Below are positions 1 to 64,000 of a DNA stretch of 64,000 nucleotides, piece after piece. Numbering within the stretch: the stretch's first letter is position 1; each line of letters opens with the position of its first letter. Source of the DNA: a virus; the IMG/VR virus record IMGVR_UViG_3300010149_000010; one strand, written 5' to 3'. The notes under the pieces were generated by a model. It saw only the letters and a program-made list of their open reading frames with translations. It was not told where the DNA came from and searched no databases. Both the position numbers and the translations under genes were made by a program.

Positions 1-969
1 AGATAAGACCTCAACCCTTTCTTCAGCTGGAGCGCCAATCGAGTCAGGTAGAAGTAATCCGCCAGGAGCAATAGGGCTTGTAGAGCTGTGCTCCGGATAT
101 TCAAAGATTGAATCAGTGCCTGTGTTAAACTGTATGGTAAAAGATTGTTCTAATAATTCTTTACCGTGACAATCCACTTTAAATCTCTCACCTACTTCGT
201 ACTCAGCAAGCTCAAATTTTATTAGAACCCCTTTTGAAGTCACTCTCCACCTTTGAACGCACCTACTCAGCCTAGAGTTCCATAAACTGTGAGCTGGGTT
301 GTTAGGTTCTTCTTCTCCATCAAACCACCAAACGTACTTGGCTGAAGACCCGTTTCCAGGAGTTACAATCTTTATGTTTAGCTTAGCTTCATTCTCACCA
401 CTCAAGGGTTCAAAAGACCCTTTTGATCTTAACCTTTTTGATTCAGATTTTTGTAAACCATCAAAATAGTAAGCATCAAATACTGTTCTTTCTGATATGC
501 AATTGCTTTGACTGTATGCTGCTAATTCAGCAGGTACATTTTCTAAGTTGTCTAAGTTTTCTCCACAAATAAATAAATTATAACTTGTATTAATTTTAAG
601 CGGATTTTTCGGTGTAACCACTAAGACTGTAAATGAATCGACCTCAACTTTTGATATTAATTTTTGAGAATCTATTACTTTTAATTCTTCCAGGTTGTTT
701 ACTAAAAAGCTTTCAAACTCACACTCAACAAATCCTTTGAAACCTGGAGAATTCAAGAAGAACGGATTGGTACCATCAGAACGATTCAACCACAGCCCAT
801 TATCAGGACCAGAAGTTTTATCACTATCAGGACCGTAAAGTATCACGCTTTCTTTAGCGGCCTTAAGGTCTAAAGGTTTATTAAATACTAATACTATTTC
901 TTGACCAATAGGAAACTGATTCTCGTTATTTGTTGGGTAACTTTGGTCTGGATGGAATGTTATTCCCAT
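1..969 (-). CDS. Partial (runs off window edge) putative virion structural protein
   Basis: Not in ORF track. ATG at 969 after GGAG; the part I translated reads MGITFHPDQSYPTNNENQFPIGQEIVLVFNKPLDLK...; follows the capsid gene in the same direction. Confidence 0.6.
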   Translation of the reverse strand, partial: MGITFHPDQSYPTNNENQFPIGQEIVLVFNKPLDLKAAKESVILYGPDSDKTSGPDNGLWLNRSDGTNPFFLNSPGFKGFVECEFESFLVNNLEELKVIDSQKLISKVEVDSFTVLVVTPKNPLKINTSYNLFICGENLDNLENVPAELAAYSQSNCISERTVFDAYYFDGLQKSESKRLRSKGSFEPLSGENEAKLNIKIVTPGNGSSAKYVWWFDGEEEPNNPAHSLWNSRLSRCVQRWRVTSKGVLIKFELAEYEVGERFKVDCHGKELLEQSFTIQFNTGTDSIFEYPEHSSTSPIAPGGLLLPDSIGAPAEERVEVLS

Positions 970-1132
970 TGTCTTCTCCTTCAGTGGTTACTTCTGTTAC
1001 TACAGGTATTTCAATTTTAACAAATTTTCCTTCTGTCTCTATTTCAAAATTATACTCCTCCTTATCTTCAAAATTAAAGCTCTCTTTAATAAGGATTTCC
1101 AATTCAGTTAGCCCGTTTTTAAATAAACCCAT
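926..1132 (-). CDS. Small acidic hypothetical protein
   Basis: ORF 926..1228, likely start MGLFKNG; overlaps start of next gene. Confidence 0.5.
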   Translation of the reverse strand: MGLFKNGLTELEILIKESFNFEDKEEYNFEIETEGKFVKIEIPVVTEVTTEGEDNGNNIPSRPKLPNK

Positions 1133-1239
1133 TATTACAAACTCCATAAACAATAAAAGGGAATGAAAGCCTTTGAGCTCCCATCCCCTTTTATACAAAA
1201 GTAACCTTACCAAATCAATGGTAGTCAAAAAGCCTTTGA

Positions 1240-2586
1240 CTAGAGGTTAGACTTTACATCACTTTCTTCGATGTCAAGAAGATCTCCAACCTGAGCGTTA
1301 ACCGACCCATCATACTCATTGAGAGCACGCTTGACGTTCTTGAAGACGCCAACGCCTTGACCCTCATGCGCTACTGCAAAACCGTAACGCTCACGAATCT
1401 TTACCTTTACGGTCTCGGTGCCCTCATCGCGCCACTCAACAGTAGTAGCGTCTTCATCAACAAGGTGGAAACCAACATTTCCACTAGAGAGAAGGAAGAT
1501 GTCGCCAGTCTCAGTCTCAGGATCATAAGGACAGAGAGGAGACACAATGATCTGGAAGCCAAACGGGAAATATGACGGAAGCTTAGGGGCAGAAGTCATC
1601 TGCTGGCTGCGCTCAAGTACAGAGGTAACTGCACCGCCATTAGAGCCTTGACCGCTACTGCCAATGCCGCGAGGATTGACAACGCGAGTACCGTTGCTAG
1701 GTCCTCGTGCACCAAGAGCACCGTTACTATAGGGGTCGCGAGGACCTGGATCACCAGTGTAAGGGTTGAAGATAGAACCACCACCATGTGCAAGCATCAT
1801 AGTCTTCATTACGGGATCTTGAATAAAGGTGTAGTAAAAGAGTGGATGCATAAGTAGGGTATCAGGGGTGAAACCTTCCTCGCTCATGTGAGCCATAGCA
1901 CGCATGAGGTTCTCCATAGTCATTGAACCATTAGCGACAAGCTTCGGAGTGCCAGCGACCTCTTTAACGCCGCGACCAGTGCATACACCATAAAGTGAGC
2001 TAGCAGGCTGGAGGTTGTCAAAAAGTGAAGTACCAAGCTGCTTAAGGAAAGCTACGGCCTTCTGCTCCTTGTGGCGAACCATCGCATTACCCATGAGCTC
2101 AAGATTCTTCGCCATAATATCAAACGTACTATAACGAAGAGCTTCGTCAGTAAAAGAAGCAGCAATACCACTCTTGCCGATGAATGCAGTCGAAACAGCG
2201 CCACCCATTTGGAAGTTTACTTCTGGGTAGGTGCCTGACTCTTGTACATCCGCAGCATAAACTGCACCCATAGCACCAGCAAGAATCTGAGTATTCAGCC
2301 CCTTAGCTTGGATTCGAGTGAACAGTGGCGTAATGTTCATCCGAGGCTCTACAGGCTCTCGTATGAGAATCTCCATAGACTGCTGGAGCAAAGGAGAGAT
2401 CTCTGAAGAAGAGATTGCATCACGATTCTTAGGAGAAATTACGTTTACAAACTCATTCCAAGTAACCATCTCTTCACTATCAGGAAGATGACCACGGTTA
2501 TGAATCATATCAGCTACGTAACGAGCAGCAGCTTTCTTATTGTTTGGAAGCTCTAGGGTGTTTCCATCTGTTAGTTTAAATGCCAT
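1240..2586 (-). CDS. Major capsid protein (HK97-like fold)
   Basis: 448 aa; DVQESGTYPE, KSGIAASFTDEALR, PDTLLMHP and C-terminal KIRERYGFAV resemble HK97-type MCP patterns; downstream of portal and protease. Confidence 0.85.
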   Translation of the reverse strand: MAFKLTDGNTLELPNNKKAAARYVADMIHNRGHLPDSEEMVTWNEFVNVISPKNRDAISSSEISPLLQQSMEILIREPVEPRMNITPLFTRIQAKGLNTQILAGAMGAVYAADVQESGTYPEVNFQMGGAVSTAFIGKSGIAASFTDEALRYSTFDIMAKNLELMGNAMVRHKEQKAVAFLKQLGTSLFDNLQPASSLYGVCTGRGVKEVAGTPKLVANGSMTMENLMRAMAHMSEEGFTPDTLLMHPLFYYTFIQDPVMKTMMLAHGGGSIFNPYTGDPGPRDPYSNGALGARGPSNGTRVVNPRGIGSSGQGSNGGAVTSVLERSQQMTSAPKLPSYFPFGFQIIVSPLCPYDPETETGDIFLLSSGNVGFHLVDEDATTVEWRDEGTETVKVKIRERYGFAVAHEGQGVGVFKNVKRALNEYDGSVNAQVGDLLDIEESDVKSNL

Positions 2587-2611
2587 GATAAATATCCTTT
2601 ATATTAATTTA

Positions 2612-3937
2612 TTACTGAATCTTGACGTTAACAATTGCGATTTCGTCAGCAATAACTTCATCTGAAAGAGTAATCAAATCAGAGAAGCCCTTCGTAGCAG
2701 AACCAGGCATCTTAGCATCAGCGCCAAACTCCTCGCCCTTCCAACCAGTGCGAACGCGCTCAAGAAGACCACGAGGCTCCTTCTGGAGCTCAAGGAGTCG
2801 ACCAACAGTAAGCTCTTGCTCGCGTTGAAGCTTGCCAAGACCAGCCTCAATATCTCCCTCTGTGCCACCCGCTACAAGAGACAACCAGTTCAAACTTCGA
2901 GCAACAAAGTTAGAGTTCTCGTCAAATGTAACAAAATCACCAGGCTTGCAATCACCAACAAAGTGCATCATCTGCTCTTGAGCAGAAGCAGCACCTGCAT
3001 AATCAAATGCAGTAAGGGCAGTAAGGGCATCACCGTTAGCATCAATAGGAGCCTGTGCAGCGCCAGCAGCTTGGAAGAAAATTACTCGACCTGCGTCGCC
3101 ATCAAGATACCAGTCGCCAGCCTTCACTAAAAGGCCAATGTCGCTACGTTCACGGCCAGACCAGGCACCCTGAGCGGTCTCAGCAACAACTGGAGTTCTA
3201 GAAGTATGTGAAGCAAGCTTGCTGGTCCACTCGTAAGCCATACTTGCTGACATATCCAGATGCGAATAGCGATGAAGTGCACCAAGTTGCGCGCCTGACT
3301 TCAAAGTATTAGCTCCAAACACATCTTCAGCCGTTGCATCACAAACATGACCAACGCGCATTTGGATATCAGTAAAGAACTGAATGAGGTGTTGCTTCTG
3401 GTAGTTAGTGAAATGAAGGTTCGCTGGGTCATCACCAGCCCAAGCATAAACGTCATAAGCAGCCACACCAACAGGTGCGCTAATGAAAAGTGCGCCAACA
3501 GCTTGGCAAGACGCATCGTCGTCAGTGGGGACCTCGTCAGTTATAACCCAACCGTGACTAATAACAGCAACCATTGCGTCTTCGTTTTTGACAACTTTCG
3601 CAGCAGTAACGAAATCACCGGTTTCAATGTCAATCACTCTAGCCTTCACATCTTCAGCCGTGTACTCAATGAAAGTATCGCCTTTAGCGCCCTCAAGTCT
3701 GCGGAGCAGGCCTGCTGGAACGACTCGACCAGTTGAATCAAACGAAACAACCTTCCCAGAAGAAATAGTAAAGTAATCTTTAGAGGCTTCATTTTGCCAG
3801 ATTACAGGTAACCAAGAAGCAGGTTTCCATTCACCTGCAGGGACTGAAGCATTCATTTGAACGGTATTGTTAGGAGTGATGTTATCCATCATATCCGTTC
3901 TAACTTTAAATGCACTTTGGAATCGACTAATAGCCAT
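2612..3937 (-). CDS. Capsid-associated/head decoration-type structural protein
   Basis: 441 aa between protease and MCP; Ala/Gly-rich; call is from synteny. Confidence 0.55.
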   Translation of the reverse strand: MAISRFQSAFKVRTDMMDNITPNNTVQMNASVPAGEWKPASWLPVIWQNEASKDYFTISSGKVVSFDSTGRVVPAGLLRRLEGAKGDTFIEYTAEDVKARVIDIETGDFVTAAKVVKNEDAMVAVISHGWVITDEVPTDDDASCQAVGALFISAPVGVAAYDVYAWAGDDPANLHFTNYQKQHLIQFFTDIQMRVGHVCDATAEDVFGANTLKSGAQLGALHRYSHLDMSASMAYEWTSKLASHTSRTPVVAETAQGAWSGRERSDIGLLVKAGDWYLDGDAGRVIFFQAAGAAQAPIDANGDALTALTAFDYAGAASAQEQMMHFVGDCKPGDFVTFDENSNFVARSLNWLSLVAGGTEGDIEAGLGKLQREQELTVGRLLELQKEPRGLLERVRTGWKGEEFGADAKMPGSATKGFSDLITLSDEVIADEIAIVNVKIQ

Positions 3938-3968
3938 AATTCATCTCCTAAGTTTTGTGTTCTTTTAA

Positions 3969-6761
3969 TTAAAAGTTATTTGGGTTGAAACCACGAGGTA
4001 AGTAATTAGATTTAGAATAAAGATAGTTGTCTGCAGCATCTTTCCCATTGTCAGATAGAATAGTCTTGTAGTCCATTACGATCTTCTGCTCAAACGCACC
4101 TAATGCATCGTAGCTAGATCTGCTTGAATATTCCTCTTCGCTTGCATGGGCTGAAGGACTTGTTACTTTATCCATATTAGAGAGTACCTTTTCAGACATT
4201 GAAAAAACTTTTTCCGTTTCTTTTTCTAGTATTAATACTTTTTCATCTTCATTTTCAACTAAATCTTCATTTTTTTCAATAGTAACACTTAAATCACTGT
4301 CACTTCCAACTGAATTTAATTTATTATTTTCAATAAAAGCGACTACAGTTTTAAATTTATTTTCTAGATCGTAATACTGTTCTTTTAAATTGTCAATTTT
4401 TTTAAGTAGTTTCAATGTTTCTTCTGAAGCGTCGCAGTCCATTATCGATGCTTTCTCATCTACACTAAGAAGCACTCTCGCTTTGACATTTTCTGGAAAT
4501 TTAGATCTCTCAATTAAATCTCTTGCTGCAATAACGTGAGCACAGTCATGAATTGGAAATGATCTTTCTGGTCCACAAAAAGCAGAATCAGGCAAACTAT
4601 TCCTTGCTTCAGCAGTCAGCTGCAAACCCTCTTTCATTGTCAACGCGCTTAAGGCAAGATCAAGAATTTGCCAATCAATTTCAACTTTATCGTCTTGATC
4701 TAAAGTATCTTCTTCAAAGTAAGATTCGTCATGCTCTTCTTGTTCCTCTTCATTCGGTTCTGAAACTTCTTCTTCAAGGTCAAGTTCCAAGCCCACTTCT
4801 TCTTCACTTAATATCTTTTCACTCATGTTAAAGTCCTTTTTGGGTTTATCCATTTTTTCAGATGATTTTTTTGAATGTCCAGCAGGCAGCAAATCGTTGT
4901 CTTGCCTGTACTTTGGGTTTGAAGGGCTGCCACTCCTTACCAACTTTAAGAAAGCGTTAACTCTAGCAACACCCCACCCAGATCGCGACATGTTCGGTCT
5001 GTGAGTCGATGAGAAAGCACCAGCCCCTCTTCGATAAACTGCTTTTAGCATGCCTAGTGTAACTTTCTTACCTTTTTCTTTTCCATATTTTTCGTTATGG
5101 GCTTTTAGCTTTTCTTTTAAAGAATTTAAAACTGAGCCTACTTCAATCTTGGAACTCGCTTTAGACGCAGACCCTTCTTTGTTTTTCTTGGACCCTTTAA
5201 TTCTTTCACTAGGTTTTGCTGGAGTTTTGGCACCCTTACCCTTTGGCGAAGACTTATAAGCATCAAGATCGTAATCTCCAATCATAGTTACTTCACTTTC
5301 ATTATCGTTGGCTGCGCTTACCTTTATTGCCCAATCGATTCCTGAGGTCCCTCCCCAGCCCAACCACGCAACATAGCCTCTGTCTTTCCATGGTTCAGAC
5401 TTGAATTTTGGATCAACTGCTGCATTTTTTCTATGCCTGTTAAAAGCAGACATTCTTTTTACTGTAGACAAACCAATTTCGCTTTTGGTAGCAAGTTGTC
5501 TTGCTCTTGCCCAACCAACAGGCGTCATACCTTTTACTTCTGAGCCTTTCTCCTCTTTCCATTTTAGAACCTTTTGCGCATTCCCTCTTGCGCCAGAAGG
5601 TACTTTGAATGTTTTTTCATCCAGAAGCTCCTCCACGAGTTCTTCCAGTTGCACATACTCCTCTACAAAAGCTTCCTCATCTACGCTTCGCATGCTTCCA
5701 GAATACGTAACCTTGATGATCATTGTGTCTTTATCACCCTTTTGAGTGATGAAAGTTTCTCCACTTTTATGCAAATCATTCATTTGCTTTTCTGAAATGG
5801 CCATTTTGTGATCGTACTGCTTTTCTACTTTTTGACTTTTACTTTCTTCTTCTTCTTTTTCGGCTTCACCTTCGTAGGCATCGATTTGTTCGGTTGCTTG
5901 TAGCTCATTATGGTTCCTTAATGTATAAATAGAATCGCTCATTAAAATATCTTCTTTAAATGAATAGTTGTCTGCTAAGTTTTTATCATCTATATTGTCG
6001 GATAGTTCCATATTGACGATTTGAGATAGGTCGTCTGCAGGAGTATTTACTACTGAGCCTTCTAGGACTATGAAGTCGCCTGTTATAAATACGCAAGTCT
6101 CTCCGTCATATTTTTTGCCATGTCGATGCTCGCACATTCCATCCGTAACCCAATCTTGACTACAGATACTACAAACGTGCCTGTCTGTAGTGGACCCTGC
6201 GCTAAACGTCATGTAACGACCGTCTAAGAACTTTTTAATAGATTCTTCATCTAGTATATTAGCTTGAACTCTCATTCTTCCAAGACCGGGCCATTGCTTG
6301 TTGTCTATTAAGTTCAATTTTTTTAACGTGGTGTATATTTTGTCTGGCTCGTCGTCTACAAAAGCGTTATGTATATTCAACATTGCTTCGTTTGAATTTA
6401 AAAACGTAGAAGCATCTTCTGTTAAGCTCTGCCACTCCCCACCAACAAACCGACCTATTGGTTCACCTGATTGGTCGTGATTTTTTAATATTGGTTTGGG
6501 ATACGGATGGACTAACGAATCAATTCCTTTTTGCTGCCCTTTAGTAGAGTAAATCCTGTTGTTTATTCTACGTCCAGAGTGAGAAAGATCGTAAGTTATT
6601 ATAAGTCCTTTTTTATACTTGTCAGCGCTTTCTAGTAAATTATCAATAGCAATAATCTTCTCAGCTTTATTCAAAGACAGTATGTTTCTATCAGGATTTA
6701 TTTGTATAAAGTCGTTGTACTTGATAAATTTGTTCATTTTTAACCTCTCGGGATTAAACAT
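3969..6761 (-). CDS. Prohead protease/scaffold with inserted accessory domains
   Basis: N-terminal SHSGRRINNRIY..NHD..PIGR..FSAGS..CSIC..CEH..EGSVVNTPAD typical of large-phage prohead proteases; acidic/coiled-coil C-terminus; between portal and capsid genes. Confidence 0.75.
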   Translation of the reverse strand: MFNPERLKMNKFIKYNDFIQINPDRNILSLNKAEKIIAIDNLLESADKYKKGLIITYDLSHSGRRINNRIYSTKGQQKGIDSLVHPYPKPILKNHDQSGEPIGRFVGGEWQSLTEDASTFLNSNEAMLNIHNAFVDDEPDKIYTTLKKLNLIDNKQWPGLGRMRVQANILDEESIKKFLDGRYMTFSAGSTTDRHVCSICSQDWVTDGMCEHRHGKKYDGETCVFITGDFIVLEGSVVNTPADDLSQIVNMELSDNIDDKNLADNYSFKEDILMSDSIYTLRNHNELQATEQIDAYEGEAEKEEEESKSQKVEKQYDHKMAISEKQMNDLHKSGETFITQKGDKDTMIIKVTYSGSMRSVDEEAFVEEYVQLEELVEELLDEKTFKVPSGARGNAQKVLKWKEEKGSEVKGMTPVGWARARQLATKSEIGLSTVKRMSAFNRHRKNAAVDPKFKSEPWKDRGYVAWLGWGGTSGIDWAIKVSAANDNESEVTMIGDYDLDAYKSSPKGKGAKTPAKPSERIKGSKKNKEGSASKASSKIEVGSVLNSLKEKLKAHNEKYGKEKGKKVTLGMLKAVYRRGAGAFSSTHRPNMSRSGWGVARVNAFLKLVRSGSPSNPKYRQDNDLLPAGHSKKSSEKMDKPKKDFNMSEKILSEEEVGLELDLEEEVSEPNEEEQEEHDESYFEEDTLDQDDKVEIDWQILDLALSALTMKEGLQLTAEARNSLPDSAFCGPERSFPIHDCAHVIAARDLIERSKFPENVKARVLLSVDEKASIMDCDASEETLKLLKKIDNLKEQYYDLENKFKTVVAFIENNKLNSVGSDSDLSVTIEKNEDLVENEDEKVLILEKETEKVFSMSEKVLSNMDKVTSPSAHASEEEYSSRSSYDALGAFEQKIVMDYKTILSDNGKDAADNYLYSKSNYLPRGFNPNNF

Positions 6762-6778
6762 ATCTTAATATATTTATA

Positions 6779-8266
6779 TTAGTAGTTTTCAAGTATTTTC
6801 AATATATCAGATATATTATCTGTATTCTTTATCTTTTCGTATAAATTCTTATCACTTTCAGTAATCTTTGGACTAGTTTTCTGACCGTGTTGATTTTCTG
6901 GTTTAGAAATGTTGTTGCTGACATTTAATTGAGCATTACTTTTCTTTTTCGGATAAAGAATTTCATATAACTCTTCTTTATCTTTTTCTTGAATTGGCCT
7001 TTCACCTAGCTTGACTCTTGCTTCCGTTTCCGAAAGTAAATTGTTCAACCAAAGCTGAATTACTTGATTTTCTAACTTAATTTTTTCTTCTTTATCTACA
7101 GCGCCAAATTTTATATAAACCATTCTGTCAGGATTGACTATGGCATCTTGATATCCGCCCTCACATAGCAATTCGTTAATTATATACGTTTCAACAAAAG
7201 TCTTAACATTCCTTTGCAACGCTTCTACATCTTGAATTGCTATTTTTGAAAGTGCATTTGCAGTACTTCTATTGGCTGAATCTCCTTCACCCATATCCAT
7301 TGGAGTTACTCCTAGTCCTGCGTAAACTCTTTTTTTAAAATAATCTAAGTATTCTTTTATTCTTAGAGCTTTTCCTTCAGAACCAATAGCTGATATCTTA
7401 TGCCTATGGTCAGAAACAAAAATACCACCCGAAGGCATGTACTCTATTGTATTTCGGACAAGGTCTGATTCTTTTGTTCCGTCAGGACCGTACCTTTCTG
7501 GCATCGTATCACTTCCCACAGTATAGTGGTACAATGGATGAAGGTTCGAATCTATCATTTCTTCAATGTTTTCTTCTAGTCTTCTTAAAAGAGCAACATC
7601 TTCTAGAACTGGTAGTATTTCTGGCGTTCCCATAGTGAACCCAGGTTTTTTATTCGTATAAAAGTGTATGATATCGCTTGGCGAAAATTCTTTGCTTTCA
7701 GAATTACCTGGCTGCTTTTGTAAGATTTTTTTTAATTCTCCGTTTTTCTTTAATTTAAACCATAATGTTTCAAAAGGTAAAATGAAATAACCGGCCACAG
7801 GTTCTATTTCTTTTTCTCCTCGCTTAAGTACATTTCCAGAAGATGCATCTTTATTTCTAGTCTTTACCCAAGCACAATTACTATATCTGACTAAGTCATG
7901 CGCCAAGTCCGCCATTAACAAATTGAAAGGTACGCCTGAGACCGTTTCTATCTCTTTAATTCTATAATTAATATATTTAACAGTTTCTTTATCGTTACCT
8001 ACAAACTCCCACCCAGCTAAAATAAACCTTTGCACTTTTTTCTGTATCGCTTTAAATAAAAAAGCGTCAGTGTCTTGCGCTATCTGTATTTCTGTAAGAT
8101 CGTATTCAGGTTTAAACCAACGTCCCCTATGCCTATCTGCATATGACATTGCTCTGCCGTTAATTTTTTTAACTTTAACGCCGGAAAGTTTTGCACCTTG
8201 AATCGGTACATTTCGATCTTTGTTAGATATAGCGTTCAACATGTTTTCAAAATCGACTGCTTTCAT
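6779..8266 (-). CDS. Portal protein
   Basis: 495 aa; FSPSDIIHF..GTPEI, AGLGVTPMDMGEGDSANRSTA, LLSETEARVKLGERP portal-like motifs; synteny. Confidence 0.85.
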   Translation of the reverse strand: MKAVDFENMLNAISNKDRNVPIQGAKLSGVKVKKINGRAMSYADRHRGRWFKPEYDLTEIQIAQDTDAFLFKAIQKKVQRFILAGWEFVGNDKETVKYINYRIKEIETVSGVPFNLLMADLAHDLVRYSNCAWVKTRNKDASSGNVLKRGEKEIEPVAGYFILPFETLWFKLKKNGELKKILQKQPGNSESKEFSPSDIIHFYTNKKPGFTMGTPEILPVLEDVALLRRLEENIEEMIDSNLHPLYHYTVGSDTMPERYGPDGTKESDLVRNTIEYMPSGGIFVSDHRHKISAIGSEGKALRIKEYLDYFKKRVYAGLGVTPMDMGEGDSANRSTANALSKIAIQDVEALQRNVKTFVETYIINELLCEGGYQDAIVNPDRMVYIKFGAVDKEEKIKLENQVIQLWLNNLLSETEARVKLGERPIQEKDKEELYEILYPKKKSNAQLNVSNNISKPENQHGQKTSPKITESDKNLYEKIKNTDNISDILKILENY

Positions 8267-8281
8267 TTTGTTTCCTTATAA

Positions 8282-10534
8282 TCAAGTAGATGCAATTGAT
8301 TGAGCTATCAACAGATTACCTTTTGCTAATTCAGGGGAATCTAACTCATCGACTACTATGTTGGGTATTTTCTTTAAAACTTCTTCTAGATCTGTGTCAG
8401 GCCCAGATTCGCTAAGACTCGTTAATCCTTCTGATTCATACTTTATTCTTGCATACATAATATGCTCTTCCTCTATAGATATAAAGTCTTCTTCAGGATT
8501 ATTAAAATCCCAAAAAGGCAATCTGGGAATAAAATCTGCATCTTCACTGGTAGAAAACAATACCACATAATAGATAATGGCTTTGTCATTTCTTTCCTTA
8601 AAAGAGCACATCTCTTTAGTTTTCTCTATAAAAGAACTCCCAAAAGAGTCCATTGCTATAAAAATGATCTGGTTCACATTCTTTGTTTTAATGATACCTT
8701 CATATCTCTTTTTTATGTTTCCGCCATTAAATCTTGCAGGCAGCCCAGCCCCAAAAAATATATTGTCTTCTACCATTACGTCATAATTAGGCAAATAATC
8801 TTTAGGGTCTCTTTGACCGCTATGTTCTATTGGCAATTCTAGAGTCGAAAAGAAACTGCTACCTAAAGCAGCATAGTCTTGTTTTGAATTCATGTTCGCT
8901 ATAAAGCCAGCAATTGTACTTTCAATCTCAGATATACACGCTGTCATTAATGCTATTCTTGCATTGTCGTAGTTGATTTTTTGATTGCCAATTTCCATTG
9001 GAAGTGCTAAAGGCAAATTTAACATATTTGCTAGTATCGTCATACTGCTATCTAGTACATTGGTATCAGTGCTGGTAATTTTATTATATACTGGCTTTAC
9101 AACAACATCTACGAAATTTGCAGTAGGGTTAATTTGTTTGTATTTTTTCCAAAACCATATCCAGAATGCTAAAGCTCCTCCATAAGAAAAACTTAAATTA
9201 TTAAAAGAATCTACTACTCTAAAAAACCCGCTTTTTATTTTCTGTTCATATACACTTTTTCGCGCCGCTGCTTTTTCAGCTTCCGTATCCACAAGCGCCG
9301 CTGCTTTTTCAGCTTCTGTAACGAACTCATTTAATTCATAAATATGATCAGAAATAGAAAAAACAGTCATACCTTCAACCATGAGTTTAAAACACCAGTT
9401 AGCTTTTCCAATTTGCTGATACTCAGCCGAATTAGTTATAACTCCGACTTGACTTAAATGATAGCACTCATGCCTAATGGTATTTTTGTACCTTTCATAC
9501 TTTTCATTACCTTCATAAGTTGGGCTTTTATAATCAAACAAATCAAAAAACATTATTTTTTCACTAGGGCTAACATGAGCAATAATGCCACTTTTTCTGT
9601 CTTTTATATACTTAAATTTTACTTCTATTTTATTAGGAATACCTTTTAAGTGGTCGAAACCACTGTAACTCGTTGCACTTCTAGTAGCAATTTTAAACCC
9701 ATCTGCAATTGTTTTTTGAAACAACTTATTGCTCATGATGAAAGTTAATTCACTCAGCCTTTGCTCAATAGAAACTATTGCACTGTATTTTTCTTCAAGG
9801 TAGTCGTCATTGAAATTATATTCTAGTAAAATAGTATTATCTGCACCCAGCCCCACTTGAACTAATTGCTTAAAAGAACAAATCCCTAATTTAAACTTTT
9901 CTGCTTTGCTAGTGTACCCTAATTCTTTAAAAACTTTGATATTAAGAAGAGTACTATCTAGTTTTTGATCCTCGTAACCAGTTAAGAAATTATTTATTCT
10001 TCTTAATTTTGCAAACTTCAAAGATGCGTTAGCTATTTTTCTTAAATCTCTTACATAGCCTTCTTTTCTTGAGATATCTGTATTTAACATATCGTCGTAA
10101 AAATGTATTAACGGTTTAGCTATAGTACTTGTAGACTTTGGTGCTGTCTCTCTTACTCTCTCTTGCTGAACTGGCTCTTTAGGTTGCTCTGTCCTAGGAG
10201 GAATCATTGTTGAACCAATTGCAGAACCTACAATCTCAGGTGCTGGTTCCAGAATCGGTTGAGCAGCGCCAACAGGCTTTGCCTCCTCCGTTGGCTCCAG
10301 TCCCTTGCTTGAAGCATCAGTACTATAAGGTACCTCAACGTCGCTATATCTTGGTTTTGGTAAAAAACCAAGAGAAGTTAACTCTTCTATTGTTTTTCCT
10401 GCAGGGACTTCTTTGGTAATAACTCTTACACTCTTTATACTTTCTTTACCTTTGTAAAGTTTTTTCAAGTAAAGGTCATAAGCTTTGGAAACGAACTCAT
10501 TTGAGCGTTTTTGCGGATCAAGCGTGTAGCCCAT
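8282..10534 (-). CDS. Putative zinc metallopeptidase (HExxH)
   Basis: TIRHECYHLSQ followed by MVEGMT (gluzincin-like third ligand); Pro/Glu-rich N-terminal linker. Confidence 0.5.
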   Translation of the reverse strand: MGYTLDPQKRSNEFVSKAYDLYLKKLYKGKESIKSVRVITKEVPAGKTIEELTSLGFLPKPRYSDVEVPYSTDASSKGLEPTEEAKPVGAAQPILEPAPEIVGSAIGSTMIPPRTEQPKEPVQQERVRETAPKSTSTIAKPLIHFYDDMLNTDISRKEGYVRDLRKIANASLKFAKLRRINNFLTGYEDQKLDSTLLNIKVFKELGYTSKAEKFKLGICSFKQLVQVGLGADNTILLEYNFNDDYLEEKYSAIVSIEQRLSELTFIMSNKLFQKTIADGFKIATRSATSYSGFDHLKGIPNKIEVKFKYIKDRKSGIIAHVSPSEKIMFFDLFDYKSPTYEGNEKYERYKNTIRHECYHLSQVGVITNSAEYQQIGKANWCFKLMVEGMTVFSISDHIYELNEFVTEAEKAAALVDTEAEKAAARKSVYEQKIKSGFFRVVDSFNNLSFSYGGALAFWIWFWKKYKQINPTANFVDVVVKPVYNKITSTDTNVLDSSMTILANMLNLPLALPMEIGNQKINYDNARIALMTACISEIESTIAGFIANMNSKQDYAALGSSFFSTLELPIEHSGQRDPKDYLPNYDVMVEDNIFFGAGLPARFNGGNIKKRYEGIIKTKNVNQIIFIAMDSFGSSFIEKTKEMCSFKERNDKAIIYYVVLFSTSEDADFIPRLPFWDFNNPEEDFISIEEEHIMYARIKYESEGLTSLSESGPDTDLEEVLKKIPNIVVDELDSPELAKGNLLIAQSIAST

Positions 10535-12755
10535 TTAGAATCCCCTCGTATATAGCATCTAGATTGTCTTTTTTAACTTTTAACACTGAGCTCAATTCTG
10601 AACATTCATTCAAATTAATTATAGTCGTCGTATCTGTTACTTTATGCTTTATTTCAATGTATTCTTCAGGACTTAGACTTACTCCTCTGTAAGTCATTGG
10701 CAACGACTCTGTTTTTATTAAAATATTTTCATTGTTCGCTGCTATGATCTTTTCTATCGTTTCTTTATTTTGCTTTATATTTTTGCAACTCAACCCCTCT
10801 TCAAAGATCTTCATTATAAGTTTAATAAAACGCACTAAGTGGGCAATCATTTGAACTTCTCCAAGAAGCTTAAATTCAGACGCCACTGTATCTCCAATAA
10901 AAACTTGTAAAGCTTTTAATGTTTGAATAATTTTCCCCACCTGTTCATTCATCCAGAGTTTTGCTTTCATAAGATATGCAATTATTGTTTTTTCAACCCA
11001 TTGAAAGGGATCGCTAGATTCGATTTTTGCTACCCAGCCTTTAGGCCTGTAGTTAATTAAATCTTTTGGCTGCCTGTACTGGTTGCTTACATCAACTCCA
11101 TACTTGGCGAAAGCGTAATCTATCGCGTTCCAGTCGCTTTTCTTTATGCTTGAGTCTCTAGCTTCGATAGGGCCTATCAATGGTATCTTGCTGTTACTGT
11201 TTGGGTTAAAATCAAAATTTAATTTTTTATTTGGTTTTTTTGATTTACTAAAAAATGGTGTGGTTATTTCTTTTGTGTCTGCTACAAAATCAAAATTAAA
11301 AAAGTCTTTTTCGCTTTCTAGCTTTTCTTTTTTTTCTGCCGCTTCTATTTTTTTTTCATATGAACGTTTAAGCTCATCTCCTTGACCTTTGATTTCATTG
11401 CTTTTAGTTTTGTAACTATGGTTCAAGTAATGTTTCAAATCAGAGTTGTCTGGATCTTTCAAGTACTCCTCAAGCATTTTTTGAGTGTTACTCAAGGTAT
11501 ATGTTGGGGTGTTGTTTTGAATGGTTGTTTCTTTTAACCATTCAGCAAATTCTTCCAGCTCCTCTGGAACTTTCTTGCTACTGTATCCCTTCATATCACT
11601 TTCTTCTTCTTGGAGCTTGTCATTCATTTCTTCTATGAGATCATCGTACTCCTGTTTTAAGTCTACTGATGCGGGGTCAAACCAGCTGTTTGGTGTCACC
11701 TTTTGAACAGCATAACCCACTTGATTCACTGCACTTATTGTTTCCTTAGTTATTCTTTCCCCAGAAGCGACGATACTCTTAATTGCGCTCATGACGGTTC
11801 TCAAAGAGTTAATAATACAATCAATGAAAGGATTTACAATTTTAGGAACAGACTCTACCGCTTGTACTAAATAGTTTAATACGGCCTTGATCATACTTCC
11901 AAACATCGACGTCCAATCAAACCTAACCTTAGCTAAATCCATTGAATACTTTGCAAAAAGTGTTGGCAAGACTAGGTTTATGCCTATCAGGTTTGCTGGG
12001 CAGCTAAAGTTAGCTCCAAAGTTACCTAAGAAAGCACAAAGAGAGCCATACAACTGTGAAGGGTCCATTGCTTTCTTCATGAGCTTGAGGGTGCTCGCTA
12101 CTTGCTTTAACAGTTTATCTAAGTTAAACACAAATTCAAGTGAAGGTAGTGTCAGCTTGAAGTCGATGTCAATCATGCAGTTTAAGCATTCTTCTACGCT
12201 AAGCTTATAAGTTTTCCCACCTATATCTACGGTTGGCGCGTTTTTATCTATGTAATCTGTTACTTTAGCTCCGAAACTTTGATTATACTCGTTCGTGAAT
12301 TTCTTTCTATACTCATACCCTACATTTCCATCTTTCTCATTAAGCAGGTCCAAGTTCTTCTTTACAACAGCGTCTTGCGGATCCCACCACTCTTCAGTAG
12401 GCTCCCCTTTGCTGTCTGTAAAAGAGCATCTCGAATAAAAATGATCCACTTTTTCTTTCGCATTTAAGCTTGAAACTTTTGTTGTTACTGCTTCTCGTGG
12501 GTCGCTTCTCTGCTCATCTAAAACTACCGCGTTGACTATGTCTCCCATAGAGCTTTCTGCGGATAGTAATGAGAGTTCTATAGTTGATTGCATCCCAGTT
12601 AAGGGGTGCTGGTAAGCCGTCAATATAACTTCTTCTGAAGGGTCCCCCTTTCCAACCTCTTTAAACATGCCTTCTTCATACGCTTGTATCAATGCTATTG
12701 CATCGAAAAGCAATAAGTCGTCATCGTTTAAAATTTTACCTTCCATCAGAAACAT
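10518..12755 (-). CDS. Hypothetical protein, probably virion-associated
   Basis: 745-aa ORF overlapping neighbours in the late operon. Confidence 0.5.
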   Translation of the reverse strand: MFLMEGKILNDDDLLLFDAIALIQAYEEGMFKEVGKGDPSEEVILTAYQHPLTGMQSTIELSLLSAESSMGDIVNAVVLDEQRSDPREAVTTKVSSLNAKEKVDHFYSRCSFTDSKGEPTEEWWDPQDAVVKKNLDLLNEKDGNVGYEYRKKFTNEYNQSFGAKVTDYIDKNAPTVDIGGKTYKLSVEECLNCMIDIDFKLTLPSLEFVFNLDKLLKQVASTLKLMKKAMDPSQLYGSLCAFLGNFGANFSCPANLIGINLVLPTLFAKYSMDLAKVRFDWTSMFGSMIKAVLNYLVQAVESVPKIVNPFIDCIINSLRTVMSAIKSIVASGERITKETISAVNQVGYAVQKVTPNSWFDPASVDLKQEYDDLIEEMNDKLQEEESDMKGYSSKKVPEELEEFAEWLKETTIQNNTPTYTLSNTQKMLEEYLKDPDNSDLKHYLNHSYKTKSNEIKGQGDELKRSYEKKIEAAEKKEKLESEKDFFNFDFVADTKEITTPFFSKSKKPNKKLNFDFNPNSNSKIPLIGPIEARDSSIKKSDWNAIDYAFAKYGVDVSNQYRQPKDLINYRPKGWVAKIESSDPFQWVEKTIIAYLMKAKLWMNEQVGKIIQTLKALQVFIGDTVASEFKLLGEVQMIAHLVRFIKLIMKIFEEGLSCKNIKQNKETIEKIIAANNENILIKTESLPMTYRGVSLSPEEYIEIKHKVTDTTTIINLNECSELSSVLKVKKDNLDAIYEGILNGLHA

Positions 12756-13059
12756 CCTTGTATTTCGATCGTTTAGAGCGCGGTTTTTCTAAATTACTTT
12801 TGTATTCCATAGCTTTTAAAACCGCAGTTTCTCTTTCTGAAATTATGTCACCTTCAAGATCATCTAAGATTTCTGGATTCAATCTTTTAATCACAGTCAT
12901 CAAAAGATTCAGTCGAGAAACAAGATTGTCAAGATCTTCTATTGTAGCAAAATCTCTTGCTATTTTTTTAAACATCTTTTGATATTGCTCTTCAAGCTCA
13001 TTTTCCCCACTGTCGAAATCGTTATCATAGCCTTTTTGCATGTTTTTAAATACTCCCAT
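12736..13059 (-). CDS. Hypothetical protein
   Basis: 107-aa ORF overlapping neighbours. Confidence 0.55.
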   Translation of the reverse strand: MGVFKNMQKGYDNDFDSGENELEEQYQKMFKKIARDFATIEDLDNLVSRLNLLMTVIKRLNPEILDDLEGDIISERETAVLKAMEYKSNLEKPRSKRSKYKDVSDGR

Positions 13060-13531
13060 TTTCTGCTATCCCTTCTACTATTTCTAACGTTTCTGAAAGT
13101 TCGATAACGCGCTTCAATTCCACTAATGTCATGTAATCGTTATAGGTTATTTCGTTTTTAATCCCACCAAAAGTATTTGTTGCGCAGGTTTTTAACCTTG
13201 TATTTCTCGAAATGTCTAACGTGAAACTGTTACTTGACTCCCTGACAGATCTGTCTATTTCGCTTTTTCTATCTTTTATGTTCTTTATGAGCATTCGTGA
13301 TTTTTGTTTGAGCTGGGTTAACTTTTCTTTTAATACTCTCGATTCTTTTTCAGTAAAAGCTCTTTCAGGATTTTCTCTAAGGCTCTTCATCATTGTTTCT
13401 AAAGCTGGATCTGACATGTCTTCTTTAGAGAGTTTTTGCTCTTCGTTCAGCTTACTACTAAAACCTTTTAGCAGCTCTTCTTTTTCGAAAAGTATCTTGT
13501 TATCAAACACGTCATCAAAAAAATCAGACAT
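13046..13531 (-). CDS. Hypothetical coiled-coil protein
   Basis: 161-aa ORF coupled to neighbours. Confidence 0.55.
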   Translation of the reverse strand: MSDFFDDVFDNKILFEKEELLKGFSSKLNEEQKLSKEDMSDPALETMMKSLRENPERAFTEKESRVLKEKLTQLKQKSRMLIKNIKDRKSEIDRSVRESSNSFTLDISRNTRLKTCATNTFGGIKNEITYNDYMTLVELKRVIELSETLEIVEGIAENGSI

Positions 13532-13968
13532 TAAATTACCCCATCGACCAACTTTTTGAAGTATTTTAAACTTAAGTTTATGTCCGTCTTGTATTGCGGA
13601 TCTGTATGTCCAGGGCAGAAAACTCTAACCCATACAGGGAATAAAGATTCTGTATTGGCAACTTCGGAAGAGCCTATGTTGGCGGGTAATGTAATCTCAT
13701 TATTTACTATTACATCGCCCCACTCTTTTTCTGTTGGTTGCTCAGATCCAAATTTTAATTTAACAGACCACCCAGAAGCGCTAAATATACCACCCAACTC
13801 AAGATCTGCCATTTCTATTTTTAATCTTATGTTTTCGTAATAAAACTCAGGAAATTGATTTTTAAAGTAAAAAACAAATTCTTGTTGCCCACCTGTGAAA
13901 CCATTGTGCTCTGTTACAAAAGGGCCGGTTATAGGCTGTAACTCAGAATCCAATATAATTAAACTCAT
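13531..13968 (-). CDS. Hypothetical beta-rich structural protein
   Basis: 145-aa ORF with alternating hydrophobic strands; coupled to neighbours. Confidence 0.5.
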   Translation of the reverse strand: MSLIILDSELQPITGPFVTEHNGFTGGQQEFVFYFKNQFPEFYYENIRLKIEMADLELGGIFSASGWSVKLKFGSEQPTEKEWGDVIVNNEITLPANIGSSEVANTESLFPVWVRVFCPGHTDPQYKTDINLSLKYFKKLVDGVI

Positions 13969-15704
13969 ATTCTGTTTCCTCTGTGTGCATTGAAGCCACG
14001 ACGATAATCACGTCTATCTGCATTGCCAGTAAAAGCTACTCCTGATAACATACCACCACCAAGAACTAAAGCTCTATTGTTCATTGCAACATTCTTTTCT
14101 TTATTAGGGTTCAACATGTCTCTCATCTTCTTTTTGCCAAACCCTTTTAAACGTTCATCATCGTCACTCATCTTTTGAATCGCAGTTAAGTTTTGGCGTC
14201 TAGCTTGACCCCCTGTTAATGGGTCTGTCTCTATGGCGGTTCTTGTTTTTAAATCGCCAGCGTTGTTTGAACCAGTATATAGATCATCAACAGTTTGTCC
14301 TGCGTTCTTTTTATTTGGCAATCCCAAATCTGAAACTTTTAAATCCCCTCTTCCACTATTAGCTAATTCTTTTATTGTTGTTCCTTTTGCAGCAATTGTT
14401 CTTCTTGCACCTTCTTCTGCCATATCATCTCCAAGTATGTTTTTCATCATAGCACCTTCTATATCGCCCATAGAGCCAGCAACACCCTTAGCTATACCCT
14501 TTACACTTAATGCACCAAGACCGCCCACTGCTGCGCCTTCTGTGAAGTCACCGCCCATAGCAACGTTAGCACCACCAGCTAAACCTGCTACTGCAGCAAT
14601 ACCCATTACGCTTTCCATCCCAGTGCCTTCACCAGCCATACCTCTTAGAAGAGCATTGGGGCTAGCTGTAGCTCCTGCACGACTAAAACCACCGTACATG
14701 TTGCCAATCTCACTCTGGTTCTTAAGCATGGACTGCATGCCTTCTTCGCTGAGTTGCCCACCTTCATCACCAACTCTTTTTACTTCACCTCTAAAGGCTT
14801 CAAGTCCTTTAACCCCTTCCTCATCCAATCCGCCTTTTTTTAACACCCCTGCGAATTCATCACCACTTTTACCGAAAGCATCTTTTAGTACACTTGACTC
14901 AACGCCAAATGCTTCTGCCGTTGCTTCCGAAGAAAATACGTTCTTGTAACTTTGTTCAAAGTTTTGTCCAGCTTCTGCCGCAGCTCTCCCTGAGGTATCT
15001 CCTGCAAGGCCTCTTGTTACAGGGTTGTTGCTTACTGCATCCATTGTCGCTCCTGCTGCTTTTCTTACAGCGTCTGGCCCTTCAGTCACAAGTCGGCCAA
15101 CCAACCCTTGAACACCCGTATTTGGGTTTCCCAGCCTCTCAGCAACACTTTCGATAGAATCAATGCCACTTTTAGCAACATCACCAAGGCTATCAAGTCC
15201 GCTTTTAGCGGCTCCACCTACTCTTTCACCAACATGAGTAGCAAAACCTGCCACACTTTCAGCACCAGATTTTAAATCACTTTTAACTGCATCAAATATT
15301 ATGCCGCCACCTTCATTTAACGCCCCACCTATATCAGAAACACCCTGCTTTGCAGCCCTTGCAGCGTTTACTGTAGTATCTACTGCGCCTCCAACCCTAT
15401 CTCCAAGCAATAGTCTTGGTATTGTTGTCGGCTTTATATCTCTTCGATAGCTGGTAACAGCTTCGTCAGCTCGAATCTTTCTTGCAGCGTGTGTGTTTGA
15501 ACTACTTATAAACTCCCTTTGTTGCGCTGCATTCATCTGTTCGAAGCCAGCATCACCACCAACATCACTTCTTTTAGCGCTATTTGCAAAGTTTTGAACT
15601 TGCCTAGCAGTTTTTTTTCTACCACTTCCTAAAAAAGTTCTTACTGCAGCTAAATCTACAGCCTCCGTAGCCTCGCCTGCTAAAAGTCTTGGGATTATAC
15701 TCAT
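13965..15704 (-). CDS. Gly/Ala-rich putative internal virion (ejection) protein
   Basis: 579 aa, G/A-rich helical repeats with hydrophobic glycine-zipper-like segments. Confidence 0.45.
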   Translation of the reverse strand: MSIIPRLLAGEATEAVDLAAVRTFLGSGRKKTARQVQNFANSAKRSDVGGDAGFEQMNAAQQREFISSSNTHAARKIRADEAVTSYRRDIKPTTIPRLLLGDRVGGAVDTTVNAARAAKQGVSDIGGALNEGGGIIFDAVKSDLKSGAESVAGFATHVGERVGGAAKSGLDSLGDVAKSGIDSIESVAERLGNPNTGVQGLVGRLVTEGPDAVRKAAGATMDAVSNNPVTRGLAGDTSGRAAAEAGQNFEQSYKNVFSSEATAEAFGVESSVLKDAFGKSGDEFAGVLKKGGLDEEGVKGLEAFRGEVKRVGDEGGQLSEEGMQSMLKNQSEIGNMYGGFSRAGATASPNALLRGMAGEGTGMESVMGIAAVAGLAGGANVAMGGDFTEGAAVGGLGALSVKGIAKGVAGSMGDIEGAMMKNILGDDMAEEGARRTIAAKGTTIKELANSGRGDLKVSDLGLPNKKNAGQTVDDLYTGSNNAGDLKTRTAIETDPLTGGQARRQNLTAIQKMSDDDERLKGFGKKKMRDMLNPNKEKNVAMNNRALVLGGGMLSGVAFTGNADRRDYRRGFNAHRGNRI

Positions 15705-15707
15705 GTT

Positions 15708-17915
15708 TTATCTCCAGCTTCTTTTTTTACGACCAAAGCGGCCACGTTTCGGAGCGCGATGCAATTCGCTTATCGGTGTCATACCTTGCTCAGTACCTCT
15801 ATAAGAGTTAATACCTTCTAGTATGGAAATAGGTTTTTCTTCTTTTATACTACGAGAACGGCTACTTTTTCCATCTTCTGGCCACAAACCTTGCGATTTG
15901 TATTTTTCTTTTATCATTCTATCTTCTTCGTCTGAACCACCACCTCTCATAATATTTAAAACATTTAAATCGCCCGAAGAGCCTTGTTTCTTTTTCGCCT
16001 CGTATAAGTCTCTAACTTGTTCACTCGGAGATCTGTAAATATTTCTTATTGTTTCCGCTTTATGAAAGCTGGGAGCGCTTATTTGCATTTGGCTACCCGA
16101 GTAGATAGACTCTTCTAACACCAAGCCGCCAAGAGCAAGCATGAAAGCGTCAAGCCTGTGGTCTCCCACTTTTTCATTTTGCTTCCCGTATACAGGCTTA
16201 TTGTTTTGCTTGTTCCGTTTTTCAATAATAAAATTGAAGAACTGGTTTTTTAAAACTTCTTCTTCTACTGGAAATTTGAACAAACCATCTTGAAGTATTC
16301 TTACTGCGTTCTCCACAAGAAAATGCTTGCCGGATTTTTTTATATCAGCATTTGTTATAGGGTCTTTTAACTTTATGTTACTGCTGAAATTAAAAGCTAC
16401 CAACCTGTCAGCTATGAGTACTGTTTCTTGCTCTTTGGCAGTTTTGTTCTTTTTAGCTCGAAGTGTATATGATTGGTATTTTATGTCTTCAATTATTGTA
16501 TGCCCATATCCTTCATCTGCGTAAATGTGATCTGGTTTCCACTTGTAGTTTAGATCTACCAGCTCTCTAATCCATCTTTTAGCGCTAAACTCTGAGTGCG
16601 GCACATTAACAGCATCTAAAGCCAGCCAAATTTTACTGCCAGGAAAATACCCAATTACATAAAATTCCGTTCCTGCATTTTTATTCCAGTCGATACCAAT
16701 AGCTATTGTTCTTTCACTTGCATTTCTTAACCCTAGTTTTCTCTCTAGTACTTGGGGCGAGTAAGCCTCGTCATAGGTATAATCTATACGTGCGTTATAA
16801 ACCCAATCCTTTTTAAATACACCTTGTTGGTCTTCTATGAAAACAGCCATATATTCTGCCATAAAGGACTCTTGAGTAGAATCTCTTAGGATCTCTTCTT
16901 TAATCTGCTCCCAATGAGGAATAACTGAAGAGGGTAAAAAGTCTTCCCTAAAATCATCTCTAGACAAGCACCATTCATGAAACTTGCCCTTCTTGCCAAT
17001 CGGAGTGGAAGTAGCTATAAGAATCGTATCAGGCGTTGTAGCTAAAATTGGATTGATGACTTTGTCCAACACCTCTTCTGGAATCATGTCCATCTCATCC
17101 AAGTAAACAATAGAAGCGGACTGACCACGCATAGTGCCACCACCACTACCATCAGATCTCATGCCTATACCCGATACAAAACCTTGCACCACTGCACCAT
17201 TTTTGAATTCCATCTTATACGTTGGGGTTTTTATGTACAGGCTATCTCCAGTGCCAGAAGAAACTTCGTTCATTAACTCTAAATTTCTTTTTAAAAGTTT
17301 TTCCATCTCTTCAAACAAGTTTGTTAATTGTGCCTGATAAGGAGTAACAATCATTATCGCAGGCCCCATATAAACTATGTTACCTTGTGAGTCTCTACCT
17401 CTATCTAGTTTTAAATTGTACGCGTAATATAAAAGTTTCAACGCTATCGCAAATGATTTTCCTGAGCGACGACCCTCTCTTACTGCCATCCTTTTGGAAG
17501 TGCATCGAATCTGCTCTTTCTGATAAGATCTCAAAAACCATTTATCATCTTTGTCCGAAAAACCAAACATTAGCTCCACCCAAGCAGCAGGGTCTATTGA
17601 TGCTTTTAGTATTTTTCGCGCTTGATCTTCAGGGATTTCAGCCTCTTTAGAAATCTCTTTTATTCTTGACGCTGCACCATCAGGTAATTTTCTTGGTATA
17701 TAAGTGCATTTTATCCTGTTCGAGCCGTATTTATTTATTTGTCTTATCTGGCAGGTTACGCAGGTTTTGTGGACATCTGTTTTTAAAGAAAATTCTCTCT
17801 TGAAATAAGTCAGCAATTCTTCTGGAATTGTTGCGTCTGGATCTTGATGACTTACACCATACTCGTTTGTAACATAAAGCTCACTCTCTATTAGCTTTTT
17901 AAGTTTAGGATGCAT
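15708..17915 (-). CDS. terL: Terminase large subunit
   Basis: LRSYQ adenine-binding motif, Walker A REGRRSGKS, Walker B IVYLDEMD, coupling motif ATSTP, nuclease IGIDWN..YADEG..DHRLDA. Confidence 0.93.
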   Translation of the reverse strand: MHPKLKKLIESELYVTNEYGVSHQDPDATIPEELLTYFKREFSLKTDVHKTCVTCQIRQINKYGSNRIKCTYIPRKLPDGAASRIKEISKEAEIPEDQARKILKASIDPAAWVELMFGFSDKDDKWFLRSYQKEQIRCTSKRMAVREGRRSGKSFAIALKLLYYAYNLKLDRGRDSQGNIVYMGPAIMIVTPYQAQLTNLFEEMEKLLKRNLELMNEVSSGTGDSLYIKTPTYKMEFKNGAVVQGFVSGIGMRSDGSGGGTMRGQSASIVYLDEMDMIPEEVLDKVINPILATTPDTILIATSTPIGKKGKFHEWCLSRDDFREDFLPSSVIPHWEQIKEEILRDSTQESFMAEYMAVFIEDQQGVFKKDWVYNARIDYTYDEAYSPQVLERKLGLRNASERTIAIGIDWNKNAGTEFYVIGYFPGSKIWLALDAVNVPHSEFSAKRWIRELVDLNYKWKPDHIYADEGYGHTIIEDIKYQSYTLRAKKNKTAKEQETVLIADRLVAFNFSSNIKLKDPITNADIKKSGKHFLVENAVRILQDGLFKFPVEEEVLKNQFFNFIIEKRNKQNNKPVYGKQNEKVGDHRLDAFMLALGGLVLEESIYSGSQMQISAPSFHKAETIRNIYRSPSEQVRDLYEAKKKQGSSGDLNVLNIMRGGGSDEEDRMIKEKYKSQGLWPEDGKSSRSRSIKEEKPISILEGINSYRGTEQGMTPISELHRAPKRGRFGRKKRSWR

Positions 17916-17916
17916 A

Positions 17917-19017
17917 TTACCTCCTGTGGTGAGAGAACATGTCTCTATTCATGTGTACTATTGAAGCTTCCTGACCGAAAGCAGACCTAGCGTTTGTATG
18001 CGACTTATGCATTGATTGTATAGCTCTTTGTCTCATAGTGACAGCATTTTGTGTAAAGTGTGCAGAAACATCTGAAGCAAAATTCAAACCCCTTCCTTTT
18101 TCTTCATGCTTGAAGCCTGCTTCCAAAGCCGAATAGGTTGACTTAAATAGCATTGTCCCGGCCATTATACCTATCCCAGCAACGCCCGCTTTTAAAGGCG
18201 TGCCAAACATATAAGATCCAAGCTTTGCACCTCCAGCAGCGCCGAATATACTACCCACCATCCCTGTTACGCCTTCATTTATGTTTAGGTTATATGCCGT
18301 ATTGACGAATCCGGTAGCAGTTTCCGCTGCAGCTCTACCTGCAGCCATACCGGCCATAGCACCAACGTAACCTCCCATAATTGGCATCATCCTACCAACC
18401 ATTGGAGATCCCAGCACGCTTCTTTGTGTTGACGCGCTCTTTACGTCTTTCAGAGCGTTTTCCTTTGTGTTGAAAAACGTTTCCGCTTTTTTCGAATCTG
18501 TTATGTCGTAAAGTATGTTACTTTCTCTCATGCCATGGTAGTTTGCGAAAACATCTTGAATCATGTAATCTCTTAGCCCTACTGCACCTTCTGTTGAAGC
18601 TGCATGAACAGCTCCGAAAGCTGTCATGGCTATAGGTAAACCAATTGATTTTTTCGTTAACTTTTGCAAACCTCCAGCTTTTATAGTTCCATCATTAGCT
18701 CTCGTAAATACATCCCCAACATCATCCGTAAAGTTTACCATTGCTTCTTTATTAAAAAGCCCGCCTCCAGTGGTGAAACGTGCGTTGCTCTGCCCGCCCC
18801 TAACCGTGGTTGCAAAACCAGCCTCACCGCCTGTCTTTTTTGAAAAAACGGGTCCAAAATGATTTTCAGCTGCAAACGTTTCTGCACCAGCTGAATAAAA
18901 CATACCTTGCATAGCTTTAGGTCCAAGCAAGAAAGCGGCGGTTAGCGCTGGAGCAACATTGCCAAAAGTTGTTAAACTCGATTGTCTAAAAGTTTCTAAA
19001 TCTCCAGTATCAAACAT
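17917..19017 (-). CDS. Gly/Ala-rich putative membrane-inserting virion protein
   Basis: 366 aa; glycine-zipper segments GGYVGAMAGMAAG and GSIFGAAGGAKLG. Confidence 0.45.
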   Translation of the reverse strand: MFDTGDLETFRQSSLTTFGNVAPALTAAFLLGPKAMQGMFYSAGAETFAAENHFGPVFSKKTGGEAGFATTVRGGQSNARFTTGGGLFNKEAMVNFTDDVGDVFTRANDGTIKAGGLQKLTKKSIGLPIAMTAFGAVHAASTEGAVGLRDYMIQDVFANYHGMRESNILYDITDSKKAETFFNTKENALKDVKSASTQRSVLGSPMVGRMMPIMGGYVGAMAGMAAGRAAAETATGFVNTAYNLNINEGVTGMVGSIFGAAGGAKLGSYMFGTPLKAGVAGIGIMAGTMLFKSTYSALEAGFKHEEKGRGLNFASDVSAHFTQNAVTMRQRAIQSMHKSHTNARSAFGQEASIVHMNRDMFSHHRR

Positions 19018-19019
19018 GA

Positions 19020-22000
19020 TTACATCCTATGGTGTGAGATTGGCGAATTAAACATATTGTGATTTGCTGCTACCTGCAAACTTTCCATCGCCACTTGCCG
19101 TTTATATTTTTGAATCTTTTTCATTTCATTAGACTCTTGGTTTTGAATCTTGTTTGCTTCATGAACCTTTTTAGCAGAAAGAGTGTCTTTGACTAAATGG
19201 TAATTATTTTCCCTTAAAGATCTACTGTTGAGTTTAGCACCAGACCCTTTAGAACCTCTATTCTTCACCATTCCGCCTAAATCACTTTTCATTTCGTCCA
19301 TATGTGAAAGTATAGAATTAGTATTATAGCCAAAGCTTTGGAGATCTAAATCGTGCGGTAACGAATATTTCCTGTCTGGTTTAAAAACACTTACGCTATT
19401 TTTACTTTGACCTGCTTTAAGTTTTTCTGACACCCCTTTAATGTCGTCCATTATCTGATCAGTTACCCCACCTGAAGATTGAGCTTGATTCATTAAGGAT
19501 CTAATAGACATTAAGTTTGCATTTTTTGCAACTTTTCTAACATTTGCTAAAGTGTTAAAAGTTGTAGTTTCACCACTGGCTCTGACTATCTCTTTGTAAG
19601 CTTGGAAAAAACCTGTCTTCCACATTCCTCTTTTTGAATCTTGCGCATACTCTTGTGCGCTTTCAAAAGCTTGCTGGTTATATATCGGGGGTTTACCCTT
19701 AGATTTGTAGGGTAAGTATGCTGCCGCGCCTCTTCTTACTAACTCTAAGTTTAGATTTTTTCCATCGACGTAAATCATACCAACTTGGCGACCATATGTC
19801 GTGTCATCCGGACTCGTTACTAATCTTACATCTTTAGCTTTGTTGATCAAATCTCTTGCTATAGCTTTTGCTTTTTCCGCATACGGCTGTGCCTTTCTAT
19901 CTGCATGCGCAGTCTCAGGAGCATCAATACCAGCCAAACGTATTGACATTGACTCTTGCTTTCCAGTACCCATAAAATCAGACAAAGGTGAATTTACATT
20001 TCCTTTCCTTTGAATAGATATTGTGTCTGCATCCTGTACGTTTAAATTAAAACGTTTCTTATCAAATTTATACTCTATTAGATTCTTACCTCTCAAAGAC
20101 CCGCCATATGCATCTTCTGAAAGTCTTTCAGCTCCGCTGAAAATAATGTTTTTACTTTCTTTTGAAATACCCATTTGGCGTCTAAAAGCAGTAGAAATAA
20201 ATTTTTTAAAGAAAAATCCTATATCACCTTTTTCGCTAAAGTGCCTCTGTCCAAATTTCTGCTGAATATATCTGTGGCGCTCCCTTCTCATTTGGTGGTC
20301 TTCAAGCACTCCTTGAGTATAAGCAGGGCCTTGATATGGAGATCCAAAATCAGTCAAGGCTTTTCTCATTAACGAGCCAAGCCCCGATTCTTGCATACCT
20401 TCTATACGACCGTACTTTGCTTTTATGCTTTTGACATAAGACTCCTGGTTCCCTCCGTAAAATTGACTTTGCGCTTCAAGAAACTTGCTTAAATCAGGGG
20501 CTATTAACTGTCCTGACTTTTCGTCTTCGTAGCTCGTCTTCGTTGACAGTGCAGCTAACCCTCCAGCAATTGCTGCGTACTTGCCTAAGTGCATTTTTGC
20601 AATTTCTCTAATGCTCTTATTTAAGTATAATGAACTCTTTCTTTTTGCTGACCGACTCACGCTTTCCGCAGCGCTGCTAACTGGAGGGAGCTTCTTGGAG
20701 CCACTACCCCCTTCCAAAGCTTTCGGCACAACCTCTGAAAGATTGCTTTGAGGTTTTGGTTTACTCAAGCCATCAGATATTGTTTCTTTATTTATATGAC
20801 TTCCTAAAGCTTTTGTTGGAACTTCAATTTGCTTTTGCCTAGGCGCCTCTGACCCCATAAAACGCTGTATGTTCCTTAAAAAATCTTCGCTAAACTGCCC
20901 TCCAGACAAGCGCTCTTTAAACATCCGATGCACTTCAGGCGCAGCTTCTGATTGCTGCAAAGCAGCTTTTCTCATTCCAGGGCTATCAGCGATATCGCCT
21001 TCAGAATCTAAAAAGCGCCCGTAAGTTTTTTTTGCCTCTTCTAGTATTTCAGCTTTATCAACATTCTTATAGGTGTCTAAACCATTTAGATGGTCAAAAA
21101 TTTCATCAAAACTCGTTATTCGAACCTGCTTGCTTTGCGGACCTACAGTTATCTTTTCTTTAGATGTGATATCACCAATCTTTTTAGCTTGCTCCACTAC
21201 TCTAAAACCAGGTTTGGACTCTCTAATGGTTACTGCACCTCTATCTATTCTCTCCAGCATGCTTTTTCCTACACGCTGCCTAAAGCCTATCTCGTCCAAA
21301 CCTTTAGAAACTGTTCCGTCTACTAACCTTGCTTCTTGATTGTAATAGTTGCTTAAATGACCATAAGTCATGAATCTGAAATAAGCCCCTTTGCCAGCTT
21401 TAGCTTGAGCAAGGAGTTCTTGTCCCTCACGTCCTCCTATGTCGACTAGACGTTTTGCCTCCAGTTGATCTAAACTTTCTTTGAGTACTTTGTCCTCTGT
21501 TATGGCTACGTCACCTAAAGCCATATGTGATTCAGCTTCACGCATAGCTTTAACTGCATCGTCAATCGATGCAATCTCTCCAGAGTCTTCAGCTAATCTT
21601 AATTGCTCTGTAAATCCAAAAAGACGGCCCTGAACTTCCATTGATAATGAGGTCGGCCCTTTTTGATCTATTATGCCTTCGTTTATCAATTGCGATTGTT
21701 GAGCCTTTACCATATCTATAATATCTCTGACATCGCCCTCTTGAGTGTGTTCTAGTAAGGCTTTATACATTCCTGAAAAATCGCCACTCTTTAAAGCTAA
21801 GGATCTTTGCTTATTGTATTCAACTCCAGTCGTGTAAAAGGGATCTCCTGAAGTAGAAGATACTCCCTCAATAACACCATAGAATGGGTTTTGCGTCAGT
21901 AAATTTTTATTTTCTGCTAGATTTAAAGCAGATAGTTCACTTTGGTATCTTCCATACTGAAAGCCTTCAAAGAATTGCTTCCTGTCTAAGGGTACCAGAC

Positions 22001-23105
22001 CTTGAGACGCCCTATGATCTTTTAATGCTTCGAAAGATCTTTCTGCGCCAGCATCTATTTGTGCACCGAACTGCTTGGCTTCAAAAGATGCATTTGCAAT
22101 CCATGTTATTTTGCCTTTTATTGCATTCGCTAAATCCTTAGTCATCAAGTCTTCAATAGAGTCAGTGCTTTTGAAAACTAAACCACCCTTGAACTTTTCA
22201 GAAAGTTCACCCCTAGAACGACCTGTGGTTTCATGTATGAAATCTATCAGATCGTCGCTCGTAGCTTTGCCCGTTGATATCGCGTCAAACATCTTCCTTT
22301 TAGTTACAGTTTCTGGACTTAACGCTTTTCCTGCTTCATCTACCCCTATGCCGGCTTTAATTAATTTGTCTTCATCAGCTAATAAGAGCGCTTGAAACCT
22401 ATCCGTCTCTATTAAATAATCTTGAATCGAAGATTTTAAAGCGACGTCTGTCTCGACTAAAGGCTTTACTTCTTCAGCTAGCTGAAAAACGCTAATTTCA
22501 TTTTTGGCAAATTTATCTCTAATTTCAGCTAGCTCCGTGCTCAAGCTACCAGGCTCTTCTCCAATCTTCAACATGTCGACTAGAGTAGATATAAACTTAC
22601 CTTCTCTGTGACTTCTTACGTCTTGCTTTTTTCCTACTAATCTTCTTGGACCTCTTCTCGAAAGCGCTTCCTCCCCACCTGCTTTGTCTTGTGTTATCAA
22701 CTCAGGCTTAGGGCTAAACATATACCCCTTTTGCTCTGCAGGGTTGTATACAGCGACCTGGTGGATTATGTCACCACCTTTAAGACCTGTAGTTTCGATG
22801 TCCATTAAAATTGATTTTTTTAATATTTCATCTTTAGAAAGTTTTGTAGCAGGGCCTATTTTTTTTACATCATATTTTACTTCTCCAGAGCTCGTAACTC
22901 CAGTCGCTTCAGTAGCAGCAACAGAAATTATTTTGGCGTTTTTACCATAAGCAGCTTTCACTTTTTGAAGTATGTCGGCTTCTACTTGTTTCGGTTTTAA
23001 AGGAAACCCATATTCTTGTTTTACGCCGTCTACTTCTAACTCAACAAATATTATTTGGGTTGCATCTGTCGTATTAATATAGCTGTAATACTTATTCTTA
23101 ATCAT
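19020..23105 (-). CDS. Large protein with N-terminal DEDD exonuclease-like motif and C-terminal thermonuclease (SNase) domain
   Basis: ILMDIETTGL (ExoI-like) near N-terminus; DADTI..IRLAGIDAPET..QPY..DTTYGRQVGMIYVDGKNLNLELVRRGAA is the SNase signature. Confidence 0.75.
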   Translation of the reverse strand: MIKNKYYSYINTTDATQIIFVELEVDGVKQEYGFPLKPKQVEADILQKVKAAYGKNAKIISVAATEATGVTSSGEVKYDVKKIGPATKLSKDEILKKSILMDIETTGLKGGDIIHQVAVYNPAEQKGYMFSPKPELITQDKAGGEEALSRRGPRRLVGKKQDVRSHREGKFISTLVDMLKIGEEPGSLSTELAEIRDKFAKNEISVFQLAEEVKPLVETDVALKSSIQDYLIETDRFQALLLADEDKLIKAGIGVDEAGKALSPETVTKRKMFDAISTGKATSDDLIDFIHETTGRSRGELSEKFKGGLVFKSTDSIEDLMTKDLANAIKGKITWIANASFEAKQFGAQIDAGAERSFEALKDHRASQGLVPLDRKQFFEGFQYGRYQSELSALNLAENKNLLTQNPFYGVIEGVSSTSGDPFYTTGVEYNKQRSLALKSGDFSGMYKALLEHTQEGDVRDIIDMVKAQQSQLINEGIIDQKGPTSLSMEVQGRLFGFTEQLRLAEDSGEIASIDDAVKAMREAESHMALGDVAITEDKVLKESLDQLEAKRLVDIGGREGQELLAQAKAGKGAYFRFMTYGHLSNYYNQEARLVDGTVSKGLDEIGFRQRVGKSMLERIDRGAVTIRESKPGFRVVEQAKKIGDITSKEKITVGPQSKQVRITSFDEIFDHLNGLDTYKNVDKAEILEEAKKTYGRFLDSEGDIADSPGMRKAALQQSEAAPEVHRMFKERLSGGQFSEDFLRNIQRFMGSEAPRQKQIEVPTKALGSHINKETISDGLSKPKPQSNLSEVVPKALEGGSGSKKLPPVSSAAESVSRSAKRKSSLYLNKSIREIAKMHLGKYAAIAGGLAALSTKTSYEDEKSGQLIAPDLSKFLEAQSQFYGGNQESYVKSIKAKYGRIEGMQESGLGSLMRKALTDFGSPYQGPAYTQGVLEDHQMRRERHRYIQQKFGQRHFSEKGDIGFFFKKFISTAFRRQMGISKESKNIIFSGAERLSEDAYGGSLRGKNLIEYKFDKKRFNLNVQDADTISIQRKGNVNSPLSDFMGTGKQESMSIRLAGIDAPETAHADRKAQPYAEKAKAIARDLINKAKDVRLVTSPDDTTYGRQVGMIYVDGKNLNLELVRRGAAAYLPYKSKGKPPIYNQQAFESAQEYAQDSKRGMWKTGFFQAYKEIVRASGETTTFNTLANVRKVAKNANLMSIRSLMNQAQSSGGVTDQIMDDIKGVSEKLKAGQSKNSVSVFKPDRKYSLPHDLDLQSFGYNTNSILSHMDEMKSDLGGMVKNRGSKGSGAKLNSRSLRENNYHLVKDTLSAKKVHEANKIQNQESNEMKKIQKYKRQVAMESLQVAANHNMFNSPISHHRM

Positions 23106-23862
23106 CTAAAAGTATCTCTTCTGCGCCTTCTGGCGCTTCTATAGAATACAGAGCCTCTCTCAAACGAGATATCTCTTCTAGTACTCTCGAGTTATTATTA
23201 GACTCGCCCATCTTAATCATGAACTCTGCTTTGGTCTTTCTAGTTTGAACCAACTTGTCCAACCACTTCTCACGTCGCTTCTCCAATCTATCAATCATTT
23301 CTATGATTGGGTGTAGCTTAGTTGTTTCAGCTCTATCTCCATTCTCATTAAAACCAGTAATATCTGTCATCATAAAATCACGTCCATCACCTTTTTTATC
23401 GCCTTGAGATAAAACCATTAAGCTGCGGTTTTTATACAAGTCTATTAAAGCTAACTCATTCACTATAGACATTTCTACAGGATCATTAGGATCAACATCT
23501 AAGTGCTGCAAGTAGTCTATAATTTTTTGTTCTACAAAAAACTTTTCCATGACGCATTCGCGTCCAACAGGATAATTAGATATCGGCCCAAAGTCCAGAT
23601 TCCCTTCCACGTCCATATCCGGTATAGGGCAACGTTTAACGAACGGACATTTTTCAGGGCCTAGGCAGACTAAAGGCGCAGAAGCATGCACACCACTTTT
23701 TATTGCGCTAACAGACTGTTTGACGCGCGTTAATTTTTTACTGTCTAATCTTGCTAGATAACTGGAATACTCATCACTAGATTTTGTTATAGTTTCGAAA
23801 AATTTGCCTTGGCGCAATTCTTTTGAATCATCTTTTTCAATTTTTACAAGTGAGTCTTTCAT
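23098..23862 (-). CDS. Hypothetical protein, possible terminase small subunit
   Basis: 254 aa, first gene of late operon; Cys cluster (C..C..C..C) then helical region with KLHPIIEMIDRLEKRR. Confidence 0.35.
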   Translation of the reverse strand: MKDSLVKIEKDDSKELRQGKFFETITKSSDEYSSYLARLDSKKLTRVKQSVSAIKSGVHASAPLVCLGPEKCPFVKRCPIPDMDVEGNLDFGPISNYPVGRECVMEKFFVEQKIIDYLQHLDVDPNDPVEMSIVNELALIDLYKNRSLMVLSQGDKKGDGRDFMMTDITGFNENGDRAETTKLHPIIEMIDRLEKRREKWLDKLVQTRKTKAEFMIKMGESNNNSRVLEEISRLREALYSIEAPEGAEEILLDD

Positions 23863-24184
23863 GCAATCTTTTCCTTATATTTTATGTTTAATAATAGCAT
23901 ATTCCATTTTCTGGTTTAAAGGCAACGCCAGAATAGTATTTGATATGCATTTGACACCATTCAGGTGGTGGCTTTACACCAGCTTGATAACCAACTACCT
24001 CATGCTTTGGTCCTGGTGGCATTTAGTAGCAAGGTATAAAATATGGGGAGCTATGGCAATAACTTATTGTTTGCATGCTATCATTGAGTTAAGTTTGAAT
24101 TCTTACTTTTACAGCCCGCCCGCCATGAAACAGATTGCAGGTATCTTTTTACTGCTATCTGGCACTTATTTAATAATGAGGTGA
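23861..24184 (+). CDS. Small membrane protein (SMR/DMT-like, about 4 TM)
   Basis: Hydrophobic helices ending KQIAGIFLLLSGTYLI; start MQSFP. Confidence 0.5.
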   Translation: MQSFPYILCLIIAYSIFWFKGNARIVFDMHLTPFRWWLYTSLITNYLMLWSWWHLVARYKIWGAMAITYCLHAIIELSLNSYFYSPPAMKQIAGIFLLLSGTYLIMR

Positions 24185-24187
24185 TAC

Positions 24188-24556
24188 ATGAATTCTACAG
24201 TAACCCTACCCAAAACCAAAAATTATCAACATGTCAGACACTGGGACTTGGTTGACATTTGGAAAGACTCAGCTTCGCTTCAACCAATAGAAGTTAAGGT
24301 AGATACGCTTTGGAAGGAATATGAAGGGATTTATTGTTGGCTGGAAGTTGGTGACAAAGTTACTCATGCTCATTTTTTGCACCATCTAGACAGGATAATG
24401 AGCGCTGACCTAAGTTACCCTATAATACTCTCTGAAGAAAACTACATTATGGATGGCGTGCATAGGCTTATGAAATGTAAGTACCTAGGTATAACGTCTA
24501 TTCATTGTTTAAAATTTAAAAAAGACCCTGTGTCAAAAGGAAAAATTAATGCTTAA
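24188..24556 (+). CDS. ParB/Srx-like N-terminal domain protein
   Basis: ADLSYPIIL..YIMDGVHRLMK motif. Confidence 0.7.
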   Translation: MNSTVTLPKTKNYQHVRHWDLVDIWKDSASLQPIEVKVDTLWKEYEGIYCWLEVGDKVTHAHFLHHLDRIMSADLSYPIILSEENYIMDGVHRLMKCKYLGITSIHCLKFKKDPVSKGKINA

Positions 24557-24758
24557 AAGGCAGAAAATATCTAAACTACCAATACAAGAGATAAACCAAC
24601 ATATCTCAGCATACGAAAGGATGCTTGATTTTTATCAAGATTATTTAAATACTAAAGGTGATTACATTTACGTCAATGAGAGAGTCCAGTATTTAAATGG
24701 TAAATTAGCAGAATGTCTAATTGCGCGAGAAATCCATATAGAAGAAAACACCCAATAG
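24549..24758 (+). CDS. Hypothetical protein
   Basis: 69-aa ORF overlapping previous stop. Confidence 0.5.
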   Translation: MLKRQKISKLPIQEINQHISAYERMLDFYQDYLNTKGDYIYVNERVQYLNGKLAECLIAREIHIEENTQ

Positions 24759-25097
24759 GGCCAGCCTTAGTTTAAAATTAAAAAATTTAAATTTGAGCTT
24801 TTTAATATTAGCCGAAATAAAACAGGCACCTTTTCTATAAAAGCAAAAGATTGATTGATGAATCGGGGGAGAGTAGTTGGGTGATGTGTACGAATGATAT
24901 AAATTATATTTAGAAAAGGCCCTATGGTTGGATCGAAATATATAAATTATATTTGGGGGTATTTATATTAATGGTGTTTTTGCACTCTTAGAGTTGCGAG
25001 CCCACCCCCGTTTGAGCATGGGTTAAGCTTCCCCCCTACACATCAGTGATAAATCACACACCTACATCACTGATTTTTGCCCCAGAAGGACATTATT

Positions 25098-25568
25098 ATG
25101 GATACTTGGCAAATCATCGCCATCATCTTCACAACCCTTCACCTTGCTTTCTTTTCACAATACTTTATCTTGGGATGCTCTATCTTAGAGCATATTGAGA
25201 ATAAGAAAATTGAAGCAGGTAACCGAGCATACGCTGCTTGGAAGCTTGGGTTTATCGCCCCTCGCAACCTTGCTTATATAAATGCAATCGCCTCTCAGCC
25301 TTTCTACCTCTTTGAGGTGGCAAAGTGGGAGAACCTTCAGGTCTATCATCATGTTGATGGAACCTGGTATGACATTGATTCTGGTAACTTAAGGGGTTAC
25401 GTCAAGATCAATAGGGAAGGCCAGATTGGTTTCAGTAAAAATCGGCATCTCGTAGAGAGTAAGTGTCGTATCATGCTCAGAGTTAGTGAGGGTGGGCTTT
25501 GCTATATCTTGGATCCTTCACTCAGAAAGAGTGAGAGAAACAGGTGGCATGAGCGCTGGTCCATCTAA
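25098..25568 (+). CDS. Hypothetical protein with N-terminal TM helix
   Basis: GAAGGACATTATT-ATG leader; hydrophobic N-terminus. Confidence 0.6.
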   Translation: MDTWQIIAIIFTTLHLAFFSQYFILGCSILEHIENKKIEAGNRAYAAWKLGFIAPRNLAYINAIASQPFYLFEVAKWENLQVYHHVDGTWYDIDSGNLRGYVKINREGQIGFSKNRHLVESKCRIMLRVSEGGLCYILDPSLRKSERNRWHERWSI

Positions 25569-25580
25569 ATTTTATCCTAG

Positions 25581-25660
25581 AAAAGTGCTATGTTTTCGGA
25601 AGCCCCCTTCGGGGCTTTTTTTAATTTACCCTACTTCAATGGATGCTTAAGCACATCCAT
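25581..25660 (+). promoter_or_regulatory. Intergenic module copy 1: intrinsic terminator + TTAATTT-N10-AATGG + hairpin
   Basis: AAGCCCC/GGGGCTT hairpin with T tract, then motif, then GGATG/CATCC hairpin; repeated at 27036 and 27854. Confidence 0.65.
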
Positions 25661-25732
25661 CTCTCATGTTGAGGGTAAAGCGCACCAGTGCAATGCTTCT
25701 ACGCAATTCTTCGTTGTCGGAAGGACATCATC

Positions 25733-27022
25733 ATGCGTAACTTATCTATCCTTGCCTTTATTGGCTTCCTATTCTTATTCACTGGCTGCGGCGTTGTGCG
25801 CAATGTGGCCTCAACCCTCAACCACGAGATCTGCGAAAAGAGCTACAACAAGTTTGTATGCCCAACCGTATCTGAACCAGCACATACACCCCTCTGCTAT
25901 GGGGTAAGTGTACGCACCACTGCCGGAGTCGATAACTTTGCCCATACCGATCAGGGGCCATTTTGCAAGAAACTCCAAAATGAGGCTACGCGTAAAGCCT
26001 TCCAATCAAAGCCAGGGACAACCTGCGCCATCAAAGGCAAGGGTAAATTTCAGAAGGTTGTATGTGCCGGCTTCCATCACGCTGGCGGCATCTTACTCAT
26101 CCTCTTGACGCTTCTTTGGGGGCGTGGTTTACGCGATCTTATGGTCGCTAGTGTAGAGAATGAAGATACCCGTCGCCCCTTTGATGGAATGTGGGAGGGG
26201 TGCAGAGTGATGATTATCGCCTGCATTGGGGCTGTGGTTTTACTAGCGTTAACCACAAACGCTTATAGCCAGCCTTGTGTCAACAAGGCTTATACAATAA
26301 GTCAACCGTCTGACATCTTGGAGTGCGAGATGACCCTCTCCACTCCAGAGAGCAACATGAGGTATACTTTAACGGCCCTAGATTTGGCTCAAGATAAAGT
26401 CTGCAATATACACCATCCGAACATGGGCATTGTAGCTTGCTACGACCTCTATGACGAGGCCCGCGCCCTCTTTAAGGCGAGGGCAGCCTTGTTGATGCTG
26501 AAAGAAGCGACACGAATCGTTGATATCAATGAAAGCGTCACGACCCCCACGCCATGTGGGGCAAATAAGCACTTGTGTGCTTCAGTGGGATGGGATAAGG
26601 CAAGTGGAATCGGCCTATTCTTTTCCTTCATCATTTCTTTACTCCTCTCTCGTCGCAAGACGAGAGAGGAGTGGTTCGGTTTTGAAACACTCCTGTACAG
26701 GGAGACGAGGAACGCCGTTTGGGCAATCGAGGACGAGCTATACAAAGCTCGTTGGATCGAGCGTGTGATTGAGGCTGCAATCACTCTCGCAGCCTTCTCT
26801 TTTGGGGGGCTCGTATTAGGGATTACATCCACCTTCTTGGCCCAGAAGAGATACGGGTGGGCGAGCATCTTCTGTGTGTTCGTATCAGTTCTCCTCTGGG
26901 GCTCTGCCCTGGAATGGATCCTTTTTGTACTCAAAGCATTAACGTGCTTCCTCTCAAACACTGAGGAGGGGTTCCGTTTCGTTAGGTGGGCGCTCCATCA
27001 GCGATGGAAACGTCAACTGTAA
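25733..27022 (+). CDS. Multi-segment exported/membrane protein with lipoprotein-type signal
   Basis: MRNLSILAFIGFLFLFTGC lipobox-like start, Cys-rich domains, several TM segments; GAAGGACATCATC-ATG leader. Confidence 0.6.
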   Translation: MRNLSILAFIGFLFLFTGCGVVRNVASTLNHEICEKSYNKFVCPTVSEPAHTPLCYGVSVRTTAGVDNFAHTDQGPFCKKLQNEATRKAFQSKPGTTCAIKGKGKFQKVVCAGFHHAGGILLILLTLLWGRGLRDLMVASVENEDTRRPFDGMWEGCRVMIIACIGAVVLLALTTNAYSQPCVNKAYTISQPSDILECEMTLSTPESNMRYTLTALDLAQDKVCNIHHPNMGIVACYDLYDEARALFKARAALLMLKEATRIVDINESVTTPTPCGANKHLCASVGWDKASGIGLFFSFIISLLLSRRKTREEWFGFETLLYRETRNAVWAIEDELYKARWIERVIEAAITLAAFSFGGLVLGITSTFLAQKRYGWASIFCVFVSVLLWGSALEWILFVLKALTCFLSNTEEGFRFVRWALHQRWKRQL

Positions 27023-27035
27023 GTAAAACAATCAA

Positions 27036-27115
27036 AAAAGTATTTATGTTTTTTGGAGCTCCCTTTTGGGAGCTTTTTTTAATTTACTCCTTTTAATGGG
27101 GGTTTAACATCCTCC
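27036..27115 (+). promoter_or_regulatory. Intergenic module copy 2: terminator + TTAATTT-N9-AATGG + hairpin
   Basis: GAGCTCCC-TTTT-GGGAGCTT plus T tract; shares upstream AAAAGT..TATGTTTT with copy 1. Confidence 0.65.
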
Positions 27116-27175
27116 TTTGTAATTCTGCATAAAAAAAAGTGTAACCTAAATGTAGCCAAATACAGGAGTATTACT

Positions 27176-27814
27176 ATGGCTTATAAAATCTTTAACAACA
27201 CAGGGCGAGCCCTGTGCAGCGAAAGAGAGAATGGTTTTATTGTTCTCTTCTCAGAAAAAAGAGATTTCAAAGACTACCAATTCAACGACCTCGACGGAAA
27301 AGCGATAGTAGAGGCGATCTGGAGTCCAAGCGGTTTTGTTGACGCTCACTATTTCTTCTTCAGCAAAGTCTGGTTTTCTGCAGACAAGGTGAGATCATTC
27401 AACGATCTGTGCATCGTAAAGCGTGATCCAGCGTACCCAGAGCGCTTCATCGAAACACCTGTCAAGGAACTTAAAGAGAGCGTATTCCAGGCAATTCTTT
27501 CATGTTCATTTGACGGTGTTTCTGATGACGAGCTTCAAGACCTTGCTAATCTTCGATCCACATTTGAAGATGATCTTCGTCGCGCAAGAGACGAGGTAGA
27601 GAGATTCGCGCATTCGTGGAGATGCAGGGATGGGAGCGTTCTCCCAGCACACGATCAAAAGGTCATTATCCAGCTCCGTGAAGAAGAAAAGAAGAGGGTC
27701 GACCCATCACTGTTGCTCCATTCCTATCACCACCTTATGATGGAGTTCAGAAGAGAGCTCCATCGCAGAGGACTAATTCTGAGAATGGGGAACATCGTTC
27801 CTTTTCAATATTGA
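27176..27814 (+). CDS. Hypothetical early protein
   Basis: 212-aa ORF with AGGAG SD. Confidence 0.7.
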   Translation: MAYKIFNNTGRALCSERENGFIVLFSEKRDFKDYQFNDLDGKAIVEAIWSPSGFVDAHYFFFSKVWFSADKVRSFNDLCIVKRDPAYPERFIETPVKELKESVFQAILSCSFDGVSDDELQDLANLRSTFEDDLRRARDEVERFAHSWRCRDGSVLPAHDQKVIIQLREEEKKRVDPSLLLHSYHHLMMEFRRELHRRGLILRMGNIVPFQY

Positions 27815-27853
27815 TCGCTAAAAGAGCCAACTGAAGATTAAGAAACACCTAAA

Positions 27854-27930
27854 GCCCTGGAGTGCACCACCGCACTTCGGGGCAGTTTTTTAATTTGTTT
27901 CCTTTAATGGAGAGATTATAGCAACTCTCC
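27854..27930 (+). promoter_or_regulatory. Intergenic module copy 3: terminator + TTAATTT-N9-AATGG + hairpin
   Basis: GCCCTGGAGTGC/GCACTTCGGGGC stem plus T tract; GGAGAG/CTCTCC hairpin; upstream of polymerase gene. Confidence 0.6.
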
Positions 27931-28002
27931 AGCCTTCAGAATAGAAGGTGCCATTAGGCTTCGTGGTATACACACAACCCCCTACAGAAAGGGACTGAGA
28001 CA

Positions 28003-31000
28003 ATGCGTAAAGCAATTTTCTCACTTTTCCTTGGCCTGCTGTGGGCAGCTAGCTGTTATTCAGTCTATGTTGCTCCTCTAGCATTGCCTGCGTCCGCCGT
28101 GGATGCAGCGCCAATTGTTCATCCTTCAGCAGAGGTCGCAAAACCTCTTGCTACCAACCGCACTGACAACGCAACTGCTGAGATTGACCATCTTCGCAGT
28201 ACTACTATTAACAGTGGAAGCTCTACCCCTAGTCAAGGTACCTTCCCCATTAATAACCCTAACGCATTACGTCCTCGTCGTAGAGGTATTATGCGTCGCA
28301 GAAAGCTGAAGTCACGAAAGGGCAACCGCCTTGTTAGTGATGCCTTTATCAAATTTGTCTTTGGTTACCACCGTGTAACTTACATGAGTGGCAATTGGCT
28401 GTGTTACGAAGAGACGCCTTACACAGAGGCAGACTTCAAAGTGAGTAAACCAGCTAAAGCTCGTAAGAAAGCGAAGAAATCCTGGCGTCAGCTAAAGGGT
28501 GAGGCAACACGTCTTTACCAGAAGGCTGCAAAGCTTCGTAAGCGCAATCCAGAATATCCGCCTGCAATAGCCTGTGCGGTGTTTGCCAAAGCACAAAAAC
28601 TTCATCATAAAGCCAATGATATGAAGAAGGCATTAAAAGAGGCTCAACCGACAGCACGTCAACAGCGTTCATTCCGACGCTCAGTGTTGAGAGCGGAAGC
28701 CAAAACTTGCGAGCAGTTTATCAAAGCTGAGTTAGTGAGCAATGTGGACCAAGCTAAAGAGCTGATTCAAAAGGTCCTCAGTGGTGACACTAATGGAGCT
28801 GCATTGAGACTATTACAAAAATCTCAATTAGGGCGCATTTACGTAAAATATGGTATCCTCCAGGCGCCGATGAAAGAGGAAGAAGTCGAGAGACCTACGA
28901 ACCCAGTAGTCAGACACATCAAAGTAGCAGAAACCCCTGCAAGGGTATGGACCCCATTGATGCGTGCAGCGATTATAGTTATTGCACCACTCATGCTAGG
29001 TATGGATGCGGATGTAGGTACCGTCGCAGAAGTCACTTATGCTAGTGCTTCTGGTGGTATTTTAATGATGACCCTGAAGAACGTCTTGAATACTCCAGCC
29101 CGTAAGCGTGAAGCAGCGCAAGACGGGTACAATCGTTACGCAGAGCAGTCGATCAAAGCTGCAAAGGGTAGTGAATGGGATGTTTTCTCCCTCATGCGAT
29201 TCAGTCGCAGTGGTAAAGGTGCGCCGATCACCAACGGCAAAGCCCACGATACTGACAAGCAGAAGGGTCGTGCTGTCCGTATTATTCAAGATAGCATCGG
29301 CGGGGCGTACTGCCCAAAGGTAAAGTCATTCGCCAGGATGCTTGGAATTGAACTCGGCGTGGACAACTGTCTCCGTTATGAAGTTGACGACCAAATGGAT
29401 GAGGTACTAAAAGCTGACGTCGTCGAGATCTTAATGGCAGCCAGCTTTGTTATTCTTTGTGACGGCTTTGCTGTTCACAAGAGCATTGCTCGCCCCTTCA
29501 TTGAGTACGGGGAGACTATGTTCGGCAATGCTGTAGCTGTGCGCTCTTACTTCCGCAGTCTAATCACCACACCAGAGCTCTACACGGTCAACCAGGACTT
29601 ACCTATCTTCTTGGGTGACCTCGATGAGCTTATGGGATGGGCGGAGAACGATGGTGGCGCTGTGCATACCAATCGCCTGAGCGTGAGCATGCAGTTCCGA
29701 GGGATCGCGAAAGTGCTTGAGGCGAAGTACCGCATCTTGTCCAAGGGCATCACAACTTCTGCTAAGGTTATTGCTGACATCACTGATGACGTCGACAAGC
29801 CTGTCTTCGTCAACTATGAAGGCGATGAGGAAGGCCACATCAAGGGTGAGGTTCGCCTAAGCAAAAAGGTTGACGAGTGCATCCGTGTTGCAGTAGAGGA
29901 AGAATTCAACGCTCTGCATGCTGTTAACACGGCGACTAAAGAGCAGCTTTGCTTAGTTGCAGGAATTGGCCCTAAGACCGCTGAAAAGATCGTTGAAGCT
30001 CGTAATGCTGCAGGTGGGGCATTCGCTGACATGGATGCGTTCTACAACGTGTCAAGGCGCCTTGATCCCAGCAACCCGGACGCGCTTCGCGTCTTGCGTT
30101 GGTCTTTTGGCCACAAGGGCCGTGTTTACTCAGTGGGCCTATTCCTTGACAAGGGTTGTCTCAAGGGAGAAGACAAGAATGCTTGGGACTGGAACAAGCT
30201 CAACTTCTTCGGCGTCAACGGCCAAAATGTCGACTTCTGGTCTATCGCTATCGACCAGATTGGCGGCAAGATCAGCTTGGGCTGGCAGGTAGTCCAGTTA
30301 TTAGACGCTGACTTCATCGGCGGTTTGTTCAAGAACACTGATGGTAGTCTTGGAATCGCGGCCCAAAAGTTAGCGCGCCAGATCGACAATGCAATCGAGC
30401 AGGAACACCCTCTTTGTAAGCATCTCCTTGATGCAATTGAAGACAAGGGCGGTGACATTGAAAACTTGATGTCAGCCGTAAAAGCTATTTCCGTGCTTCA
30501 GGGCCTCGGGAAGACCGCCTCTAAGCGCATCAGCAATGGTCTCGGTGCGAAGGCAGGATCTTACTATGTTCAGATGATCGACATGGGTGGCGACTGGGTA
30601 ATTATCAAAACACCCAAGGCCAAGGATGGCAAGGGTTACAAGCGATGGGCTACTTGCTTCTTCGGTCGTACACCGAACCAGGGGCACGAGACCGTCCGCG
30701 CACCTATGGCGCTATCACCAACTTATGTCGGTGGATTCTTGAGGGATTATCTTGATAATGGCTTTGACGCTGTAGAGAAGCACGGCAAACAAGCCGTAAA
30801 ATTCGTTATGGGTCTCAATGATGCTTGTGGTCATGATACCGATGTAGTACGTCTTCGCTGCCGTGCGATCTTGACGATGCTCCCAGCTGTAATTGATGGA
30901 ATTGCTTTAGTCGACTCAACTCTACAACAAAAGGTATGCGGCGACAATGATGGCGACCGTAACATGATCAGCTTCGACAAGATGCTCGTTGCAATCGCCA

Positions 31001-34000
31001 AGCATATCACCCGTAAGCATCCTACTACATTCCCTGCGCGCGAGCAGTCAAAGAAGTTCGTTCTCAATACCTTTGATGATGTGGTCTTGGAGAAGGGCGG
31101 CTGGCTTCGTAGCTTTAACAAGTACATGAAAACAGGTGACTCTTCGGAGTTGCTTCTCATTTCCAAGTTCCTTTCTGCCCCCGGTGGGACTCCAGGGCAA
31201 GGGAACGTGGGTGGTGTGACGCAATGTGCTGCTGCACCAATGCTTTTCTGTGACTGGCACTGGGTCAAGAAGGATGGCAAAGATGTCTACGAGCCAGTCA
31301 ATCCAGCCGCTCGCAAGTTGGTCAATTATCTTTACTTGTGCCAGCAGATCGCCATTGACCGCCAAAAGTATTACTATTTGGCGCCTTCGCTGCTGCATTG
31401 GTTCTTTGCTGACCTTGAGGTTGGTGACGCAGTCATCAAAGAGTTGAAGGCAGGCGGCCATGCGGACACTAATTGGCTTCACAGTCACTACCCAATTCAG
31501 GGTGCTGCTGATATGTCGTTCGAAGAATACCAAGCCGCTTGGAAAAATGGTACATTGCCTGTGATCTCAGAGATCATCCCAGGCATGGGTAAAGGCGCTA
31601 TGGGCGGTCAATCTGTCGCTCCGATGATGTACTCCAACGGCCCGCTTTACGTGTGGACCGCGTGGCAGGTTAACGGTATTAACCTCGGCTTTGATTACTT
31701 CGATAAAGACAGGATGGTTGAGCTTTCTGGGTTCTTTGACGAAGAGATTGCTCAGACTGCTGACTGGCAGGGTATCATTGACCACCTCAATCTCAGTGTC
31801 TCAGCTGAACAGCTCGAGGAAAGCTGGGTGTGGCCTGGCTACATCACGGGTTGGGTCAACACCAACTTCCGTGAGTCTCAAGATCTCTCTCCAGAGACCT
31901 TCCAGTCTGCTCGCATCCATGCCAACAATGTGTGGCTCGAGAAAATGGAGCAGGCAGGTATCGATGCTGACCCAGCCGTAACTCTCGTTGAGAGTGGGTT
32001 GGCTGACGTTCTCAAGGAAAAAGCTGGCGATTATGCAGTGGAAATGCCTGCATGGGGCACACGCCTGCTAGCAACTACAATCTACCGCAGCTATGTTGCA
32101 GGTAGCTCTGAGGCTGCTGAGGCTATGAGCCAAAGCGCTCGTCTGCAAACCGACCATCACGCGTCAGGCTCCGACAAACTTTCATTCCTCCGACAAGCTC
32201 TTACGTCACGCGACATGGACGTTTCTGTTGGGGATATGAAGATTATGGAGTCCATAAAGGATCTTCGTTTCGTTTGGGCTAAAGCGTTGCAGAATGACAA
32301 AATGTCGGACGAGCGTCGACTGCAAGTCCTCTGCGCAATGATGCACTTCGGCATTACTGTCATCGCAGACTGCATCGAGGAGCTTGAGAACGATAAGACT
32401 TCTCAGATTGCTCAGAACTTCATCTGGGCACTTGAGGACCACGCAATTGCTGATATTGCCGCTCTAACTACCGCTGATAAGTGGAAAGAGTGGCGTGACG
32501 CTAATGATGCTACCTACAGCGGGCTAGAAGCAAAAAATCGCCGTGAGATGATGGATACCTGCCGAAAGCTCATGAATCGCGATGGATTTTACCACTGGAT
32601 TAGCCAACAGAACCTCAACTCCCTCAAGGCAGAGGATATCGCTACCTGGTTGGTGATGGATGGTGAGGAAGCTCACAGCAAGATCATAGACTTTATCGGT
32701 TCTGACTTCTTCGGTGCAATTGGTGAGGCTTGGTCTCGTCAAGAGCTCAAGGGCTCGCGCAACAGCGTTGAGGATGAACTGATGGATATCATCACCGATC
32801 TTATGGAACTTCCAGTTGACGACAACTTCATGGGTTGTGTAGAGGGATACTCTCGTGACTTAATCCAAGAAATCAGGGACGATGAGCTGAGGCTCCAGTC
32901 TGAAGAGGTTTCGGATGAAGCACAGATGGCATGGTACTCGCTTAATGCGAGTGAGTATGAGCGGCATGTTGCCGCGATCACTCGCCCAATCACATCGTTG
33001 ATCCGCTTGGTAAAACACCAGATGCGTGTGCTTGAGCACAACGTTGACAACGGTGCAAACCAGGAAGACGAGATTGATGTTTTCTGGCCAACCATCAAAG
33101 CCGCTCTCTTTGGCTCCCACAAAGAGCTCGATGATGAAACTGGTGAGTGGACTGACGTCACCCACGTCGAAAGTCGTATTGTTTACGAGCTACCCGTTCA
33201 GCACATCGCGACCATGAACCTTGCGGCTCTCGAGCAGGGCTATGACGTCGAGATTCTCGTTGATATGATTGACAATCCAAAGTCTTTTTACGAAGACGAG
33301 GACGGTAATGTAGAGCTGCCTTCGGAGCCAGAGGGTTACTATTACACTCGCAAGGGGTACATCCACCTCAGCGCAATCATGACAAAAATGGCGCTTGAGG
33401 TCGAGTCTCGTGACGATGTATTGCAGTGGCTGATCGCTCAGTTCAAAGGCGGTGTTGGTCACGTCACAACCAGCAAGCACTTAACCATGGCGTATGGTTC
33501 AGCTGAGGGTCGTGATCACTTCTGGTTCGTTCCAGAGGAGGAAGCTTACCCTCAGTACCACAACGACCCGCAGGTGCTCCAGGTCCAAAAGACCTTCGAG
33601 TCTTGTTACGCTGAGACCGTCACAGTCAGCTACCTCCATGACGATGCTGAAGAAACCCTTGAGGCGCTAGAGTGTTTCGAGAATCCTGAAGCATTTTCGC
33701 CAGGGGATGTTCAATACTATGAGGACTATATGAAGGAGATGTTTGAGGTGCAGATGTATCTCCCACCTCTCTTCGGCGGCCGCTCTAACTGGGACGAGCT
33801 ATATGATGGTAAGTATAGTAAGTTCTATGACGAGCAGCTAATTATGTCACCATACAAGTTGTTGCGCACTTACAGCTTCATGATGGAGGGCCAAGATGTT
33901 AGCCAGATGTCTCTTCCAGCTACGGTGCGTGACTTCCAGAATCTAGTCTATGGTTACACTGTTGGAGACAGCAAAGGCCAAAGCCAGGGTGTGCGCAGCA

Positions 34001-34527
34001 AAGAGGCCTATAAGCGCTCTGGTCGCCAGCCTAGAAACACAGCGCTTAAGGATAACATGACTAAGAAGTCATGTGAGGATTGGACTTGGGCTGGTGTGCA
34101 GAAACCAATTACCTCACAGCTCGAGGTCAAGTTCAATGGTTCTGAAGTTGTTGGTGCTGAGAACAACTTGTGCGACATCAGCATCCGTGGCTACCAAAAC
34201 CACACCTTTGATGAGTGTTGGCGCGGTGCGTACTCGTTGGTTCGTTTCACACCTAGCCTTCTCTGGAGCTTTGCCAACGTGATGGAACCTGGTGAATTCC
34301 AAGAGATTAACGCTAAGAGCATCGCTAAGGTTGGCGCTTCTTCTATCCGTCGTCACTGTATTGGTTTCCGCAAAGCCAACTTTACAGAGATGGTTGAGGG
34401 AGTAAAAGTTACGTCGTTAAAGATGGACCCAGCAATGGTTCCCTACCTTTTCGGCATCCTTGCGGATCAAGAGGAGATCGAGATCGGCATGGACGCTCTC
34501 AATAGTCCTGACCGTCCTAACGACTAA
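28003..34527 (+). CDS. Single-subunit two-barrel RNA polymerase (YonO/cellular RdRP-like) with inserted HhH domain
   Basis: Ordered motifs NDGGA, MQFR..SKG, LDKGCLK, SLGWQVVQLL, GRTP, catalytic GDNDGD (DNDGD at 30943-30957), GNVG, IAIDRQK; ComEA-like HhH VNTATKEQLCLVAGIGPKTAEKIVEAR. Confidence 0.85.
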   Translation: MRKAIFSLFLGLLWAASCYSVYVAPLALPASAVDAAPIVHPSAEVAKPLATNRTDNATAEIDHLRSTTINSGSSTPSQGTFPINNPNALRPRRRGIMRRRKLKSRKGNRLVSDAFIKFVFGYHRVTYMSGNWLCYEETPYTEADFKVSKPAKARKKAKKSWRQLKGEATRLYQKAAKLRKRNPEYPPAIACAVFAKAQKLHHKANDMKKALKEAQPTARQQRSFRRSVLRAEAKTCEQFIKAELVSNVDQAKELIQKVLSGDTNGAALRLLQKSQLGRIYVKYGILQAPMKEEEVERPTNPVVRHIKVAETPARVWTPLMRAAIIVIAPLMLGMDADVGTVAEVTYASASGGILMMTLKNVLNTPARKREAAQDGYNRYAEQSIKAAKGSEWDVFSLMRFSRSGKGAPITNGKAHDTDKQKGRAVRIIQDSIGGAYCPKVKSFARMLGIELGVDNCLRYEVDDQMDEVLKADVVEILMAASFVILCDGFAVHKSIARPFIEYGETMFGNAVAVRSYFRSLITTPELYTVNQDLPIFLGDLDELMGWAENDGGAVHTNRLSVSMQFRGIAKVLEAKYRILSKGITTSAKVIADITDDVDKPVFVNYEGDEEGHIKGEVRLSKKVDECIRVAVEEEFNALHAVNTATKEQLCLVAGIGPKTAEKIVEARNAAGGAFADMDAFYNVSRRLDPSNPDALRVLRWSFGHKGRVYSVGLFLDKGCLKGEDKNAWDWNKLNFFGVNGQNVDFWSIAIDQIGGKISLGWQVVQLLDADFIGGLFKNTDGSLGIAAQKLARQIDNAIEQEHPLCKHLLDAIEDKGGDIENLMSAVKAISVLQGLGKTASKRISNGLGAKAGSYYVQMIDMGGDWVIIKTPKAKDGKGYKRWATCFFGRTPNQGHETVRAPMALSPTYVGGFLRDYLDNGFDAVEKHGKQAVKFVMGLNDACGHDTDVVRLRCRAILTMLPAVIDGIALVDSTLQQKVCGDNDGDRNMISFDKMLVAIAKHITRKHPTTFPAREQSKKFVLNTFDDVVLEKGGWLRSFNKYMKTGDSSELLLISKFLSAPGGTPGQGNVGGVTQCAAAPMLFCDWHWVKKDGKDVYEPVNPAARKLVNYLYLCQQIAIDRQKYYYLAPSLLHWFFADLEVGDAVIKELKAGGHADTNWLHSHYPIQGAADMSFEEYQAAWKNGTLPVISEIIPGMGKGAMGGQSVAPMMYSNGPLYVWTAWQVNGINLGFDYFDKDRMVELSGFFDEEIAQTADWQGIIDHLNLSVSAEQLEESWVWPGYITGWVNTNFRESQDLSPETFQSARIHANNVWLEKMEQAGIDADPAVTLVESGLADVLKEKAGDYAVEMPAWGTRLLATTIYRSYVAGSSEAAEAMSQSARLQTDHHASGSDKLSFLRQALTSRDMDVSVGDMKIMESIKDLRFVWAKALQNDKMSDERRLQVLCAMMHFGITVIADCIEELENDKTSQIAQNFIWALEDHAIADIAALTTADKWKEWRDANDATYSGLEAKNRREMMDTCRKLMNRDGFYHWISQQNLNSLKAEDIATWLVMDGEEAHSKIIDFIGSDFFGAIGEAWSRQELKGSRNSVEDELMDIITDLMELPVDDNFMGCVEGYSRDLIQEIRDDELRLQSEEVSDEAQMAWYSLNASEYERHVAAITRPITSLIRLVKHQMRVLEHNVDNGANQEDEIDVFWPTIKAALFGSHKELDDETGEWTDVTHVESRIVYELPVQHIATMNLAALEQGYDVEILVDMIDNPKSFYEDEDGNVELPSEPEGYYYTRKGYIHLSAIMTKMALEVESRDDVLQWLIAQFKGGVGHVTTSKHLTMAYGSAEGRDHFWFVPEEEAYPQYHNDPQVLQVQKTFESCYAETVTVSYLHDDAEETLEALECFENPEAFSPGDVQYYEDYMKEMFEVQMYLPPLFGGRSNWDELYDGKYSKFYDEQLIMSPYKLLRTYSFMMEGQDVSQMSLPATVRDFQNLVYGYTVGDSKGQSQGVRSKEAYKRSGRQPRNTALKDNMTKKSCEDWTWAGVQKPITSQLEVKFNGSEVVGAENNLCDISIRGYQNHTFDECWRGAYSLVRFTPSLLWSFANVMEPGEFQEINAKSIAKVGASSIRRHCIGFRKANFTEMVEGVKVTSLKMDPAMVPYLFGILADQEEIEIGMDALNSPDRPND

Positions 34528-34695
34528 TTTTGATAGGGGTTGAAATCCCCCTTTAGCTGTATCAGGTCATATACCACTGATCTGTTAGTAAAATGCTTGG
34601 CACGAGTAAGGGGTTCACGTCCCGCTAAGCGTCTAATGCAGACTTACTCAAAAAACAACCCTACCCCCATTATCAATTGCAAGAAAGGAAAAATC

Positions 34696-35112
34696 ATGCA
34701 AGAGATGCAAGACAAAACTCTCGTCGAGATCGTAAAGGCCTATAAGGGGGCCTTTATATATGCTCCAGGCGGCACAGTCAACATTGGCTGTGTTATGTTC
34801 GATGGCCCCTCAAACGCGAAGAAGGCTGTTCCTAAAAAAGCAGGGTCAGCAGAAGCCGAGAAACCCAAGGCTGTTCGTCGTCGCAAGGCTACTACCAAAG
34901 TTGATGAGAAGGCTGAGCCACCTAAGGGTGATTCAGCTTCGCCTCCACCAGTTGACACTAATGACGGTGACGATAACGAAGGTGATGGTTCAGCGCCCGA
35001 CCCAGCAGCGGCCACGAGTTGGGGCTCTCGTGGTGCGGGGCCTGCTGACTCAGCGACACCCACCTCCCCATTTTCTCGCCCTCGTCGTCGGGAACCCAAC
35101 AACGGGGCTTGA
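34696..35112 (+). CDS. Hypothetical low-complexity protein
   Basis: AAAGGAAAA then MQEMQDK; Lys/Pro/Asp-rich tail. Confidence 0.55.
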   Translation: MQEMQDKTLVEIVKAYKGAFIYAPGGTVNIGCVMFDGPSNAKKAVPKKAGSAEAEKPKAVRRRKATTKVDEKAEPPKGDSASPPPVDTNDGDDNEGDGSAPDPAAATSWGSRGAGPADSATPTSPFSRPRRREPNNGA

Positions 35113-35220
35113 CCCCCGTCTTGGGTTTCTGCCCTCCCCTCTAACCGTTCCACCTTCACAATTCTATAGGCTTTATAACTAGCTATTATCCTGTAGTCTT
35201 ATCTTCAATAGCTCATTGCC

Positions 35221-35322
35221 CCGCCAGTTGACTCCTTCTACCTAGTTACTCCGCCAAGCAAGTTGACTCCGCGCGCGGAGCCAGGGGCTGCAAGCAGCCC
35301 TGCGAGCAAGCTCGCTGCCTGG
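35221..35322. repeat. Direct repeats plus branched palindromes
   Basis: AGTTGACTCC x2 and AGTTACTCC; CTCCGCGCGCGGAG palindrome; CCAGG..CCTGG enclosing two CAAG-loop hairpins. Confidence 0.75.
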
Positions 35323-35410
35323 TGATCAAACAAGGTGATTATTAATCTTTTTTTTAATTTGCTCATGCAATTATTAAGAAGATTCAAACTTTGTTAAAGA
35401 AGGAGCCGAC

Positions 35411-35884
35411 ATGGCTAATCAAGAACTAAAACTTCACGACGACGCTTCCGAGCTTAGTCTGCCTGAGGCACGCCTAGCGCGCCTTAAGGTTCTCCGTGAT
35501 AAAGTAGACGAAAAAGCCGCTTGGAGCGGGCGAGGCGATAAAAAGCCTGCCCGTTCCCTACTTGTAGTGGACGGTGCAGATGCGAGTCAAATCGCTTCGT
35601 ACCTGACCAGCAAGGGCCAATCATCTAGAGTGACCTTCGAGGTCACCGAGCATAAGTTACGCGGGATCTTTGACGATCATATCCGTGAGCTTGAGCGCGA
35701 GATCGCAGAGGCGGAGAAGGCAGCAATGCCCGATCCGATGCAGGCCGTTCGAGAGATGCAAGCAGCAATGCAAGCACAGCAAGCCCAATTCATGCAAATG
35801 ATGGTGGGCATGATGAGTGGTAACACTTCTCCCGAGGCTCCTGCTCCTGCCGAGACTGCTCCTGAGGCTCCTGCTGAGTCGTGA
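35411..35884 (+). CDS. Hypothetical protein with Met/Gln-rich coiled coil
   Basis: Strong AAGGAG SD, 157 aa. Confidence 0.75.
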   Translation: MANQELKLHDDASELSLPEARLARLKVLRDKVDEKAAWSGRGDKKPARSLLVVDGADASQIASYLTSKGQSSRVTFEVTEHKLRGIFDDHIRELEREIAEAEKAAMPDPMQAVREMQAAMQAQQAQFMQMMVGMMSGNTSPEAPAPAETAPEAPAES

Positions 35885-36272
35885 TTTTAAGTGAAAGCTG
35901 TTCTTCGGAGCAGTTAGTAGCAAACTCGTTAACCGAAAGGTGTGACGAGACGAGACGTAGTGTCTCAAGCCTAATTCCCCTTGGCGTAAAAATGGGGCGA
36001 AAAACTTTTCCTGTCGGAACGAAAGGATCTTCATCATGACCTACTGGGTTGATGAAAGAGGTGTTGTGCACTTCGAAAATCCACGAGCTCAATAAAAGCT
36101 TTATGGTCGCAGCTATGCGTAAATAGTGGGTAGCTATACCCTTGAAATAGCCGGAGCTATGATAGCTTCGTTAGTCAGAGAATGACAAACAATCTGATTT
36201 AGACTTTTATTATAAAAAAGTCGGCAGCCTTATTAACGGACGGACGTAATGTCGCCAGTTTCAATAATAAGC

Positions 36273-36375
36273 AGTGTCGTCGGAAGCCCTTAGGGGTGGA
36301 AGACCTGATGAGTCTAGTAGTTCATTCTGCTAGCATCGCTTTAATTAGTGATGTCCTTTAGGGGAACGAAACACT
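36273..36375 (+). ncRNA. Type III hammerhead ribozyme with four-way-junction stem II
   Basis: AGTGT/ACACT stem III, GTC cleavage triplet (after 36278), GTC/GAC stem I, CTGATGA 36305-36311, GT/AC stem II base, GAAA 36368-36371. Confidence 0.8.
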
Positions 36376-37033
36376 TTTCTCATCAAGACAGCTAACGCTG
36401 GGCCCAGTGATTTTCTAAACACTTAAAAAAAAGAACATTAGAATTTTCAACGGAAGCCAGATGCGCCTTCGTAAAGAAAAGCATAGTGCTCGCTTAGACC
36501 TTCGGGTCTTACCTGCGGAAATGAATGATAAGTTCATGTTCTAAAGGATACCAATGAGAAATGGTAAGCGGGTTACTGGCACAAGGTCGCAACTTGTGTC
36601 GCTGGAGATAAAACCAGTACCCTTAGACAAGGGGTGTGCGCGGTTTGTAGAAAAAACAAACCCATATGCGCCTCATGTCAGCAGGTCAAAATACAGTGGC
36701 TATTATCAGGCATGGTAAGTAAGTCAATAAAGAATTTCTCGGGGCTGTTCTCCCCACTTCAGTAATGTAGTACTTACTGTAATAATAGGGAACCAAGGGT
36801 CAGCCAAATAAGGCCCTGGCATGGAAGCTCCTTAGCGGGAGTGGGAAAATGCAAAACCAGCAAATCGATTAGCTAGCCTTAGCGGGCAAGTTACCGAAGA
36901 GCCGGGGATCTGTAATAGTGGTGTATTACAGACACAGTGCGAATTCCAAAAGGGGGAGCTGCCGTAGATATCTGCGGTAACGAACTTGATTAGGTGTTGC
37001 GTATTTGTGCCTTGTACGATTATATTGTGCAAG

Positions 37034-37133
37034 GGTTGTGAGGAATTGGAACGCCTCGCCTGATGAAGAGATCATTAAAAATCTGCGATCTCTCTTGGAC
37101 ATCCTTTGTACTTCGGTACATAAAGTCGAAACC
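37034..37133 (+). ncRNA. Variant type III hammerhead ribozyme (extra hairpin after CUGAUGA)
   Basis: GGT/ACC stem III, GTT triplet, GTGAGG/CCTCGC stem I, CTGATGA 37060-37066, GAC..TTCG..GTC stem II, GAAA 37128-37131. Confidence 0.5.
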
Positions 37134-37313
37134 AGCAGTCGTCTATCCAGCTATGTCAAATCCACTGCGACATATTAGAGGGATATAAAATATTAAGTGG
37201 TACCTTCAGCCTACAATGCGTTTCAGGCCGGTGTAAAAATAAGAAACGAAATACGGTTAGCGTTAGAAAGTGCGTCCGTTCTTCAGTAATTTACTGGAGT
37301 GACTTTCATTTAT

Positions 37314-37441
37314 GGCTTGCTTTGGTAGAGCCGTGGGATTCTAGGAGATGTGTGAACCTGCTTGCATGGCAGGTGGTCATTGATCCATCGGGAAGCTGCA
37401 ACTTCCTGCCACGGTTTATGGTTCGATTCCGTAACAAGCTT
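37314..37441 (+). ncRNA. tRNA-like RNA with expanded branched domain in place of the anticodon arm
   Basis: GGCTTG/CAAGCT acceptor, TGGTA D-loop-like segment, CCGTGG/CCACGG helix, T-arm TATGG-TTCGATT-CCGTA. Confidence 0.6.
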
Positions 37442-37814
37442 TAGTCTCTCAGCACAGAGACAATCACAAGCCCTGTAGAAAGGAATATACAGGCCAGGGT
37501 AGACTCCCAATAATGGTAGAGTCCCCTGAATTAAAAGCGCGATTAAAGCGCTCAAGACTACTTTTCCTAAGGGTACAACACTTATTATTTTGACAAAAGA
37601 CGAGACGAGACGAGACAGAAACGTCTGCTGGCCACAATAGTCAAATAAATATGCGTAATAAAACTAATAAATACTTAATATATATAGTGTTTTTAGAAAA
37701 AGACATAAATAGTGAGAGTGGACCTAGTATAATAATGTTAATCGGGAAGAAAAACATTAACTAGGTAAACAATAAGCCACCCTAAAACAATCTTGCTGTG
37801 AAGCAGATCACGCT

Positions 37815-37860
37815 GCCAGGGCTCGAAAGGTCATTGTAGGTTCAAGTCCTACCCGCTGGT
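37815..37860 (+). ncRNA. tRNA minihelix-like element (T-arm plus acceptor-like stem)
   Basis: GTAGG-TTCAAGT-CCTAC T-arm; GCCAG/CTGGT closing stem. Confidence 0.35.
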
Positions 37861-37866
37861 AAGCAA

Positions 37867-37933
37867 TCGCGTATAGTGTAAAGGTACACGCCATAGTGAT
37901 ATGGAAATGTAGGTTCAAGTCCTTCTACGTGGG
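37867..37933 (+). tRNA. Degenerate tRNA/pseudo-tRNA with shortened anticodon loop
   Basis: TCGCGTA/TACGTGG acceptor, GTGT/ACAC D-stem, CCATA-GTGA-TATGG arm, GTAGG-TTCAAGT-CCTTC T-arm (one mismatch). Confidence 0.5.
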
Positions 37934-37983
37934 TTAGATTCGTTCCAGTAAAAAATAGATTCAAAGCATATAGGAATAAATAT

Positions 37984-38244
37984 ATGCGCCGCGAAAACAG
38001 AAAGAGAATACTAATGATAACCAATAGGACTAAAGACGTGCAGAGAGCAGAGCGCCGCCAATGCTGGCAGGTATTCGGTTTGTTACAACCCCTACTGATG
38101 GTGTTGTGCATCCTCCTGGGAAACAATGATCCCAACTCACTGTGGTCATGTGCTGGCTTATTGCTGGCCGTGACCTTCGGGATTAGTTTCCCTTTTCTAC
38201 TCTACCAAGAATATTTTTATCAGTTAGGGTATGGGTGGGAATGA
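37984..38244 (+). CDS. Small 2TM membrane protein
   Basis: Two hydrophobic helices; overlaps next ORF. Confidence 0.5.
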   Translation: MRRENRKRILMITNRTKDVQRAERRQCWQVFGLLQPLLMVLCILLGNNDPNSLWSCAGLLLAVTFGISFPFLLYQEYFYQLGYGWE

Positions 38245-38528
38245 TGGAGCTCAAACAAATCGCAGAAAGCCTAGCCAGAGAGCTAGGGACGTCGCATCAG
38301 GTACTCTCGTCCTACGTGGTAAAGCAAACACCACAGAGAACGATGCCACTACTGCAACTCATTGAGTTGTACATAAAGGTGAAAGGTGAGCAGGCCTTCA
38401 TTAAGAATTATCTTGACCAAGACTCTCTTTATAAGGAGCATGGTGGTTTTTTACAGAGATCAGCTGATTCAGCTGGCAACACTTGGATTTCATTTGTCCA
38501 AAGCGTAATAGCTTTCGGTCAAATCTAA
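38235..38528 (+). CDS. Hypothetical protein
   Basis: 97-aa ORF. Confidence 0.5.
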   Translation: MGMMELKQIAESLARELGTSHQVLSSYVVKQTPQRTMPLLQLIELYIKVKGEQAFIKNYLDQDSLYKEHGGFLQRSADSAGNTWISFVQSVIAFGQI

Positions 38529-38559
38529 AACAGTCAATTCTTCGGTAGACTATAAAAGC

Positions 38560-38810
38560 CGACTTAAGCCACAACATGGTGTTGCTTACCCACTGTCTAA
38601 TATTGGTATACTTACGGAGATATCAGTAGAAGACGAGTCAAAGCTAGATACGACCGTAATCGTTATCTGGTGGAGATAGGTAAGTAAGAGGTTCTATTCC
38701 TCTATGTGGTAGCCCCTCATGAGAACTACTTCTTCGTAGTTGGGGTTCAGGCAATTTCAGTAGCCTATATGGTTGTGCGTAAAGCACCTATACTGATAGC
38801 AGAGGTTCTC
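38560..38810 (+). ncRNA. Unassigned structured RNA candidate
   Basis: Nested helices GCCACA/TGTGGT, TTGCTTACC/GGTAAGTAA, TATTGGTAT/ATATCAGTA, CTAGATA/TATCTGG, GCCCC/GGGGT, TCAGTA/TACTGA. Confidence 0.45.
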
Positions 38811-38978
38811 AAAAAAAAGAATAATGCGCGCGATATTAAGCAACTGATTTGCTATTGCGTTCAGAAACTCTTTTTTCTCCTTTAGTAACAATAACTTAAA
38901 AGTTTGACAAGGCGAAACTTTTAAAGTTGTTATATAAAAGATTGACTTAATACACACATTCTCTAGAAAGAGCAAAAA

Positions 38979-39695
38979 ATGATGAAATTAATATCATCGA
39001 TAATTCTCACCCTTCAATCTTCCTTATCCTTCTTATTCAGTGGTGGTGAAGTAGCGATGAACTTAGCAGACAGCAATAAGCTATCAGTTGAGGCTAAAAA
39101 GTTCGTCGACGGCGGAACTCGCAGTTTAGGAACTTGTGCATTAGCTAACCACTTAGCCAATGCTGGGTTCAGCATGTTAAACGGCTTCCTCGTAGGTTCT
39201 TACTGCGGATGGCAATGGGGACTGTTTACGACAGTCTTCTCTCTGCTTGGATTATGGTATCTTGGTGAGCTGTTACCAAAGATGACTGCAGCCAAAGCGC
39301 CAGAAAAGTTCTTAAACACTCATGCAAAAAAACTCCTCGCTGCAAAATCTCTACTATCTCCCATAGTGGACAGGATTGTGAAAGAAGAGCCAAGATGCGA
39401 AGTAAAAGAGAATGAGAAGGAATTAGTATCTGCCGCCCGTATGGCAGATGAAAAATGGAGCATCCTCTTACTACCTTTGTACGATGAACCAAAAGGAGGT
39501 AAAGCCCCATCTCTGATTCATAAAATTTCTTCATTGAGCTCCATAGAGGAGGTCATGTTGGCGGTGTGCTTGAAGAAAGAAGACAAAATAGTAGAATACC
39601 AAGTGATCGATGCCTACCACTTAAATGTAGTAGGATATTTCAACCCAATCACCATCATTCGTTGGATGATGGATCATAAAGAATTGAAAAAATGA
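38979..39695 (+). CDS. DUF21/CNNM-type transmembrane domain protein
   Basis: SFLFSGGEVA, LANHLAN and LGELLPKMTA..PEK match the DUF21 pattern (FS..E.A, N...N, GE..PK..A). Confidence 0.65.
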   Translation: MMKLISSIILTLQSSLSFLFSGGEVAMNLADSNKLSVEAKKFVDGGTRSLGTCALANHLANAGFSMLNGFLVGSYCGWQWGLFTTVFSLLGLWYLGELLPKMTAAKAPEKFLNTHAKKLLAAKSLLSPIVDRIVKEEPRCEVKENEKELVSAARMADEKWSILLLPLYDEPKGGKAPSLIHKISSLSSIEEVMLAVCLKKEDKIVEYQVIDAYHLNVVGYFNPITIIRWMMDHKELKK

Positions 39696-39827
39696 TAATT
39701 ATAATTCTATTAAGCATTACTCTAGTTCTAGGTTGGGCAGCCATAGAACTAGGAAAACTACAATGATCTTTCTAATTATTGTTGCAACTACAGTAGCAAC
39801 GTTAATGTTTACATCGCTTTTTTTATA

Positions 39828-41186
39828 ATGAGGTCGGGGGAGAACGCAATTATCGAATCATATGGGGCATACGTAAAAGGTATTAAATTATTCCCGCCAG
39901 CAAATATAAAAGTGATGCGAGAAGAACTAAAAGAACTCGTCGAAGACAAAACGTTAGAAGAATTCTTCGATGTTCTGCACACTGCGTGCAGGATATTTAA
40001 AATACCAAATTTCATAACATATTTTGTAGCCTATCCAACTGCAAGAAAGCACGCAAAACGTGTGATGCAGTACGGTTGCCCACGTTCACGCCGGGCTCAC
40101 AGTGAGGCAGGGAAAAGATGCGTATGCAATATGTCATAATAAATGAAGAATACGGTTACCGGATCTGGATGTCAAAAGTCACACCAGAAAAAACCAAAGA
40201 ACTATTAGCATGGTGGAAGTCATTAGAGACTGTGACGGGTATGTTTTACGACCCAAGCAGCAAGTTTCCAGTACCACTTACAGAACTGACAGAAAACAAC
40301 AGAGACGACTACCCTGACCTAATCAAGGAAAATGTCGCTATCTACGTTGAACTTCATGAAGACCATGACTCAAGATTCAAAGTCATGGGAGACCAGGTGT
40401 ATTACCACCGTGGTTATTTTAACATTAATTCACTACAAAAGTAAAAAAACATGTCAAATGTAGAATTTTTTACCAATTCACCTTTCTCAGACCGCAATGA
40501 TGACAGCAAAAAAGTCACAGAAACTTTATGTCGTCACTACAACGTCGAATTACCACCAGTTGGTGCTCGACACTTTCTGTCACACCTAGATGAATTGACA
40601 CCCCTTGCGATTGAGAAAGCCTTCTCCCTATTCGACCAAGCTGGTATCAGTGCAGGAGCCCACACGTTTCAAATCGACAATCCGTTTTTAGCGGTAACTC
40701 GATTGTGCGGAGTGAAGGTTGGTGACGAGTCTCTAGAGAATGAAGTCAGAACGCAACACTACAGAGGAGAAGATCGCCCTCTTCAACCAGTAGTAATCCG
40801 TGAGAAACCCTTTAGAGAAACAAATAAAGTAACACTTATCGTCTTTCCTAACAAGGAAGGTAATTTAACCCTTTACACAATGCACTCAGGACCTGCAATG
40901 AATCCAGATTTTTCTCATGAAGACTGGAAGACCAACGCTTTAGCGTTTAAGTCTGAGGAGGTGAACCATGTCGTGTAATAACTGCGTAGACCAGAATAGA
41001 GAAATCTCCGAGGACATCTATATGTTTTCAAGAGACACATCAGGAATTCATGAGATCGACGATGAGATCTTCTGCCCTGACTGCTCACCCTGGAGTCGTC
41101 AGGAAAGAAAGTCTCGATGGGACGACAATGATGACTGGGGTGGAGACCCCAACGATGTAGCAGGCAAAGCATTCGCAGGCTACTAA
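39828..41186 (+). other. Run of four small hypothetical CDSs (39828-40139, 40118-40444, 40451-40978, 40968-41186)
   Basis: Tightly packed co-directional ORFs; the first has a MazG-like EE..EEFFD pattern. Confidence 0.6.
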
Positions 41187-41263
41187 CTTTACAATCAGAC
41201 CATTACTTCATTGTAATGCAAACCCTCTAGTAGGGGATTCTTTCAAAAGAAGAATCTTAAAAG

Positions 41264-41400
41264 TGTCGAAATCAAATAACAGAACTTGTGTTATTCCTTT
41301 CTGGAGTTTTGTTATAGAGCTAATGATATGCTCTCGCCTCTGTTGTGTGCGGCGTGATAGGGTGTGTACCCCTGATGACTCCATGATGGAGTGATTGTAT
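41264..41400 (+). ncRNA. Possible type II (permuted) hammerhead-like RNA
   Basis: GTC-GAAA-TCA (GAAA 41268-41271) ... TGAT-A, GGGT-GTGT-ACCC stem I, CTGATGA 41372-41378; stem II pairing uncertain. Confidence 0.35.
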
Positions 41401-41605
41401 TTTTCTAATGACGTAACGTCAGGAGACAACATGAATAGTAAAACTATGCACTGGATCATTTACGACCTGTTGGTTCAAACAGGCCATATAAAATCAATAG
41501 GATATGGTCTTGGAGACCAGGACGGATGTTTAGTAGAGAGGAATCTAAATGTTTACAACTCTCACACTAACAAAACCCCAGCGAAAACCCCTAAAAGGAG
41601 CCGAA

Positions 41606-42966
41606 ATGTCTAACATCCCACAAGTACATCAACAAGTCTATGAACTGTTAACAGTTCAACAAAAAAACTTCTTCTACATCCACTCCCTGTGGCAGGGTGT
41701 TTCATGCATCCGCTTGAAAAGTGGAGTAATGAAAGAATTCGCAGCCAGCGGAAACGAATGTCAAATGCAAACGTTTCTAACTTATGCACAACACATCGTC
41801 GCGCTAGCACATGCTAAAAATATCTGGACCTGTGTAAGGTTCAGTAACAATGGGTACCAATCAGTACTCGTTTACCTTGGGACAAGAAATATAGACGAAT
41901 TCATGCGGTTGTCAAAGATTCGTCAAGCAGCTGCAGCTGAAAATGCTGAGGCAAAAGCAAACTGGCCGGATGGAATTCTGGATAAACACGGAGAACCGTA
42001 CGGGAGTCGAACATGATCAATCAAATTAAAGATGACTACAATAATTTACCATCGTGGGCTAGGATGCTCATTGGGATAGGAGTCTTATTCAGCATCATTA
42101 AGTGGTTTCCAATAGTTGAGCTGCTTGAGTTATTTTCTTATGTTGTCATCATACCCCTAGGGTTCCTAACGTTCCTAGGGCTAGTTTCAAAAGAAACTAC
42201 CAATGGGGTAGTAGAAGCCTGGAATACCGTATGTAACACAATAAGAGAAAGAGCAGCAGAAGTAGCTACTGCAGAAACACCTAATGTAGAAACAGAAACC
42301 ACAAACGAAGCAACGGGATCATAATATGGAAGAAGCACTCTTCTGTCGTCTCTGCATCGTGATCATATCAATGGCTGCATTCCTTTAAAAGGAGACTAAA
42401 AATGAAATCATTGTCACTTATATTTGTGTTTATTTTAACACTACCAACATTAGCTCAAGCCAAGCCAACATGCAAAGAACAGATTGCTTTTGTTAGAGCC
42501 ACTATCAAAGTTCTAGAAAAAACAATTCAAGAATGTAAAGAGCAATGGGATGGAACATGTAACATGGCCATTTCAAGTAACCATGAAGCCGTACTAGACG
42601 GTCTTGATTATGCATACCAAATCTGCCCAAAAGAATGGGTAGAAAAACTAAAAAAAGTAGAAAAGGCTTTTGACAATGGTAAGTAATGTACTAGAAGCAC
42701 TTCAAGAAATATCAGCTCGAGAAGAACAATTGCCAAAAGCAGTAGATGCTGTAAGCGAAATAATAAAAGACTGCGTAATACCCGACCTGGTAGCACTAGC
42801 TTCTAGAGTCGACACAGCAAAGTCCACCCACTCACGAGCACTAACAGCAATAAGTATATTACTGCCAAGAACAGCAGCCAACTTAAAATCGCTTGACAAA
42901 AAAATGACAAAACTACTAGATCCAGAAAAAACCCAAAAAAAATACAGAATGAAAAAAATCAAGTAA
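41606..42966 (+). other. Run of small hypothetical CDSs (41606-42016, 42013-42324 2TM, 42402-42686 signal peptide, 42670-42966)
   Basis: AGGAG SDs and overlapping stops/starts. Confidence 0.6.
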
Positions 42967-43034
42967 CGTAAACGTTTAAAAAGTTAATTCTTCTCTATTA
43001 AACCAATGCAGAAACAATCAATGTAAAACGCTTT

Positions 43035-43108
43035 GGGCCTATAGCTCAGTTGGTTAGAGCACCCGACTCATAATCGGTAGGTCCCAGGTTCAAGTCCTGG
43101 TGGGCCCA
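43035..43108 (+). tRNA. tRNA-CAT (Ile2-like; Met not excluded)
   Basis: Canonical cloverleaf, GACT-CAT-AATC anticodon arm resembling bacterial Ile2; no encoded CCA. Confidence 0.9.
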
Positions 43109-43118
43109 TAAAAATTTT

Positions 43119-43191
43119 GGACTTTTAGCTCAGTTGGTAGAGCATCGGACTTTTAATCCGCAGGTCCTGGGTTCGAACCCCAGAAGGTCCA
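43119..43191 (+). tRNA. tRNA-Lys(TTT)
   Basis: Canonical cloverleaf, CT-TTT-AA loop, GGTTCGAA T-loop; no CCA. Confidence 0.92.
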
Positions 43192-43215
43192 TTTAAAAAA
43201 GGAGAAAATAAAGAA

Positions 43216-45462
43216 ATGAAGATATCAGCAATATTATTAACCTTAACCAGCTTGGCATTGCTGACAAGTATTGCCAATAATCCCAATAGCAGCATCCATA
43301 TTATATCTCCCTCAGCAGTATACATTGAAGGAGAAGCCTGCGTAATAAATGCAGGTAAAGAGAGAGAACCAGAGGAGCTTGAAAACGATTGGCAAGGTTG
43401 TCTTGCAATTCACGAGCTTGTCCGGTGAGCTACGCAATAGAGTTCATTATCTATTTCGTATGGACGTTTTATGCTCTCACGTTCTGGATGAACCTGAATT
43501 TTAAAAATTTTTAACGATTATGCACTGCTAAAGGCTAAAAAATGACAAAAAAAATTTCAGAAGCAGAAGCAAAAAAAATAGCAAAAGTTGCAAAAAAACG
43601 CAACTATAAAGGCAACCTAGAAGCAATGGCATTGTATCAAATTCTTACCAACATTGGTGGAGAATTCGGCATGATCATGAGGCACGTCGTAGAAGAATAC
43701 AATGACATAGAACACGGAAGTGAAGAAGAATCATTCGCGTTCCTCAACTGGTTGCCAAATCACATGGTTGAATGGCTAGTAAATTCAGCTAAAAACGATT
43801 TAGTGAAAGCCTCATTTGTAACAAATATCAACTGTCAATGGCATAACCACTGGCATATAGTAGCAGACTCAGCAAAAAAAGTTGTGATCGAAACAAAGAT
43901 TCGCAGATGGTGCAAAACGCCTGAAGCTAAAAAATTCATAAAGCGCAACGAACATCGTAATGACTGCATAACAACATACCACTGGCTTTGAACACAAGGA
44001 CAAAAAAGTAATATGCAAGAACTATCGGGCGAACAAAGAATCAAACACATAGCTATAAACCACGTCATGAGAAACATAGACATGGAAATCATTACTTCCG
44101 AAAAAAAAACAAACTTAGCATTCCTGCTAATTGCAACAGTGATAAGAGCAGTAGGTGATACATGTCACGCGTACTTCTCTACAGAAGAAAATGTTCTAGC
44201 CCCACTACCACTATCTTTGAATTCATACACCATGGCAAAAGCAAAAGGATATAAACTTATACAAAGCTATGAAGTAGATGAAGAAGAAGTAGTACATCTA
44301 GCCCTTAACATCAACGAATGCAAAGCATTCATAAAAGAGATAGACCTCTTCATTGATCAAAATAAAGACTCACTCATAAAACAGCTGATACATAACAATA
44401 GAAACTGTGAATTCACAACCGTAACATATTTTTAAAAAAAGGGTGGCGCAATGACACACAACACAGCAGTACACAACAGCACACAAGAATTAATACTCAA
44501 CAACATGTTTGACTCAAGCATGTTGGTCATGAAACCTTCTTTTGACATGATAAAAAAAGGCAATAACGAAGAATACCAAAAGATGTTCGACGATTTTTTA
44601 GAAGTAGCAAAACAAGAGTGGCTTTTAATGATGCGAGAGTACCTCTCAACAGAAGAGATCGACTACCTGGTGCAATCATTCTTCTATAGTAGTAAGATTG
44701 ACGTGCAGAAGTTACTGCTCTTCAATACTGTCTTCACACAAAAAGTATCAGAACTAGCAGAGACCCACTTGAAGTAATGATAAAACTGATCTTCCTGTTG
44801 TTGTTATTCGTGATAGTGATGAGATTATACGGAGACATAATACTAAGATCATCACTAGACTTACTATCTCTAATTACAATCCTGACGTTAATTAAAATAA
44901 TTGGAGGCTAATATGCCAGCTACAGTTACCGCAGACAACAATGTTATCACCTACTTCTTCAGTAACTACGACGAGTTCGCAAAGCAAGCAGCAGAATTCG
45001 AACAGCGACACAAGTTATACAAATACGAATATCGCTATAGCCTATTTAATGACCCGCAAGATTTCAATGAGCTCATTCTTGTCGGCTATGATAAGAACAC
45101 AGAACAAGAAATCGAACGAATCTCAATCTACGAAAAAGGATACTAAAATGCAAATCATCAACCTAACCCCGCACACTATCAACATACACAGTAACGGCAG
45201 CGTCACAAACGTAACCCCTTCAGGCAACATTGCACGTGTAAGCACAAACTATCAACATTTTAACACAGTATCAGGTATTAATATCTACAATTGTGTCTAT
45301 GGAGATGTTGATGGTCTTCCTGACTCACAAGACAACGCCATTTACATCGTAAATGGCGTTGTTAAATCAGCAGTGCCAACGCGAAAAGACGTAATGTCTC
45401 CAGGAGAGCTTATCCGTGATGATAGCGGCAAGCCAATTGGATGTAATGGACTTCGCCAGTAA
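43216..45462 (+). other. Run of small hypothetical CDSs (43216-43428, 43542-43991, 44013-44435, 44451-44777, 44913-45146, 45148-45462)
   Basis: Co-directional ORFs; last begins MQIINLTPHTI, a motif of a common small phage protein. Confidence 0.6.
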
Positions 45463-45492
45463 TAATTAGCAATCCTAAACAACAAGTGACAA

Positions 45493-45530
45493 TCCCCCCG
45501 CAAGGGGGGAATTAGCCCCCGCAAGGGGGC
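45493..45530. repeat. Tandem C-rich/G-rich GCAA-loop hairpins
   Basis: TCCCCCC-GCAA-GGGGGGA and GCCCCC-GCAA-GGGGGC separated by 4 nt. Confidence 0.8.
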
Positions 45531-45736
45531 GTCTATAACCGTCTCCATAAAGTGTAAAACACTTTAAAAAACCTTAAAGATGTGACGAGACCTAGAATTG
45601 TACGAACTAATATTCAAAAGCAAAACAATTAAATGCAATTCAATACAAGAATGGCATAAAGCAGTAATACAATTAGAAAAAAAGGGACAAATGTTCGACA
45701 ACTTTGTAAAAAAAGGGTCAACATATAAATTCTATT

Positions 45737-46243
45737 ATGAAAAATAAATATCTCATACTAGTAAAAGAGTACTGGAACGACAAACTTGTAGAAGAATGGT
45801 ACGAAGAAAACAATGGCCATTCAGGAATGTTAACGTTTACGAGCTTTGTAGAAGCGAAAGAGTATGCAGATGAAAACTCATATAAAATAAAACTAAAAAA
45901 CGACACACACAGATATGAACTCACAGTAATAGAGCACAACCAACAAACTCAAAAGTATAAAATGATCAAAGATTACGAAGAAGTAGGAAAGCAAATAGGC
46001 GGTCTACTAAATGAAAAGCAACAATCTTACGGAGACGCTTTTGGAAAAATGGAACAAATATTTAAGATACTGTATCCAGAAAACATTCAAAAACACCAAT
46101 ACAAAGACGTCTTAACACTTGCAAGAATACTAGACAAGATTTTTAGAATAGCCAACCTCCCTGAGGACCAAAAAGATACTATGGGAGAAGAGCCCTACAA
46201 AGACATTGCAGGCTATGCAATATTAGCGCTATTGAAAGACTAA
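45737..46243 (+). CDS. DUF1599/nucleotide-modification-associated domain protein
   Basis: LLNEKQQSYGDAF..LDKIFRI..PYKDIAGYAIL. Confidence 0.6.
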   Translation: MKNKYLILVKEYWNDKLVEEWYEENNGHSGMLTFTSFVEAKEYADENSYKIKLKNDTHRYELTVIEHNQQTQKYKMIKDYEEVGKQIGGLLNEKQQSYGDAFGKMEQIFKILYPENIQKHQYKDVLTLARILDKIFRIANLPEDQKDTMGEEPYKDIAGYAILALLKD

Positions 46244-46244
46244 A

Positions 46245-46502
46245 ATGATTATATATTATGCAGGAATATACGGAATATGCTGGAGCTTGATGTATGCCCG
46301 GCCTTTGCAGCCTTTAAGATTTTTCCTCCAAAATGTACCATTTTTAAACGAACTACTAGAGTGCATAGTCTGCCTAAGCTTTTGGGTTGGACTCCCGTTT
46401 TTATATTACTATTTCAACCAAACGCCATGGCCAACCCAAATTCTAATACACTTTAGCACCATTACATTCACATGGTGTTTAGCTTACCTTTTAGAGGACT
46501 AA
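46245..46502 (+). CDS. Small membrane protein (DUF1360-like)
   Basis: ELLECIVCLSFWVG motif with TM helices. Confidence 0.5.
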   Translation: MIIYYAGIYGICWSLMYARPLQPLRFFLQNVPFLNELLECIVCLSFWVGLPFLYYYFNQTPWPTQILIHFSTITFTWCLAYLLED

Positions 46503-46933
46503 AAAAATTGACAAACACTTACACAAAAAAACAACAATCAGTACTAAATCTAGTTAACAAACTAAACAAAACAGTCTTTTCTCCAAATGAACTTTATACA
46601 GCACAAGGTAAAGACAAGCCGTTCTCAAGAAAAGCCATATCCGTGCACCTAAGTACCCTGAGAACAAACAACCCCTCACTCCTCACTAGAGTTAAAAAAG
46701 GCCAATACATGTTAACAGAAACCATTAACGCAGTTTCAACTAATCAATTTTCAATCACACCCAAAGAAGAGCTTCCTGGTTTTTTAGCTTACGAAGATAT
46801 TGACAAATTAATTGAATGGAAAAACGCTTCAATTACCGACACCAATGCAACTATCGACTTTCTAAAGTTAAAAATTGTAAAGCTAGAAAAACAAAAACAA
46901 TTGTTAAACAATATTCAAAACAAGTTCTGTTAG
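46472..46933 (+). CDS. Putative winged-helix + coiled-coil protein
   Basis: SRKAISVHLSTL..LTRVKKGQYML wHTH-like; start may be TTG at 46508. Confidence 0.45.
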   Translation: MVFSLPFRGLKKLTNTYTKKQQSVLNLVNKLNKTVFSPNELYTAQGKDKPFSRKAISVHLSTLRTNNPSLLTRVKKGQYMLTETINAVSTNQFSITPKEELPGFLAYEDIDKLIEWKNASITDTNATIDFLKLKIVKLEKQKQLLNNIQNKFC

Positions 46934-46943
46934 AGGTGTAAAC

Positions 46944-47363
46944 ATGTACATACAAAAACACTTACTTGACATAAAGTTGATCAAAAAGTATCTTTCCGAC
47001 AACGAAGACAGTACAAACTCAAACCTACACAATTCCTTTACAAGAAAAGAATTTGTAAGAAATACCAGTTCAACAAACTATTATTTTAAAGAAATGCTAA
47101 ACTCAGGTCTAATTATAGACACAGGAATGGTCTATGCAAACAAGAGGGGAAGCCCCGTCGTATACCGATTGAATGAAGTTTTTTTACAAGCTGGACAAAA
47201 AGAAACATACTCTCTAACAAAAGAAGACATCGAATTGCTTCTAAAAGTAAAGAGCAGTAACCTCAAAAACATAAGTGAAGAAATTAACATTATGAAAAAG
47301 CGCGTCGAATCTCTGCAATCAGAACACACTTCTTTAATTGCTTTAAAAAAGAAAACACTTTGA
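46944..47363 (+). CDS. Putative winged-helix + coiled-coil protein
   Basis: FKEMLNSGLI..KRGSPVVYRL wing motif; coiled-coil tail. Confidence 0.45.
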   Translation: MYIQKHLLDIKLIKKYLSDNEDSTNSNLHNSFTRKEFVRNTSSTNYYFKEMLNSGLIIDTGMVYANKRGSPVVYRLNEVFLQAGQKETYSLTKEDIELLLKVKSSNLKNISEEINIMKKRVESLQSEHTSLIALKKKTL

Positions 47364-47516
47364 AAAAGTATGAAAATATAAAAGCGTTTGAATTAGAACT
47401 ACTTCTAAACGCTGAAAAAATGAAAATTGAATTATTAAAAAGAATTGCCAACTCTTTAGAAACTATTGCTGCTAAAAAAGAAGTAGAAAAAGATAAAAAT
47501 GATTTTTTAAATTTTA

Positions 47517-48101
47517 ATGACTCTAATAATTAACGACATAAACTACGAATACCACAAAGATTTTTTACTTCCTCAAGACGAACTTTTTTTAAAGCAAAAG
47601 TTAACTTCAGTTCCCTGGAGGCAAGTAAAATACTTTAAAAAACATAGAGGTAAAATTGTAACTCCAAGATTATCTTGGGTTTCTGGGGGTCTTTCAACTA
47701 CAGTTAATAAACATCCAAATTGGATTTTGCCTCTACTACAATATGCAAAAGAAACATTTCACGAAGAGTTCAATTATATCCTTTATTTTAAATATGATTC
47801 CCCTAAACACTCAATATCACCACATTCAGACAACGAATTTTTTCTAGGACCAAATCCTAAAATAGCGGTGTTAACCATAGGGGATTCAATTAAATTCAAA
47901 CTTATAAACAAGATAACAAGACAGAAAATCTGTTTTAATTTCCAGTCAAACGATTTGATCTTGATGAAAGCAAACTGTCAGAAAGAACTACTTCATACGG
48001 TTCCTAAAGATAAAACTTTTGTTAATAAGACAAGGTATTCGCTTTCGTTTAGAAAAGTAATCCACCCTTACGGTGATTTAAATTACAATAAATACAATTA
48101 A
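47517..48101 (+). CDS. AlkB-family 2OG-Fe(II) dioxygenase
   Basis: PRLSW, FNY..Y, ISPHSD (HxD), HTVPK, RYSLSFR. Confidence 0.88.
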   Translation: MTLIINDINYEYHKDFLLPQDELFLKQKLTSVPWRQVKYFKKHRGKIVTPRLSWVSGGLSTTVNKHPNWILPLLQYAKETFHEEFNYILYFKYDSPKHSISPHSDNEFFLGPNPKIAVLTIGDSIKFKLINKITRQKICFNFQSNDLILMKANCQKELLHTVPKDKTFVNKTRYSLSFRKVIHPYGDLNYNKYN

Positions 48102-48155
48102 AAAAATGCATCTTTGCGCACAGCAACAGGCAAAACCTTACAAAAGGACAACACC

Positions 48156-49444
48156 ATGAAAGATATGTTAGGACAAGAAATAGTTCCCGGTGACATTTTT
48201 ACAATAGCAGGCGGTAACGCAAGGTTTGGAGGTCTAACAATAGAAGTTGGAATAGTCATTTCAAACACTCAAAAAATGTTAAAAACATACACTACAAAAT
48301 TTGACAAAATCAAACTTAAACCAACAAACAAGACCCCCAGAAAAGTGCTTAAAATTGAAACTCCTTCTGAAATATTTCTCAAAACTGACGCGGTTCAGTT
48401 ATTGCTAAAAACTTATCAAAAACATGTTGATTTCAATAAACCTTAAGTACAAATAAAATGCATCCAATACCAACAATACTGCTAACCATATATATACTTT
48501 TAACTTTAATAATTTTAATTGTAGCAGCTTGGTTTTTTCCTTATCAAGCTTTAATTATAACTGTTTTTTTAGCATTAATATCTATACTGGACGGATTATG
48601 AAAAACTTTTTAATAGCTTTTTCTGTTGTCGCACTTCTGCTTTTTTTTATTTCTAGCGCAGACAGCGATTATAGAAATGCAAAACGACTCTATTACGACT
48701 GCTCAAGTGCGACGCACAAGCTAGTCCCACTCACACCTTACGAGCATAAAACCCTTCTTGAATCGGGTTCAATCGATAACTTTACTTGCACAAGTAATAA
48801 GTATACTAGATTTTACGTTAATCTTTTAAGAAGGAAAATAAAATGAAAACTTTCAACTTCACGGATGAAGAAAGTCTTTTTGCTGCAAAAACTTATACAG
48901 TTGAAGCTTCAACTCCAGGCAACTGCAAAGTTAGCGTCAGGGGCGCTTTCTTAGGAAATTGGACTTTCAACTTAAAGCTAGATTACAATGTAGCATGTGA
49001 ACGATTAAATACTTACTGCCAAACTAACGACAAATACATACAGAACATATTTCCAGAACTCTCCCTTCAAGAAAGCAAAAAGTTCTTAACCAACCCTAGA
49101 ATGAATTTTTCAAAACCTAAATGAAGTACTTACTTTTATTTAATCTAACTGTTCCCCTGTGGTTTTTTTCAGCAAAATTGATTTTTTTAAATCATTCTTT
49201 TGCTCAAGAAAGTTATGCTAACGAGTTCAACTTGAACAAAAGAGACCTGAGATTAATTGAATATTACTTTTCTATTCAAGAAAACGCTAATAGCTTCGAT
49301 AAGCTCCCTAAAGTAACTTCTAGCTCTAGGGTCAACACATTTTTTAAAATCTTGAAGAATACAGACCACCCCAAATGGATTCCTGCTTACTTACTTTTGC
49401 TGGAAATAATACCTTCTTTGATTACAGAAGATATTGGATGTTAA
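48156..49444 (+). other. Run of small hypothetical CDSs (48156-48446, 48598-48846, 48843-49124, 49121-49444)
   Basis: Co-directional, ATGA-type overlaps. Confidence 0.55.
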
Positions 49445-49545
49445 TAAAAAATGCCTAGCCAAGAATGTTTAAGCTCTAATTTTTTTTACATTTACCTTTC
49501 TATTCAAATTTACATGTTATATAAAGTTTTTAGTTCTATTTGATC

Positions 49546-49618
49546 GCACTAATAGCTCAGTTGGAAGAGCAGGGGCCTTCTAAGCCCAAGGTCGCAGGTT
49601 CGAGCCCTGCTTGGTGCA
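49546..49618 (+). tRNA. tRNA-Arg(TCT)
   Basis: Canonical cloverleaf, CT-TCT-AA loop, GGTTCGAG T-loop; no CCA. Confidence 0.92.
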
Positions 49619-49841
49619 TTAAACACTAACAAATTAAAATCTTCTTAATTTTTTTACACCTACTTGAATTATACTCGTGCATTTTGGTATTTAATTTTTT
49701 TAAAAAGGAGGTTCAAATGATTAACGAAGCCACAGTTATTCTTGCATACAACGTTGCACTTTTAATTATGTGCTTAATCTTTTTATAGCACTAGAAAAAA
49801 AATATTCGAAGCAGATATAATTAAACTACAGGAGTTTAATT

Positions 49842-50711
49842 ATGGAAATAATAAAGCAAGATGAGATGGTTAAAGCTAACATAGCCATTGTTCTAACTGA
49901 TATTATAGGCTCAACTAAGTTCGTTGAACGCAATGGAAACTTGAATGCAGCCAAGTGGTTCAAAGTTCACGACAAACATTGCATATCTTTAATATATAGA
50001 TTCAACGGAATACTTTGTGATGCTTCAGATGGGTTCTTAATGTATTTTAATACAGTTCAAGATGCTTTAGCGTTTTCGTTTGCTTACAAAAAATCCCTCT
50101 TAAAACACAAATTCCCTTTCGCTACAAGAATAGGGATACATTATGATAGTATGTTAATATTAAAAACTCCTCAAAGTTTAATCGACATCAATCATAAGAG
50201 AATATCATTAGAAGGCATTGGTAAGAACGTCGCAGCAAGAACAATGAGCATATGCGGCTCTCAACAAATATTGCTTACGACTAACGCTTACAACCAATAC
50301 GCAAGAAGACTTTACTCTCATTCACATATACCTAAAGGAGCTTTAATAGCTTCTGCAGGCTTGTATGAATTTAAAGGTGTCAAGAACCCAGAACAAATTT
50401 GGGTAGCTGCTTTAAACGCTTTAGATCTTACACCACCTTTAAGTGGAGAAAAAGTTAAAAGACTAGCAGGGCCTAAAAAAATAAACATTAAACTTAGAAA
50501 TAGAAAATTAAAACAAAAAATAGAATTTTATTTTTGGAAAATTTCTTTTTTATACATCTTTTTTTTAATATGTTCTTTTTGGAACCTTATTTCCTCACCT
50601 ACTCAAAAGAAGATGTGGAATCTAGATTATTGGTTTTTAAAACCTTTCGATTATCTAAACTTTTTCTTTTCAATCATGTATGACTACCTAAGGTATCTTT
50701 ATGTTAGTTAA
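49842..50711 (+). CDS. Class III nucleotide cyclase with C-terminal TM segment
   Basis: VLTDIIGST, DASDGFL, RIGIH, KNVAAR, QILLT, YEFKG. Confidence 0.88.
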   Translation: MEIIKQDEMVKANIAIVLTDIIGSTKFVERNGNLNAAKWFKVHDKHCISLIYRFNGILCDASDGFLMYFNTVQDALAFSFAYKKSLLKHKFPFATRIGIHYDSMLILKTPQSLIDINHKRISLEGIGKNVAARTMSICGSQQILLTTNAYNQYARRLYSHSHIPKGALIASAGLYEFKGVKNPEQIWVAALNALDLTPPLSGEKVKRLAGPKKINIKLRNRKLKQKIEFYFWKISFLYIFFLICSFWNLISSPTQKKMWNLDYWFLKPFDYLNFFFSIMYDYLRYLYVS

Positions 50712-51174
50712 CGAAATTAAAAAAAACGCTCAAAACGATAAAGCTAAACGTGGCTGGTGGTTTTCTGTTTTCTTCATGATACTTGTAGTAGCACTAATAA
50801 TGTTTCTTTCTTTTGTAGAAATACAAGAAAAGAATAGAGATGTTCTGGTGGGTTTGATAGGCATGATAACTGGCGCTATAAGCTCAATGCTAGCCATAGC
50901 TAGTGGCAGAGACCCTAGCGAAGTCGAGCAGTTAAAAGATGATCTGTCTAATGCAAATGCAGACAGGCAAGCACTCATAGGTAGGCTTCGAGACAGCCAG
51001 ATACAAATGCAGCTTTTAAGAGAGCAAATATTCGAACTTCAAAATGCAGTAATAAACAAACTCTCGTTGTTTGTAAATGAACAACCTATAAAAACAAAAA
51101 GTGAAAACGATGTAACCCTTGACAAGCATGTCGTAGAATGGTTACCCGTTGATCGTAAAAATAATTTAAAATAA
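50701..51174 (+). CDS. 2TM + coiled-coil protein
   Basis: Two hydrophobic helices then heptad region; overlaps cyclase stop. Confidence 0.65.
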   Translation: MLVNEIKKNAQNDKAKRGWWFSVFFMILVVALIMFLSFVEIQEKNRDVLVGLIGMITGAISSMLAIASGRDPSEVEQLKDDLSNANADRQALIGRLRDSQIQMQLLREQIFELQNAVINKLSLFVNEQPIKTKSENDVTLDKHVVEWLPVDRKNNLK

Positions 51175-51183
51175 GGAATTATC

Positions 51184-53006
51184 ATGCTCAACAAGCAATT
51201 CAAAAGACTCATTCTCGTTTCTCTAGCAGCTTTCTTCTCTTTCTCATGCCAAAAGCAAGAAAAATCAAAACAAAGCTCTTTCAAACAAGAGCTCCAAGAC
51301 TCTAGTGTCCCTATCCAATTCCTAGATTTCGACACAATTGATATAGAGCCAAGTCACAATTTAGTTTTAGATATGGATTAAAAATGAAAAAATGTTTAGT
51401 AGATTATTATATTGACTCTGAAACCGGTAAAGCAATGTGGTCTTGCAATGAAGGGCTATCTAAATCAGTACACCCAATAACTTCTGAGAGGTGCTGGAGG
51501 TACAATTGTCCTGGAATTAAAAAGCAAGATTTTCTTGCAGCTAAACAATGCAATTATTTGAATTGTGTCAATTTAATTAGAAATAGTAAAAAAGCAAAAT
51601 ATTGCAGTTTAAAATGCAAAAGCAAAGAATCTAGTAGAAGATACCGTTTAAAATCAAAGACTACTTTATGAAAAAAGAAACCATAATAAGTAAAGACAGG
51701 TACAAAAAAAGAATATCAACTTGTTTAGACTGCGAATTCTATTCTGAATCGTTGAATAGATGTAAAAAATGCGGGTGTTTCCTTTTGATAAAAGCTGCAT
51801 TAAGAGATACTAAATGCCCAATTAATAAATGGGCTGAAACTGAATTATCTGCAAAGTGAAGTATGTTTAAATCAATAAAAAAATGGTTCAAAAAACGAAA
51901 ACTAATAAATCGAATCGAAAAAATGTCTCCTAAAGAGATACAACATGTGAAAGATCTTTTGCATTGGTTTACCGAAGAAGAACCTTCTGTTTATTTCAGG
52001 TTAAATGAAGAAGAAATAAGATTTTTAAAAGAAGTTTATTTGATTCCTTGGCAAGAATCAAATTACGACAACAGTTTTTTGAACTGGAATCTTAATACAA
52101 AACACATAGAATTGAACTACCTTCTTAAATGCTTTCATGGTCAGCATGGCTTCATTAAAAGCCAAGAGGCTTTTGATTATATATCCGCTATACAACCCGA
52201 CTTATTAGAGTTCCACCAAAACCTAACCGAAGAAGATATTTTATGTGGCCCATTGAAGTAATTAAAAAAATAAACTCAATCAACGAAACTACAGATCTTC
52301 ATAAACGCGTTAAGGAAGAATTAAAGAACTTTGATTATAAAAAACATTCTTTTAAAATACTTACAAATAGTATAATCTACAAAAGTAGAACATACCATTA
52401 TTTGGTCCCAAATAATGCTTCAGGCAAGCAGATTTTAGACCAAATGCTTTATGACTCATCAAGAGTTGTTTTTATTGATGAGTTAAACGTTTATATCTTT
52501 TAGGTGATTCAATGTCAGATAAATTACCATTTAAATCTAAAAAGTTTCTAGCATACTTAATTGCAGATTTAGGCTGGAAAATATTAATTTTTTATTTTAT
52601 TTTTACTCACGCCAAATCAATTAAAACTTATGAATTTGGTATTATTCTGACTTTAGTCATAGTTTCAGGGTTCATACAGGTAGGTTACATACTTGGACAA
52701 GCCGCCTTAGATAAATACACTTACATTTCAACCACCATAATAAATGATCAAAAAAATCAAATCAAAAAGGATTAAATTTTGTCTTCTTACCACCTAGATA
52801 AAGAGCGCTTCGCTAAACTAACACATTTTATTAATTCTTTGAACAAACTGCTAAGAGAGCACAAGATGTCTATAGAATTTAGTGACGGAGCTTTATTTTC
52901 AAATCTTTCAGGCTACCTAGGCCAGCTTGAAGATAACGCGGATCACTTAATTTTAAGTGATGGAGACAAAGATATAGTAACCTCGAACAAGGAGATAGAT
53001 GTTTAA
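51184..53006 (+). other. Run of small CDSs (lipoprotein-like 51184-51381; Cys-rich 51384-51671 and 51668-51859; 51863-52261; 52243-52503; 2TM 52512-52775; 52779-53006)
   Basis: Packed co-directional ORFs; CxxC clusters; FSC lipobox-like. Confidence 0.55.
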
Positions 53007-53478
53007 CGCCTTCTACATGTGCATGACGTTCAGTATGCTTTCAACTACTTCGCATTTTAGACTGCCACAAAATTCAGTTCAGATAGCTTGTGAGAATGCA
53101 CAATCAATAATAATCGTATCTAAAGAAGAAAAAATAAGCCCTTTCATTCTGTCAGCCTTAATTTTTCATGAAAGTAGATTTTCTCCACACGCAAAATCTA
53201 CTGCTGGAGCTTGTGGCCTCACACAAGTTTTGCCTAAATACGTACCCGCTACATGCAAACAGCTTCAATCTGACACAGGGTTATCGTTGCAAACCGGCGC
53301 TACAATACTATCAATGTGGCTTCAAAAAAAGAAGACCTACAAAGTGGCTCTTCAATGCTATAATTCTGGATATAGATGTCGAAGTAAAACTTACTCAAAA
53401 AACATAATTAGAACTGCTAAAGTTTTAAAACAAACTTATAATAGAACAAGGAAGACCATAGAAAATGCCATCAATTAA
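52999..53478 (+). CDS. Lytic transglycosylase (SLT domain)
   Basis: ALIFHESRF..AKSTAGACGLTQV..GATIL..ALQCYNSG. Confidence 0.88.
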   Translation: MFNAFYMCMTFSMLSTTSHFRLPQNSVQIACENAQSIIIVSKEEKISPFILSALIFHESRFSPHAKSTAGACGLTQVLPKYVPATCKQLQSDTGLSLQTGATILSMWLQKKKTYKVALQCYNSGYRCRSKTYSKNIIRTAKVLKQTYNRTRKTIENAIN

Positions 53479-54187
53479 AGGTACCCTAACTGTAACCAAT
53501 AAAGATTGGAAATATGTTTATAACAGCGTTTTAAATTTTTTAAACGAAGAAGTTGAAAATGCTTACAACAAAGCTAATGCTTTTTACACTAAAATTAAAG
53601 AAGATGGTGTTTCTCAAGAGAATGCCATACAGAACTTTGATACCTTGATTGAAACTTTATCTCCATCTACTTATCAAAAATCTTTAATTAGCTCAGCTTT
53701 ATTTAGTGGAACCAACAGTTACATATACTCGCCTAAGAAAAATAATTTTAAGCGATACACAAACAGAACTGTTTTCGTTGACATAGGAAGCATCAAACTC
53801 GACATTGATAAAAAGAATTGCACTATCAACTTGGAGACTCAATCTTTTCAAGATTTTGATTCTTACATCCTCGTTAATACTTTTCTGAGTGAGTTTATAA
53901 ACATGGTAAATACCATTCCTTGGCCTACAAGGAATGGTCCCAGCAAAGCTGTGCGAGGTTGCAAGCTCTTTACAGTTGAGTCTGACGAAAGCACTATTAC
54001 TGTTTTTTACAAATCAGGACCTAGACCTCCAGAGCTCAACAATTCTTACACTATTAACGACATCACTACCGGAGAGCCAAACCATCTATCCTCTACAATC
54101 ATGAAGTCTATGCAATACGTGTCTTCTTCTCAAGAAGAAACAGCCCAACCAATTCCTGAAGCTATTGATAGCTTCGATGATTTTTGA
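53465..54187 (+). CDS. Hypothetical protein
   Basis: 240-aa ORF with acidic tip. Confidence 0.6.
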   Translation: MPSIKGTLTVTNKDWKYVYNSVLNFLNEEVENAYNKANAFYTKIKEDGVSQENAIQNFDTLIETLSPSTYQKSLISSALFSGTNSYIYSPKKNNFKRYTNRTVFVDIGSIKLDIDKKNCTINLETQSFQDFDSYILVNTFLSEFINMVNTIPWPTRNGPSKAVRGCKLFTVESDESTITVFYKSGPRPPELNNSYTINDITTGEPNHLSSTIMKSMQYVSSSQEETAQPIPEAIDSFDDF

Positions 54188-54199
54188 AAAAGAAAACTA

Positions 54200-54526
54200 A
54201 TGACCACTAAATCAACTTCTTACACTATTGATAAAGAACTTGTAGAAACTCTTGTTAATGACAATTACAATAATTCTTCATCCCCAACGAGATACGGCAA
54301 AACTCGACTCATTTCGACTCAACTTTTATCAAAAGTTTTTAACGCCTATCTTGACATTGCAGAAAAATCTTGTAATTTTACAGAATTAGACAACCTATCA
54401 GATGAAGAAGAGCGCACCTTCAACAAAGCGATAGCAAAAAACTTTCTTTTTATATTAAGTCTTATTCATGCAAATGACTCTTCCGTTGAAGATGTTCTAA
54501 AGTCAGTAGACAACTTTAATGACTGA
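54200..54526 (+). CDS. Hypothetical protein
   Basis: 108-aa ORF. Confidence 0.55.
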   Translation: MTTKSTSYTIDKELVETLVNDNYNNSSSPTRYGKTRLISTQLLSKVFNAYLDIAEKSCNFTELDNLSDEEERTFNKAIAKNFLFILSLIHANDSSVEDVLKSVDNFND

Positions 54527-55256
54527 AAGAAAAAGAATATTTTTATACGAAGAAGCTTCTAAAACTCCGGGATATGTAGAGCTCCTAGATTATCTAGGCG
54601 ATGATGGCTTAACCTGTGTAAACGCAGCCAGAGTCTCTTTTAATAAGAAAAGTAGCCATTTTAAAGAAAAAGATAAAAAACTTTTAAATTACTTAATTAA
54701 AGAAAAACACACTTCTGTTCTTGAGCATAATGTTTTGACTTTTTCGTTTAAGGTGCCAATCTTCGTTGCAAGACAGCACATGAGGCATCGCACTTGGAGC
54801 TTTAATGAGATATCAAGACGCTATACAGATGTCGACATTGATTTCTACACTCCTTCTAAGTTCAGAATCCAATCAGAATCTAATCGTCAAGCCTCTTTAG
54901 AAAAAGAAGATTTTGATCCTATAATTTCCGAAATTGAAGGCTTAAATGAAACATGGCCGACAACAGCATCTCAAGCGTTGTTAGATCAAACCAAAAGTAG
55001 TTTAAAAGCATTTAACCTCATGACGAGTGCAGGTGTTGCTCGAGAACAAGCTAGAATGATTTTGCCTCAAAATCTTTACACACAATACTGGGGTACAGTT
55101 AATCTTAATAATTTTTTAAAATTCCTGTCTTCAAGAGATCATGAAGCTGCTCAATATGAAATTCAGCTAATGGCTAAAGCGTGCAAAGAATTGGCTCGGC
55201 AAGTATGGCCAAACTTAATAGAAACTTATGAAACCCAACTGGAAACTAATGCATAA
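54519..55256 (+). CDS. thyX: Flavin-dependent thymidylate synthase
   Basis: NAARVS, HTSVLEH, RQHMRHRTWSFNEISRRY (RHRx7S), AREQARMILP, AQYEI. Confidence 0.96.
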   Translation: MTERKRIFLYEEASKTPGYVELLDYLGDDGLTCVNAARVSFNKKSSHFKEKDKKLLNYLIKEKHTSVLEHNVLTFSFKVPIFVARQHMRHRTWSFNEISRRYTDVDIDFYTPSKFRIQSESNRQASLEKEDFDPIISEIEGLNETWPTTASQALLDQTKSSLKAFNLMTSAGVAREQARMILPQNLYTQYWGTVNLNNFLKFLSSRDHEAAQYEIQLMAKACKELARQVWPNLIETYETQLETNA

Positions 55257-55593
55257 AAATATAAACAAGTGGTTAGGTGAGGGTCAAATTAAAGGTGATT
55301 TTACCCTTCGCCAAACTCAAAACAATTATAAAGTCACTAATTTTTTATTGAAGATCAATACAGCTTACAAAGTTGAAGATCAATATTCTGGGTTGGCTAC
55401 ATATAAAGAAGAAGTGGTTTATGTTCCTGTTGTAGCATGGAACAAACTCGCTCAATCTATCGTAGAAAAATACAACTCAAACGACATTGTAAGGGTTGTT
55501 GGAAGGCTTAAAAATTCCAACAAATTTGATTCTTCAAAAGACCCTAGCTGGGAAATAGTTTTAGAAGACATATCTTTAATCAAATCTTCTTAA
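55249..55593 (+). CDS. ssb: Single-stranded DNA-binding protein (OB fold)
   Basis: INKWLGEG..LRQT..VVAWNKLA..VRVVGRL..EIV. Confidence 0.75.
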   Translation: MHKNINKWLGEGQIKGDFTLRQTQNNYKVTNFLLKINTAYKVEDQYSGLATYKEEVVYVPVVAWNKLAQSIVEKYNSNDIVRVVGRLKNSNKFDSSKDPSWEIVLEDISLIKSS

Positions 55594-56484
55594 ACTTTTT
55601 GCTTCTTCTAAAATGCTTTCCATGTCCAATGAGGCGCAATCAATTTTGTTTCTAGTTAAGTTGTAATGATTTACAAAAGAAGGGCCACTGCACTTTTTTG
55701 CTTCTTCGCAAACTCCTTTTTCTAGATTTACGTCCAAACTCATTCCAGTAGCATTAGAAACTGCTTCCCACAAAGCGGCTAAAGCTTTTAACTGCACCGG
55801 ATAGAAGTCTAAGTGCTCTCCCAGATCTACTTCATGCACTTCAGACCTAACGACAGGTCTCTCTCCAAAACCGTTCTTTACATACCAAGATTGGTATTTT
55901 TTGTAAAACGCATTGGATATTTCAACACCTATCCCATTTACGTTCCAAAATTTAGATCCTGCCTGCCAAGCAGGATTTTGAACATCTAGCATCTGATAAA
56001 TTGTTCCATCATTATCAATCAGAAAATGCATAGACAAGCCTCTCTTATTGATAATTCTCGCGCAAGCTTCACTAGATAAAGTTGCGTCCCAGTGATTAAC
56101 AAACTGAACAGGCTTCCTTAAGGGCTTGTCAGACCAATCGTAATATGTTCCTGCTTTTGATTTTAACCCTCCGCGTTCATTCCAAAGAATTATTTTATCC
56201 CAATGTATAGGATATTTTGCCCCATTGTATACAATGCTTTTTTCACCTTTCCTTCTATTCCTTCTTGAAGGCTTAAAATCCCCTTCCGCTAAAGAATGAG
56301 TTTCTAACCTTCTGTAAGTTACAGGGCCCACAATACCATCTTTTTCCAAGGAGTACTCGTCTTGAAAAGATATAATTAATTCAATTAGTTCTTCATCAAA
56401 ATCATCATGCCCAAACCAGTTTGGTGTCCAGCCATATTTTTTAGAAGAATTTATATTTTTCTTTATTATTTTATTCATATTCAT
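55576..56484 (-). CDS. Endolysin: PG-binding domain + N-acetylmuramoyl-L-alanine amidase
   Basis: FQDEYSLEKDGIVGPVT (PG_binding_1-like); NHWD..SMHFLIDNDGTIYQ..AWQAG..GIGVEI..NH..DC (Amidase_2-like). Confidence 0.88.
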   Translation of the reverse strand: MNMNKIIKKNINSSKKYGWTPNWFGHDDFDEELIELIISFQDEYSLEKDGIVGPVTYRRLETHSLAEGDFKPSRRNRRKGEKSIVYNGAKYPIHWDKIILWNERGGLKSKAGTYYDWSDKPLRKPVQFVNHWDATLSSEACARIINKRGLSMHFLIDNDGTIYQMLDVQNPAWQAGSKFWNVNGIGVEISNAFYKKYQSWYVKNGFGERPVVRSEVHEVDLGEHLDFYPVQLKALAALWEAVSNATGMSLDVNLEKGVCEEAKKCSGPSFVNHYNLTRNKIDCASLDMESILEEAKSLRRFD

Positions 56485-56614
56485 ATTGTAACCAAAATTA
56501 ATTTGCTTTTATGCACAAAAAGGATTGTAATGCTTATTACAACTAACAAGCTAATAGAAACTGCTAAAATTATCTTCAACACAATCGCAATGTTGATGTT
56601 AATATGGGTCTAAA

Positions 56615-57223
56615 ATGATTTCAATATATTTTCCTTCAATAGTTACAACTATTTTATCAAGTTTAGGGTTTATTTTTTTAAGTTTAATACTACATAAACT
56701 TTTAATATTCATTGAATGGAAAATATTCAAAAATTCTAAGCCGCAATCGCCTTTAGAATACAAAGCTTTTCTTCTTGAAAAAGAAAACGAAAACTTAAAA
56801 ACACAAATTACAAACCTGGAGCAAGAAAACTCTAAATTTGTAAACTTATTAATCAAACACATGTGAGATATAAAAATGCCAAAGTACAACATTACTTTCA
56901 ATGTAAAACTAGATGAACAATTAACTATCGCAATCAATGCAAGCAATGAAACCGATGCTTTAACTGCAGCTGATGTCATTGCTTGCGAAATTGCATCAGA
57001 TCCAGAATTCCTTGCAGATCAGCTGCAATTGCATTGCACAGATATCGAGCCGCAAGTTGCCTCTTACGTTTCGCTAACTTCCGCTCGAACCCCACATCCA
57101 AGTGCTCAGTCTAACGACGCCAGCTACACTTCTTTAGCATCTCTTCACACGCAAGCTCCTCAACCTTGCTCACCTTGTCGCAATCCGTCTACACATAACT
57201 CAGGTTACACTCGCCTAATTTAA
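56615..57223 (+). other. Two small hypothetical CDSs (56615-56866 TM + coil; 56876-57223)
   Basis: ORF track, packing. Confidence 0.5.
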
Positions 57224-57276
57224 TCCCTTTTCCACCTGTATAAAAATAAAATGTATATAAATCAGTAAATACACAA

Positions 57277-58059
57277 GTGTACTTTTATGAAAGATACACT
57301 TTGCTTAAAAAATTTCACTACGAAGATGGCCAACTTAAGTACCATCAAAAAATAAGAAAAAAAATATTTGAAGATTTAAATTTCCTGCCCACTAGCTTTT
57401 GGGACCTCAACCCAATAATTAGCGGCAGTTACGCAATCAATCTTCTCTTTAAACCACAATCCTTTTATGATGACGTAGACTTCTACTTTGAATTTCAAGA
57501 CCAATATGATGAAGCAAAAGCTATTCTTAATGGTTTTTCAGAAGAAGCTTCTTCTTTGAATTGTCAAACTTTTACAATTGGAAATAAAAAAATACAGCTT
57601 GTTAGTAAGTTTTTTAACTCTCCGCAAAACATAATATTTGCACATGATTTTAAGAATTCTTCAATAGCAATCACGAAAGACTGGATATATATAGACTCAG
57701 TAATATTTAAATTATACTATGAGTCTTTACTTTCAATTCGTTCTACTCAAATTGACCCTACAATGACAGAAGAAGCTACAGTCAAAAAAATTGCTTTGCT
57801 TTTTAACAGAATTCTAAAATACACAAGCCGCTACGATTTAACTTTGGATGATGAATCAATTCAAATTTTAAAATCTTTGCGAACCTATCTTACTAATACT
57901 CCAATTGAAACTACCAAAAGTATTTTGATAAATACAACCATTTACTACGACGGTAACCATTCTCCTTATCAAAATAATCTTAGAACTATTCTTGAAATAA
58001 AAGAACATTTAGACGCATTTTTGTTCCCCTATGATCAGCTGCCTACTCTTTGTTTTTAA
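57277..58059 (+). CDS. Nucleotidyltransferase, CCA/poly(A) polymerase head-like
   Basis: ISGSY..DDVDFYF, IQLV, HDFKNSSIAI, RILKY motifs. Confidence 0.7.
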   Translation: MYFYERYTLLKKFHYEDGQLKYHQKIRKKIFEDLNFLPTSFWDLNPIISGSYAINLLFKPQSFYDDVDFYFEFQDQYDEAKAILNGFSEEASSLNCQTFTIGNKKIQLVSKFFNSPQNIIFAHDFKNSSIAITKDWIYIDSVIFKLYYESLLSIRSTQIDPTMTEEATVKKIALLFNRILKYTSRYDLTLDDESIQILKSLRTYLTNTPIETTKSILINTTIYYDGNHSPYQNNLRTILEIKEHLDAFLFPYDQLPTLCF

Positions 58060-58286
58060 GATATCATTCCTGCAAGGACTATATGAGAATTATCTGTTTA
58101 AATACTCAAGATTGTGGCCACACAAGAAAACTTTCTCATCAAGAAATAAAAGAAATAAACGTAAATGCTCCTTTTTCTAACTGCGAACTTTGCGGTTATT
58201 ATGCACTTACTACTACCAATAATGTAACAGAAGATTTAAATTTAAGTAAAATTGCAACTATTTTGCAAAGCTTTAAAGAAAGATAA
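58050..58286 (+). CDS. Small zinc-ribbon protein
   Basis: C-x4-C..CELCG. Confidence 0.5.
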   Translation: MFLRYHSCKDYMRIICLNTQDCGHTRKLSHQEIKEINVNAPFSNCELCGYYALTTTNNVTEDLNLSKIATILQSFKER

Positions 58287-58287
58287 A

Positions 58288-61134
58288 ATGAGATTTTATA
58301 ATTTTTTCACAAATATAAAAAACAGTCCTTGCAACGAAGATAAAAAAGAAATAGCTAGGATTAAACAAATGCTAATTCATGGAGAAGACCAGACATTTTA
58401 TTCTCCTGCTACAGAATTCAATAGAATCAGCCAGGATACTGTTAATTCTATTGAATTCATGAAACAATTAAACCCCACTGTTTTCCAAACCATTGAGAGT
58501 CAAACTTTACCCTTCTTAAGCTTTTTAAATCGAAAGCAAAGTGCTGCACACTATATAAGAAGCAACAATCCGCAAACAGCTTTTCTTAGAGAGCTGCAGG
58601 CTGCTGGAAATGTAAGGGATTTAGACGCTAAGATTTCTGTAATCTATAGTTTATTTACGCACATTACACACCGCTCTTGTTTTATTTCAGATTTTTTCAA
58701 AAGTAATTCTAGAGCTCCTAATAAAAACTTTTTATATTTGTTAAAAGTTTTTGAAAACACCCATAACCTTTCAAATCAATATCATCTCAATTTAGAAGCT
58801 CATCAACACTTTTTAGAAAATGGTCATGTTTGCTGGGTCGACTCTTTGGAGCACTGCCAGTCTCTAAACGATACGGCTTCTTCAACCCCGATAAAAGAAA
58901 TAGCTAAAATTTACATTGCTTTTTTTGAGCATTTATTAAAAAAAAAAAATAATATTGAAGATAACAATCATCATTCGCTAGGCAGCCTGATCTGGAACAC
59001 TCTTTATCAAACTGACAATAATCCCAATTTCCTTCATCTAACTTTTGAAAAGCCTACTGAGGTTTTATTGAATCTTACAGAAAAGCAAATCAAAGACAAA
59101 ATAGCTATGTTTTCGTCAATTGAAATTTTCAATTACCTCCAGATGAACTCACTCGAAAGTACAGATAACGAAAAGGTATACAGCCATTTTTCTAATCAAT
59201 TTTTTACTAAATTTAAAGAAAACAGCGAAGATCCCAATCTTTCAAATGAAAACAATTTGATTAAAATCGATTCCAATCCTATTGACTTGCGATTCACCTC
59301 ATCTAACCTTAATGAAACCACTTGGACCTATTCCAACTTGTTTGCTCGCAATAATCAAGACACAATACAGTGCTTCCCCCCTAAAGGTGATGGAAGAAGT
59401 AATTCTCAATACATACCTCTAGCAGGCACTACTGGTTTGTTAATTGATGACACATCAGGCAAATATGCAAGTCTTGATGTCGCTTCTTCTCTTCAAGCTA
59501 ATCCAAATAAACGTGTTTTTGGTTTAATGCTTAATGCTTTTACCAAAGCCACACTGAAGCCTTCTTTTGAATTCATCACTCTAACTAAAAAACAGGCTTT
59601 AATCAGAAAAGGGTTTTTCATTCCAGTTCTATTAAAATTCCTATCTTGTAATGAAGAAGGGGCAATTGAAACAGCTTACAACTTTTCTTTAATGAATTAT
59701 AGCGACAATCTTAGTTCTATTATTAAAAGAAAGAGAAGCAGAGACCAAATTATAGCCTTCTACAACGCTTACGGCGAAGATGGTTTAAGGTTAATAAACT
59801 ACCAAAAGTTCTTACTTGACCAAAAAAAAAAGATAAAAAAACTAGCCGAATATTCTTTCGCTAACGCTCCTACTTTTAGCAATTATAGTTCTGTTGAAAT
59901 CAACCAACTACTCTCATGCTTGAATTCAATCAAGAACAGTCACTCAAAAAAAGCTAGCCAATCTTTAGTAACTTTTAGCGATAAGCTAACCGCTAAATTA
60001 AATCTCGAACCTTCAATAACTAAAAAGTACAACAAAGTAAGCTCCAATTACAAAAAACTTGTATCGCAAAACACTGAAGAAAGAGGTCTTGTCTCTGATT
60101 TTGCTCGCAACATAGAGCAAGGAAATATGAATATTGAAGGGCTAACCAGAACCATTCAAGAGAATCAAAACAGAATGAAGGAAATGAAAAAACAACTCTC
60201 TGAAAGCACATTACATTTGAAAACTAGCTTTAATAAAAGAGTTGACCTTATTGAAACAATATGCGCAAACAAATCATTATACTTGAAAGTTTTAAAAGAT
60301 TACAATAAAGCTACTGAAATAGCTTTAAGCCAACAAGACTACTCTCAAAACGATTTTTTTAAAAACATTTATGAAACTGAATCTGTAAAAATACTTTCAA
60401 TAGCTAGTTCTAAACAAATCATCGATTGCACAAATTCTGAGAATTACCTTGACGACTTAGCTACAAAAATTGCAGGCAAGAAGGAAAACTTTTTAATTAA
60501 AGAAGTAATTTTCCTTATAGACGCGCCTGTAAAGATAAATGTTGATGGCGGGCGCAAAGGACAAATTGTAGGTGGCCCTTATCTCGTTGCTGTCAAAAAA
60601 GACGAACTTAAAATCAAGCTCGCCTACCCAAGCTCTATTCACGGCTATTCTGACGAATCTAAAAAAATTTACATCCACCCTCATTCAGGTTCATGTCAAG
60701 CTTTAAGTCTTATCAATTATTTTCAACAATTAGAAAGTCATGAACCTGACCATTACTGGTCAAGAGCTTGTCTTGGCGAAGCCTCTTCTTTGATCTATCG
60801 CGCTTTTGAAAAAGAAAATGACCTTAAATTAATCTTAATTTCAGCGTTAACTTGGGTTAAAAACGCAAACAGCGCTGACACTTGGGGTAAAAATTATAAG
60901 TATTTCCCTAAATACTCTCAGATCCAAGAGGAGTTGTCAACTCCTCTCTTAAATCAACAAGAAATCACTGAAGAAGACGTAGGCGATTTCATTGAAGAGA
61001 TGATCGTTTCTGAAGAAGAAAACCTCCAAGAAGAGCCCAACCAACAACAACCACTTCAACAAGAACAAGAAAATGTAACAGAAGCTCATACTGAACCTGT
61101 CTCGCAGGTTTACGTACCGTATACACAAAGGTAA
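58288..61134 (+). CDS. Large protein with coiled coil and C-terminal prokaryotic E2-like domain
   Basis: GPYLVAV..IHPH (60676-60684)..ACLGE (Cys 60769)..NSADTWG pattern; adjacent to JAB, E1 and Ubl genes. Confidence 0.65.
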   Translation: MRFYNFFTNIKNSPCNEDKKEIARIKQMLIHGEDQTFYSPATEFNRISQDTVNSIEFMKQLNPTVFQTIESQTLPFLSFLNRKQSAAHYIRSNNPQTAFLRELQAAGNVRDLDAKISVIYSLFTHITHRSCFISDFFKSNSRAPNKNFLYLLKVFENTHNLSNQYHLNLEAHQHFLENGHVCWVDSLEHCQSLNDTASSTPIKEIAKIYIAFFEHLLKKKNNIEDNNHHSLGSLIWNTLYQTDNNPNFLHLTFEKPTEVLLNLTEKQIKDKIAMFSSIEIFNYLQMNSLESTDNEKVYSHFSNQFFTKFKENSEDPNLSNENNLIKIDSNPIDLRFTSSNLNETTWTYSNLFARNNQDTIQCFPPKGDGRSNSQYIPLAGTTGLLIDDTSGKYASLDVASSLQANPNKRVFGLMLNAFTKATLKPSFEFITLTKKQALIRKGFFIPVLLKFLSCNEEGAIETAYNFSLMNYSDNLSSIIKRKRSRDQIIAFYNAYGEDGLRLINYQKFLLDQKKKIKKLAEYSFANAPTFSNYSSVEINQLLSCLNSIKNSHSKKASQSLVTFSDKLTAKLNLEPSITKKYNKVSSNYKKLVSQNTEERGLVSDFARNIEQGNMNIEGLTRTIQENQNRMKEMKKQLSESTLHLKTSFNKRVDLIETICANKSLYLKVLKDYNKATEIALSQQDYSQNDFFKNIYETESVKILSIASSKQIIDCTNSENYLDDLATKIAGKKENFLIKEVIFLIDAPVKINVDGGRKGQIVGGPYLVAVKKDELKIKLAYPSSIHGYSDESKKIYIHPHSGSCQALSLINYFQQLESHEPDHYWSRACLGEASSLIYRAFEKENDLKLILISALTWVKNANSADTWGKNYKYFPKYSQIQEELSTPLLNQQEITEEDVGDFIEEMIVSEEENLQEEPNQQQPLQQEQENVTEAHTEPVSQVYVPYTQR

Positions 61135-61137
61135 AAA

Positions 61138-62247
61138 ATGAAATCAGTAACTTCCCACAATATATTAAATAACATCCCTATTATTTCTATAACCCACAAA
61201 GGGCTAGAAGCTATTAAAGAGATTGTTAGAATCGCTCCCCAAGAAGCGCAATGGTTTCATACTGTTGAACCAGTTATTTATAAACAATCTCCTAATGAAA
61301 TCCACCTACACCTTTCGGAAAAGATATACATACCTACTCAAAATACTTCTGCTGCTCAAGTCGACACTACTTCGTCAATGATGATGGATTTTTATCGTGA
61401 GCTTAAGAAAGATTATGAAGACCAGGAAACTGTTAACAGTAAATTATCTGCAATGACTTGTTGGTGTCATAGTCACCACAATATGTCACCTAATCCAAGT
61501 AATCAGGATGATTTACAGTTTAACTCCTTCATTACTTTAGCAGAAGACCAGGGTACAAAAGCTTGGCAGGTCATGCTTATTTTTAATAAGAAAGATCAAT
61601 TTTACAGTCGAGTTTACGATCCTACCACAGACACAGTACACGAAGGTGTTCCAATCCGCGTAGTTCGCGACTATGACTTTTCTTATATTCATCAAGCTGC
61701 AAGAACCAAGTTTATCAAACCCAAGCCAAAGATGAAAAAAAAGAATGCTTCAGGATGGAATCTTGGAAGATTTACATCGTCAAAAAGTTTCGAAAGCTCT
61801 TTTTTTGCAAATTCCAAAGATGATAAAGTCCTTTCAAATGATCTTAACGAAGAAATTGTAATCGGAGTTTTAAATGATATTTTCGATAACTACAATGTTT
61901 ACATGCCGCCTACTCAACAATTTACCAAAACCATAAGCCTTCATTCTAGTAACTTACAAAAGCTCCAAGAAGCTCTTTACGCAACTTTTGATGAGAGAGA
62001 AATAGCATTCTTTACCTTTTTCATTACAGGTAAGCAGAAACAAATTCCTAGCTTTTTTTCAGATTCCGCTTTTACCAAAAAGTTCCCTACAATAGATAAA
62101 TGCCTCACCTTTTTTAAAGAGACTTTAAAGAATAATACTTTTTCTATTCAAGACATGTACGAAGCCTTAACATCTACTTTAGAAATAGTAGACCTAGAAA
62201 CCAGAAAACAATGCAAGGACTATATTGACAATGACGGAATCATTTAA
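61138..62247 (+). CDS. JAB/JAMM (MPN+) metallopeptidase
   Basis: EAQW ... WCHSHHNMSPNPSNQDD = E..HxH-x7-S-x2-D. Confidence 0.88.
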   Translation: MKSVTSHNILNNIPIISITHKGLEAIKEIVRIAPQEAQWFHTVEPVIYKQSPNEIHLHLSEKIYIPTQNTSAAQVDTTSSMMMDFYRELKKDYEDQETVNSKLSAMTCWCHSHHNMSPNPSNQDDLQFNSFITLAEDQGTKAWQVMLIFNKKDQFYSRVYDPTTDTVHEGVPIRVVRDYDFSYIHQAARTKFIKPKPKMKKKNASGWNLGRFTSSKSFESSFFANSKDDKVLSNDLNEEIVIGVLNDIFDNYNVYMPPTQQFTKTISLHSSNLQKLQEALYATFDEREIAFFTFFITGKQKQIPSFFSDSAFTKKFPTIDKCLTFFKETLKNNTFSIQDMYEALTSTLEIVDLETRKQCKDYIDNDGII

Positions 62248-62965
62248 CGCAACTAATGTATCTTTTTTACGACATGGTGCTTTTTTTGGACCAGAAGACT
62301 CTCAAGATAAAGTTTTAAATATCATTGGAGTTGGTGCTACTGGCAGTTGGGTTGGACTTTTAGCTGCTAAAATGGGTTGGCAACATTTTCGTGTTTGGGA
62401 CGCTGATATAGTCGAATCTCACAACTTGCCTAATCAAATTTACGATTTAGAACAAGTTGGCTTACCTAAAGTAACCGCTTTTAAACAAAAACTACTTCAG
62501 TTCAATCCAGAGGTAGTAGTCGAAACAAATAATAAGTTCTTTCTTTCTGAACAAGACAAAGACAACCTTGAAGATTATGTTTTTGTTGCAGTCGATTCTC
62601 TTTCAGCAAGAAAAGATATTATCGAAGGGGTCCGCTCTCACCTTCTCCTTGACTACGTCATTGAAACAAGGATGGGTTTCGAACATGCAGAAATCAATAT
62701 TATCGATCCAGCCTACTCTGCACAGATTGACTCTTATTTAAGCACCTTAAAAACAGATGAAGAAGTGACTGAAAGCGCTTGTGATGCACGTATTATTACG
62801 ACTTTAACTTGCATCGTTTCCTCTTCTGTTGTACACACTTTGTGTGGTTTAGCTGCTCAAGACAGGCATGGAGAAACTTACACTCCTCAACCTAAACAAA
62901 TATTCTCTTTACCCTCCAACATCAACACTACTTTATCTACATTTACAATAGGGTCAAAAACATGA
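62231..62965 (+). CDS. ThiF/E1-family ubiquitin-like activating enzyme
   Basis: IIGVGATGS, DADIVESHNLPNQ, GLPKV, AVDSLSAR, ETRMG, candidate catalytic Cys in ESAC; no CxxC zinc pairs. Confidence 0.92.
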   Translation: MTESFNATNVSFLRHGAFFGPEDSQDKVLNIIGVGATGSWVGLLAAKMGWQHFRVWDADIVESHNLPNQIYDLEQVGLPKVTAFKQKLLQFNPEVVVETNNKFFLSEQDKDNLEDYVFVAVDSLSARKDIIEGVRSHLLLDYVIETRMGFEHAEINIIDPAYSAQIDSYLSTLKTDEEVTESACDARIITTLTCIVSSSVVHTLCGLAAQDRHGETYTPQPKQIFSLPSNINTTLSTFTIGSKT

Positions 62966-63147
62966 CAAAACAAAAAATTAATGAAATTATTACAAATCTA
63001 ACTGATGCTCTAACCGATGCTGAGAAATTTGACTCTGGCAATGATGCTGCTGGACGTCGGATTAGAAATGCAGCCCAAACAGCAAAAGCCGATCTGCAAG
63101 AACTTCGAAAGCTAGTTCAAGAAGAAAGAAATTCTCGAAAAGCTTAA
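62962..63147 (+). CDS. Hc1 (histone H1-like) N-terminal domain-like protein
   Basis: DAEKFDSGNDAAGRRIR..LQELRK matches the Hc1 GN.AA..R.R signature. Confidence 0.75.
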   Translation: MTKQKINEIITNLTDALTDAEKFDSGNDAAGRRIRNAAQTAKADLQELRKLVQEERNSRKA

Positions 63148-63197
63148 AATAAACAATCCGTTTTCAACATTAACAAAACATCATCATTCAAAAAACC

Positions 63198-63218
63198 GGG
63201 GGCTTTGCCCCCTTTTTT
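63198..63218 (+). terminator. Intrinsic terminator
   Basis: GGGGGC-TTT-GCCCCC followed by TTTTTT. Confidence 0.7.
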
Positions 63219-63237
63219 ATTTAAAAAGAGAAAAAAA

Positions 63238-63684
63238 ATGACTAACATCACACTTATTGTAATTCCTGGATCTGGCGCTCGCCAAACTTCTTTAAACTCT
63301 AGCGCTACTGTTTCAGATCTTGCCTGCCAAGAGAACCTACACGGCCGCGATATTATCATTGACGGTGTGGGTGTCCCTGCAGATCAATGGGCAACCACAC
63401 CAGTTCCTAACGGAGCAGAAGTCTTTGCTACCGGTAGCGTCAAGGGTAATAATTCATCTTTTACTTTGATCGTTATTCCTGGATCTGGCGCTCGCCAAAT
63501 TTCAATGGCTGGCTCAACTTCAACCCTTACAGTTGCAGCTCTGGTTTGCCAAGAAAACTTACATGGCCGCGATATTATTGTTGATGGCCGTGGTGTACCC
63601 CCTGCTGAGTGGGAAACTACAACCATTTCTTCCGGAAATGAAGTCTTCGCCACTGGTAGCGTTAAGGGCAATAATGGTATCTGA
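63238..63684 (+). CDS. Tandem ubiquitin-like (beta-grasp) precursor, two repeats each ending VKG-N
   Basis: Two ~70-aa repeats TLIVIPGSGARQ..CQENLHGRDII.DG..EVFATGSVKGN; final NNGI cap. Confidence 0.8.
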   Translation: MTNITLIVIPGSGARQTSLNSSATVSDLACQENLHGRDIIIDGVGVPADQWATTPVPNGAEVFATGSVKGNNSSFTLIVIPGSGARQISMAGSTSTLTVAALVCQENLHGRDIIVDGRGVPPAEWETTTISSGNEVFATGSVKGNNGI

Positions 63685-63958
63685 TTTAAAATATTCTATC
63701 TCTTCTGGTGACGGCGCTAAACAAGCGTTTTTAAATCTCCTCGAACAAGAAGCAGCTTGGCAAGACAATTATCAAATTCAAGGCTTTTTTGCCCCTTATA
63801 AAAGGTATAAAATTGTTTCTCTTGATGAGTTTCCTTCTAAAGAAGAGGCGGTTTCTTTTATTAATTCAAATAGACCATTTAAGTTGCGTCCAAAAACACT
63901 AGGTTGCGTTTTTATAAAAAATGACACCAACACTAAATATCTGTTTTTTATTCAATAG
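63674..63958 (+). CDS. Hypothetical protein
   Basis: MVSDLKYS start overlapping the Ubl stop. Confidence 0.5.
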   Translation: MVSDLKYSISSGDGAKQAFLNLLEQEAAWQDNYQIQGFFAPYKRYKIVSLDEFPSKEEAVSFINSNRPFKLRPKTLGCVFIKNDTNTKYLFFIQ

Positions 63959-64000
63959 TATAAGGAAACCTATGGGCTCTTCTACTTTTTATTTATCTAC

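What the first reader, a model, noticed from the sequence alone, without database searches (positions are those of the whole stretch)
28003..34527. 2174-aa single-chain RNA polymerase of the YonO/cellular-RdRP type with DNDGD active site
Seen: the ordered motif set DG, QxR..KG, second Lys, LxxQ, RxP, GDxDGD, NxG and IDxxK. Known: this set defines two-barrel single-subunit polymerases (SPbeta YonO, QDE-1/RDR RNA-silencing polymerases). Unusual: large size, Asn at the variable position of DxDGD, and about 1000 aa of unassigned acidic C-terminal sequence. Inference: a divergent phage RNAP expressed early to drive later transcription.
Basis: partly seen in the sequence, partly recalled or inferred. 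Interest (0 to 1): 0.78.

Follow-up and report, generated by a model that had tools for sequence, protein, structure and literature searches.

The report
Giant YonO-like phage RNA polymerase
A 2,174-residue protein of an uncultured ~159-kb marine phage is, by predicted structure and invariant catalytic motifs, a single-chain "two-barrel" RNA polymerase distantly related to the Bacillus prophage enzyme YonO; it founds a new giant family and sits in a fast-changing gene island framed by unusually conserved regulatory cassettes.

Summary
The motifs are invariant in about 35 homologues that are only 19-25% identical overall. An AlphaFold model of residues 395-1420 (pLDDT 83) matches only single-chain two-barrel RNA polymerases in two independent fold searches: QDE-1, RDR2, P74-26 gp62/P23-45 gp64, P23-45 gp96 and crAss phi14:2 gp66. 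A profile comparison with the YonO family aligns the catalytic loop (E 6e-5). YonO itself reads FDNDGD, so the Asn is a shared YonO-clade trait, not an oddity.

New features:
- All members found are 1,700-2,350 aa.
- A ComEA-like HhH insert sits in the first barrel, in this subfamily only.
- Most members have a signal-peptide-like N-terminus.
- A folded, acidic C-terminal part of about 775 aa has no fold match.

Context: the gene lies in the non-structural arm, in a GC3-rich island whose proteins are 17-32% identical between phages with 70-91% identical backbones. Its terminator-promoter cassettes and the RNAP leader are 82-92% identical in DNA.

Best reading: an active, probably non-virion, DNA-dependent RNAP for later phage genes. 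The timing, template and virion status are untested. I rate it a new variant of a known kind.

The parts
28003..34527 (+). Whole gene: 2,174-aa single-chain two-barrel RNA polymerase (P0001)
   Evidence: ORF; homologues; model; fold searches
28003..28122 (+). N-terminal signal-peptide-like hydrophobic segment (aa 1-40: MRK, about 20 hydrophobic residues, Cys18)
   Evidence: Hydropathy and comparison of 31 family members, about 22 of which have such a segment. This segment and the leader are about 75% nt identical in L016, although that RNAP core is only 24% identical
28123..29187 (+). Basic N-terminal region (aa 41-395; pI 9.9-11.9, net +33), poorly conserved, no assigned fold
29578..30279 (+). 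First (beta-like) double-psi beta-barrel, aa 526-759, carrying D550-G551, Q564/R566, K581-G582 and K721
   Evidence: Model strands and pLDDT 84-93. Whole-chain alignments to RDR2, QDE-1, gp62 and gp96, and an expansin DPBB hit on model 132-355. Invariance:
29824..30102 (+). ComEA-like (HhH)2 DNA-binding module (aa 608-700) inserted inside the first barrel; present in this subfamily only
   Evidence: Pfam HHH_3 E 8.8e-9. ComEA, Tex and TEFM structural hits on model 237-308. The K581-K721 spacing is 132-140 aa here against 48-77 aa in other family members
30550..30990 (+). Second (beta'-like) double-psi beta-barrel, aa 850-996, with R889-T-P891
   Evidence: Isolated DPBB structures (7dww, 7dbo, 2pmz_A, 8w9z_C) align to model 456-617 at Z 5.8-6.9, rmsd 2.5-3.0
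30943..30957 (+). Catalytic metal-binding loop D981-N-D983-G-D985
   Evidence: Invariant D, D, G, D in 35 sequences; the x position is N, S or A, never aromatic. Aligned with YonO D535-N-D537-G-D539 by hhalign, prob 65%, E 6e-5
31306..31368 (+). Long helix ending in invariant Q1115..I1118-D-x-Q-K1122 (candidate bridge-helix equivalent)
   Evidence: Model helix 708-725; invariance. The only segment that hhalign aligns with P23-45 gp64 (VDRQK) and gp96 (TDRKK). YonO has IDFAK
32263..34524 (+). Acidic C-terminal part (aa 1421-2174): helical bundle plus alpha/beta domains, kept in length across the family, no known fold found
   Evidence: Model pLDDT 80.8. Foldseek gave nothing at E<=0.001. VIA gave only generic helical hits, Z<=8.2. 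There are 880-1,140 aa after IDxxK in almost all members
27854..27994 (+). Conserved upstream cassette and leader of the RNAP gene: GC hairpin 27854-27883, T-run/AATTT 27884-27897, CCTTTAATGG 27901-27910, hairpin 27909-27930, hairpin 27933-27948, SD-like GAAAGGGA 27987-27994
   Evidence: 92% nt identity to L001 and about 75-90% to L006, L009 and L016, although those RNAPs are 24-32% identical in protein (except L006, 84%)
25598..25650 (+). Sister cassette upstream of the 429/444-aa membrane-protein gene
27055..27115 (+). Sister cassette upstream of the 212-aa gene
   Evidence: 89% identical to L009 660-744
35339..35361 (+). Partial sister cassette (T-run/AATTT only) upstream of the 157-aa gene

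Best explanation
The gene encodes an active, Mg2+-dependent, single-chain two-barrel RNA polymerase. It is a very distant, giant relative of the SPbeta enzyme YonO and of the P23-45 gp64-type phage polymerases.

Shown here:
- Two double-psi beta-barrels lie in one chain. The first carries the invariant Lys/Arg set (R566, K581, K721). The second carries the invariant Asp triad D981/D983/D985.
- A long helix with invariant IDxQK follows the second barrel.
- A ComEA-like HhH dsDNA-binding module is inserted in barrel 1.

Inferred:
- It copies DNA into RNA. Every phage enzyme of this fold tested so far does so (YonO, gp64, gp96, gp66).
- It is probably not packaged in the virion. It is made from its own terminator-promoter cassette in the non-structural arm.
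- It then transcribes later phage genes independently of the host polymerase. A likely target is the very long, gap-free structural operon on the opposite strand, by analogy with YonO, which transcribes the SPbeta late genes as one operon (PMC5467207).

My odds: active two-barrel RNAP about 0.9; DNA-templated about 0.85; non-virion with a middle/late role about 0.5-0.6.
For: Fold:
- The model of aa 395-1420 has pLDDT 83.4 and pTM 0.81.
- The top 11 Foldseek PDB hits are all QDE-1 or RDR2 (E 3.6e-6 to 1.4e-4). Next come P74-26 gp62, phi14:2 gp66, P32 gp64 and the Pol IV-RDR2 complex.
- The independent VIA search over 48,161 chains gives ZmRDR2 (Z 10.2, 466 aligned), P74-26 gp62 (Z 9.7, 443 of 592), P23-45 gp96 (Z 9.4) and QDE-1 (Z 9.3, 522). 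Below these come multisubunit RNAP large subunits and isolated DPBB domains.
- BFVD returns phage proteins annotated as RdRP, P23-45 gp64 and crAss-like RNAP segments.

Sequence:
- The catalytic and basic residues are invariant across about 35 homologues of 19-25% identity.
- hhalign of the family profile against a YonO-family profile gives prob 65%, E 6e-5, and aligns DNDGD with DNDGD.
- YonO-family invariant residues D249-G250, R266, K271-G272, Q355, R492-x-P494, D535/537/539, N591-x-G593 and I624-D-x-x-K628 occur in the same order as ours.
- gp64 shows the same order: GDG, QVR..WKG, RRP, DYDGD, VDRQK.

Context:
- The window is a phage: TerL, portal, MCP.
- The gene is in the + strand arm with small genes and tRNAs, divergent from the structural operon.
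- It has its own upstream terminator and a conserved cassette.
- A complete 161.8-kb relative has no sigma70 region 2 domain and no Rpb1 domain 2, the active-site domain of multisubunit RNAP large subunits.
Against: - There is no biochemical, expression or virion-proteome evidence.
- No sequence library recognises the protein: Pfam finds only HhH, PHROGs nothing, PDB sequences nothing.
- The YonO link is confined to about 87 columns at 65% probability.
- A signal-peptide-like N-terminus is odd for a cytoplasmic enzyme and fits ejected or membrane-inserting virion proteins.
- The size equals that of the virion RNAP gp66.
- The RNAP is far more divergent between sister phages (32%) than their backbones (70-91%). 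That is unexpected for an enzyme that must recognise promoters across a conserved genome.
- No candidate target-promoter motif was found in the window.
Confidence: 0.75

Rival explanations
1. It is a virion-packaged RNA polymerase that is ejected with the DNA and transcribes the first (pre-early) genes, like crAss phi14:2 gp66, N4 vRNAP or the P23-45 gp96 domain.
For: Its size (2,174 aa) is nearly that of gp66 (2,180 aa; bioRxiv 10.1101/2020.03.07.982082). Most family members have a conserved N-terminal hydrophobic segment followed by a strongly basic region, as in membrane-inserting ejection proteins. It has large extra domains of unknown fold. Its high divergence relative to the backbone recalls crAss vRNAPs. 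It matches gp66 and gp96 structurally.
Against: The gene is not in the structural/late operon. It lies in the opposite-strand arm among small genes and tRNAs, with its own terminator-promoter cassette. The structural operon already holds another candidate cargo protein with a DFDAD motif: P0095, 2,395 aa, between 1,465-aa and 3,464-aa proteins. The structural match to gp66 is the weakest of the polymerase hits (Z 5.5, rmsd 6.6). The nearest sequence relative, YonO, is non-virion (PMC5467207).
Confidence: 0.17
2. It is an RNA-templated polymerase, as the RDR/QDE-1 enzymes are in RNA silencing. It would copy phage or host RNA, for instance from the adjacent 2-kb non-coding array, into dsRNA or antisense RNA.
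For: The best Foldseek E-values and the top VIA Z are to QDE-1 and RDR2. A highly conserved non-coding region lies just downstream: 36192-36886, 87% identical to L001 and more conserved than the coding backbone.
Against: Every phage or prophage member of this fold tested so far is DNA-dependent (YonO PMC5467207; gp64 and gp96 PMC10770324; gp66 10.1101/2020.03.07.982082). QDE-1 itself prefers ssDNA (same preprint). The inserted ComEA-type HhH module is a dsDNA binder.
Confidence: 0.05
3. It is a catalytically dead two-barrel scaffold reused as a structural or other protein.
For: No sequence library recognises it. More than half of the protein has no assigned function.
Against: The Asp triad, both barrel-1 lysines, RxP and IDxQK are invariant in about 35 sequences that otherwise diverged to about 20% identity. 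That pattern is the signature of selection on catalysis.
Confidence: 0.03

Closest known systems
YonO of Bacillus prophage SPbeta (single-peptide DNA-dependent RNAP; PMC5467207)
   Same: It is the only known family with a detectable sequence link: hhalign of the two family profiles gives prob 65%, E 6e-5 over the catalytic loop. It has the same DNDGD variant with Asn. It has the same ordered motif set: DG, xR..KG, K, xQ..Q, RxP, DNDGD, NxG, IDxxK. It is phage-encoded, one chain, and its gene sits next to the structural/late operon.
   Different: YonO is 839 aa against 2,174 aa. It has no HhH insert, no N-terminal hydrophobic or basic region, and no 775-aa acidic C-terminal part. Several YonO-family members hit Pfam RdRP PF05183, whereas this protein does not. 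The hosts differ too: Firmicutes prophages against uncultured marine phages of about 160 kb.
P23-45 gp64 / P74-26 gp62 non-virion RNAP (PDB 8f5m, 8f72; PMC10770324)
   Same: The second-best structural match: Z 9.7, 443 of 592 residues aligned. It has the same motif order, including a nearly identical [IV]DRQK helix motif. It is an early-expressed non-virion phage enzyme, in a phage that also has a virion RNAP in the tail/cargo region. That layout may be paralleled here by P0095.
   Different: gp64 is 616 aa and reads DYDGD rather than DNDGD. Apart from a 20-27-residue motif, there is no significant sequence similarity (prob 3.6%).
QDE-1 / RDR2 eukaryotic RNA-silencing polymerases (PDB 2j7n, 7w84)
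   Same: The best fold matches: Foldseek E 3.6e-6; VIA Z 9.3-10.2 with 466-522 residues aligned. They are single-chain two-barrel enzymes.
   Different: Identity is 9-12%, with no Pfam RdRP hit. They read D[YL]DGD and are eukaryotic enzymes working in dsRNA synthesis.
crAss-like phage phi14:2 gp66 virion RNAP (PDB 6vr4)
   Same: A giant (2,180 aa) single-chain two-barrel phage RNAP with large extra domains. Foldseek E 2e-3.
   Different: It is the weakest polymerase match (Z 5.5, rmsd 6.6). Its motif is DFDID, its gene lies in the structural block, and the protein is in virions. Here the gene lies in the non-structural arm.
T4-type PeSL 'promoter-early stem-loop' mobile regulatory cassettes (recalled from memory: Arbiol, Comeau & Krisch 2010; not read here)
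   Same: In both, stem-loop plus promoter-like cassettes flank genes in a hyperplastic region. Here the cassettes are far more conserved than the genes between them.
   Different: The sequences differ, and it is not known which polymerase reads these cassettes. The cargo here includes a 6.5-kb polymerase gene.

Membership tests
Two-barrel (double-psi beta-barrel) RNA polymerase superfamily | Two DPBB domains forming the catalytic core | tested here: met
   Model pLDDT 83. Whole-chain matches only to two-barrel RNAPs. Isolated DPBB structures align to model 456-617 (Z 5.8-6.9), and an expansin DPBB aligns to model 132-355 (Z 5.6).
Two-barrel (double-psi beta-barrel) RNA polymerase superfamily | DxDxD metal-binding triad in the beta'-like barrel | tested here: met
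   D981, D983 and D985 are invariant in 35 sequences. They lie at model 587-591 inside barrel 2 and align to the YonO triad.
Two-barrel (double-psi beta-barrel) RNA polymerase superfamily | Conserved basic residues (two Lys and an Arg) in the beta-like barrel | tested here: met
   R566, K581 and K721 are invariant and lie within barrel 1 strands and loops. Equivalence to beta-subunit lysines is inferred from order and from the YonO alignment.
Two-barrel (double-psi beta-barrel) RNA polymerase superfamily | Asp triad placed at the interface of the two barrels; bridge helix across the cleft | not testable with these tools
   Model coordinates cannot be inspected. Only ranges and secondary structure are returned. 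Helix 708-725 with invariant IDxQK is the candidate bridge helix.
Two-barrel (double-psi beta-barrel) RNA polymerase superfamily | Template-dependent NTP polymerisation | not testable with these tools
   Needs biochemistry.
YonO family (SPbeta-like single-peptide RNAP) | Significant sequence homology to YonO over the catalytic core | tested here: inconclusive
   The profile-profile comparison gives prob 65%, E 6e-5, but over 87 columns only. The extended alignment puts DG, R, KG, K, Q and DNDGD in register but at low confidence. There is no PHROG hit at all.
YonO family (SPbeta-like single-peptide RNAP) | DNDGD variant of the catalytic loop | tested here: met
   YonO reads FDNDGD and the family consensus is FDNDGD. 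Our family reads GD[NSA]DGD.
Cellular RdRP (Pfam PF05183; QDE-1/RDR) | Match to the Pfam RdRP model | tested here: not met
   No PF05183 hit at E<=1. The six-frame search of the relative genome also found none, but its control did not ring.
Cellular RdRP (Pfam PF05183; QDE-1/RDR) | Fold similarity to QDE-1/RDR2 catalytic core | tested here: met
   Foldseek E 3.6e-6; VIA Z 9.3-10.2.
crAss-like virion RNAP (gp66 type) | Gene in the structural/cargo block and protein present in virions | tested here: not met
   The gene is in the opposite-strand non-structural arm. Virion presence is not testable.
P23-45 gp64-type non-virion RNAP | Fold and motif order of gp64/gp62 | tested here: met
   Z 9.7 to 8f5m with 443 of 592 residues aligned. 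Motif order is seen in gp64. The [IV]DRQK segment is aligned.
P23-45 gp64-type non-virion RNAP | Significant sequence homology to gp64 | tested here: not met
   hhalign prob 3.6%, over 27 columns only.

The most novel reading that the evidence does not exclude
The polymerase gene is the cargo of a swappable, cassette-framed hypervariable locus. Sister phages whose backbones are 70-91% identical carry RNAP alleles only 24-32% identical. These alleles sit between near-identical terminator-promoter cassettes, a conserved leader and a conserved N-terminal hydrophobic peptide. Whole polymerase alleles, with their membrane-protein companions, would then be exchanged or driven apart by an arms race. 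The enzyme would be a membrane-tethered second polymerase in a two-polymerase cascade, and its first polymerase would be the DFDAD giant protein in the structural operon.
Probability: 0.3. Interest if true: 0.8.

Novelty: new variant of a known kind. Interest (0 to 1): 0.62.

Why it matters
Only a handful of single-chain two-barrel RNA polymerases have been characterised (YonO, P23-45 gp64/gp96, crAss gp66, QDE-1/RDR). They are central to ideas about how cellular RNA polymerases and RNA-silencing polymerases arose.

- This family adds a deeply divergent branch that sequence libraries miss. It shows that the YonO-type DNDGD active site also occurs in giant enzymes of about 2,000 residues in marine and freshwater phages. 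It also offers new accessory modules to study: an HhH insert inside a barrel, and a large acidic C-terminal part.
- The genomic setting raises a testable question about how a phage can tolerate replacing its own polymerase. The protein is extremely divergent, while the flanking regulatory DNA is almost frozen.
- It also gives candidate promoter DNA for in vitro work.
- In practical terms, such enzymes are potential new transcription tools.

Tried and rejected
1. Sequence libraries: Pfam found only HhH, PHROGs nothing, PDB sequences nothing with a single sequence or a family profile, and GenBank phages nothing by tblastn.
2. hhalign of the family profile against single sequences of P23-45 gp64 and gp96 aligned only the IDRQK-like motif, at prob 3.6% and 0.2%.
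3. The C-terminal model (aa 1400-2174) gave no Foldseek hit at E<=0.001, and VIA returned only generic helical bundles.
4. A search for short stand-alone or split forms with the core profile (278-1,148 aa) found only a fragment.
5. A search for a second, genome-wide promoter class (k-mers shared by intergenic regions) found nothing beyond the island cassette.
6. The sigma-70 consensus scan gave no enrichment: 18 sites against 18.9 expected.
7. The DFDAD giant protein P0095 showed no similarity to P0001 or the family profile except the HhH motif, and had no PHROG or PDB hit. Whether it is a polymerase remains open.
8. The context of the most distant family members was uninformative, because the contigs are short.
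9. Host assignment failed. The only genome-collection hits are two MAG contigs (Limisphaerales, Polynucleobacter) that look like binned phage DNA.
10. Searches of the relative genome for T7-like RNAP and RdRP Pfam families were void, because the controls did not ring.
11. Rfam found only tRNAs.

Full report
**The observation.** The window holds an uninterrupted ORF at 28003-34527 on the + strand: ATG start, 2,174 codons. A GAAAGGGA ribosome-binding-like sequence lies nine bases upstream.
- D550-G551
- Q564-x-R566 ... K581-G582
- K721
- L759-x-W-Q762
- R889-T-P891
- G980-DNDGD-985
- N1068-V-G1070
- I1118-DRQ-K1122

Residues 1141-2174 are strongly acidic, with pI about 4.6.

**More than chance.** Two database searches found a family of about 35 large proteins of 1,700-2,350 aa from marine and freshwater metagenomes. 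These include Tara Oceans and JGI samples. Identity to the query falls to 19-25%. Even so, D550, G551, Q564, R566, K581, G582, K721, W761, Q762, P891, D981, D983, G984, D985, G1070, Q1115, I1118, D1119, Q1121 and K1122 are invariant or nearly so. The middle residue of DxDGD is N, S or A, never aromatic.

**What sequence libraries say.** Almost nothing.
- Pfam sees only a helix-hairpin-helix domain at 636-685.
- PHROGs finds nothing.
- PDB sequence searches find nothing, with either the protein or a family profile.
- GenBank phages have no relative by tblastn.
- IMG/VR has three loci and the GTDB genome set has two MAG contigs.

**Structure.** An AlphaFold2 model of residues 395-1420, built on the 35-sequence alignment, is confident (pLDDT 83.4, pTM 0.81).
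- Foldseek against the PDB returns only single-chain two-barrel RNA polymerases at the top. QDE-1 and RDR2 score E 3.6e-6 to 1.4e-4. P74-26 gp62, crAss phi14:2 gp66, P32 gp64 and the Pol IV-RDR2 complex follow.
- VIA-align, which does not depend on Foldseek, was run over 48,161 representative chains. It gives ZmRDR2 (Z 10.2, 466 residues), P74-26 gp62 (Z 9.7, 443 of 592), P23-45 gp96 (Z 9.4) and QDE-1 (Z 9.3, 522). Large subunits of multisubunit RNAPs and isolated double-psi beta-barrels come next.
- The isolated barrels align to model 456-617. DNDGD (model 587-591) therefore lies in the last loop of the second barrel. An expansin barrel aligns to model 132-355, the first barrel, which carries R566, K581 and K721.
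- ComEA, Tex and TEFM HhH modules align to model 237-308, a domain inserted inside barrel 1.
- BFVD returns metagenomic phage proteins annotated as RNA-dependent RNA polymerase, P23-45 gp64 and crAss-like RNAP segments.
I could not inspect coordinates to measure the inter-barrel interface.

**Link to YonO.** I fetched yonO from SPbeta.
- YonO itself reads FDNDGD. A 15-member YonO-family alignment keeps D535, D537, G538 and D539 invariant, with Asn in the consensus.
- Profile-profile comparison of our core alignment with that family gives probability 65%, E 6e-5, over 87 columns centred on the catalytic loop.
- A relaxed alignment also puts DG, R, KG, the second K and the Q motifs in register, at low confidence.
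- P23-45 gp64 shows the same motif order (GDG, QVR..WKG, RRP, DYDGD, VDRQK). hhalign aligns only its VDRQK helix with our IDRQK.
- YonO is a processive DNA-dependent RNAP that transcribes the SPbeta late genes as one operon (PMC5467207). gp64 is a non-virion RNAP made from pre-early transcripts of a tape-measure-fused virion RNAP (PMC10770324). gp66 is a virion RNAP (bioRxiv 10.1101/2020.03.07.982082).

**What is new in the protein.**
- All members found are giant. A profile search among proteins of 278-1,148 aa found only a fragment.
- The (HhH)2 insert is specific to the query's subfamily. The K581-K721 spacing is 132-140 aa there, against 48-77 aa elsewhere. Pfam finds HHH_3 in 6 of 24 members.
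- About 22 of 31 members begin with a signal-peptide-like hydrophobic segment. In the query this is followed by a very basic region of about 350 aa.
- About 880-1,140 residues follow the IDxxK motif in nearly all members. The model of 1400-2174 is folded (pLDDT 80.8) but matches nothing specific.

**Genomic setting.** The window is phage DNA. On the - strand lie a capsid protein, portal, large terminase and a 1,361-aa protein with a staphylococcal-nuclease domain. TerL is at most 28% identical to any cultured phage. The polymerase gene lies in the divergent + strand arm, with small genes, three tRNAs, ThyX and others. The same order is kept in a Tara relative. A complete 161.8-kb relative genome has no sigma-70 region 2 domain and no Rpb1 domain 2, the active-site domain of multisubunit RNAP large subunits.

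**A conserved cassette.**
- Each of the three genes starting at about 25.7, 27.2 and 28.0 kb is preceded by a GC hairpin with a T-run, then TTTTTAATTT, a few bases, yCyTTyAATGG and a second hairpin. The 35.4-kb gene has a partial copy.
- The 12-mer occurs four times, all on the + strand and all in this island, against 0.37 expected.
- The same four-site layout occurs in the Tara relative and in L006, L009 and L016.
- In the complete relative genome the strict pattern occurs only three times, all in the island.
- The cassette is therefore the control element of the polymerase gene and its neighbours. It is not a genome-wide promoter class. RNAalifold supports the hairpins, with compensatory changes at five pairs.

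**A hypervariable, GC3-rich island.**
- GC3 of the island genes is 0.47-0.57, against 0.27-0.33 for most backbone genes. The relative shows the same contrast.
- Between the window phage and the Tara relative, backbone proteins are 70-91% identical. The island proteins, including the RNAP, are only 17-32% identical.
- At DNA level the island shows no similarity except the cassettes and leader (82-92%) and the non-coding stretch at 36192-36886 (87%).
- In L016 the RNAP core is 24% identical. Yet the leader plus the first 80 or so codons are about 75% identical in DNA, and the downstream non-coding array matches again.
- Two readings fit this pattern. One is allele replacement by recombination through conserved cassettes, as proposed for T4-type PeSL elements (recalled from memory, not read here). 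The other is very fast divergence under conflict. I could not separate them.

**A possible second polymerase.** I fetched it (P0095). It lies between 1,465-aa and 3,464-aa proteins, downstream of the sheath gene, and also carries a ComEA-like HhH motif. It has no detectable similarity to P0001 beyond that motif, and no library hit. Its orthologue in the relative is 57% identical.

**Verdict.** The protein is almost certainly an active single-chain two-barrel RNA polymerase of the YonO/gp64/QDE-1 clade. It most likely copies DNA. It is more likely non-virion (about 0.5-0.6) than virion-packaged (about 0.17). I expect it to serve host-independent transcription of later genes, perhaps the long gap-free structural operon. 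This rests on analogy and gene position only. It is a new, giant variant of a known kind of enzyme. The most unexpected aspects are its setting in a cassette-framed hypervariable island and its signal-peptide-like N-terminus.

Noticed in passing
window 25598-25650, 27055-27115, 27854-27955, 35339-35361; L001 7464, 8150, 9892, 17071: A conserved composite cassette: GC hairpin plus T-run, TTTTTAATTT, yCyTTyAATGG, then a second hairpin. It precedes four transcription units of the island. It is 82-92% identical between phages whose intervening genes are 17-32% identical, and it occurs only in the island of a complete 161.8-kb relative genome.
   Followed up: yes
window ~25100-35900: A GC3-rich (0.47-0.57 vs 0.27-0.33), hypervariable island. 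It holds the RNAP, a 429/444-aa multi-pass membrane protein with a lipoprotein-like N-terminus, and three small proteins. The same compositional contrast is kept in the Tara relative.
   Followed up: partly
window 36192-36886 (and 35921-35977): A non-coding stretch that is 87-90% identical to the relative L001, more conserved than the neighbouring coding backbone (69-78%). It is also matched in L009 and L016. Rfam finds only a weak tRNA-like hit at 37867-37933 (37 bits), which ARAGORN did not report.
   Followed up: partly
L014:14400-21587 (same phage, about 15.6 kb beyond the window start): A 2,395-aa protein (P0095) with GDFDAD and a ComEA-like HhH motif. It sits between 1,465-aa and 3,464-aa proteins in the tail/cargo part of the structural operon. 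It is a candidate ejected protein or virion RNAP, with no library hit, and it was not folded.
   Followed up: partly
window 23860-23863: The first gene of the - strand structural operon (254 aa) and the first + strand gene (107-aa membrane protein) start back to back on an overlapping CATG. The promoters of both arms must therefore lie inside coding sequence. The arrangement is conserved in L001.
   Followed up: partly
window 19020-23105 (-): A 1,361-aa protein with a staphylococcal-nuclease domain (Pfam SNase, E 1.5e-21) near the head of the structural/packaging operon, just upstream of the 366-aa protein and TerL.
   Followed up: no
window 27901-27906 with 27989-27994: RNAalifold pairs the invariant CCCUUU/UCCUUU of the cassette with the AAAGGG of the Shine-Dalgarno region of the RNAP gene. 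This could mean translational control, but no covariation supports it.
   Followed up: partly
window 47517-48101, 52999-53478, 54519-55256, 55576-56484(-), 62225-62965: Other recognisable genes: 2OG-Fe(II) oxygenase, SLT transglycosylase, ThyX, an N-acetylmuramoyl-L-alanine amidase and a ThiF/E1-like enzyme. The last is part of the ubiquitin-like cassette that others noted.
   Followed up: no

Follow-up and report, generated by a model that had tools for sequence, protein, structure and literature searches.

To our knowledge, very few structured non-coding RNAs of bacteria and phages exceed 1 kb, apart from rRNA, and the large RNAs described so far, GOLLD, ROOL, and OLE, are largely unexplained. 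A separate literature concerns the hammerhead ribozymes of prophages, which occur in clusters, have a stem II of as little as 2 bp, and commonly have a weak stem III (Perreault et al. 2011; PMC3088659).

The locus described here, in a 64-kb stretch of viral DNA ("the window"), combines features of both. With moderate confidence, it is read as a gene whose transcript is a self-processing precursor of large structured non-coding RNA.

A Non-coding Locus of Uncultured Marine Phages

Homologues, whose comparison had been proposed with the original prediction for this DNA, were gathered from marine metagenomes and represent 12 related lineages, 8 of which were checked in detail; one relative, G001, is a complete genome of 161.8 kb. 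The element is found in uncultured marine phages of ~160 kb with a giant "YonO-like" RNA polymerase encoded immediately upstream, and the layout downstream of the polymerase gene is common to the 12 lineages. The suggestion that the RNA might be a template for this nearby YonO/RdRP-like polymerase is unsupported. Searches of 50,697 cultured phage records found nothing similar at the DNA or protein level, and the pattern of the first hammerhead (HH1) is unmatched in 185,579 prokaryote genomes, which therefore give no host or prophage clue. Pattern hits at L003, L015-L023, L037, L038, L044, L046, and L049-L052 are chance matches within coding DNA.

Across positions 35885-37983, the longest open reading frames under genetic code 11 are 40-81 aa when both strands are examined. 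Each single stop-codon reassignment leaves open frames of at most ~157 codons, ruling out protein coding under an alternative genetic code. The ~2-kb non-coding stretch originally proposed is thus established, and 1-nt indels in a conserved block of the body rule out coding there as well. The dense structure claimed for the + strand also holds. Segment 36279-37037 folds at -248 kcal/mol on the + strand (z -5.8 vs shuffles) and at -205 kcal/mol on the - strand (z -2.6), and RNAalifold applied to homologues gives -73.4 for the + strand and -52.0 for the reverse complement.

The architecture is modular. Leader, HH1, body domains 1 and 2, and 3' domain keep a colinear order across lineages; the universal parts are the ends only (leader with HH1, and the 3' domain), and the body is swappable. 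Covariation, the absence of which had been named among the grounds for abandoning the prediction, was found: in alignments of 5-11 related sequences, with structures scored on the alignments that yielded them, compensatory changes occur in 16 of 28 pairs of HH1 and, as double changes, in 48 of the 106 pairs predicted for the body.

Comparison with Rfam 15, suggested earlier as a check, recovered the parts unevenly. At the gathering threshold and at E<=10, neither the window nor 9 homologous loci match any catalogued large RNA. HH1 scores 17.8 bits against Hammerhead_3 (RF00008; E 3.4), below the gathering score of 48.5 because its stem II is a 52-nt structure of three hairpins. The second hammerhead (HH2) is undetected even at E<=10, and a tRNA-like unit at 37867-37933 reaches 37.2 bits against tRNA (RF00005), above the gathering score of 29.

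The Leader, HH1, and Its Anti-core

The 5' part of the element comprises the following features.

35885..35975, + strand: conserved 5' leader, aligned in 8 lineages, with hairpins showing compensatory changes
35897-35913, + strand: UUCG hairpin in the leader
35932-35941, + strand: GAAA hairpin in the leader
35944-35957, + strand: leader motif GACGAGACGAGACG
35952-35966, + strand: leader hairpin GAGAC-GUAGU-GUCUC
35976..36190, + strand: lineage-variable leader module, from comparison with L029 and L034
36202..36271, + strand: structured region 5' of HH1
36202-36222, + strand: AU-rich hairpin
36229-36235 with 36265-36271, + strand: helix P0, enclosing the conserved hairpin AACGG-AC-GUAAUGU-CG-CCAGUU
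36273..36375, + strand: HH1, a type III hammerhead, from conservation and RNAalifold fold
36379..36385, + strand: anti-core CUCAUCA, able to pair with UGAUGAG of the HH1 core

The leader starts right after the stop codon of the open reading frame at 35411-35884. This 157-aa frame is not conserved and is replaced in G001 by an unrelated 201-aa frame, so that a linkage of the element to it is rejected. The variable module is 76-81% identical to its counterparts in L029 and L034; in L001 and L032, ~30 nt substitute for it. Helix P0 forms in 11 of 11 sequences from differing bases (CUUAUUA/UAAUAAG, CUUAAUUGAU/AUCAAUUGAG, and others), and in the hairpin that it encloses GG/CC becomes AG/CU in L029 and L034. 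Because P0 and the leader hairpins covary, the leader is taken to be RNA too.

HH1 has the elements of a hammerhead core: CUGANGA (CUGAUGA, 36305-36311), GAAA (36368-36371), the G10.1-C11.1 and A15.1-U16.1 pairs, and an NUH triplet, here the GUC that ends at 36278, with cleavage predicted after C36278. Stem III pairs 36273-36277 with 36371-36375, stem I spans 36279-36304, and stem II has 2 bp before it branches into three hairpins, which makes a four-way junction. The motif is kept in 12 of 12 lineages, and covariation is seen in stems I and III as well as in each of the three hairpins of stem II. Changes in the core are confined to position 7, which is free, and to a C3-to-U substitution that should weaken catalysis and is carried by four loci, which belong to the two lineage groups L001/L043/L047 and L040. 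RNAalifold independently finds stems III, I, and II. Paired cells amount to 94%; the corresponding values are 84% for shuffles and 36-50% for slid controls. None of 500 shuffles matches the observed percentage paired, two-sided changes (by pairs and by cells), or covariation score, and 30 of 500 match the observed number of further pair types.

Downstream of HH1, at a distance of ~25 nt or less, a 5-7-nt Watson-Crick complement of the core occurs in 10 of 12 lineages (45 nt scanned). Where the core carries A7 (L026, L034, L040), the partner position in the anti-core is U. As a negative control, no complement of at least 6 nt lies 3' of HH2 in any of 6 copies.

Two further ribozyme candidates were rejected. 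A CUGAUGA at 41373 (~41.3 kb) is followed by hairpins and no GAAA, with a Shine-Dalgarno sequence and ATG instead; the only HDV-like match is a weak one in L013 (E 0.81), with none in the window.

The Body and HH2

Downstream of the anti-core, three features were delimited.

36482..36620, + strand: conserved body domain 1 (model R1), by model search
36791..36934, + strand: conserved body domain 2 (model R2), by model search
37034..37133, + strand: HH2, a variant type III hammerhead, from homologous copies and covarying stem I

Between the two hammerheads lies a 580-nt body in which 90.5% of cells are paired; shuffles give 81% and slid controls 38-46%. Several blocks of 30-40 nt within this body are near-invariant. 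With R1, all lineages of the window and G001 types score 115-159 bits, and L040 reaches 19 bits; R2, whose domain contains the nearly invariant stretch GGAAGCUCCUUAGCGGGAGUGGGAAAAUGCAAAACC, scores 105-161 bits in 7 lineages. With filters off, R2 finds no match in the L001 lineage, and the body domains are undetectable there.

HH2 is organized less conventionally. Its predicted cut falls after U37037 (GUU triplet), followed by stem I (37038-37059), CUGAUGA (37060-37066), stem II (GAC/GUC, 37098-37100 with 37125-37127), and GAAA (37128-37131); stem III has 3 bp. The core is interrupted, as a 7-bp hairpin (AGAGAUC..GAUCUCU, 37067-37093) and linker, together 37067-37097, part A9 from G10.1 and stem II. 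This interruption is kept in all 6 HH2 copies, in some lineages as two hairpins, with the remaining core positions canonical. Covariation supports stem I, and position 7 is the one variable position of the core (CUGAUGA or CUGACGA). The 3-bp stem III, the GUU site, and the hairpin after A9 may be weak points for activity.

Of the 8 lineages examined closely, 5 have HH2, its homologues including those of L024, L026, L029 (two copies), and L034. HH2 was not found in G001, L032, and L001-type lineages (3 of the 8), nor in L001-type loci found later. In other lineages, the spacing from HH1 lies between about 0.76 and 2.1 kb. The two same-strand hammerheads of the original prediction, with putative cuts after 36278 and 37037, are thus conserved motifs with covarying stems; the ~760-nt fragment between them is a plausible product here and does not hold as a general one, since no HH2 was found in those three lineages and its spacing from HH1 varies.

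The 3' Domain, Border Repeats, and tRNA-like Units

Five features complete the element and its downstream flank.

37314..37441, + strand: tRNA-like unit 1, from fold and compensatory changes with L024
37467..37591, + strand: universal 3' domain, in 8 of 8 lineages, 9 of 25 pairs compensatory
37599..37617, + strand: 3' copy of the GACGAGACG motif, then a small hairpin
37667..37727, + strand: highly conserved AT-rich block ATAAATACYTAATATATA .. GGTGSACCTAG, from lineage alignment
37812..37933, + strand: tRNA-like units 2 (~37812-37862) and 3 (37867-37933), from fold and comparison with L026

The 3' domain consists of three hairpins, including CAGGG-UA-GACUC-loop-GAGUC-CCCUG, and then a U-rich tract (37582-37591) that is probably the 3' end of the RNA. 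No canonical terminator hairpin was found before this tract, and scans for sigma-70 promoters and intrinsic terminators gave site counts no higher than in shuffles and no convincing promoter. The GACGAGACG motif is confined to the two ends of the element in the 64-kb window and likewise in the 161.8-kb G001; because it occurs only twice in that complete genome, its reading as a general phage promoter is rejected. The AT-rich block farther downstream is probably a promoter or the start of the next transcription unit.

All three tRNA-like units originally proposed are borne out as folds, with acceptor and T arms that show compensatory changes and with no true anticodon loop, and ARAGORN calls none of the three. 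Unit 1, restricted to the window and L024 lineages, has an acceptor-like stem, a T arm closed by the loop UUCGAUU, and, where an anticodon arm would be, a long arm of two hairpins. Unit 2 folds with an acceptor stem and T arm, and unit 3 has a loop of 4 nt where a tRNA has an anticodon loop of 7 nt. Units 2 and 3 recur in L026 only, with 7 compensated pairs.

A Proposed Self-processing Precursor

In the sequence of transcription and cleavage that we infer, the + strand would be transcribed through the structured leader, either by read-through from the small upstream open reading frames or from a start inside the leader. Cleavage by HH1 after C36278 would part the leader or mRNA, ending in a 2',3'-cyclic phosphate, from an RNA of ~1.3 kb that would begin with a 5'-OH and probably end at the U-rich tract near 37590. 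The anti-core (36379-36385) could then pair with the HH1 catalytic core, which might confine cleavage to a period during transcription or keep the product from being re-ligated. HH2 would split the RNA in certain lineages only; in this one, a cut after U37037 would yield two RNAs, one of 759 nt comprising the HH1 body and the two conserved domains, the other of ~550 nt with the HH2 body, tRNA-like unit 1, and the universal 3' domain. The tRNA-like units are lineage-specific add-ons and may serve as further processing or stabilizing signals or as mimics. The products are most likely linear, and our guess is that they act as host-interaction, decoy, or scaffold RNAs during infection.

Alternative Readings of the Locus

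A tentative and, on balance, unlikely reading takes the locus as a "cargo slot." The universal ends would be expression, processing, and recombination arms: on one side the leader, bearing a GACGAGACG site present once per genome, together with HH1, whose cleavage the anti-core would gate kinetically; on the other the 3' domain, followed by the second GACGAGACG site. Between these arms, phages would exchange different structured RNAs exceeding 1 kb, either anti-defense decoys or self-assembling RNAs of the GOLLD/ROOL type, and where HH2 has two like copies, part of the cargo would come free as a circle.

A patchwork of small, mutually independent RNA elements that built up at a recombination hot spot, namely decayed tRNA genes, mobile hammerheads, and hairpins from terminators or leaders, is a distinctly unlikely alternative to one large functional RNA. 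The composition of the region is indeed mosaic, with a 400-nt block 99% identical to G001 between flanks of 50-85% identity, and the lack of a common body in the L001 lineage and the limitation of the tRNA-like units to certain lineages fit such a view. Module order and colinearity are nevertheless held across lineages, the 30-40-nt body blocks are near-invariant, and relics would not retain compensatory pairs.

Release of 36279-37037 and its ligation into a 759-nt circular RNA of the retrozyme or viroid-like kind, the circularization raised in the original prediction, is very unlikely. Two same-strand type III hammerheads ~760 nt apart do flank a non-coding, highly structured RNA, RtcB can join hammerhead-cleaved ends by established chemistry, and in L029 the stem III strand GAAACCA is common to both HH2-type copies, which lie ~490 nt apart, so the intervening fragment could rebuild a hammerhead across its ends. 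Here, however, the hammerheads differ in sequence rather than being equivalent as in retrozymes: the HH2 5' strand GGGUU is unable to pair with the HH1 3' strand ACACU, and there is therefore no composite ribozyme to hold the ends together. HH2 was moreover not found in several lineages, the complete phage genome G001 encodes no RtcB or RNA_ligase (PF09414) domain, although a host RtcB might substitute, and circles from clustered phage hammerheads were sought earlier and none found (Perreault et al. 2011; PMC3088659).

There is likewise only a slim chance that the region is a long structured UTR or regulatory region, either a 3' UTR stabilizing the polymerase-operon mRNA or a leader for downstream early genes, with the GACGAGACG-plus-hairpin sites as nut-like or terminator signals. 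A structured leader that begins at the upstream stop codon, a motif and hairpin found exactly twice per genome, at the start and end of the unit, and the promoter-like conserved block downstream would suit this role, but 1.3-2.5 kb of covarying structure far exceeds the needs of known UTR elements, HH1 would sever most of the region from the upstream mRNA, and the upstream frame is itself not conserved.

A DNA-level element (replication origin, packaging site, or recombination cassette site) with incidental RNA-like features would account for the lack of open reading frames, the unique direct repeats at both borders, and the adjoining AT-rich blocks, but is extremely improbable given G-U pairs and an energy asymmetry that favor one strand, covariation that keeps pairing rather than sequence, and intact hammerhead cores that have no DNA-level role.

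Relationship to Known Systems

As a self-processing precursor, the element would add a new, well-delimited large structured RNA whose ribozyme-defined ends should ease expression and purification for structural work. It connects the question of what bacterial and phage hammerheads are for with that of the role of large phage RNAs, suggesting that hammerheads mature non-coding RNAs besides cutting mRNAs. Two unusual hammerhead architectures and an anti-core also provide natural tests of scaffold tolerance and of co-transcriptional gating of cleavage.

The tRNA-like units resemble the tRNA-like domain of tmRNA, mascRNA-type signals, and viral tRNA-like structures in pairing an acceptor stem with a T arm of canonical T loop and in lacking a decoding anticodon arm; unlike these, they have no tag open reading frame and no encoded CCA, and they are lineage-restricted. 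With retrozymes and viroid-like circular RNAs, the locus shares two direct type III hammerheads flanking ~0.6-1 kb of structured non-coding RNA. It differs in that HH1 and HH2 are not mutual copies and rebuild no ribozyme across the ends, in having no LTRs, and in being encoded by a DNA phage at a syntenic position with the second ribozyme optional.

The type III hammerheads of phages and prophages (RF00008; PMC3088659) are similar in their core, NUH site, open stem III, short stem II base, weak stem III, phage context, and several ribozymes per transcript. Here, by contrast, the ribozymes bound a non-coding structured RNA instead of genes, the stem II of HH1 is a four-way junction accompanied by a covarying anti-core, HH2 carries one hairpin, or two in some lineages, between A9 and G10.1, and both fall below Rfam thresholds. 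Like GOLLD and ROOL, finally, this is a very large folded RNA encoded by a phage near tRNA or tRNA-like genes; unlike them, it matches no large RNA of Rfam 15 by sequence or structure, is longer (1.3-2.5 kb), and carries self-cleaving ribozymes and a swappable body between conserved ends.

A gene-free locus shared by related phages

In an otherwise densely coding window, the gap at 35885-37983 runs from the stop codon of a 157-aa ORF to a point short of the next plausible gene. Its ORFs span only 40-81 aa, dispersed on both strands, and reassigning any one stop codon leaves every frame at about 157 codons or fewer, as expected of the non-coding stretch originally proposed. The accompanying claim of + strand structure also holds: 36279-37037 has a folding energy of -248 kcal/mol (z -5.8 versus dinucleotide shuffles), compared with -205 kcal/mol (z -2.6) for its complement. 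An Rfam search of the gap returns only a tRNA-like match (37867-37933) and a sub-threshold Hammerhead_3 match (36271-36377), and ARAGORN finds no tRNA there. UUAG, present 17 times within 35885-37620 (2.6x background), frequently caps C-rich/G-rich hairpins as their loop (CCC-UUAG-GGG, CUCC-UUAG-CGGGAG, GCC-UUAG-CGGGC); it could be a protein-binding site or a loop motif used repeatedly.

Features of the locus
36379-36385, +: anti-core CUCAUCA, complement of the catalytic core of the first hammerhead (HH1)
37314-37441, +: tRNA-like unit 1, with a 6-bp acceptor-like stem, T arm loop UUCGAUU and a long two-hairpin arm
37599-37617, +: second copy of the GACGAGACG motif, after the 3' domain
37812-37933, +: tRNA-like units 2 and 3, beyond the 3' motif and a conserved AT-rich block

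Homologues of the neighbouring proteins, together with DNA patterns, gathered 12 related lineages. Marine or aquatic metagenomes are the source of all of them, and among them is a complete genome of 161.8 kb that has terminal repeats (G001; its locus is L013). All 12 carry a gene-free stretch of 1.6-3.5 kb, 3' of a YonO-like polymerase gene (2,100-2,200 aa) and one or two small ORFs. The 2,174-aa polymerase-like ORF of the window (28003-34527) has a Pfam match to an HhH motif only. Across 50,697 cultured phage records, tblastn gives no match to it, and nothing there resembles the RNA. The phage lineage is distant from anything cultured.

The gene at 38979-39695 (+), for a 238-aa CNNM transmembrane-domain protein, has syntenic counterparts 3' of the RNA in several relatives. 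In L013, the HDV-like F. prausnitzii ribozyme model weakly matches 2523-2595 (- strand; 25.9 bits, E 0.81), upstream of the CNNM-domain gene; the window has no counterpart. A staphylococcal-nuclease domain is present in a 1,361-aa protein also encoded by the window (19020-23105, -).

A constant and an optional ribozyme

In every lineage, HH1 (predicted cut after 36278) runs from GUC through a stem I with a symmetric internal loop to CUGANGA, then through a stem II whose 2-bp base (G-C, U-A) opens into three hairpins, and on to GAAA and a stem III of 4-7 bp; core position 7, the sole free core position, is U or A. RNAalifold returns this fold from the alignment alone, with both-side changes in 16 of 28 pairs and 94% of cells paired, versus 84% in shuffles and 36-50% with slid partners. 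The first predicted hammerhead is thereby confirmed as a motif, its low Rfam score reflecting a 52-nt stem II and not core damage. Four collected loci in two lineage groups (L001/L043/L047 and L040; L001 6664-6795, L040 8395) carry a C3-to-U change (core sequences UUGAUGAG and UUGAAGAG), and C3 is kept in the L001 sister sequences L039, L041 and L048; the changed copies may be attenuated or dead ribozymes kept in an otherwise intact locus. A look-alike at 41340-41440 has the stem, CUGAUGA and two hairpins but no GAAA; it continues into a Shine-Dalgarno sequence and ATG, and is not a ribozyme.

A scan of the 45 nt downstream of HH1 finds, in 10 of the 12 lineages and within about 25 nt, a 5-7 nt Watson-Crick complement of the core, with U at the matching position in the three lineages that have A at core position 7. 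Such pairing suggests an alternative fold that would either follow cleavage or compete with it, sequestering the catalytic core. The six copies of the second hammerhead (HH2) have no downstream core complement of at least 6 nt.

HH2, a variant with a predicted cut after 37037, keeps its layout in the window, L024, L026, L029 (two copies) and L034, which upholds the second predicted ribozyme as a motif. A predicted cleavage site GGU(U/C) precedes a covarying stem I of 6-7 bp and CUGA(U/C)GA; an invariant hairpin AGAGAUC..GAUCUCU follows (three lineages add another), and GAC..GUC closes straight onto GAAACC. All core positions are canonical, the sole exception being an insertion between A9 and G10.1. 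Stem III has 3-4 bp; Perreault et al. (PMC3088659) describe a weak stem III as common. Because HH2 was not found in G001, L032 or L001-type lineages, the predicted fragment of about 760 nt stands for this lineage, at 759 nt, and not for the family.

Ends, body and accessory modules

The 5' leader begins at the stop codon, with covarying hairpins, the motif GACGAGACGAGACG and a further hairpin. Directly 5' of HH1, the helix P0 is formed by different sequences in different lineages and encloses a conserved small hairpin. The leader therefore appears to be RNA, which would place the transcription start upstream of 36200. All eight lineages compared have the 3' domain (37467-37591), with compensatory changes; it ends in a U-rich tract preceded by no classical terminator hairpin. 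Direct repeats of GACGAGACG(A/U)GAC (35944-35957 and 37599-37617), each followed by a small hairpin, are confined to the two element borders in both the 64-kb window and G001; their candidate roles are termination, nut-like activity and locus-specific binding of a protein. After a conserved GGTGCACCTAG block, L001 (8686-8751) and L013 (G1rc 6176-6240) carry C/A-rich, G-poor repeats of CCCTA-like units, perhaps as an unstructured leader for the transcription unit that follows.

Between the ribozymes, 36460-37040 aligns colinearly with six lineages. RNAalifold gives 106 pairs in 21 helices, with 90.5% of cells paired (81.4% in shuffles, 38-46% in slid controls), double changes in 48 pairs (reached by 0 of 500 shuffles) and an alignment energy of -73.4 on the + strand versus -52.0 on the complement. 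One-base indels in the best-conserved block rule out a hidden gene. Covariance models of 36482-36620 and 36791-36934 score 105-161 bits in every window-like and G001-like lineage, match L040 weakly and do not match the L001 lineage even without filters; the middle of the RNA is therefore replaceable. The block 36342-36741 (400 nt) differs from G001 by three mismatches (99% identity), whereas the flanks are 50-85% identical and the adjacent polymerases share 42% protein identity, a pattern that points to distant phages having recently exchanged an RNA module horizontally.

The three predicted tRNA-like units are likewise supported by compensatory changes: unit 1 is kept in L024, and units 2 and 3, with seven compensated pairs, are common to the window and L026 only. 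All three lack an anticodon loop. They are accessory modules that could act as mimics or provide RNase P/Z punctuation.

Fate of the RNA and comparison with known systems

The locus RNA would be a precursor, invariably cut by HH1 and in this lineage by HH2 as well, yielding linear, 5'-OH-ended, highly structured RNAs. Fixed ends, a swappable and horizontally exchanged body and tRNA-shaped additions resemble phage loci that deal with the host, and for this reason a decoy or scaffold is the function tentatively favoured, at rather long odds. The circularisation suggested in the original prediction is unlikely, since no ribozyme can be rebuilt across the ends, HH2 is optional, and the complete relative G001 encodes neither RtcB nor an RNA_ligase domain (PF09414). 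A viroid-style circle is geometrically plausible only in the L029 lineage, where two like HH2-type ribozymes lie about 490 nt apart (8477-9166) and the intervening fragment could rebuild a hammerhead across its ends; the first copy has a branched stem I and an ambiguous cleavage site. Nothing links the RNA to service as a polymerase template.

GOLLD and ROOL are known large phage RNAs. The RNA described here is likewise large and phage-borne, but Rfam searches of the window and homologous loci match no catalogued large RNA, including the two that the original prediction named. Hammerhead clusters are known in prophages (PMC3088659); those flank genes, whereas here the hammerheads bound a non-coding structured RNA.

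Follow-up and report, generated by a model that had tools for sequence, protein, structure and literature searches.

The question raised by this locus is whether a sequence resembling a hammerhead ribozyme, in which stem II opens into a four-way junction, represents a self-cleaving RNA and, if so, what such an RNA might do for the phage that carries it. The window, by which we mean the whole 64,000 nt stretch of DNA that was analysed, belongs to an uncultivated tailed phage with a terminase and a portal protein, the contig itself being 158.9 kb long.

Anatomy of the element

Direct reading and parsing of the + strand between positions 36273 and 36375 identified a complete type III hammerhead, with every core element present. 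The 5' strand of stem III (36273-36277), which ends with U16.1, forms 5 bp with positions 36371-36375, including the A15.1-U16.1 pair. It is followed by C17 (36278), part of a GUC triplet in the canonical position, and cleavage is predicted to occur 3' of this base, which is constant in all nine branched versions described below. Stem I (36279-36304) starts with 3 bp, opens into a symmetric internal loop (GGAA/GGAA), continues with 4 bp closed by a UUAG loop, and leads into the core box CUGAUGA (C3-A9; 36305-36311), unchanged in eight of the nine versions. The base of stem II comprises two pairs, G36312-C36367 and U36313-A36366, corresponding to G10.1 and U10.2 on the 5' strand (36312-36313) and A11.2 and C11.1 on the 3' strand (36366-36367); both are constant across the versions (9/9). 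The remaining segment (36368-36375) holds the core GAAA (G12-A15.1; 36368-36371), constant in all the relatives, and the 3' strand of stem III.

Folding only the 52 nt enclosed by the 2 bp base of stem II yields exactly three hairpins, each directly abutting the next without a single linker nucleotide. The two inserted branches, H1 (36314-36333) and H2 (36334-36353), each have 7 bp and a 6 nt loop, and H3 (36354-36365), interpreted below as the distal part of the original stem II, has 4 bp and a UUAG tetraloop, and is 12 nt long in all nine versions. The first-pass annotation, which had described an intact core, a stem II dividing into three hairpins with no linkers, and the loops of stem I, proved correct in every detail that it listed when the letters were read directly and folded.

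With regard to the definition of the class, the element has the conserved core C3-U4-G5-A6-N7-G8-A9 (CUGAUGA at 36305-36311); a G12-A13-A14 run followed by the A15.1-U16.1 pair, formed by A36371 and U36277 and constant in all the relatives; and at position 17, following U16.1, a base other than G (C36278). Three helices surround the core, with G10.1-C11.1 closing stem II and stem III open, as is characteristic of type III. All the features by which sequence defines the hammerhead class (clan CL00010; type III, RF00008) are present. No credible open reading frame (ORF) crosses the element when alternative genetic codes (TAG read as Q, and code 4) are applied, and coding over the element was rejected.

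Search models and chance expectation

At gathering thresholds, searching the whole window with Rfam found tRNAs only. The Hammerhead_3 model (RF00008) aligns to the element from end to end, scoring 17.8 bits (E = 1.1) against a gathering threshold of 48.5; the score is lost to insertions of 20 nt in stem I and 52 nt in stem II, where the model expects around 12 nt. Hence the sub-threshold score is attributable to the insertions in these two stems and reflects a limit of the model, as no core feature is absent. A loose descriptor, requiring both core boxes and stems of at least 3, 2 and 4 bp, matched 27 of 300 simulated 64 kb windows (approximately 9%), so the core motif alone is not significant and the case depends on the relatives.

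Nine distinct branched versions were found in related phage contigs, all at one syntenic place behind a gene encoding a 2174 aa protein and two small ORFs. The loci beyond the window are L002/L166/L241, L001/L172, L122, L146, L248, L249, L250/L251 and L252; they were reached through neighbouring proteins, through DNA patterns and then through homologues of the upstream 2174 aa protein. Broad pattern scans of viral and metagenome collections gave mostly chance matches, with at least five family variants among the matches listed after a stem-descriptor filter. A covariance model built from just three relatives, all of subtype B, with the window left out, recovered the window element at 51.3 bits (E of about 1e-11) and scored the newly found loci at 46-56 bits. 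Run against 98 unrelated loci, 828 kb in total, all of which hold both core boxes at the right spacing, the same model gave no match at E<=1. Applied to a complete relative (G001), a genome of 161,781 bp with terminal repeats, covariance model searching detected exactly one copy of the element.

The records of several relatives are Tara Oceans assemblies, and these are therefore marine phages. The window terminase shares no more than 28% identity with its counterparts in cultured phages, and blastn of the region against cultured phages found no match. A strict family pattern likewise had no match in 185,579 prokaryote genomes, hence no link to a host or a prophage was obtained. Scans with the element lying upstream of the hammerhead and with the core of the HDV-like candidate, both described below, returned only the two known IMG/VR contigs. 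The clade carrying the element is a small group of uncultivated, roughly 160 kb marine phages.

Covariation and selection

In an alignment of the nine distinct sequences, which was fitted to the model structure and is made up of close kin, such that independent events are fewer than cells, standard pairs occupy 93.8% of cells, compared with 35-50% in controls in which the partners were slid along by one to three columns. Changes on both sides were seen in 19 of 37 pairs, against 1-3 in the slid controls, and none of 500 shuffles matched the observed covariation values. These compensatory pairs are distributed over all the helices that vary: two of five in stem III, four of five in the base helix of stem I and one in its distal hairpin, six of the ten model pairs in H1, five of eight in H2, and one in H3. 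The 2 bp base of stem II and the core boxes are constant, save for a U at C3 in L001/L172, and the GA-rich internal loop of stem I is kept in all the relatives. RNAalifold recovers the hammerhead helices unaided from the alignment.

This pattern of substitution, together with the results of the covariance model, indicates that the element is real and that its four-way junction structure is under selection. The earlier description of the element as a structural variant of the hammerhead is thereby upheld, the junction being kept in nine versions with compensatory changes in every branch; an unbranched sister element that reveals the origin of the branch, discussed in the next section, backs it further.

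The version at L001 10676-10785 and L172 3506-3615 has a U at core position 3, such that a U3-G8 wobble replaces the C3-G8 pair, and also has an A-C mismatch within H1; cleavage by this version may be slower.

Origin of the branch

In L253, the most distant of the relatives, the upstream protein is only 61% identical, and an unbranched hammerhead-like element lies at about 8245-8335 (+ strand). This shares with the window element its syntenic place; the layout of stem I, which here has 4 bp, a UGAA/GAAC internal loop and a hairpin, as in the branched forms; the GU...AC base of stem II; and a distal stem II of 4 bp and a tetraloop. It differs in lacking H1 and H2, stem II being composed of GU, 4 bp, UUCG and AC (6 bp), in a core box that is longer by one U (CUUGAUGA), in having GUA as the cleavage triplet, and in being undetected by Rfam, which returned no match at all. 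The L253 element may be a variant with an insertion in the core, or else a copy that has decayed.

As stem II of L253 equals the base plus H3 of the window element, the comparison indicates that H1 and H2 were inserted into an ordinary stem II, specifically in its 5' strand between pairs 10.2 and 10.3, and that H3 is the original distal stem II. In all nine branched versions H3 retains 4 bp and a tetraloop, which is UUAG, UUCG (L249) or UCCG (subtype B). H1 ranges from 7 bp up to a bipartite hairpin of 45 nt, with loops that are not conserved. The types of loop co-vary: a UGAA/GAAC internal loop in stem I accompanies UUCG (L249 and L253), and GGA/CGA accompanies UCCG (subtype B). That the H3 loop type tracks the type of internal loop in stem I fits a contact between these two parts of the molecule. 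Kissing between the loops of H1 and H2, which are A/U-rich and not conserved, was considered and dropped on inspection by eye.

Genomic context

The order of features, all on the + strand, is the 2174 aa gene, two small ORFs, a GACGAGACG-type motif, an element of approximately 85 nt, the hammerhead and an ORF-poor stretch; this order is conserved wherever the contigs of the relatives reach. The 2174 aa ORF (28003-34527) has only a helix-hairpin-helix match in Pfam, and a sequence search of the PDB with this protein gave no match; little was found when neighbouring proteins were compared with PHROGs and Pfam. The GC content of the 26-36 kb region, which holds this ORF, is 47-51%, compared with 32-40% in most other parts of the window.

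The GACGAGACG-type motif (TGAC-R-AG-R-CGA-R-AC) occurs three times, at 35943-35956, 37598-37616 and 38905-38918, and is confined to this zone and to the + strand of the window. Each copy precedes a unit, namely the ribozyme, the tRNA-like units and the next gene, and the motif is also found before the L253 element; it may be a phage-specific promoter. The element of approximately 85 nt, formed of two hairpins, one A/U-rich and the second small (36196-36259, + strand), is present in all ten relatives. It is nearly constant in the close relatives, and its A/U-rich hairpin covaries in L252 and L253. This element may be a leader structure, a protein site or a promoter; that it is a repeated promoter was ruled out by its single occurrence in the window. 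The hammerhead and this upstream element are common to all the relatives and the downstream RNA differs, hence the arrangement looks like a processing cassette placed before a variable cargo.

The downstream region and a candidate HDV-like ribozyme

An ORF-poor stretch is present wherever a contig reaches beyond the ribozyme, and extends for 2.3-2.9 kb where it is spanned completely. Its sequence is a mosaic between relatives, with hairpin-rich conserved modules. Two small overlapping ORFs of 86 and 97 aa lie within it (37984-38528, + strand), so the stretch is not purely non-coding. Four tRNA-like or T-arm-bearing units are found on the + strand, at 37314-37441, 37810-37860, 37867-37933 and 38660-38711, and are not called by ARAGORN; that at 37867-37933 scores 37.2 bits, reaching the Rfam tRNA threshold, and has an anticodon loop of 4 nt. 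A further tRNA-like unit, at L250 13904-13972, scores 45 bits.

Immediately after the hammerhead, the sequence at 36376-36886 (+ strand) is around 99% identical to G001 over 370 nt (L166 4250-4799, - strand); it is hairpin-rich and contains one compensatory pair. Stem I and H1 differ between the window phage and G001 despite this nearly identical downstream RNA, and from these alignments there seems to be a recombination boundary inside the ribozyme. A further hammerhead-like core, in which an inserted hairpin separates A9 from stem II, lies at 37034-37133 (+ strand); this candidate was set aside, having no counterpart in the array of any relative.

The ORF-poor stretch is bounded on its 3' side by a candidate HDV-like (theta-like) ribozyme (38712-38811, + strand), also found in three to four relatives, at L172 6474-6573, L122 5164-5280, L241 5763-5834 and in G001. 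It has a 7 bp P2 complement and a 3 bp P3 with a 7 nt loop, and changes in length only in P4 and just after P1. The Rfam model RF02682 scores the L166/G001 element at 25.9 bits (E = 6.8e-4 for the G001 genome) against a threshold of 44, and gave no match to the window at E<=5. All the helices are constant, so there is zero covariation. The candidate directly follows a T-arm-bearing tRNA-like element; published theta ribozymes have the same arrangement, lying directly after a tRNA-like element (PMC10879173). The HDV-like element is absent from L250 and L252, which rules out a fixed bracket of hammerhead and HDV-like ribozymes across the clade.

Proposed mechanism and alternative explanations

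Our explanation as a whole, which we consider likely to be correct, is that the element is a genuine type III self-cleaving hammerhead of a marine phage clade, bearing an insertion of H1 and H2 and cutting after C36278. H3 would stack on the 2 bp base, rebuilding an ordinary stem II of 6 bp, and its tetraloop would touch the GA-rich internal loop of stem I, providing the usual tertiary contact between stems I and II, which marks the extended, fast-cleaving form of the hammerhead. H1 and H2 would stack together as a side arm, which could stabilise the fold or protect the end of the RNA. Stem III apart, all the helices are local hairpins, and for this reason the active fold is expected to form co-transcriptionally, and the RNA would cut itself after C36278. 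The upstream RNA, consisting of the operon of the 2174 aa gene and the conserved leader of approximately 85 nt, would be freed with a 2',3'-cyclic phosphate end; the downstream RNA, ORF-poor and bearing the tRNA-like units, would then begin with a 5'-OH and the compact body of the ribozyme. The role suggested by this model is most likely the co-transcriptional separation of leader and operon where a non-coding RNA region of the phage begins. A scan for sigma-70 promoters and terminators in this region performed no better than shuffles, and the transcript is assumed, since neither a promoter nor a terminator could be placed.

The frequency with which the loose descriptor matches simulated windows might suggest that these are merely hammerhead-like boxes arising by chance in hairpin-rich non-coding DNA, but nine syntenic homologues with compensatory changes and a constant core, along with the lack of any match in the 98 decoy loci, make this highly improbable. 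The element might instead be a structured domain, derived from a hammerhead and no longer cleaving, that is kept as a protective fold at a 5' or 3' end or as a binding site for a protein. The deviations from the core in the relatives, namely the U at C3 in L001/L172 and the extra U in the L253 box, suggest that catalysis may not be strictly maintained everywhere; the sub-threshold Rfam score, and the conserved upstream element that travels with the hammerhead, are also in keeping with a domain of this kind. However, CUGAUGA, GAAA, C17, G10.1-C11.1 and A15.1-U16.1 are constant in eight of the nine branched versions whilst the helices change freely, a pattern expected only if catalysis is selected, and a non-cleaving domain is accordingly improbable. 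Conditional cutting, with H1 and H2 binding a protein or a small molecule, or with the fold toggling to an inactive state that pairs the region of stem I with that of H3, is consistent with the maintenance of the branch by selection and with the sensors that engineered aptazymes carry on stem II. Furthermore, in all five sequences tested (those of the window, L002, L001, L122 and L146) the minimum free energy fold is not a hammerhead and is better by 4-8 kcal/mol, with pairing between segments of stem I and H3 in four of them. Yet these alternative helices use other bases in the two subtypes and vanish from the RNAalifold consensus, which rules out a conserved switch helix; no unpaired bases from which a pocket for a ligand could be built are conserved at the junction; the length of H1 and all the loops of the branches are variable; and local hairpins should win during transcription. 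The remark in the first-pass annotation that the element is possibly regulated thus found no support, and we regard a regulated or allosteric ribozyme as unlikely.

A more elaborate version of the cleavage model would have the hammerhead and the HDV-like candidate, each cutting at its own 5' edge, excise a defined RNA of approximately 2.4 kb in the window and in three relatives. Such a 'ribozyme-flanked cassette' would have a 5'-OH, a 2',3'-cyclic phosphate and a tRNA-like 3' end, could possibly be ligated or circularised by an RtcB-type ligase of the host, and would give the H1/H2 arm the function of a handle, separate from catalysis. Neither RtcB nor an RNA ligase family is encoded in the complete relative G001. 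We judge excision in this manner to be very unlikely, and prefer a single hammerhead that separates the leader and operon from the RNA downstream.

Comparison with known systems

Hammerheads are known from between the genes of phages and prophages, where a stem II of 2 bp is common (Perreault et al. 2011; PMC3088659), and such phage hammerheads are thought to process long transcripts (PMC3088659). With these and with the type III family RF00008, the window element has in common the core, the three-stem junction, the GUC triplet, the open stem III and the 2 bp stem II, and its location in a phage is likewise consistent with transcript processing. What sets it apart from them is the perfect four-way junction that two additional hairpins create in stem II. 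In the literature searched, the main surveys included, no natural precedent for such branching was found, a result that falls short of proof. Selection here maintains a perfect four-way junction only two base pairs from the catalytic core, which a natural hammerhead would therefore tolerate. The unbranched sister in L253 provides a natural comparison for the effect of the branch on folding, Mg2+ requirement and RNA stability. As Rfam models miss such forms, phage hammerheads have probably been under-counted.

The natural hairpin ribozyme in its four-way-junction form, as studied by Lilley, Walter and co-workers, also has a perfect helical junction of this kind outside its active site, which positions two arms for docking and lowers the Mg2+ needed for folding. 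That ribozyme is of another class, with a different active site, and its junction lies between the catalytic domains, whereas that of the window element lies within the arm formed by stem II.

The purpose of phage hammerheads is regarded by the field as open (PMC6765202), and this one, marking the start of a conserved ORF-poor region that bears tRNA-like units, downstream of the 2174 aa gene in phages of a little-known marine group, offers a place at which to test what they do. Engineered aptazymes demonstrate that extra modules grafted onto stem II are tolerated, as they would be here, and in insulators of the RiboJ type the leader is trimmed away, leaving a 5'-OH, by a hammerhead that stands first in the transcript unit, a position comparable to that of the phage element. 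Both of these are artificial, whereas the graft in the phage hammerhead consists of two plain hairpins without conserved bases resembling a binding pocket.

Follow-up and report, generated by a model that had tools for sequence, protein, structure and literature searches.

Ubiquitin-style gene sets have so far been described only as bacterial anti-phage defences. Bil (BilABCD) is an ISG15-like anti-phage system (PMC10557695; bioRxiv 10.1101/2023.09.04.556158; PMC11601596). Bub operons of types I and II are the "6E"/DUF6527 operons (PMC11601596, PMC11601603), and type II CBASS includes Cap2, an E2-E1 protein, and Cap3, a JAB protein (PMC10097602). The sulfur carrier systems ThiS-ThiF and MoaD-MoeB, and the TAPI/TAPK proteins of lambda tail assembly, offer further points of comparison (PMC1779556). 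Here, we describe a ubiquitin-style gene set that is encoded by a phage, an uncultured marine phage of ~160 kb; our literature search found no paper on this cassette. From its gene content, we infer that the phage owns a ubiquitin-like (Ubl) conjugation pathway with polyubiquitin-style precursors, a reading to which we assign a probability of roughly 60%. All positions refer to the window, i.e., the whole 64,000-nucleotide stretch of viral DNA that was analysed.

A conserved gene block in ~160 kb phages

The initial annotation described a cassette at 58288–63684, and its ORFs and coordinates were confirmed. The first of the five co-directional genes encodes a protein of 948 aa. Genes for a JAB peptidase and a minimal ThiF/E1 protein come next, then one for a histone-like protein of the Hc1 type and, last, one for a protein with tandem beta-grasp domains (Table 1). 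While these members stand, the bounds do not: the conserved block also has nucleotidyltransferase (NTase)-like and zinc-ribbon genes upstream, and additional Ubl genes as well as the A/B genes downstream. From the zinc-ribbon gene through Hc1, successive genes abut or overlap in an operon-like manner, and a terminator-like hairpin stands between this enzyme operon and the Ubl genes.

Table 1. Features of the gene block and their positions in the window
Feature	Position	Strand	Remarks
NTase-like protein, 260 aa	57277..58059	+	Pol-beta-type signature; Gad2-like lead; conserved neighbour upstream of cassette
Zinc-ribbon protein, 67 aa	58083..58286	+	Four Cys (Cx5C...Cx2C); stop abuts start of 948-aa gene
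948-aa protein	58288..61134	+	Fast-evolving N-terminal region, coiled coil, E2-like domain, acidic tail
E2-like (UBC-like) domain	60490..61002	+	Residues about 735-905; candidate catalytic Cys828 at nt 60769-60771
JAB/JAMM metallopeptidase, 369 aa	61138..62247	+	N-terminal ~190 aa plus variable helical C-terminal half
Minimal E1-like adenylating enzyme, 246 aa	62225..62965	+	One ThiF domain; overlaps end of JAB gene; start TTG at 62225 or ATG at 62231
Hc1 histone H1-like protein, 61 aa	62962..63147	+	Lys/Arg-rich; start overlaps E1 stop
GC-rich, terminator-like hairpin	63198..63212	.	6 GC pairs, loop 3, then TTTTTTATTT; T-runs on both sides
Di-Ubl precursor, 148 aa	63238..63684	+	ATG at 63238; two beta-grasp units
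Small protein A, 94 aa	63674..63958	+	Paralogue of B; ATG overlaps last 11 nt of di-Ubl gene
Small protein B (start)	63973..64000	+	Begins MGSSTFY...; runs off window

A synteny check found JAB, E1 and Ubl genes in the same order on all 13 distinct viral contigs that encode the E2-like domain, establishing strict co-inheritance of the set. The E2-like domain was found in no bacterial genome and no GenBank phage. The NTase-like gene lies upstream in 12 of the 13 contigs, and the Hc1 gene lies between E1 and Ubl in nine; the Hc1 match (3e-13, 49.8 bits) exceeds the Pfam cut-off of 23.5. The NTase-like protein has no Pfam or PDB sequence matches. Its G50, D66xD68 and D124 are invariant (n = 7 homologues), and its ESM-atlas neighbours are viral clusters with Pfam Gad2 in 49–67% of members (score 0.96). 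Zinc-ribbon homologues occupy the same position in contigs L004–L009, L020 and L022, and a family search with this protein gave no match. Protein A, which has no Pfam or PDB matches, is kept after the Ubl genes in L004–L009 and L020.

PHROGs matches to major head protein, portal and TerL bear out the phage context. The term "jumbo phage" used in the initial annotation is wrong, since complete relatives, which carry terminal repeats, measure 161,098 and 161,781 bp; the longest contig within the protein cluster is 158,919 bp. A family search of the window showed that ThyX and SSB adjoin the cassette and also found a DUF1599 domain ("nucleotide modification associated"). The cassette lies in an early/DNA-metabolism neighbourhood.

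Predicted enzymes and Ubl precursors

The E1 matches Pfam ThiF (5.2e-21), and PADLOC E1-E2 models match it down to 7e-12, through their E1 half alone. GxGxxG, D59, D124 and C186 (nt 62780-62782) are invariant among 10 phage E1s, distant ones included. PDB relatives are PaaA (top, 6e-8), TcdA, UBA5, ThiF and MoeB. The protein has neither a separate catalytic-Cys domain nor an E2-docking domain. In the peptidase, the JAMM motif is exact (E..HSHx7SNQD, with HxHx7SxxD at nt 61468-61509), and E36, H111, H113, S121 and D124 are invariant (n = 8 homologues). Matches to Prok-JAB (E 0.0078) and PADLOC JAB models (about 0.01) do not reach the cut-offs.

The 948-aa protein is the most divergent of the block, with 35% identity to L009, compared with 58–77% for its neighbours. 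It belongs to no Pfam, PHROG or PADLOC family, and its PDB matches are coiled coils only. The motifs first noted in it are all present, and invariant or nearly so (n = 139 homologues): HPH (residues 797-799; nt 60676-60684), CLG(EA), and SANSxDxWG (residues 859-867). Invariant residues of the domain are G763, P764, H797, P798, H799, C828, G830, D864, W866 and G867, and each of 213 representative homologues lies in a large protein. The AF2 model of the domain (pLDDT 87) has a UBC-like order of elements: a helix at the N terminus, the beta-meander, HPH and Cys, and finally helices. UBC E2s account for 22 of the 25 PDB structural matches with Z ≥ 2, the top match being UBE2S (Z 4.1, rmsd 3.5, 95 residues aligned), although this maximum is below the level that the structural tool counts as reliable. 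A wider structural search was also E2-rich and included BubB (Z 2.5). With Foldseek against PDB, no E was below 0.09, and neighbours in a language-model atlas, which we treat as a lead only, have Prok-E2_D in 15–44% of members. The UBC fold proposed at the outset for this domain thus has a confident model and E2-dominated neighbours in its favour, but Z does not exceed 4.1 and Pfam UQ_con, Prok-E2 and other E2 HMMs give no match. From the model, we tentatively suggest that the domain is an E2.

The beta-grasp repeats, by contrast with the E2 call, are well supported. The AF2 model of the di-Ubl (pLDDT 81) has beta-grasp topology twice, and Foldseek matches it to ISG15 and linear di-ubiquitin (E 3e-6, probability 1.00). 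The two units (63238-63450 and 63451-63672) are 66% identical to one another (E 2e-33); both end in FATGSVKG-N, and a three-residue cap, NGI, comes last. Pfam matches are weak, to ThiS, SAMP2 and Lambda_tail_I. At least 172 homologues have 1–3 units, and 29 longer ones have 3–4 units plus cargo, so that genes carry 1–4 units. Units are 60–75% identical across phages whose 948-aa proteins are about 30% identical. The tag end is not Gly-Gly; rather, VKG is followed by Asn in 320 of 320 units. What comes after VKG-N is variable: the next unit, a cap, a Gly/Arg-rich tail, or protein B. B is fused in frame behind 2–4 Ubl units in other phages (P0202, P0272, P0286 and P0276). Its family has >1700 clusters and no Pfam family; B alone begins M-GA..., and the fused form N-GA.... 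Among natural termini, 23 proteins stop at ...VKGN and none at ...VKG, so the reactive end may be Asn. To our knowledge, no Ubl conjugation system uses Asn in this way. In 297 of 322 units, the sole Lys is the one in VKG (Lys outside VKG is 0.12%, as opposed to 4–12% in neighbouring proteins). This composition is consistent with the handling of the tag by lysine-directed chemistry.

More distant triads occur in Bacteroides phage crAss001 (gp78-gp77-gp76), bajarodcaudo virus 1, and Xanthomonas phage PhiXhv-15. In these, a JAB ("metalloprotease") and/or a ThiF-like E1 is immediately preceded by a hypothetical HxH...C(L/T)G protein, and the E1s have the same invariant Cys. The proteins are annotated just as ThiF, metalloprotease or hypothetical. 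The E2-like model matches crAss-like proteins in BFVD (probability 0.77–0.96); sequence similarity is marginal (hhalign E 0.005–0.16, probability ≤7%). The crAss001 and bajarodcaudo virus 1 triads sit inside the replication module. The triads of cultured phages have no gene of the cassette's Ubl family, and no obvious Ubl gene adjoins them.

Proposed pathway and alternative readings

We infer a pathway that runs from precursor cleavage, through adenylation and thioester transfer of the tag, to its conjugation to lysines. Mono-, di-, tri- or tetra-unit Ubl precursors would be made, some with short caps, Gly/Arg-rich tails or fused B. JAB would cut the invariant VKG-N junction, releasing individual beta-grasp tags of ~70 residues together with any passenger. 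The E1, probably a homodimer, would adenylate the exposed C-terminal carboxylate of the tag and may hold the tag on Cys186, and the tag would pass to Cys828 of the UBC-like domain. Because targets would be picked by the fast-evolving N-terminal region and coiled coil of the same protein, it may be a combined E2/E3. The tag would end on target lysines, with reversal by JAB possible. As for the initial proposal of a phage-owned tagging pathway, the E1, the JAB, the tandem beta-grasp Ubl and their co-inheritance hold, whereas the E2 call is weak and conjugation is putative. In weighing this reading, we counted in its favour the invariant motifs and matches of E1, JAB, Ubl and E2-like domain, the Bil-like E2-JAB-E1 gene order, the operon-like spacing, strict co-inheritance, the arrangement of the precursors, lysine avoidance, the higher conservation of Ubl units than of the 948-aa proteins, and the search results for sulfur-transfer and cofactor genes, and against it the weakness of the E2, the lack of a Gly-Gly end, the minimal E1, the hairpin, and the Ubl-less distant triads.

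Since the crAss-like and Xanthomonas phage triads have no obvious adjoining Ubl gene, the triad might act on something else, e.g., in DNA replication or nucleic-acid modification, with the arrays as non-conjugated regulators, chaperone-like leaders for A/B, or structural adaptors that JAB merely trims. The replication-module location of two of these triads, ThyX and SSB beside the cassette, the hairpin splitting enzymes from Ubl genes, and tRNA-modifying TcdA among the E1's relatives all point this way. We nevertheless consider it unlikely: in this phage clade, Ubl genes are never apart from the triad (13/13 contigs), a non-reactive protein would give little reason for the strict conservation of the flexible tail or for the avoidance of lysine, and the crAss-like E1 is longer by ~150 aa at its N terminus, where there could be room for a Ubl.

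Two further alternatives keep the Ubl as a substrate. In a sulfur carrier of the ThiS/MoaD/TtuB type, the Ubl would be adenylated and thiocarboxylated, sulfur would go to nucleotide, tRNA or DNA modification, and JAB would only mature the carrier. Such a carrier would have no role for multi-unit arrays, cargo fusions or lysine avoidance, nor would it explain an E2-like domain, with its invariant Cys, that is always present. As the initial annotation implied, 40 other window ORFs include no cofactor-biosynthesis or sulfur-transfer families and no ThiG/MoaE-type genes; rhodanese, PP-loop ATPase and cysteine desulfurase were not found in three complete relatives, in searches whose controls worked, although host enzymes could still provide sulfur. 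We therefore regard this reading as quite improbable, even though in a PDB sequence search the Ubl profile aligns best, from end to end, with E. coli ThiS (at E 0.096), homologues are named "sulfur carrier protein ThiS" in source annotations, the E1 has the size of a minimal ThiF/MoeB, and the neighbourhood, including DUF1599, is one of nucleotide metabolism. MccB is an E1-family enzyme that adenylates a C-terminal Asn. MccB/PaaA-like chemistry strikes us as highly improbable. In this reading, the E1 would act on the Asn at the end of the released tag and turn it into a succinimide or a nucleotide adduct, yielding no protein conjugate but a modified protein or a peptide-nucleotide product. Against it, the substrate would be a folded beta-grasp domain, the E1 is an adenylation domain alone, whereas MccB and PaaA also have a peptide-clamp or RRE-type domain at the N terminus, and the E2-like Cys domain and lysine avoidance suggest transfer chemistry. 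The invariant Asn and the ...VKGN termini suit an Asn-modifying enzyme, as does PaaA as top match, and the two beginnings of B are compatible with a cut after Asn; an invariant P1' Asn could equally set protease specificity.

If the phage does conjugate its Ubl, host takeover or counter-defence would be our guess at the role, given that the cassette lies in an early/DNA-metabolism setting beside a Gad2-like gene and that its presumed target-recognition part diverges rapidly.

Comparison with described systems

In the ThiS-ThiF, MoaD-MoeB and TAPI/TAPK systems, as in the cassette, a beta-grasp protein is paired with either an E1-like enzyme or a JAB. However, the cassette lacks sulfur-transfer and cofactor genes, is not part of the tail module and encodes no NlpC/P60 domain; only the cassette has an E2-like domain and multi-unit arrays. 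Type II CBASS shares E1, E2 and JAB chemistry, an adjoining nucleotidyltransferase gene, and the PADLOC E1-E2 similarity (up to 7e-12). CBASS has no Ubl and instead acts on the C-terminal end of its CD-NTase, its E2 and E1 are fused, and it needs a cyclic-nucleotide effector, which is absent here; the NTase-like neighbour resembles Gad2 rather than CD-NTase.

Bub systems also have Ubls with 1–3 beta-grasp domains and JAB together with E1, and BubB is a structural match (Z 2.5). Unlike the cassette, with its invariant Cys in both E1 and E2-like domain, Bub proceeds through serine/oxyester intermediates, and its E1 lacks a catalytic Cys. The cassette has none of the Ubl-E2, JAB-E1 or E2-E1 fusions of Bub, nor the DUF6527 protease BubE.

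Bil has a Ubl with at least one beta-grasp domain, an E2, a Ubl-pre-processing JAB and an E1, with the enzymes in the same order (BilB-BilC-BilD; PMC11601596). There is no separate E3 in either, and the Bil E2 is thought to select targets. The differences are that (i) Bil is a bacterial defence, whereas this cassette is on a lytic-type phage; (ii) the E1 here, set against that of Bil, is a single 246-aa domain; (iii) the Bil E2 is small, whereas the E2-like domain closes a 948-aa coiled-coil protein and has no E2 HMM match; (iv) Bil Ubls expose one C-terminal Gly, whereas every array unit here has the same VKG-N end; and (v) the Ubl genes here are several and lie downstream of the enzymes.

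Polyubiquitin and ubiquitin-fusion genes include yeast UBI4 and human UBB/UBC and UBA52/RPS27A. By analogy, rather than gene homology, the Ubl precursors resemble them in their head-to-tail units with the same C-terminal motif, short final cap, and occasional in-frame fusion to an unrelated small protein. The polyubiquitin junction is GG-M and is cut by a Cys DUB, whereas here it is G-N, with putative processing by a JAB metalloprotease.

A conserved cassette in a large tailed phage

The window derives from a large tailed phage. The initial annotation described a genome with a large terminase, a portal and a major head protein, and PHROGs profiles find all three. It also called the phage “jumbo”, a term for which the line is drawn at 200 kb. 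The longest contig in the cluster of the di-Ubl protein is 158,919 bp, and two complete relatives, bounded by direct terminal repeats, measure 161,098 and 161,781 bp, all under 200 kb. Therefore, the phage is large yet under the jumbo line, and the label has to be dropped.

The open reading frames of the ubiquitin-like (Ubl) cassette lie where they had been placed (see table). From the Zn-ribbon gene through the Hc1 gene, neighbors in the window abut or overlap. To ask how far this arrangement is kept, the window proteins were compared by tblastn with 13 distinct IMG/VR contigs; some of the 23 loci retrieved overlap as pieces of the same contigs. A single gene order is kept across all 13. Its 5′ part consists of ThyX, SSB, an amidase (on the opposite strand), a nucleotidyltransferase-like protein, the Zn-ribbon protein and the 948-aa family; its 3′ part consists of JAB, E1, Hc1 (in 9 of the 13 contigs) and then at least one Ubl gene, interleaved with the small paralogues A and B. 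JAB, E1 and Ubl are all present on every contig located via the E2-like domain. Neither the cassette, nor the E2-like domain, nor the di-Ubl matched anything in 50,697 GenBank phage records by DNA search and tblastn; among the cassette queries, E1 alone reaches distant relatives there.

Two companions of the cassette have features of their own. The Hc1 gene, related to the chlamydial histone H1-like protein, is translationally coupled to the E1 gene in 9/13 contigs, and its product is rich in Lys and Arg (about 10% each). A DNA-compacting protein within a ubiquitin-like operon is reminiscent of histone ubiquitination, with no link between the two here. The nucleotidyltransferase-like protein is a constant companion directly 5′ of the Ubl cassette. 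Its family profile matches nothing in PDB or Pfam; as a lead only, its ESM-atlas neighbors are viral clusters in which 49–67% of members carry Pfam Gad2, the anti-Gabija family. This gene may serve counter-defence. In loci L001 and L003, which belong to a more distant clade, a Lon-type AAA+ protein is predicted just 5′ of the nucleotidyltransferase-like gene, and between the latter and the Zn-ribbon gene a trypsin-like protein is predicted on the opposite strand.

Coordinates of features in the window and, where an L-number is given, at loci in related phages
Feature	Position	Strand	Remarks
Major head protein	1240-2586	minus	PHROGs
Portal	6779-8266	minus	PHROGs, E 1e-52
Large terminase	15708-17915	minus	PHROGs, E 4e-30
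SLT transglycosylase, 2OG-Fe(II) oxygenase, DUF1599 “nucleotide modification associated” domain	24000-57000		carried by ORFs within this range (Pfam scan, 40 other window ORFs)
CNNM transmembrane domain protein	38979-39695		Pfam scan, 40 other window ORFs
Nucleotidyltransferase-like protein	57277-58059		260 aa; Pol-beta signature, with G50, D66xD68, D124 invariant
Zn-ribbon protein	58083		
948-aa protein	58288-61134		C-terminal E2-like domain
JAB	61138-62247		369 aa
E1	62225-62965		246 aa
Hc1	62962-63147	+	61 aa; Pfam Hc1 3e-13, above threshold
GC hairpin with flanking T-runs	63198-63212		between Hc1 and Ubl genes
di-Ubl	63238-63684		ATG at 63238
Protein A	63674-63958		
Protein B	63973-64000		runs past window end
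A/B site, L009	10236-10888		
Protein-A frame, L008	10201-10542		overlaps Ubl gene end; no ATG nearby
Protein-A frame, L004	10642-10947		overlaps Ubl gene end; no ATG nearby
Gly/Arg-tailed mono-Ubl, L007	9645-9929		
Gly/Arg-tailed mono-Ubl, L008	10532-10846		
Gly/Arg-tailed mono-Ubl, L009	10893-11189		
Lon-type AAA+ protein, L001	2186-3958		
Trypsin-like protein, L001	5067-5765		

The enzymes: E1, JAB and a virus-only E2-like family

The E1 is a solid ThiF-family protein (Pfam ThiF, E 5.2e-21; bit score 75, cut-off 28). It has one ThiF domain only (residues 32–219), and has PaaA, TcdA, UBA5, ThiF and MoeB as its PDB relatives. Across 10 aligned phage E1s (that of the window, seven orthologues and two more distant ones), the GxGxxG glycines (G35, G37 and G40), D59 and D124 are invariant. 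So is the single cysteine, Cys186, at what we take to be the site of the ThiF/MoeB/UBA5 cysteine, which makes it a candidate catalytic residue for an E1~Ubl thioester; a separate CYS domain is absent. An adenylation domain with a lone cysteine had been predicted from the sequence, as had a JAMM motif, and both are there. In JAB, the metal-binding motif (E...HxHx7SxxD) is exact, and E36, H111, H113, S121 and D124 are invariant in 8 homologues. HMM matches to Prok-JAB (0.0078) and to PADLOC JAB (about 0.01) fall below cut-off, and the JAB-family profile finds nothing relevant in PDB.

The 948-aa protein has no Pfam, PHROG or PADLOC family match. Its E2-like part, the C-terminal ~170 residues, defines a large family: clustering at 50% identity leaves 213 representatives, almost all within proteins of 700–1100 aa. 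The remainder consists of a fast-evolving N-terminal region and a coiled coil, and the profile of the whole family matches only coiled coils in PDB. Within the E2-like domain, G763, P764, H797, P798, H799, C828, G830, D864, W866 and G867 are invariant. An HPN-type motif (HPH, 797–799) and a candidate catalytic cysteine (Cys828), separated by a variable insert, are thus both present and are invariant in 139 sequences. The AF2 model built from 100 sequences (pLDDT 87) has its elements in the order found in UBC, i.e., N-terminal helix, beta-meander, HPH, variable insert, Cys and helices.

VIA-align comparisons point, if weakly, in the same direction. A wide VIA-align search of 48,161 representative chains returned E2, UEV or RWD proteins, BubB included, for about half of its top 50, and in a second search against PDB, 22 of the 25 rows with Z ≥2 were UBC E2s, with 90–105 residues aligned. 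These matches are weak (Z 2–4.1, rmsd 3.5–4.8), the best being UBE2S (Z 4.1, rmsd 3.5 Å, 95 residues), and the best Foldseek match of the model in PDB has an E of 0.09, which is not significant. ESM-atlas neighbors, a language-model lead, are viral clusters with Prok-E2_D in 15–44% of members (score 0.94–0.96). Sequence searches gave no corresponding match: 61 E2-like members hit no Pfam family, including UQ_con and Prok-E2_A to E, at E up to 0.1; the PF14460 (Prok-E2_D) HMM, run at E up to 10, produced no candidate in the records of five related phages; and phmmer of the domain against PDB found nothing. A complex prediction of the domain with one Ubl unit scored 0.00, a value that speaks neither for nor against an interaction. 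The initial annotation had read this domain as E2-like, with an HPH..CLG..N..D.WG signature. The signature itself stands, its motifs being invariant or nearly so, but no E2 HMM recognizes the domain and its matches to the UBC fold are weak. We treat the domain as probably UBC-like. It constitutes a new virus-only family outside the curated E2 families; no relative turned up in 185,579 species genomes of bacteria and archaea, scanned twice with a sensitivity limited to a few peptide patterns.

Ubl tags and their precursors

The proposed beta-grasp repeats are well supported. The two units of the di-Ubl are 66% identical, a duplication that is clear at the protein level and was not seen at the DNA level by Tandem Repeats Finder. 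The AF2 model (63 homologues, pLDDT 81) has the beta-beta-alpha-beta-beta-beta topology twice, and Foldseek matches it to ISG15, linear di-ubiquitin, polyubiquitin and FAT10 at probability 1.00, with E down to 3e-6. Homologues contain one, two, three or four units, and arrays of three or four are often fused in frame to protein B (P0272, P0286 and P0276). The same 158,919-bp contig carries, beyond base 64000, a third Ubl gene (P0252, 87 aa) and protein B.

In Ubl modifiers, the C-terminal tail is flexible, and its last Gly, usually one of a Gly-Gly pair, is left exposed for adenylation. The tail of the phage units has one Gly only, which is never the final residue as translated. All 320 units, from 149 proteins, end in VKG followed by Asn, and the GSVKG-N tail is invariant (320/320). 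The continuation beyond the Asn varies between the next unit, 1–4 cap residues, a tail and protein B. Among the 149 proteins, 23 terminate exactly at VKGN and none at VKG. A constant junction with a variable continuation calls for a processing protease, a part that JAB would most naturally fill; BilC pre-processes BilA in a like manner (bioRxiv 10.1101/2023.09.26.559546). Stand-alone B proteins start M-GA, where fused B reads N-GA, and in an alignment with ThiS, G70 of the Ubl lies opposite the penultimate Gly of ThiS. Both observations are compatible with a tag that ends in Asn. It is also classical for precursors of the ubiquitin family to carry one extra capping residue behind the reactive Gly. 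Lysine is also avoided: 297 of 322 units have none besides that of VKG (0.12%), compared with 4–12% in neighboring proteins, as expected for a tag that must escape self-conjugation.

Proteins A and B are paralogues of ~95–110 aa, interleaved with Ubl genes, that share a G..A..AF start and an AGC...YLFF end. Their profiles match nothing in PDB or Pfam, and the B family has >1700 clusters. In other phages, B is fused in frame behind 2–4 Ubl units (P0202, P0272 and P0286), like ubiquitin-passenger fusions. We considered whether a frameshift fuses the di-Ubl with the domain that follows it in this window and rejected this, because the ATG of protein A overlaps the Ubl stop codon, as in a normal coupled gene. 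Finally, in one class of mono-Ubls (P0254, P0257, P0259, P0262 and P0265), VKG-N is followed by a conserved tail rich in Gly and Arg (...GRPSGGGRGNNP...). Cutting at the junction would free a conserved RGG-like peptide; an intact junction would leave a Ubl with a possible nucleic-acid-binding tail.

Interpretation and comparison with known systems

Bacterial Ubl conjugation is currently viewed as an anti-phage weapon of the host (Bil, CBASS Cap2/Cap3 and probably Bub). A complete, strictly conserved, phage-borne kit would reverse this picture, and it raises the question whether what is tagged belongs to the host, to rival phages or to the phage itself. A bolder reading than plain Ubl conjugation, to which we give roughly a one-in-five chance, is that these marine phages run their own ubiquitin-type tagging. 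Polyubiquitin-like precursors would yield a mature tag ending in Asn (VKG-N) rather than Gly, and a giant, fast-evolving E2/E3 hybrid would attach it to host proteins (e.g., defence or nucleoid proteins) during takeover. If true, these phages would have a viral counterpart to the Bil defence of bacteria, and with it a new C-terminal chemistry. The tag genes show two features thought to be typical of eukaryotes, head-to-tail polyubiquitin-type arrays and tag-passenger fusions, and two that are odd, the invariant Gly-Asn end and the near-total avoidance of lysine.

The most serious rival to conjugation of the Ubl is that the triad of E2-like protein, JAB and E1 acts on some other substrate. Cultured phages have distant versions of the triad with no evident Ubl. 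In crAss001 (L024), gp78 (YMHSH...TPCTG), gp77 (Prok-JAB 5e-4) and gp76 (ThiF 8e-16) lie within the replication module, and bajarodcaudo virus 1 (L010) has the same layout; in Xanthomonas phage PhiXhv-15 (L011), the gene immediately 5′ of ThiF encodes an 892-aa protein with GxY...HPH...CLG. The relationship of the E2-like domain to the crAss-like proteins is supported by structural matches of its model in BFVD (probability 0.77–0.96), while hhalign probabilities for the distant-triad link are very low (≤7%). Such triads suggest an enzyme core that may occur widely among phages and lend itself to experiment. The crAss001 genes sit between primase and uracil-DNA glycosylase, and the distant set as a whole (HxH..C protein, JAB, and E1 with the same invariant Cys) is annotated only as hypothetical, metalloprotease or ThiF.

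The other two alternatives concern the chemistry at the tail of the Ubl. As a sulfur carrier of the ThiS/MoaD type, the Ubl would need partners that host enzymes could supply; we disfavor this role, because Rhodanese, ATP_bind_3 and Aminotran_5 (the families of rhodanese, PP-loop ATPase and cysteine desulfurase) are absent from three complete relatives, whereas control genomes all score, and the 40 other window ORFs include no cofactor-biosynthesis or sulfurtransferase family, in line with the earlier remark that no such cofactor genes are adjacent. We consider MccB/PaaA-like chemistry on the terminal Asn unlikely, as the N-domain that binds the peptide is missing from the E1.

The cassette is best viewed as a new, phage-borne form of the prokaryotic Ubl conjugation systems; in the library that was searched, no paper on phage-encoded systems of this kind turned up. 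Bil is nearest to it in predicted function and in gene order. However, the E1 architecture that defines Bil (PMC11601596) differs from the short, single-domain E1 of the phage. Bub is set apart by its Ubl-E2, JAB-E1 or E2-E1 fusions, which are absent here, by its DUF6527 serine protease BubE, which was not found among the cassette proteins or the 40 other window ORFs, and by its serine/oxyester chemistry, whereas the invariant residue here is Cys, not Ser. In type II CBASS, E2 and E1 are fused in Cap2, whereas the phage encodes them as separate genes, and PADLOC finds neither the defining CD-NTase substrate nor an effector; its E1-E2 models match the cassette over the E1 half only. ThiS/MoaD systems have sulfurtransferase and cofactor/thiolation enzymes, which were not found in the window or in the three complete relatives. 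The cassette is distinguished from these systems by its minimal E1, its giant E2-like protein and its polyubiquitin-style tag genes.
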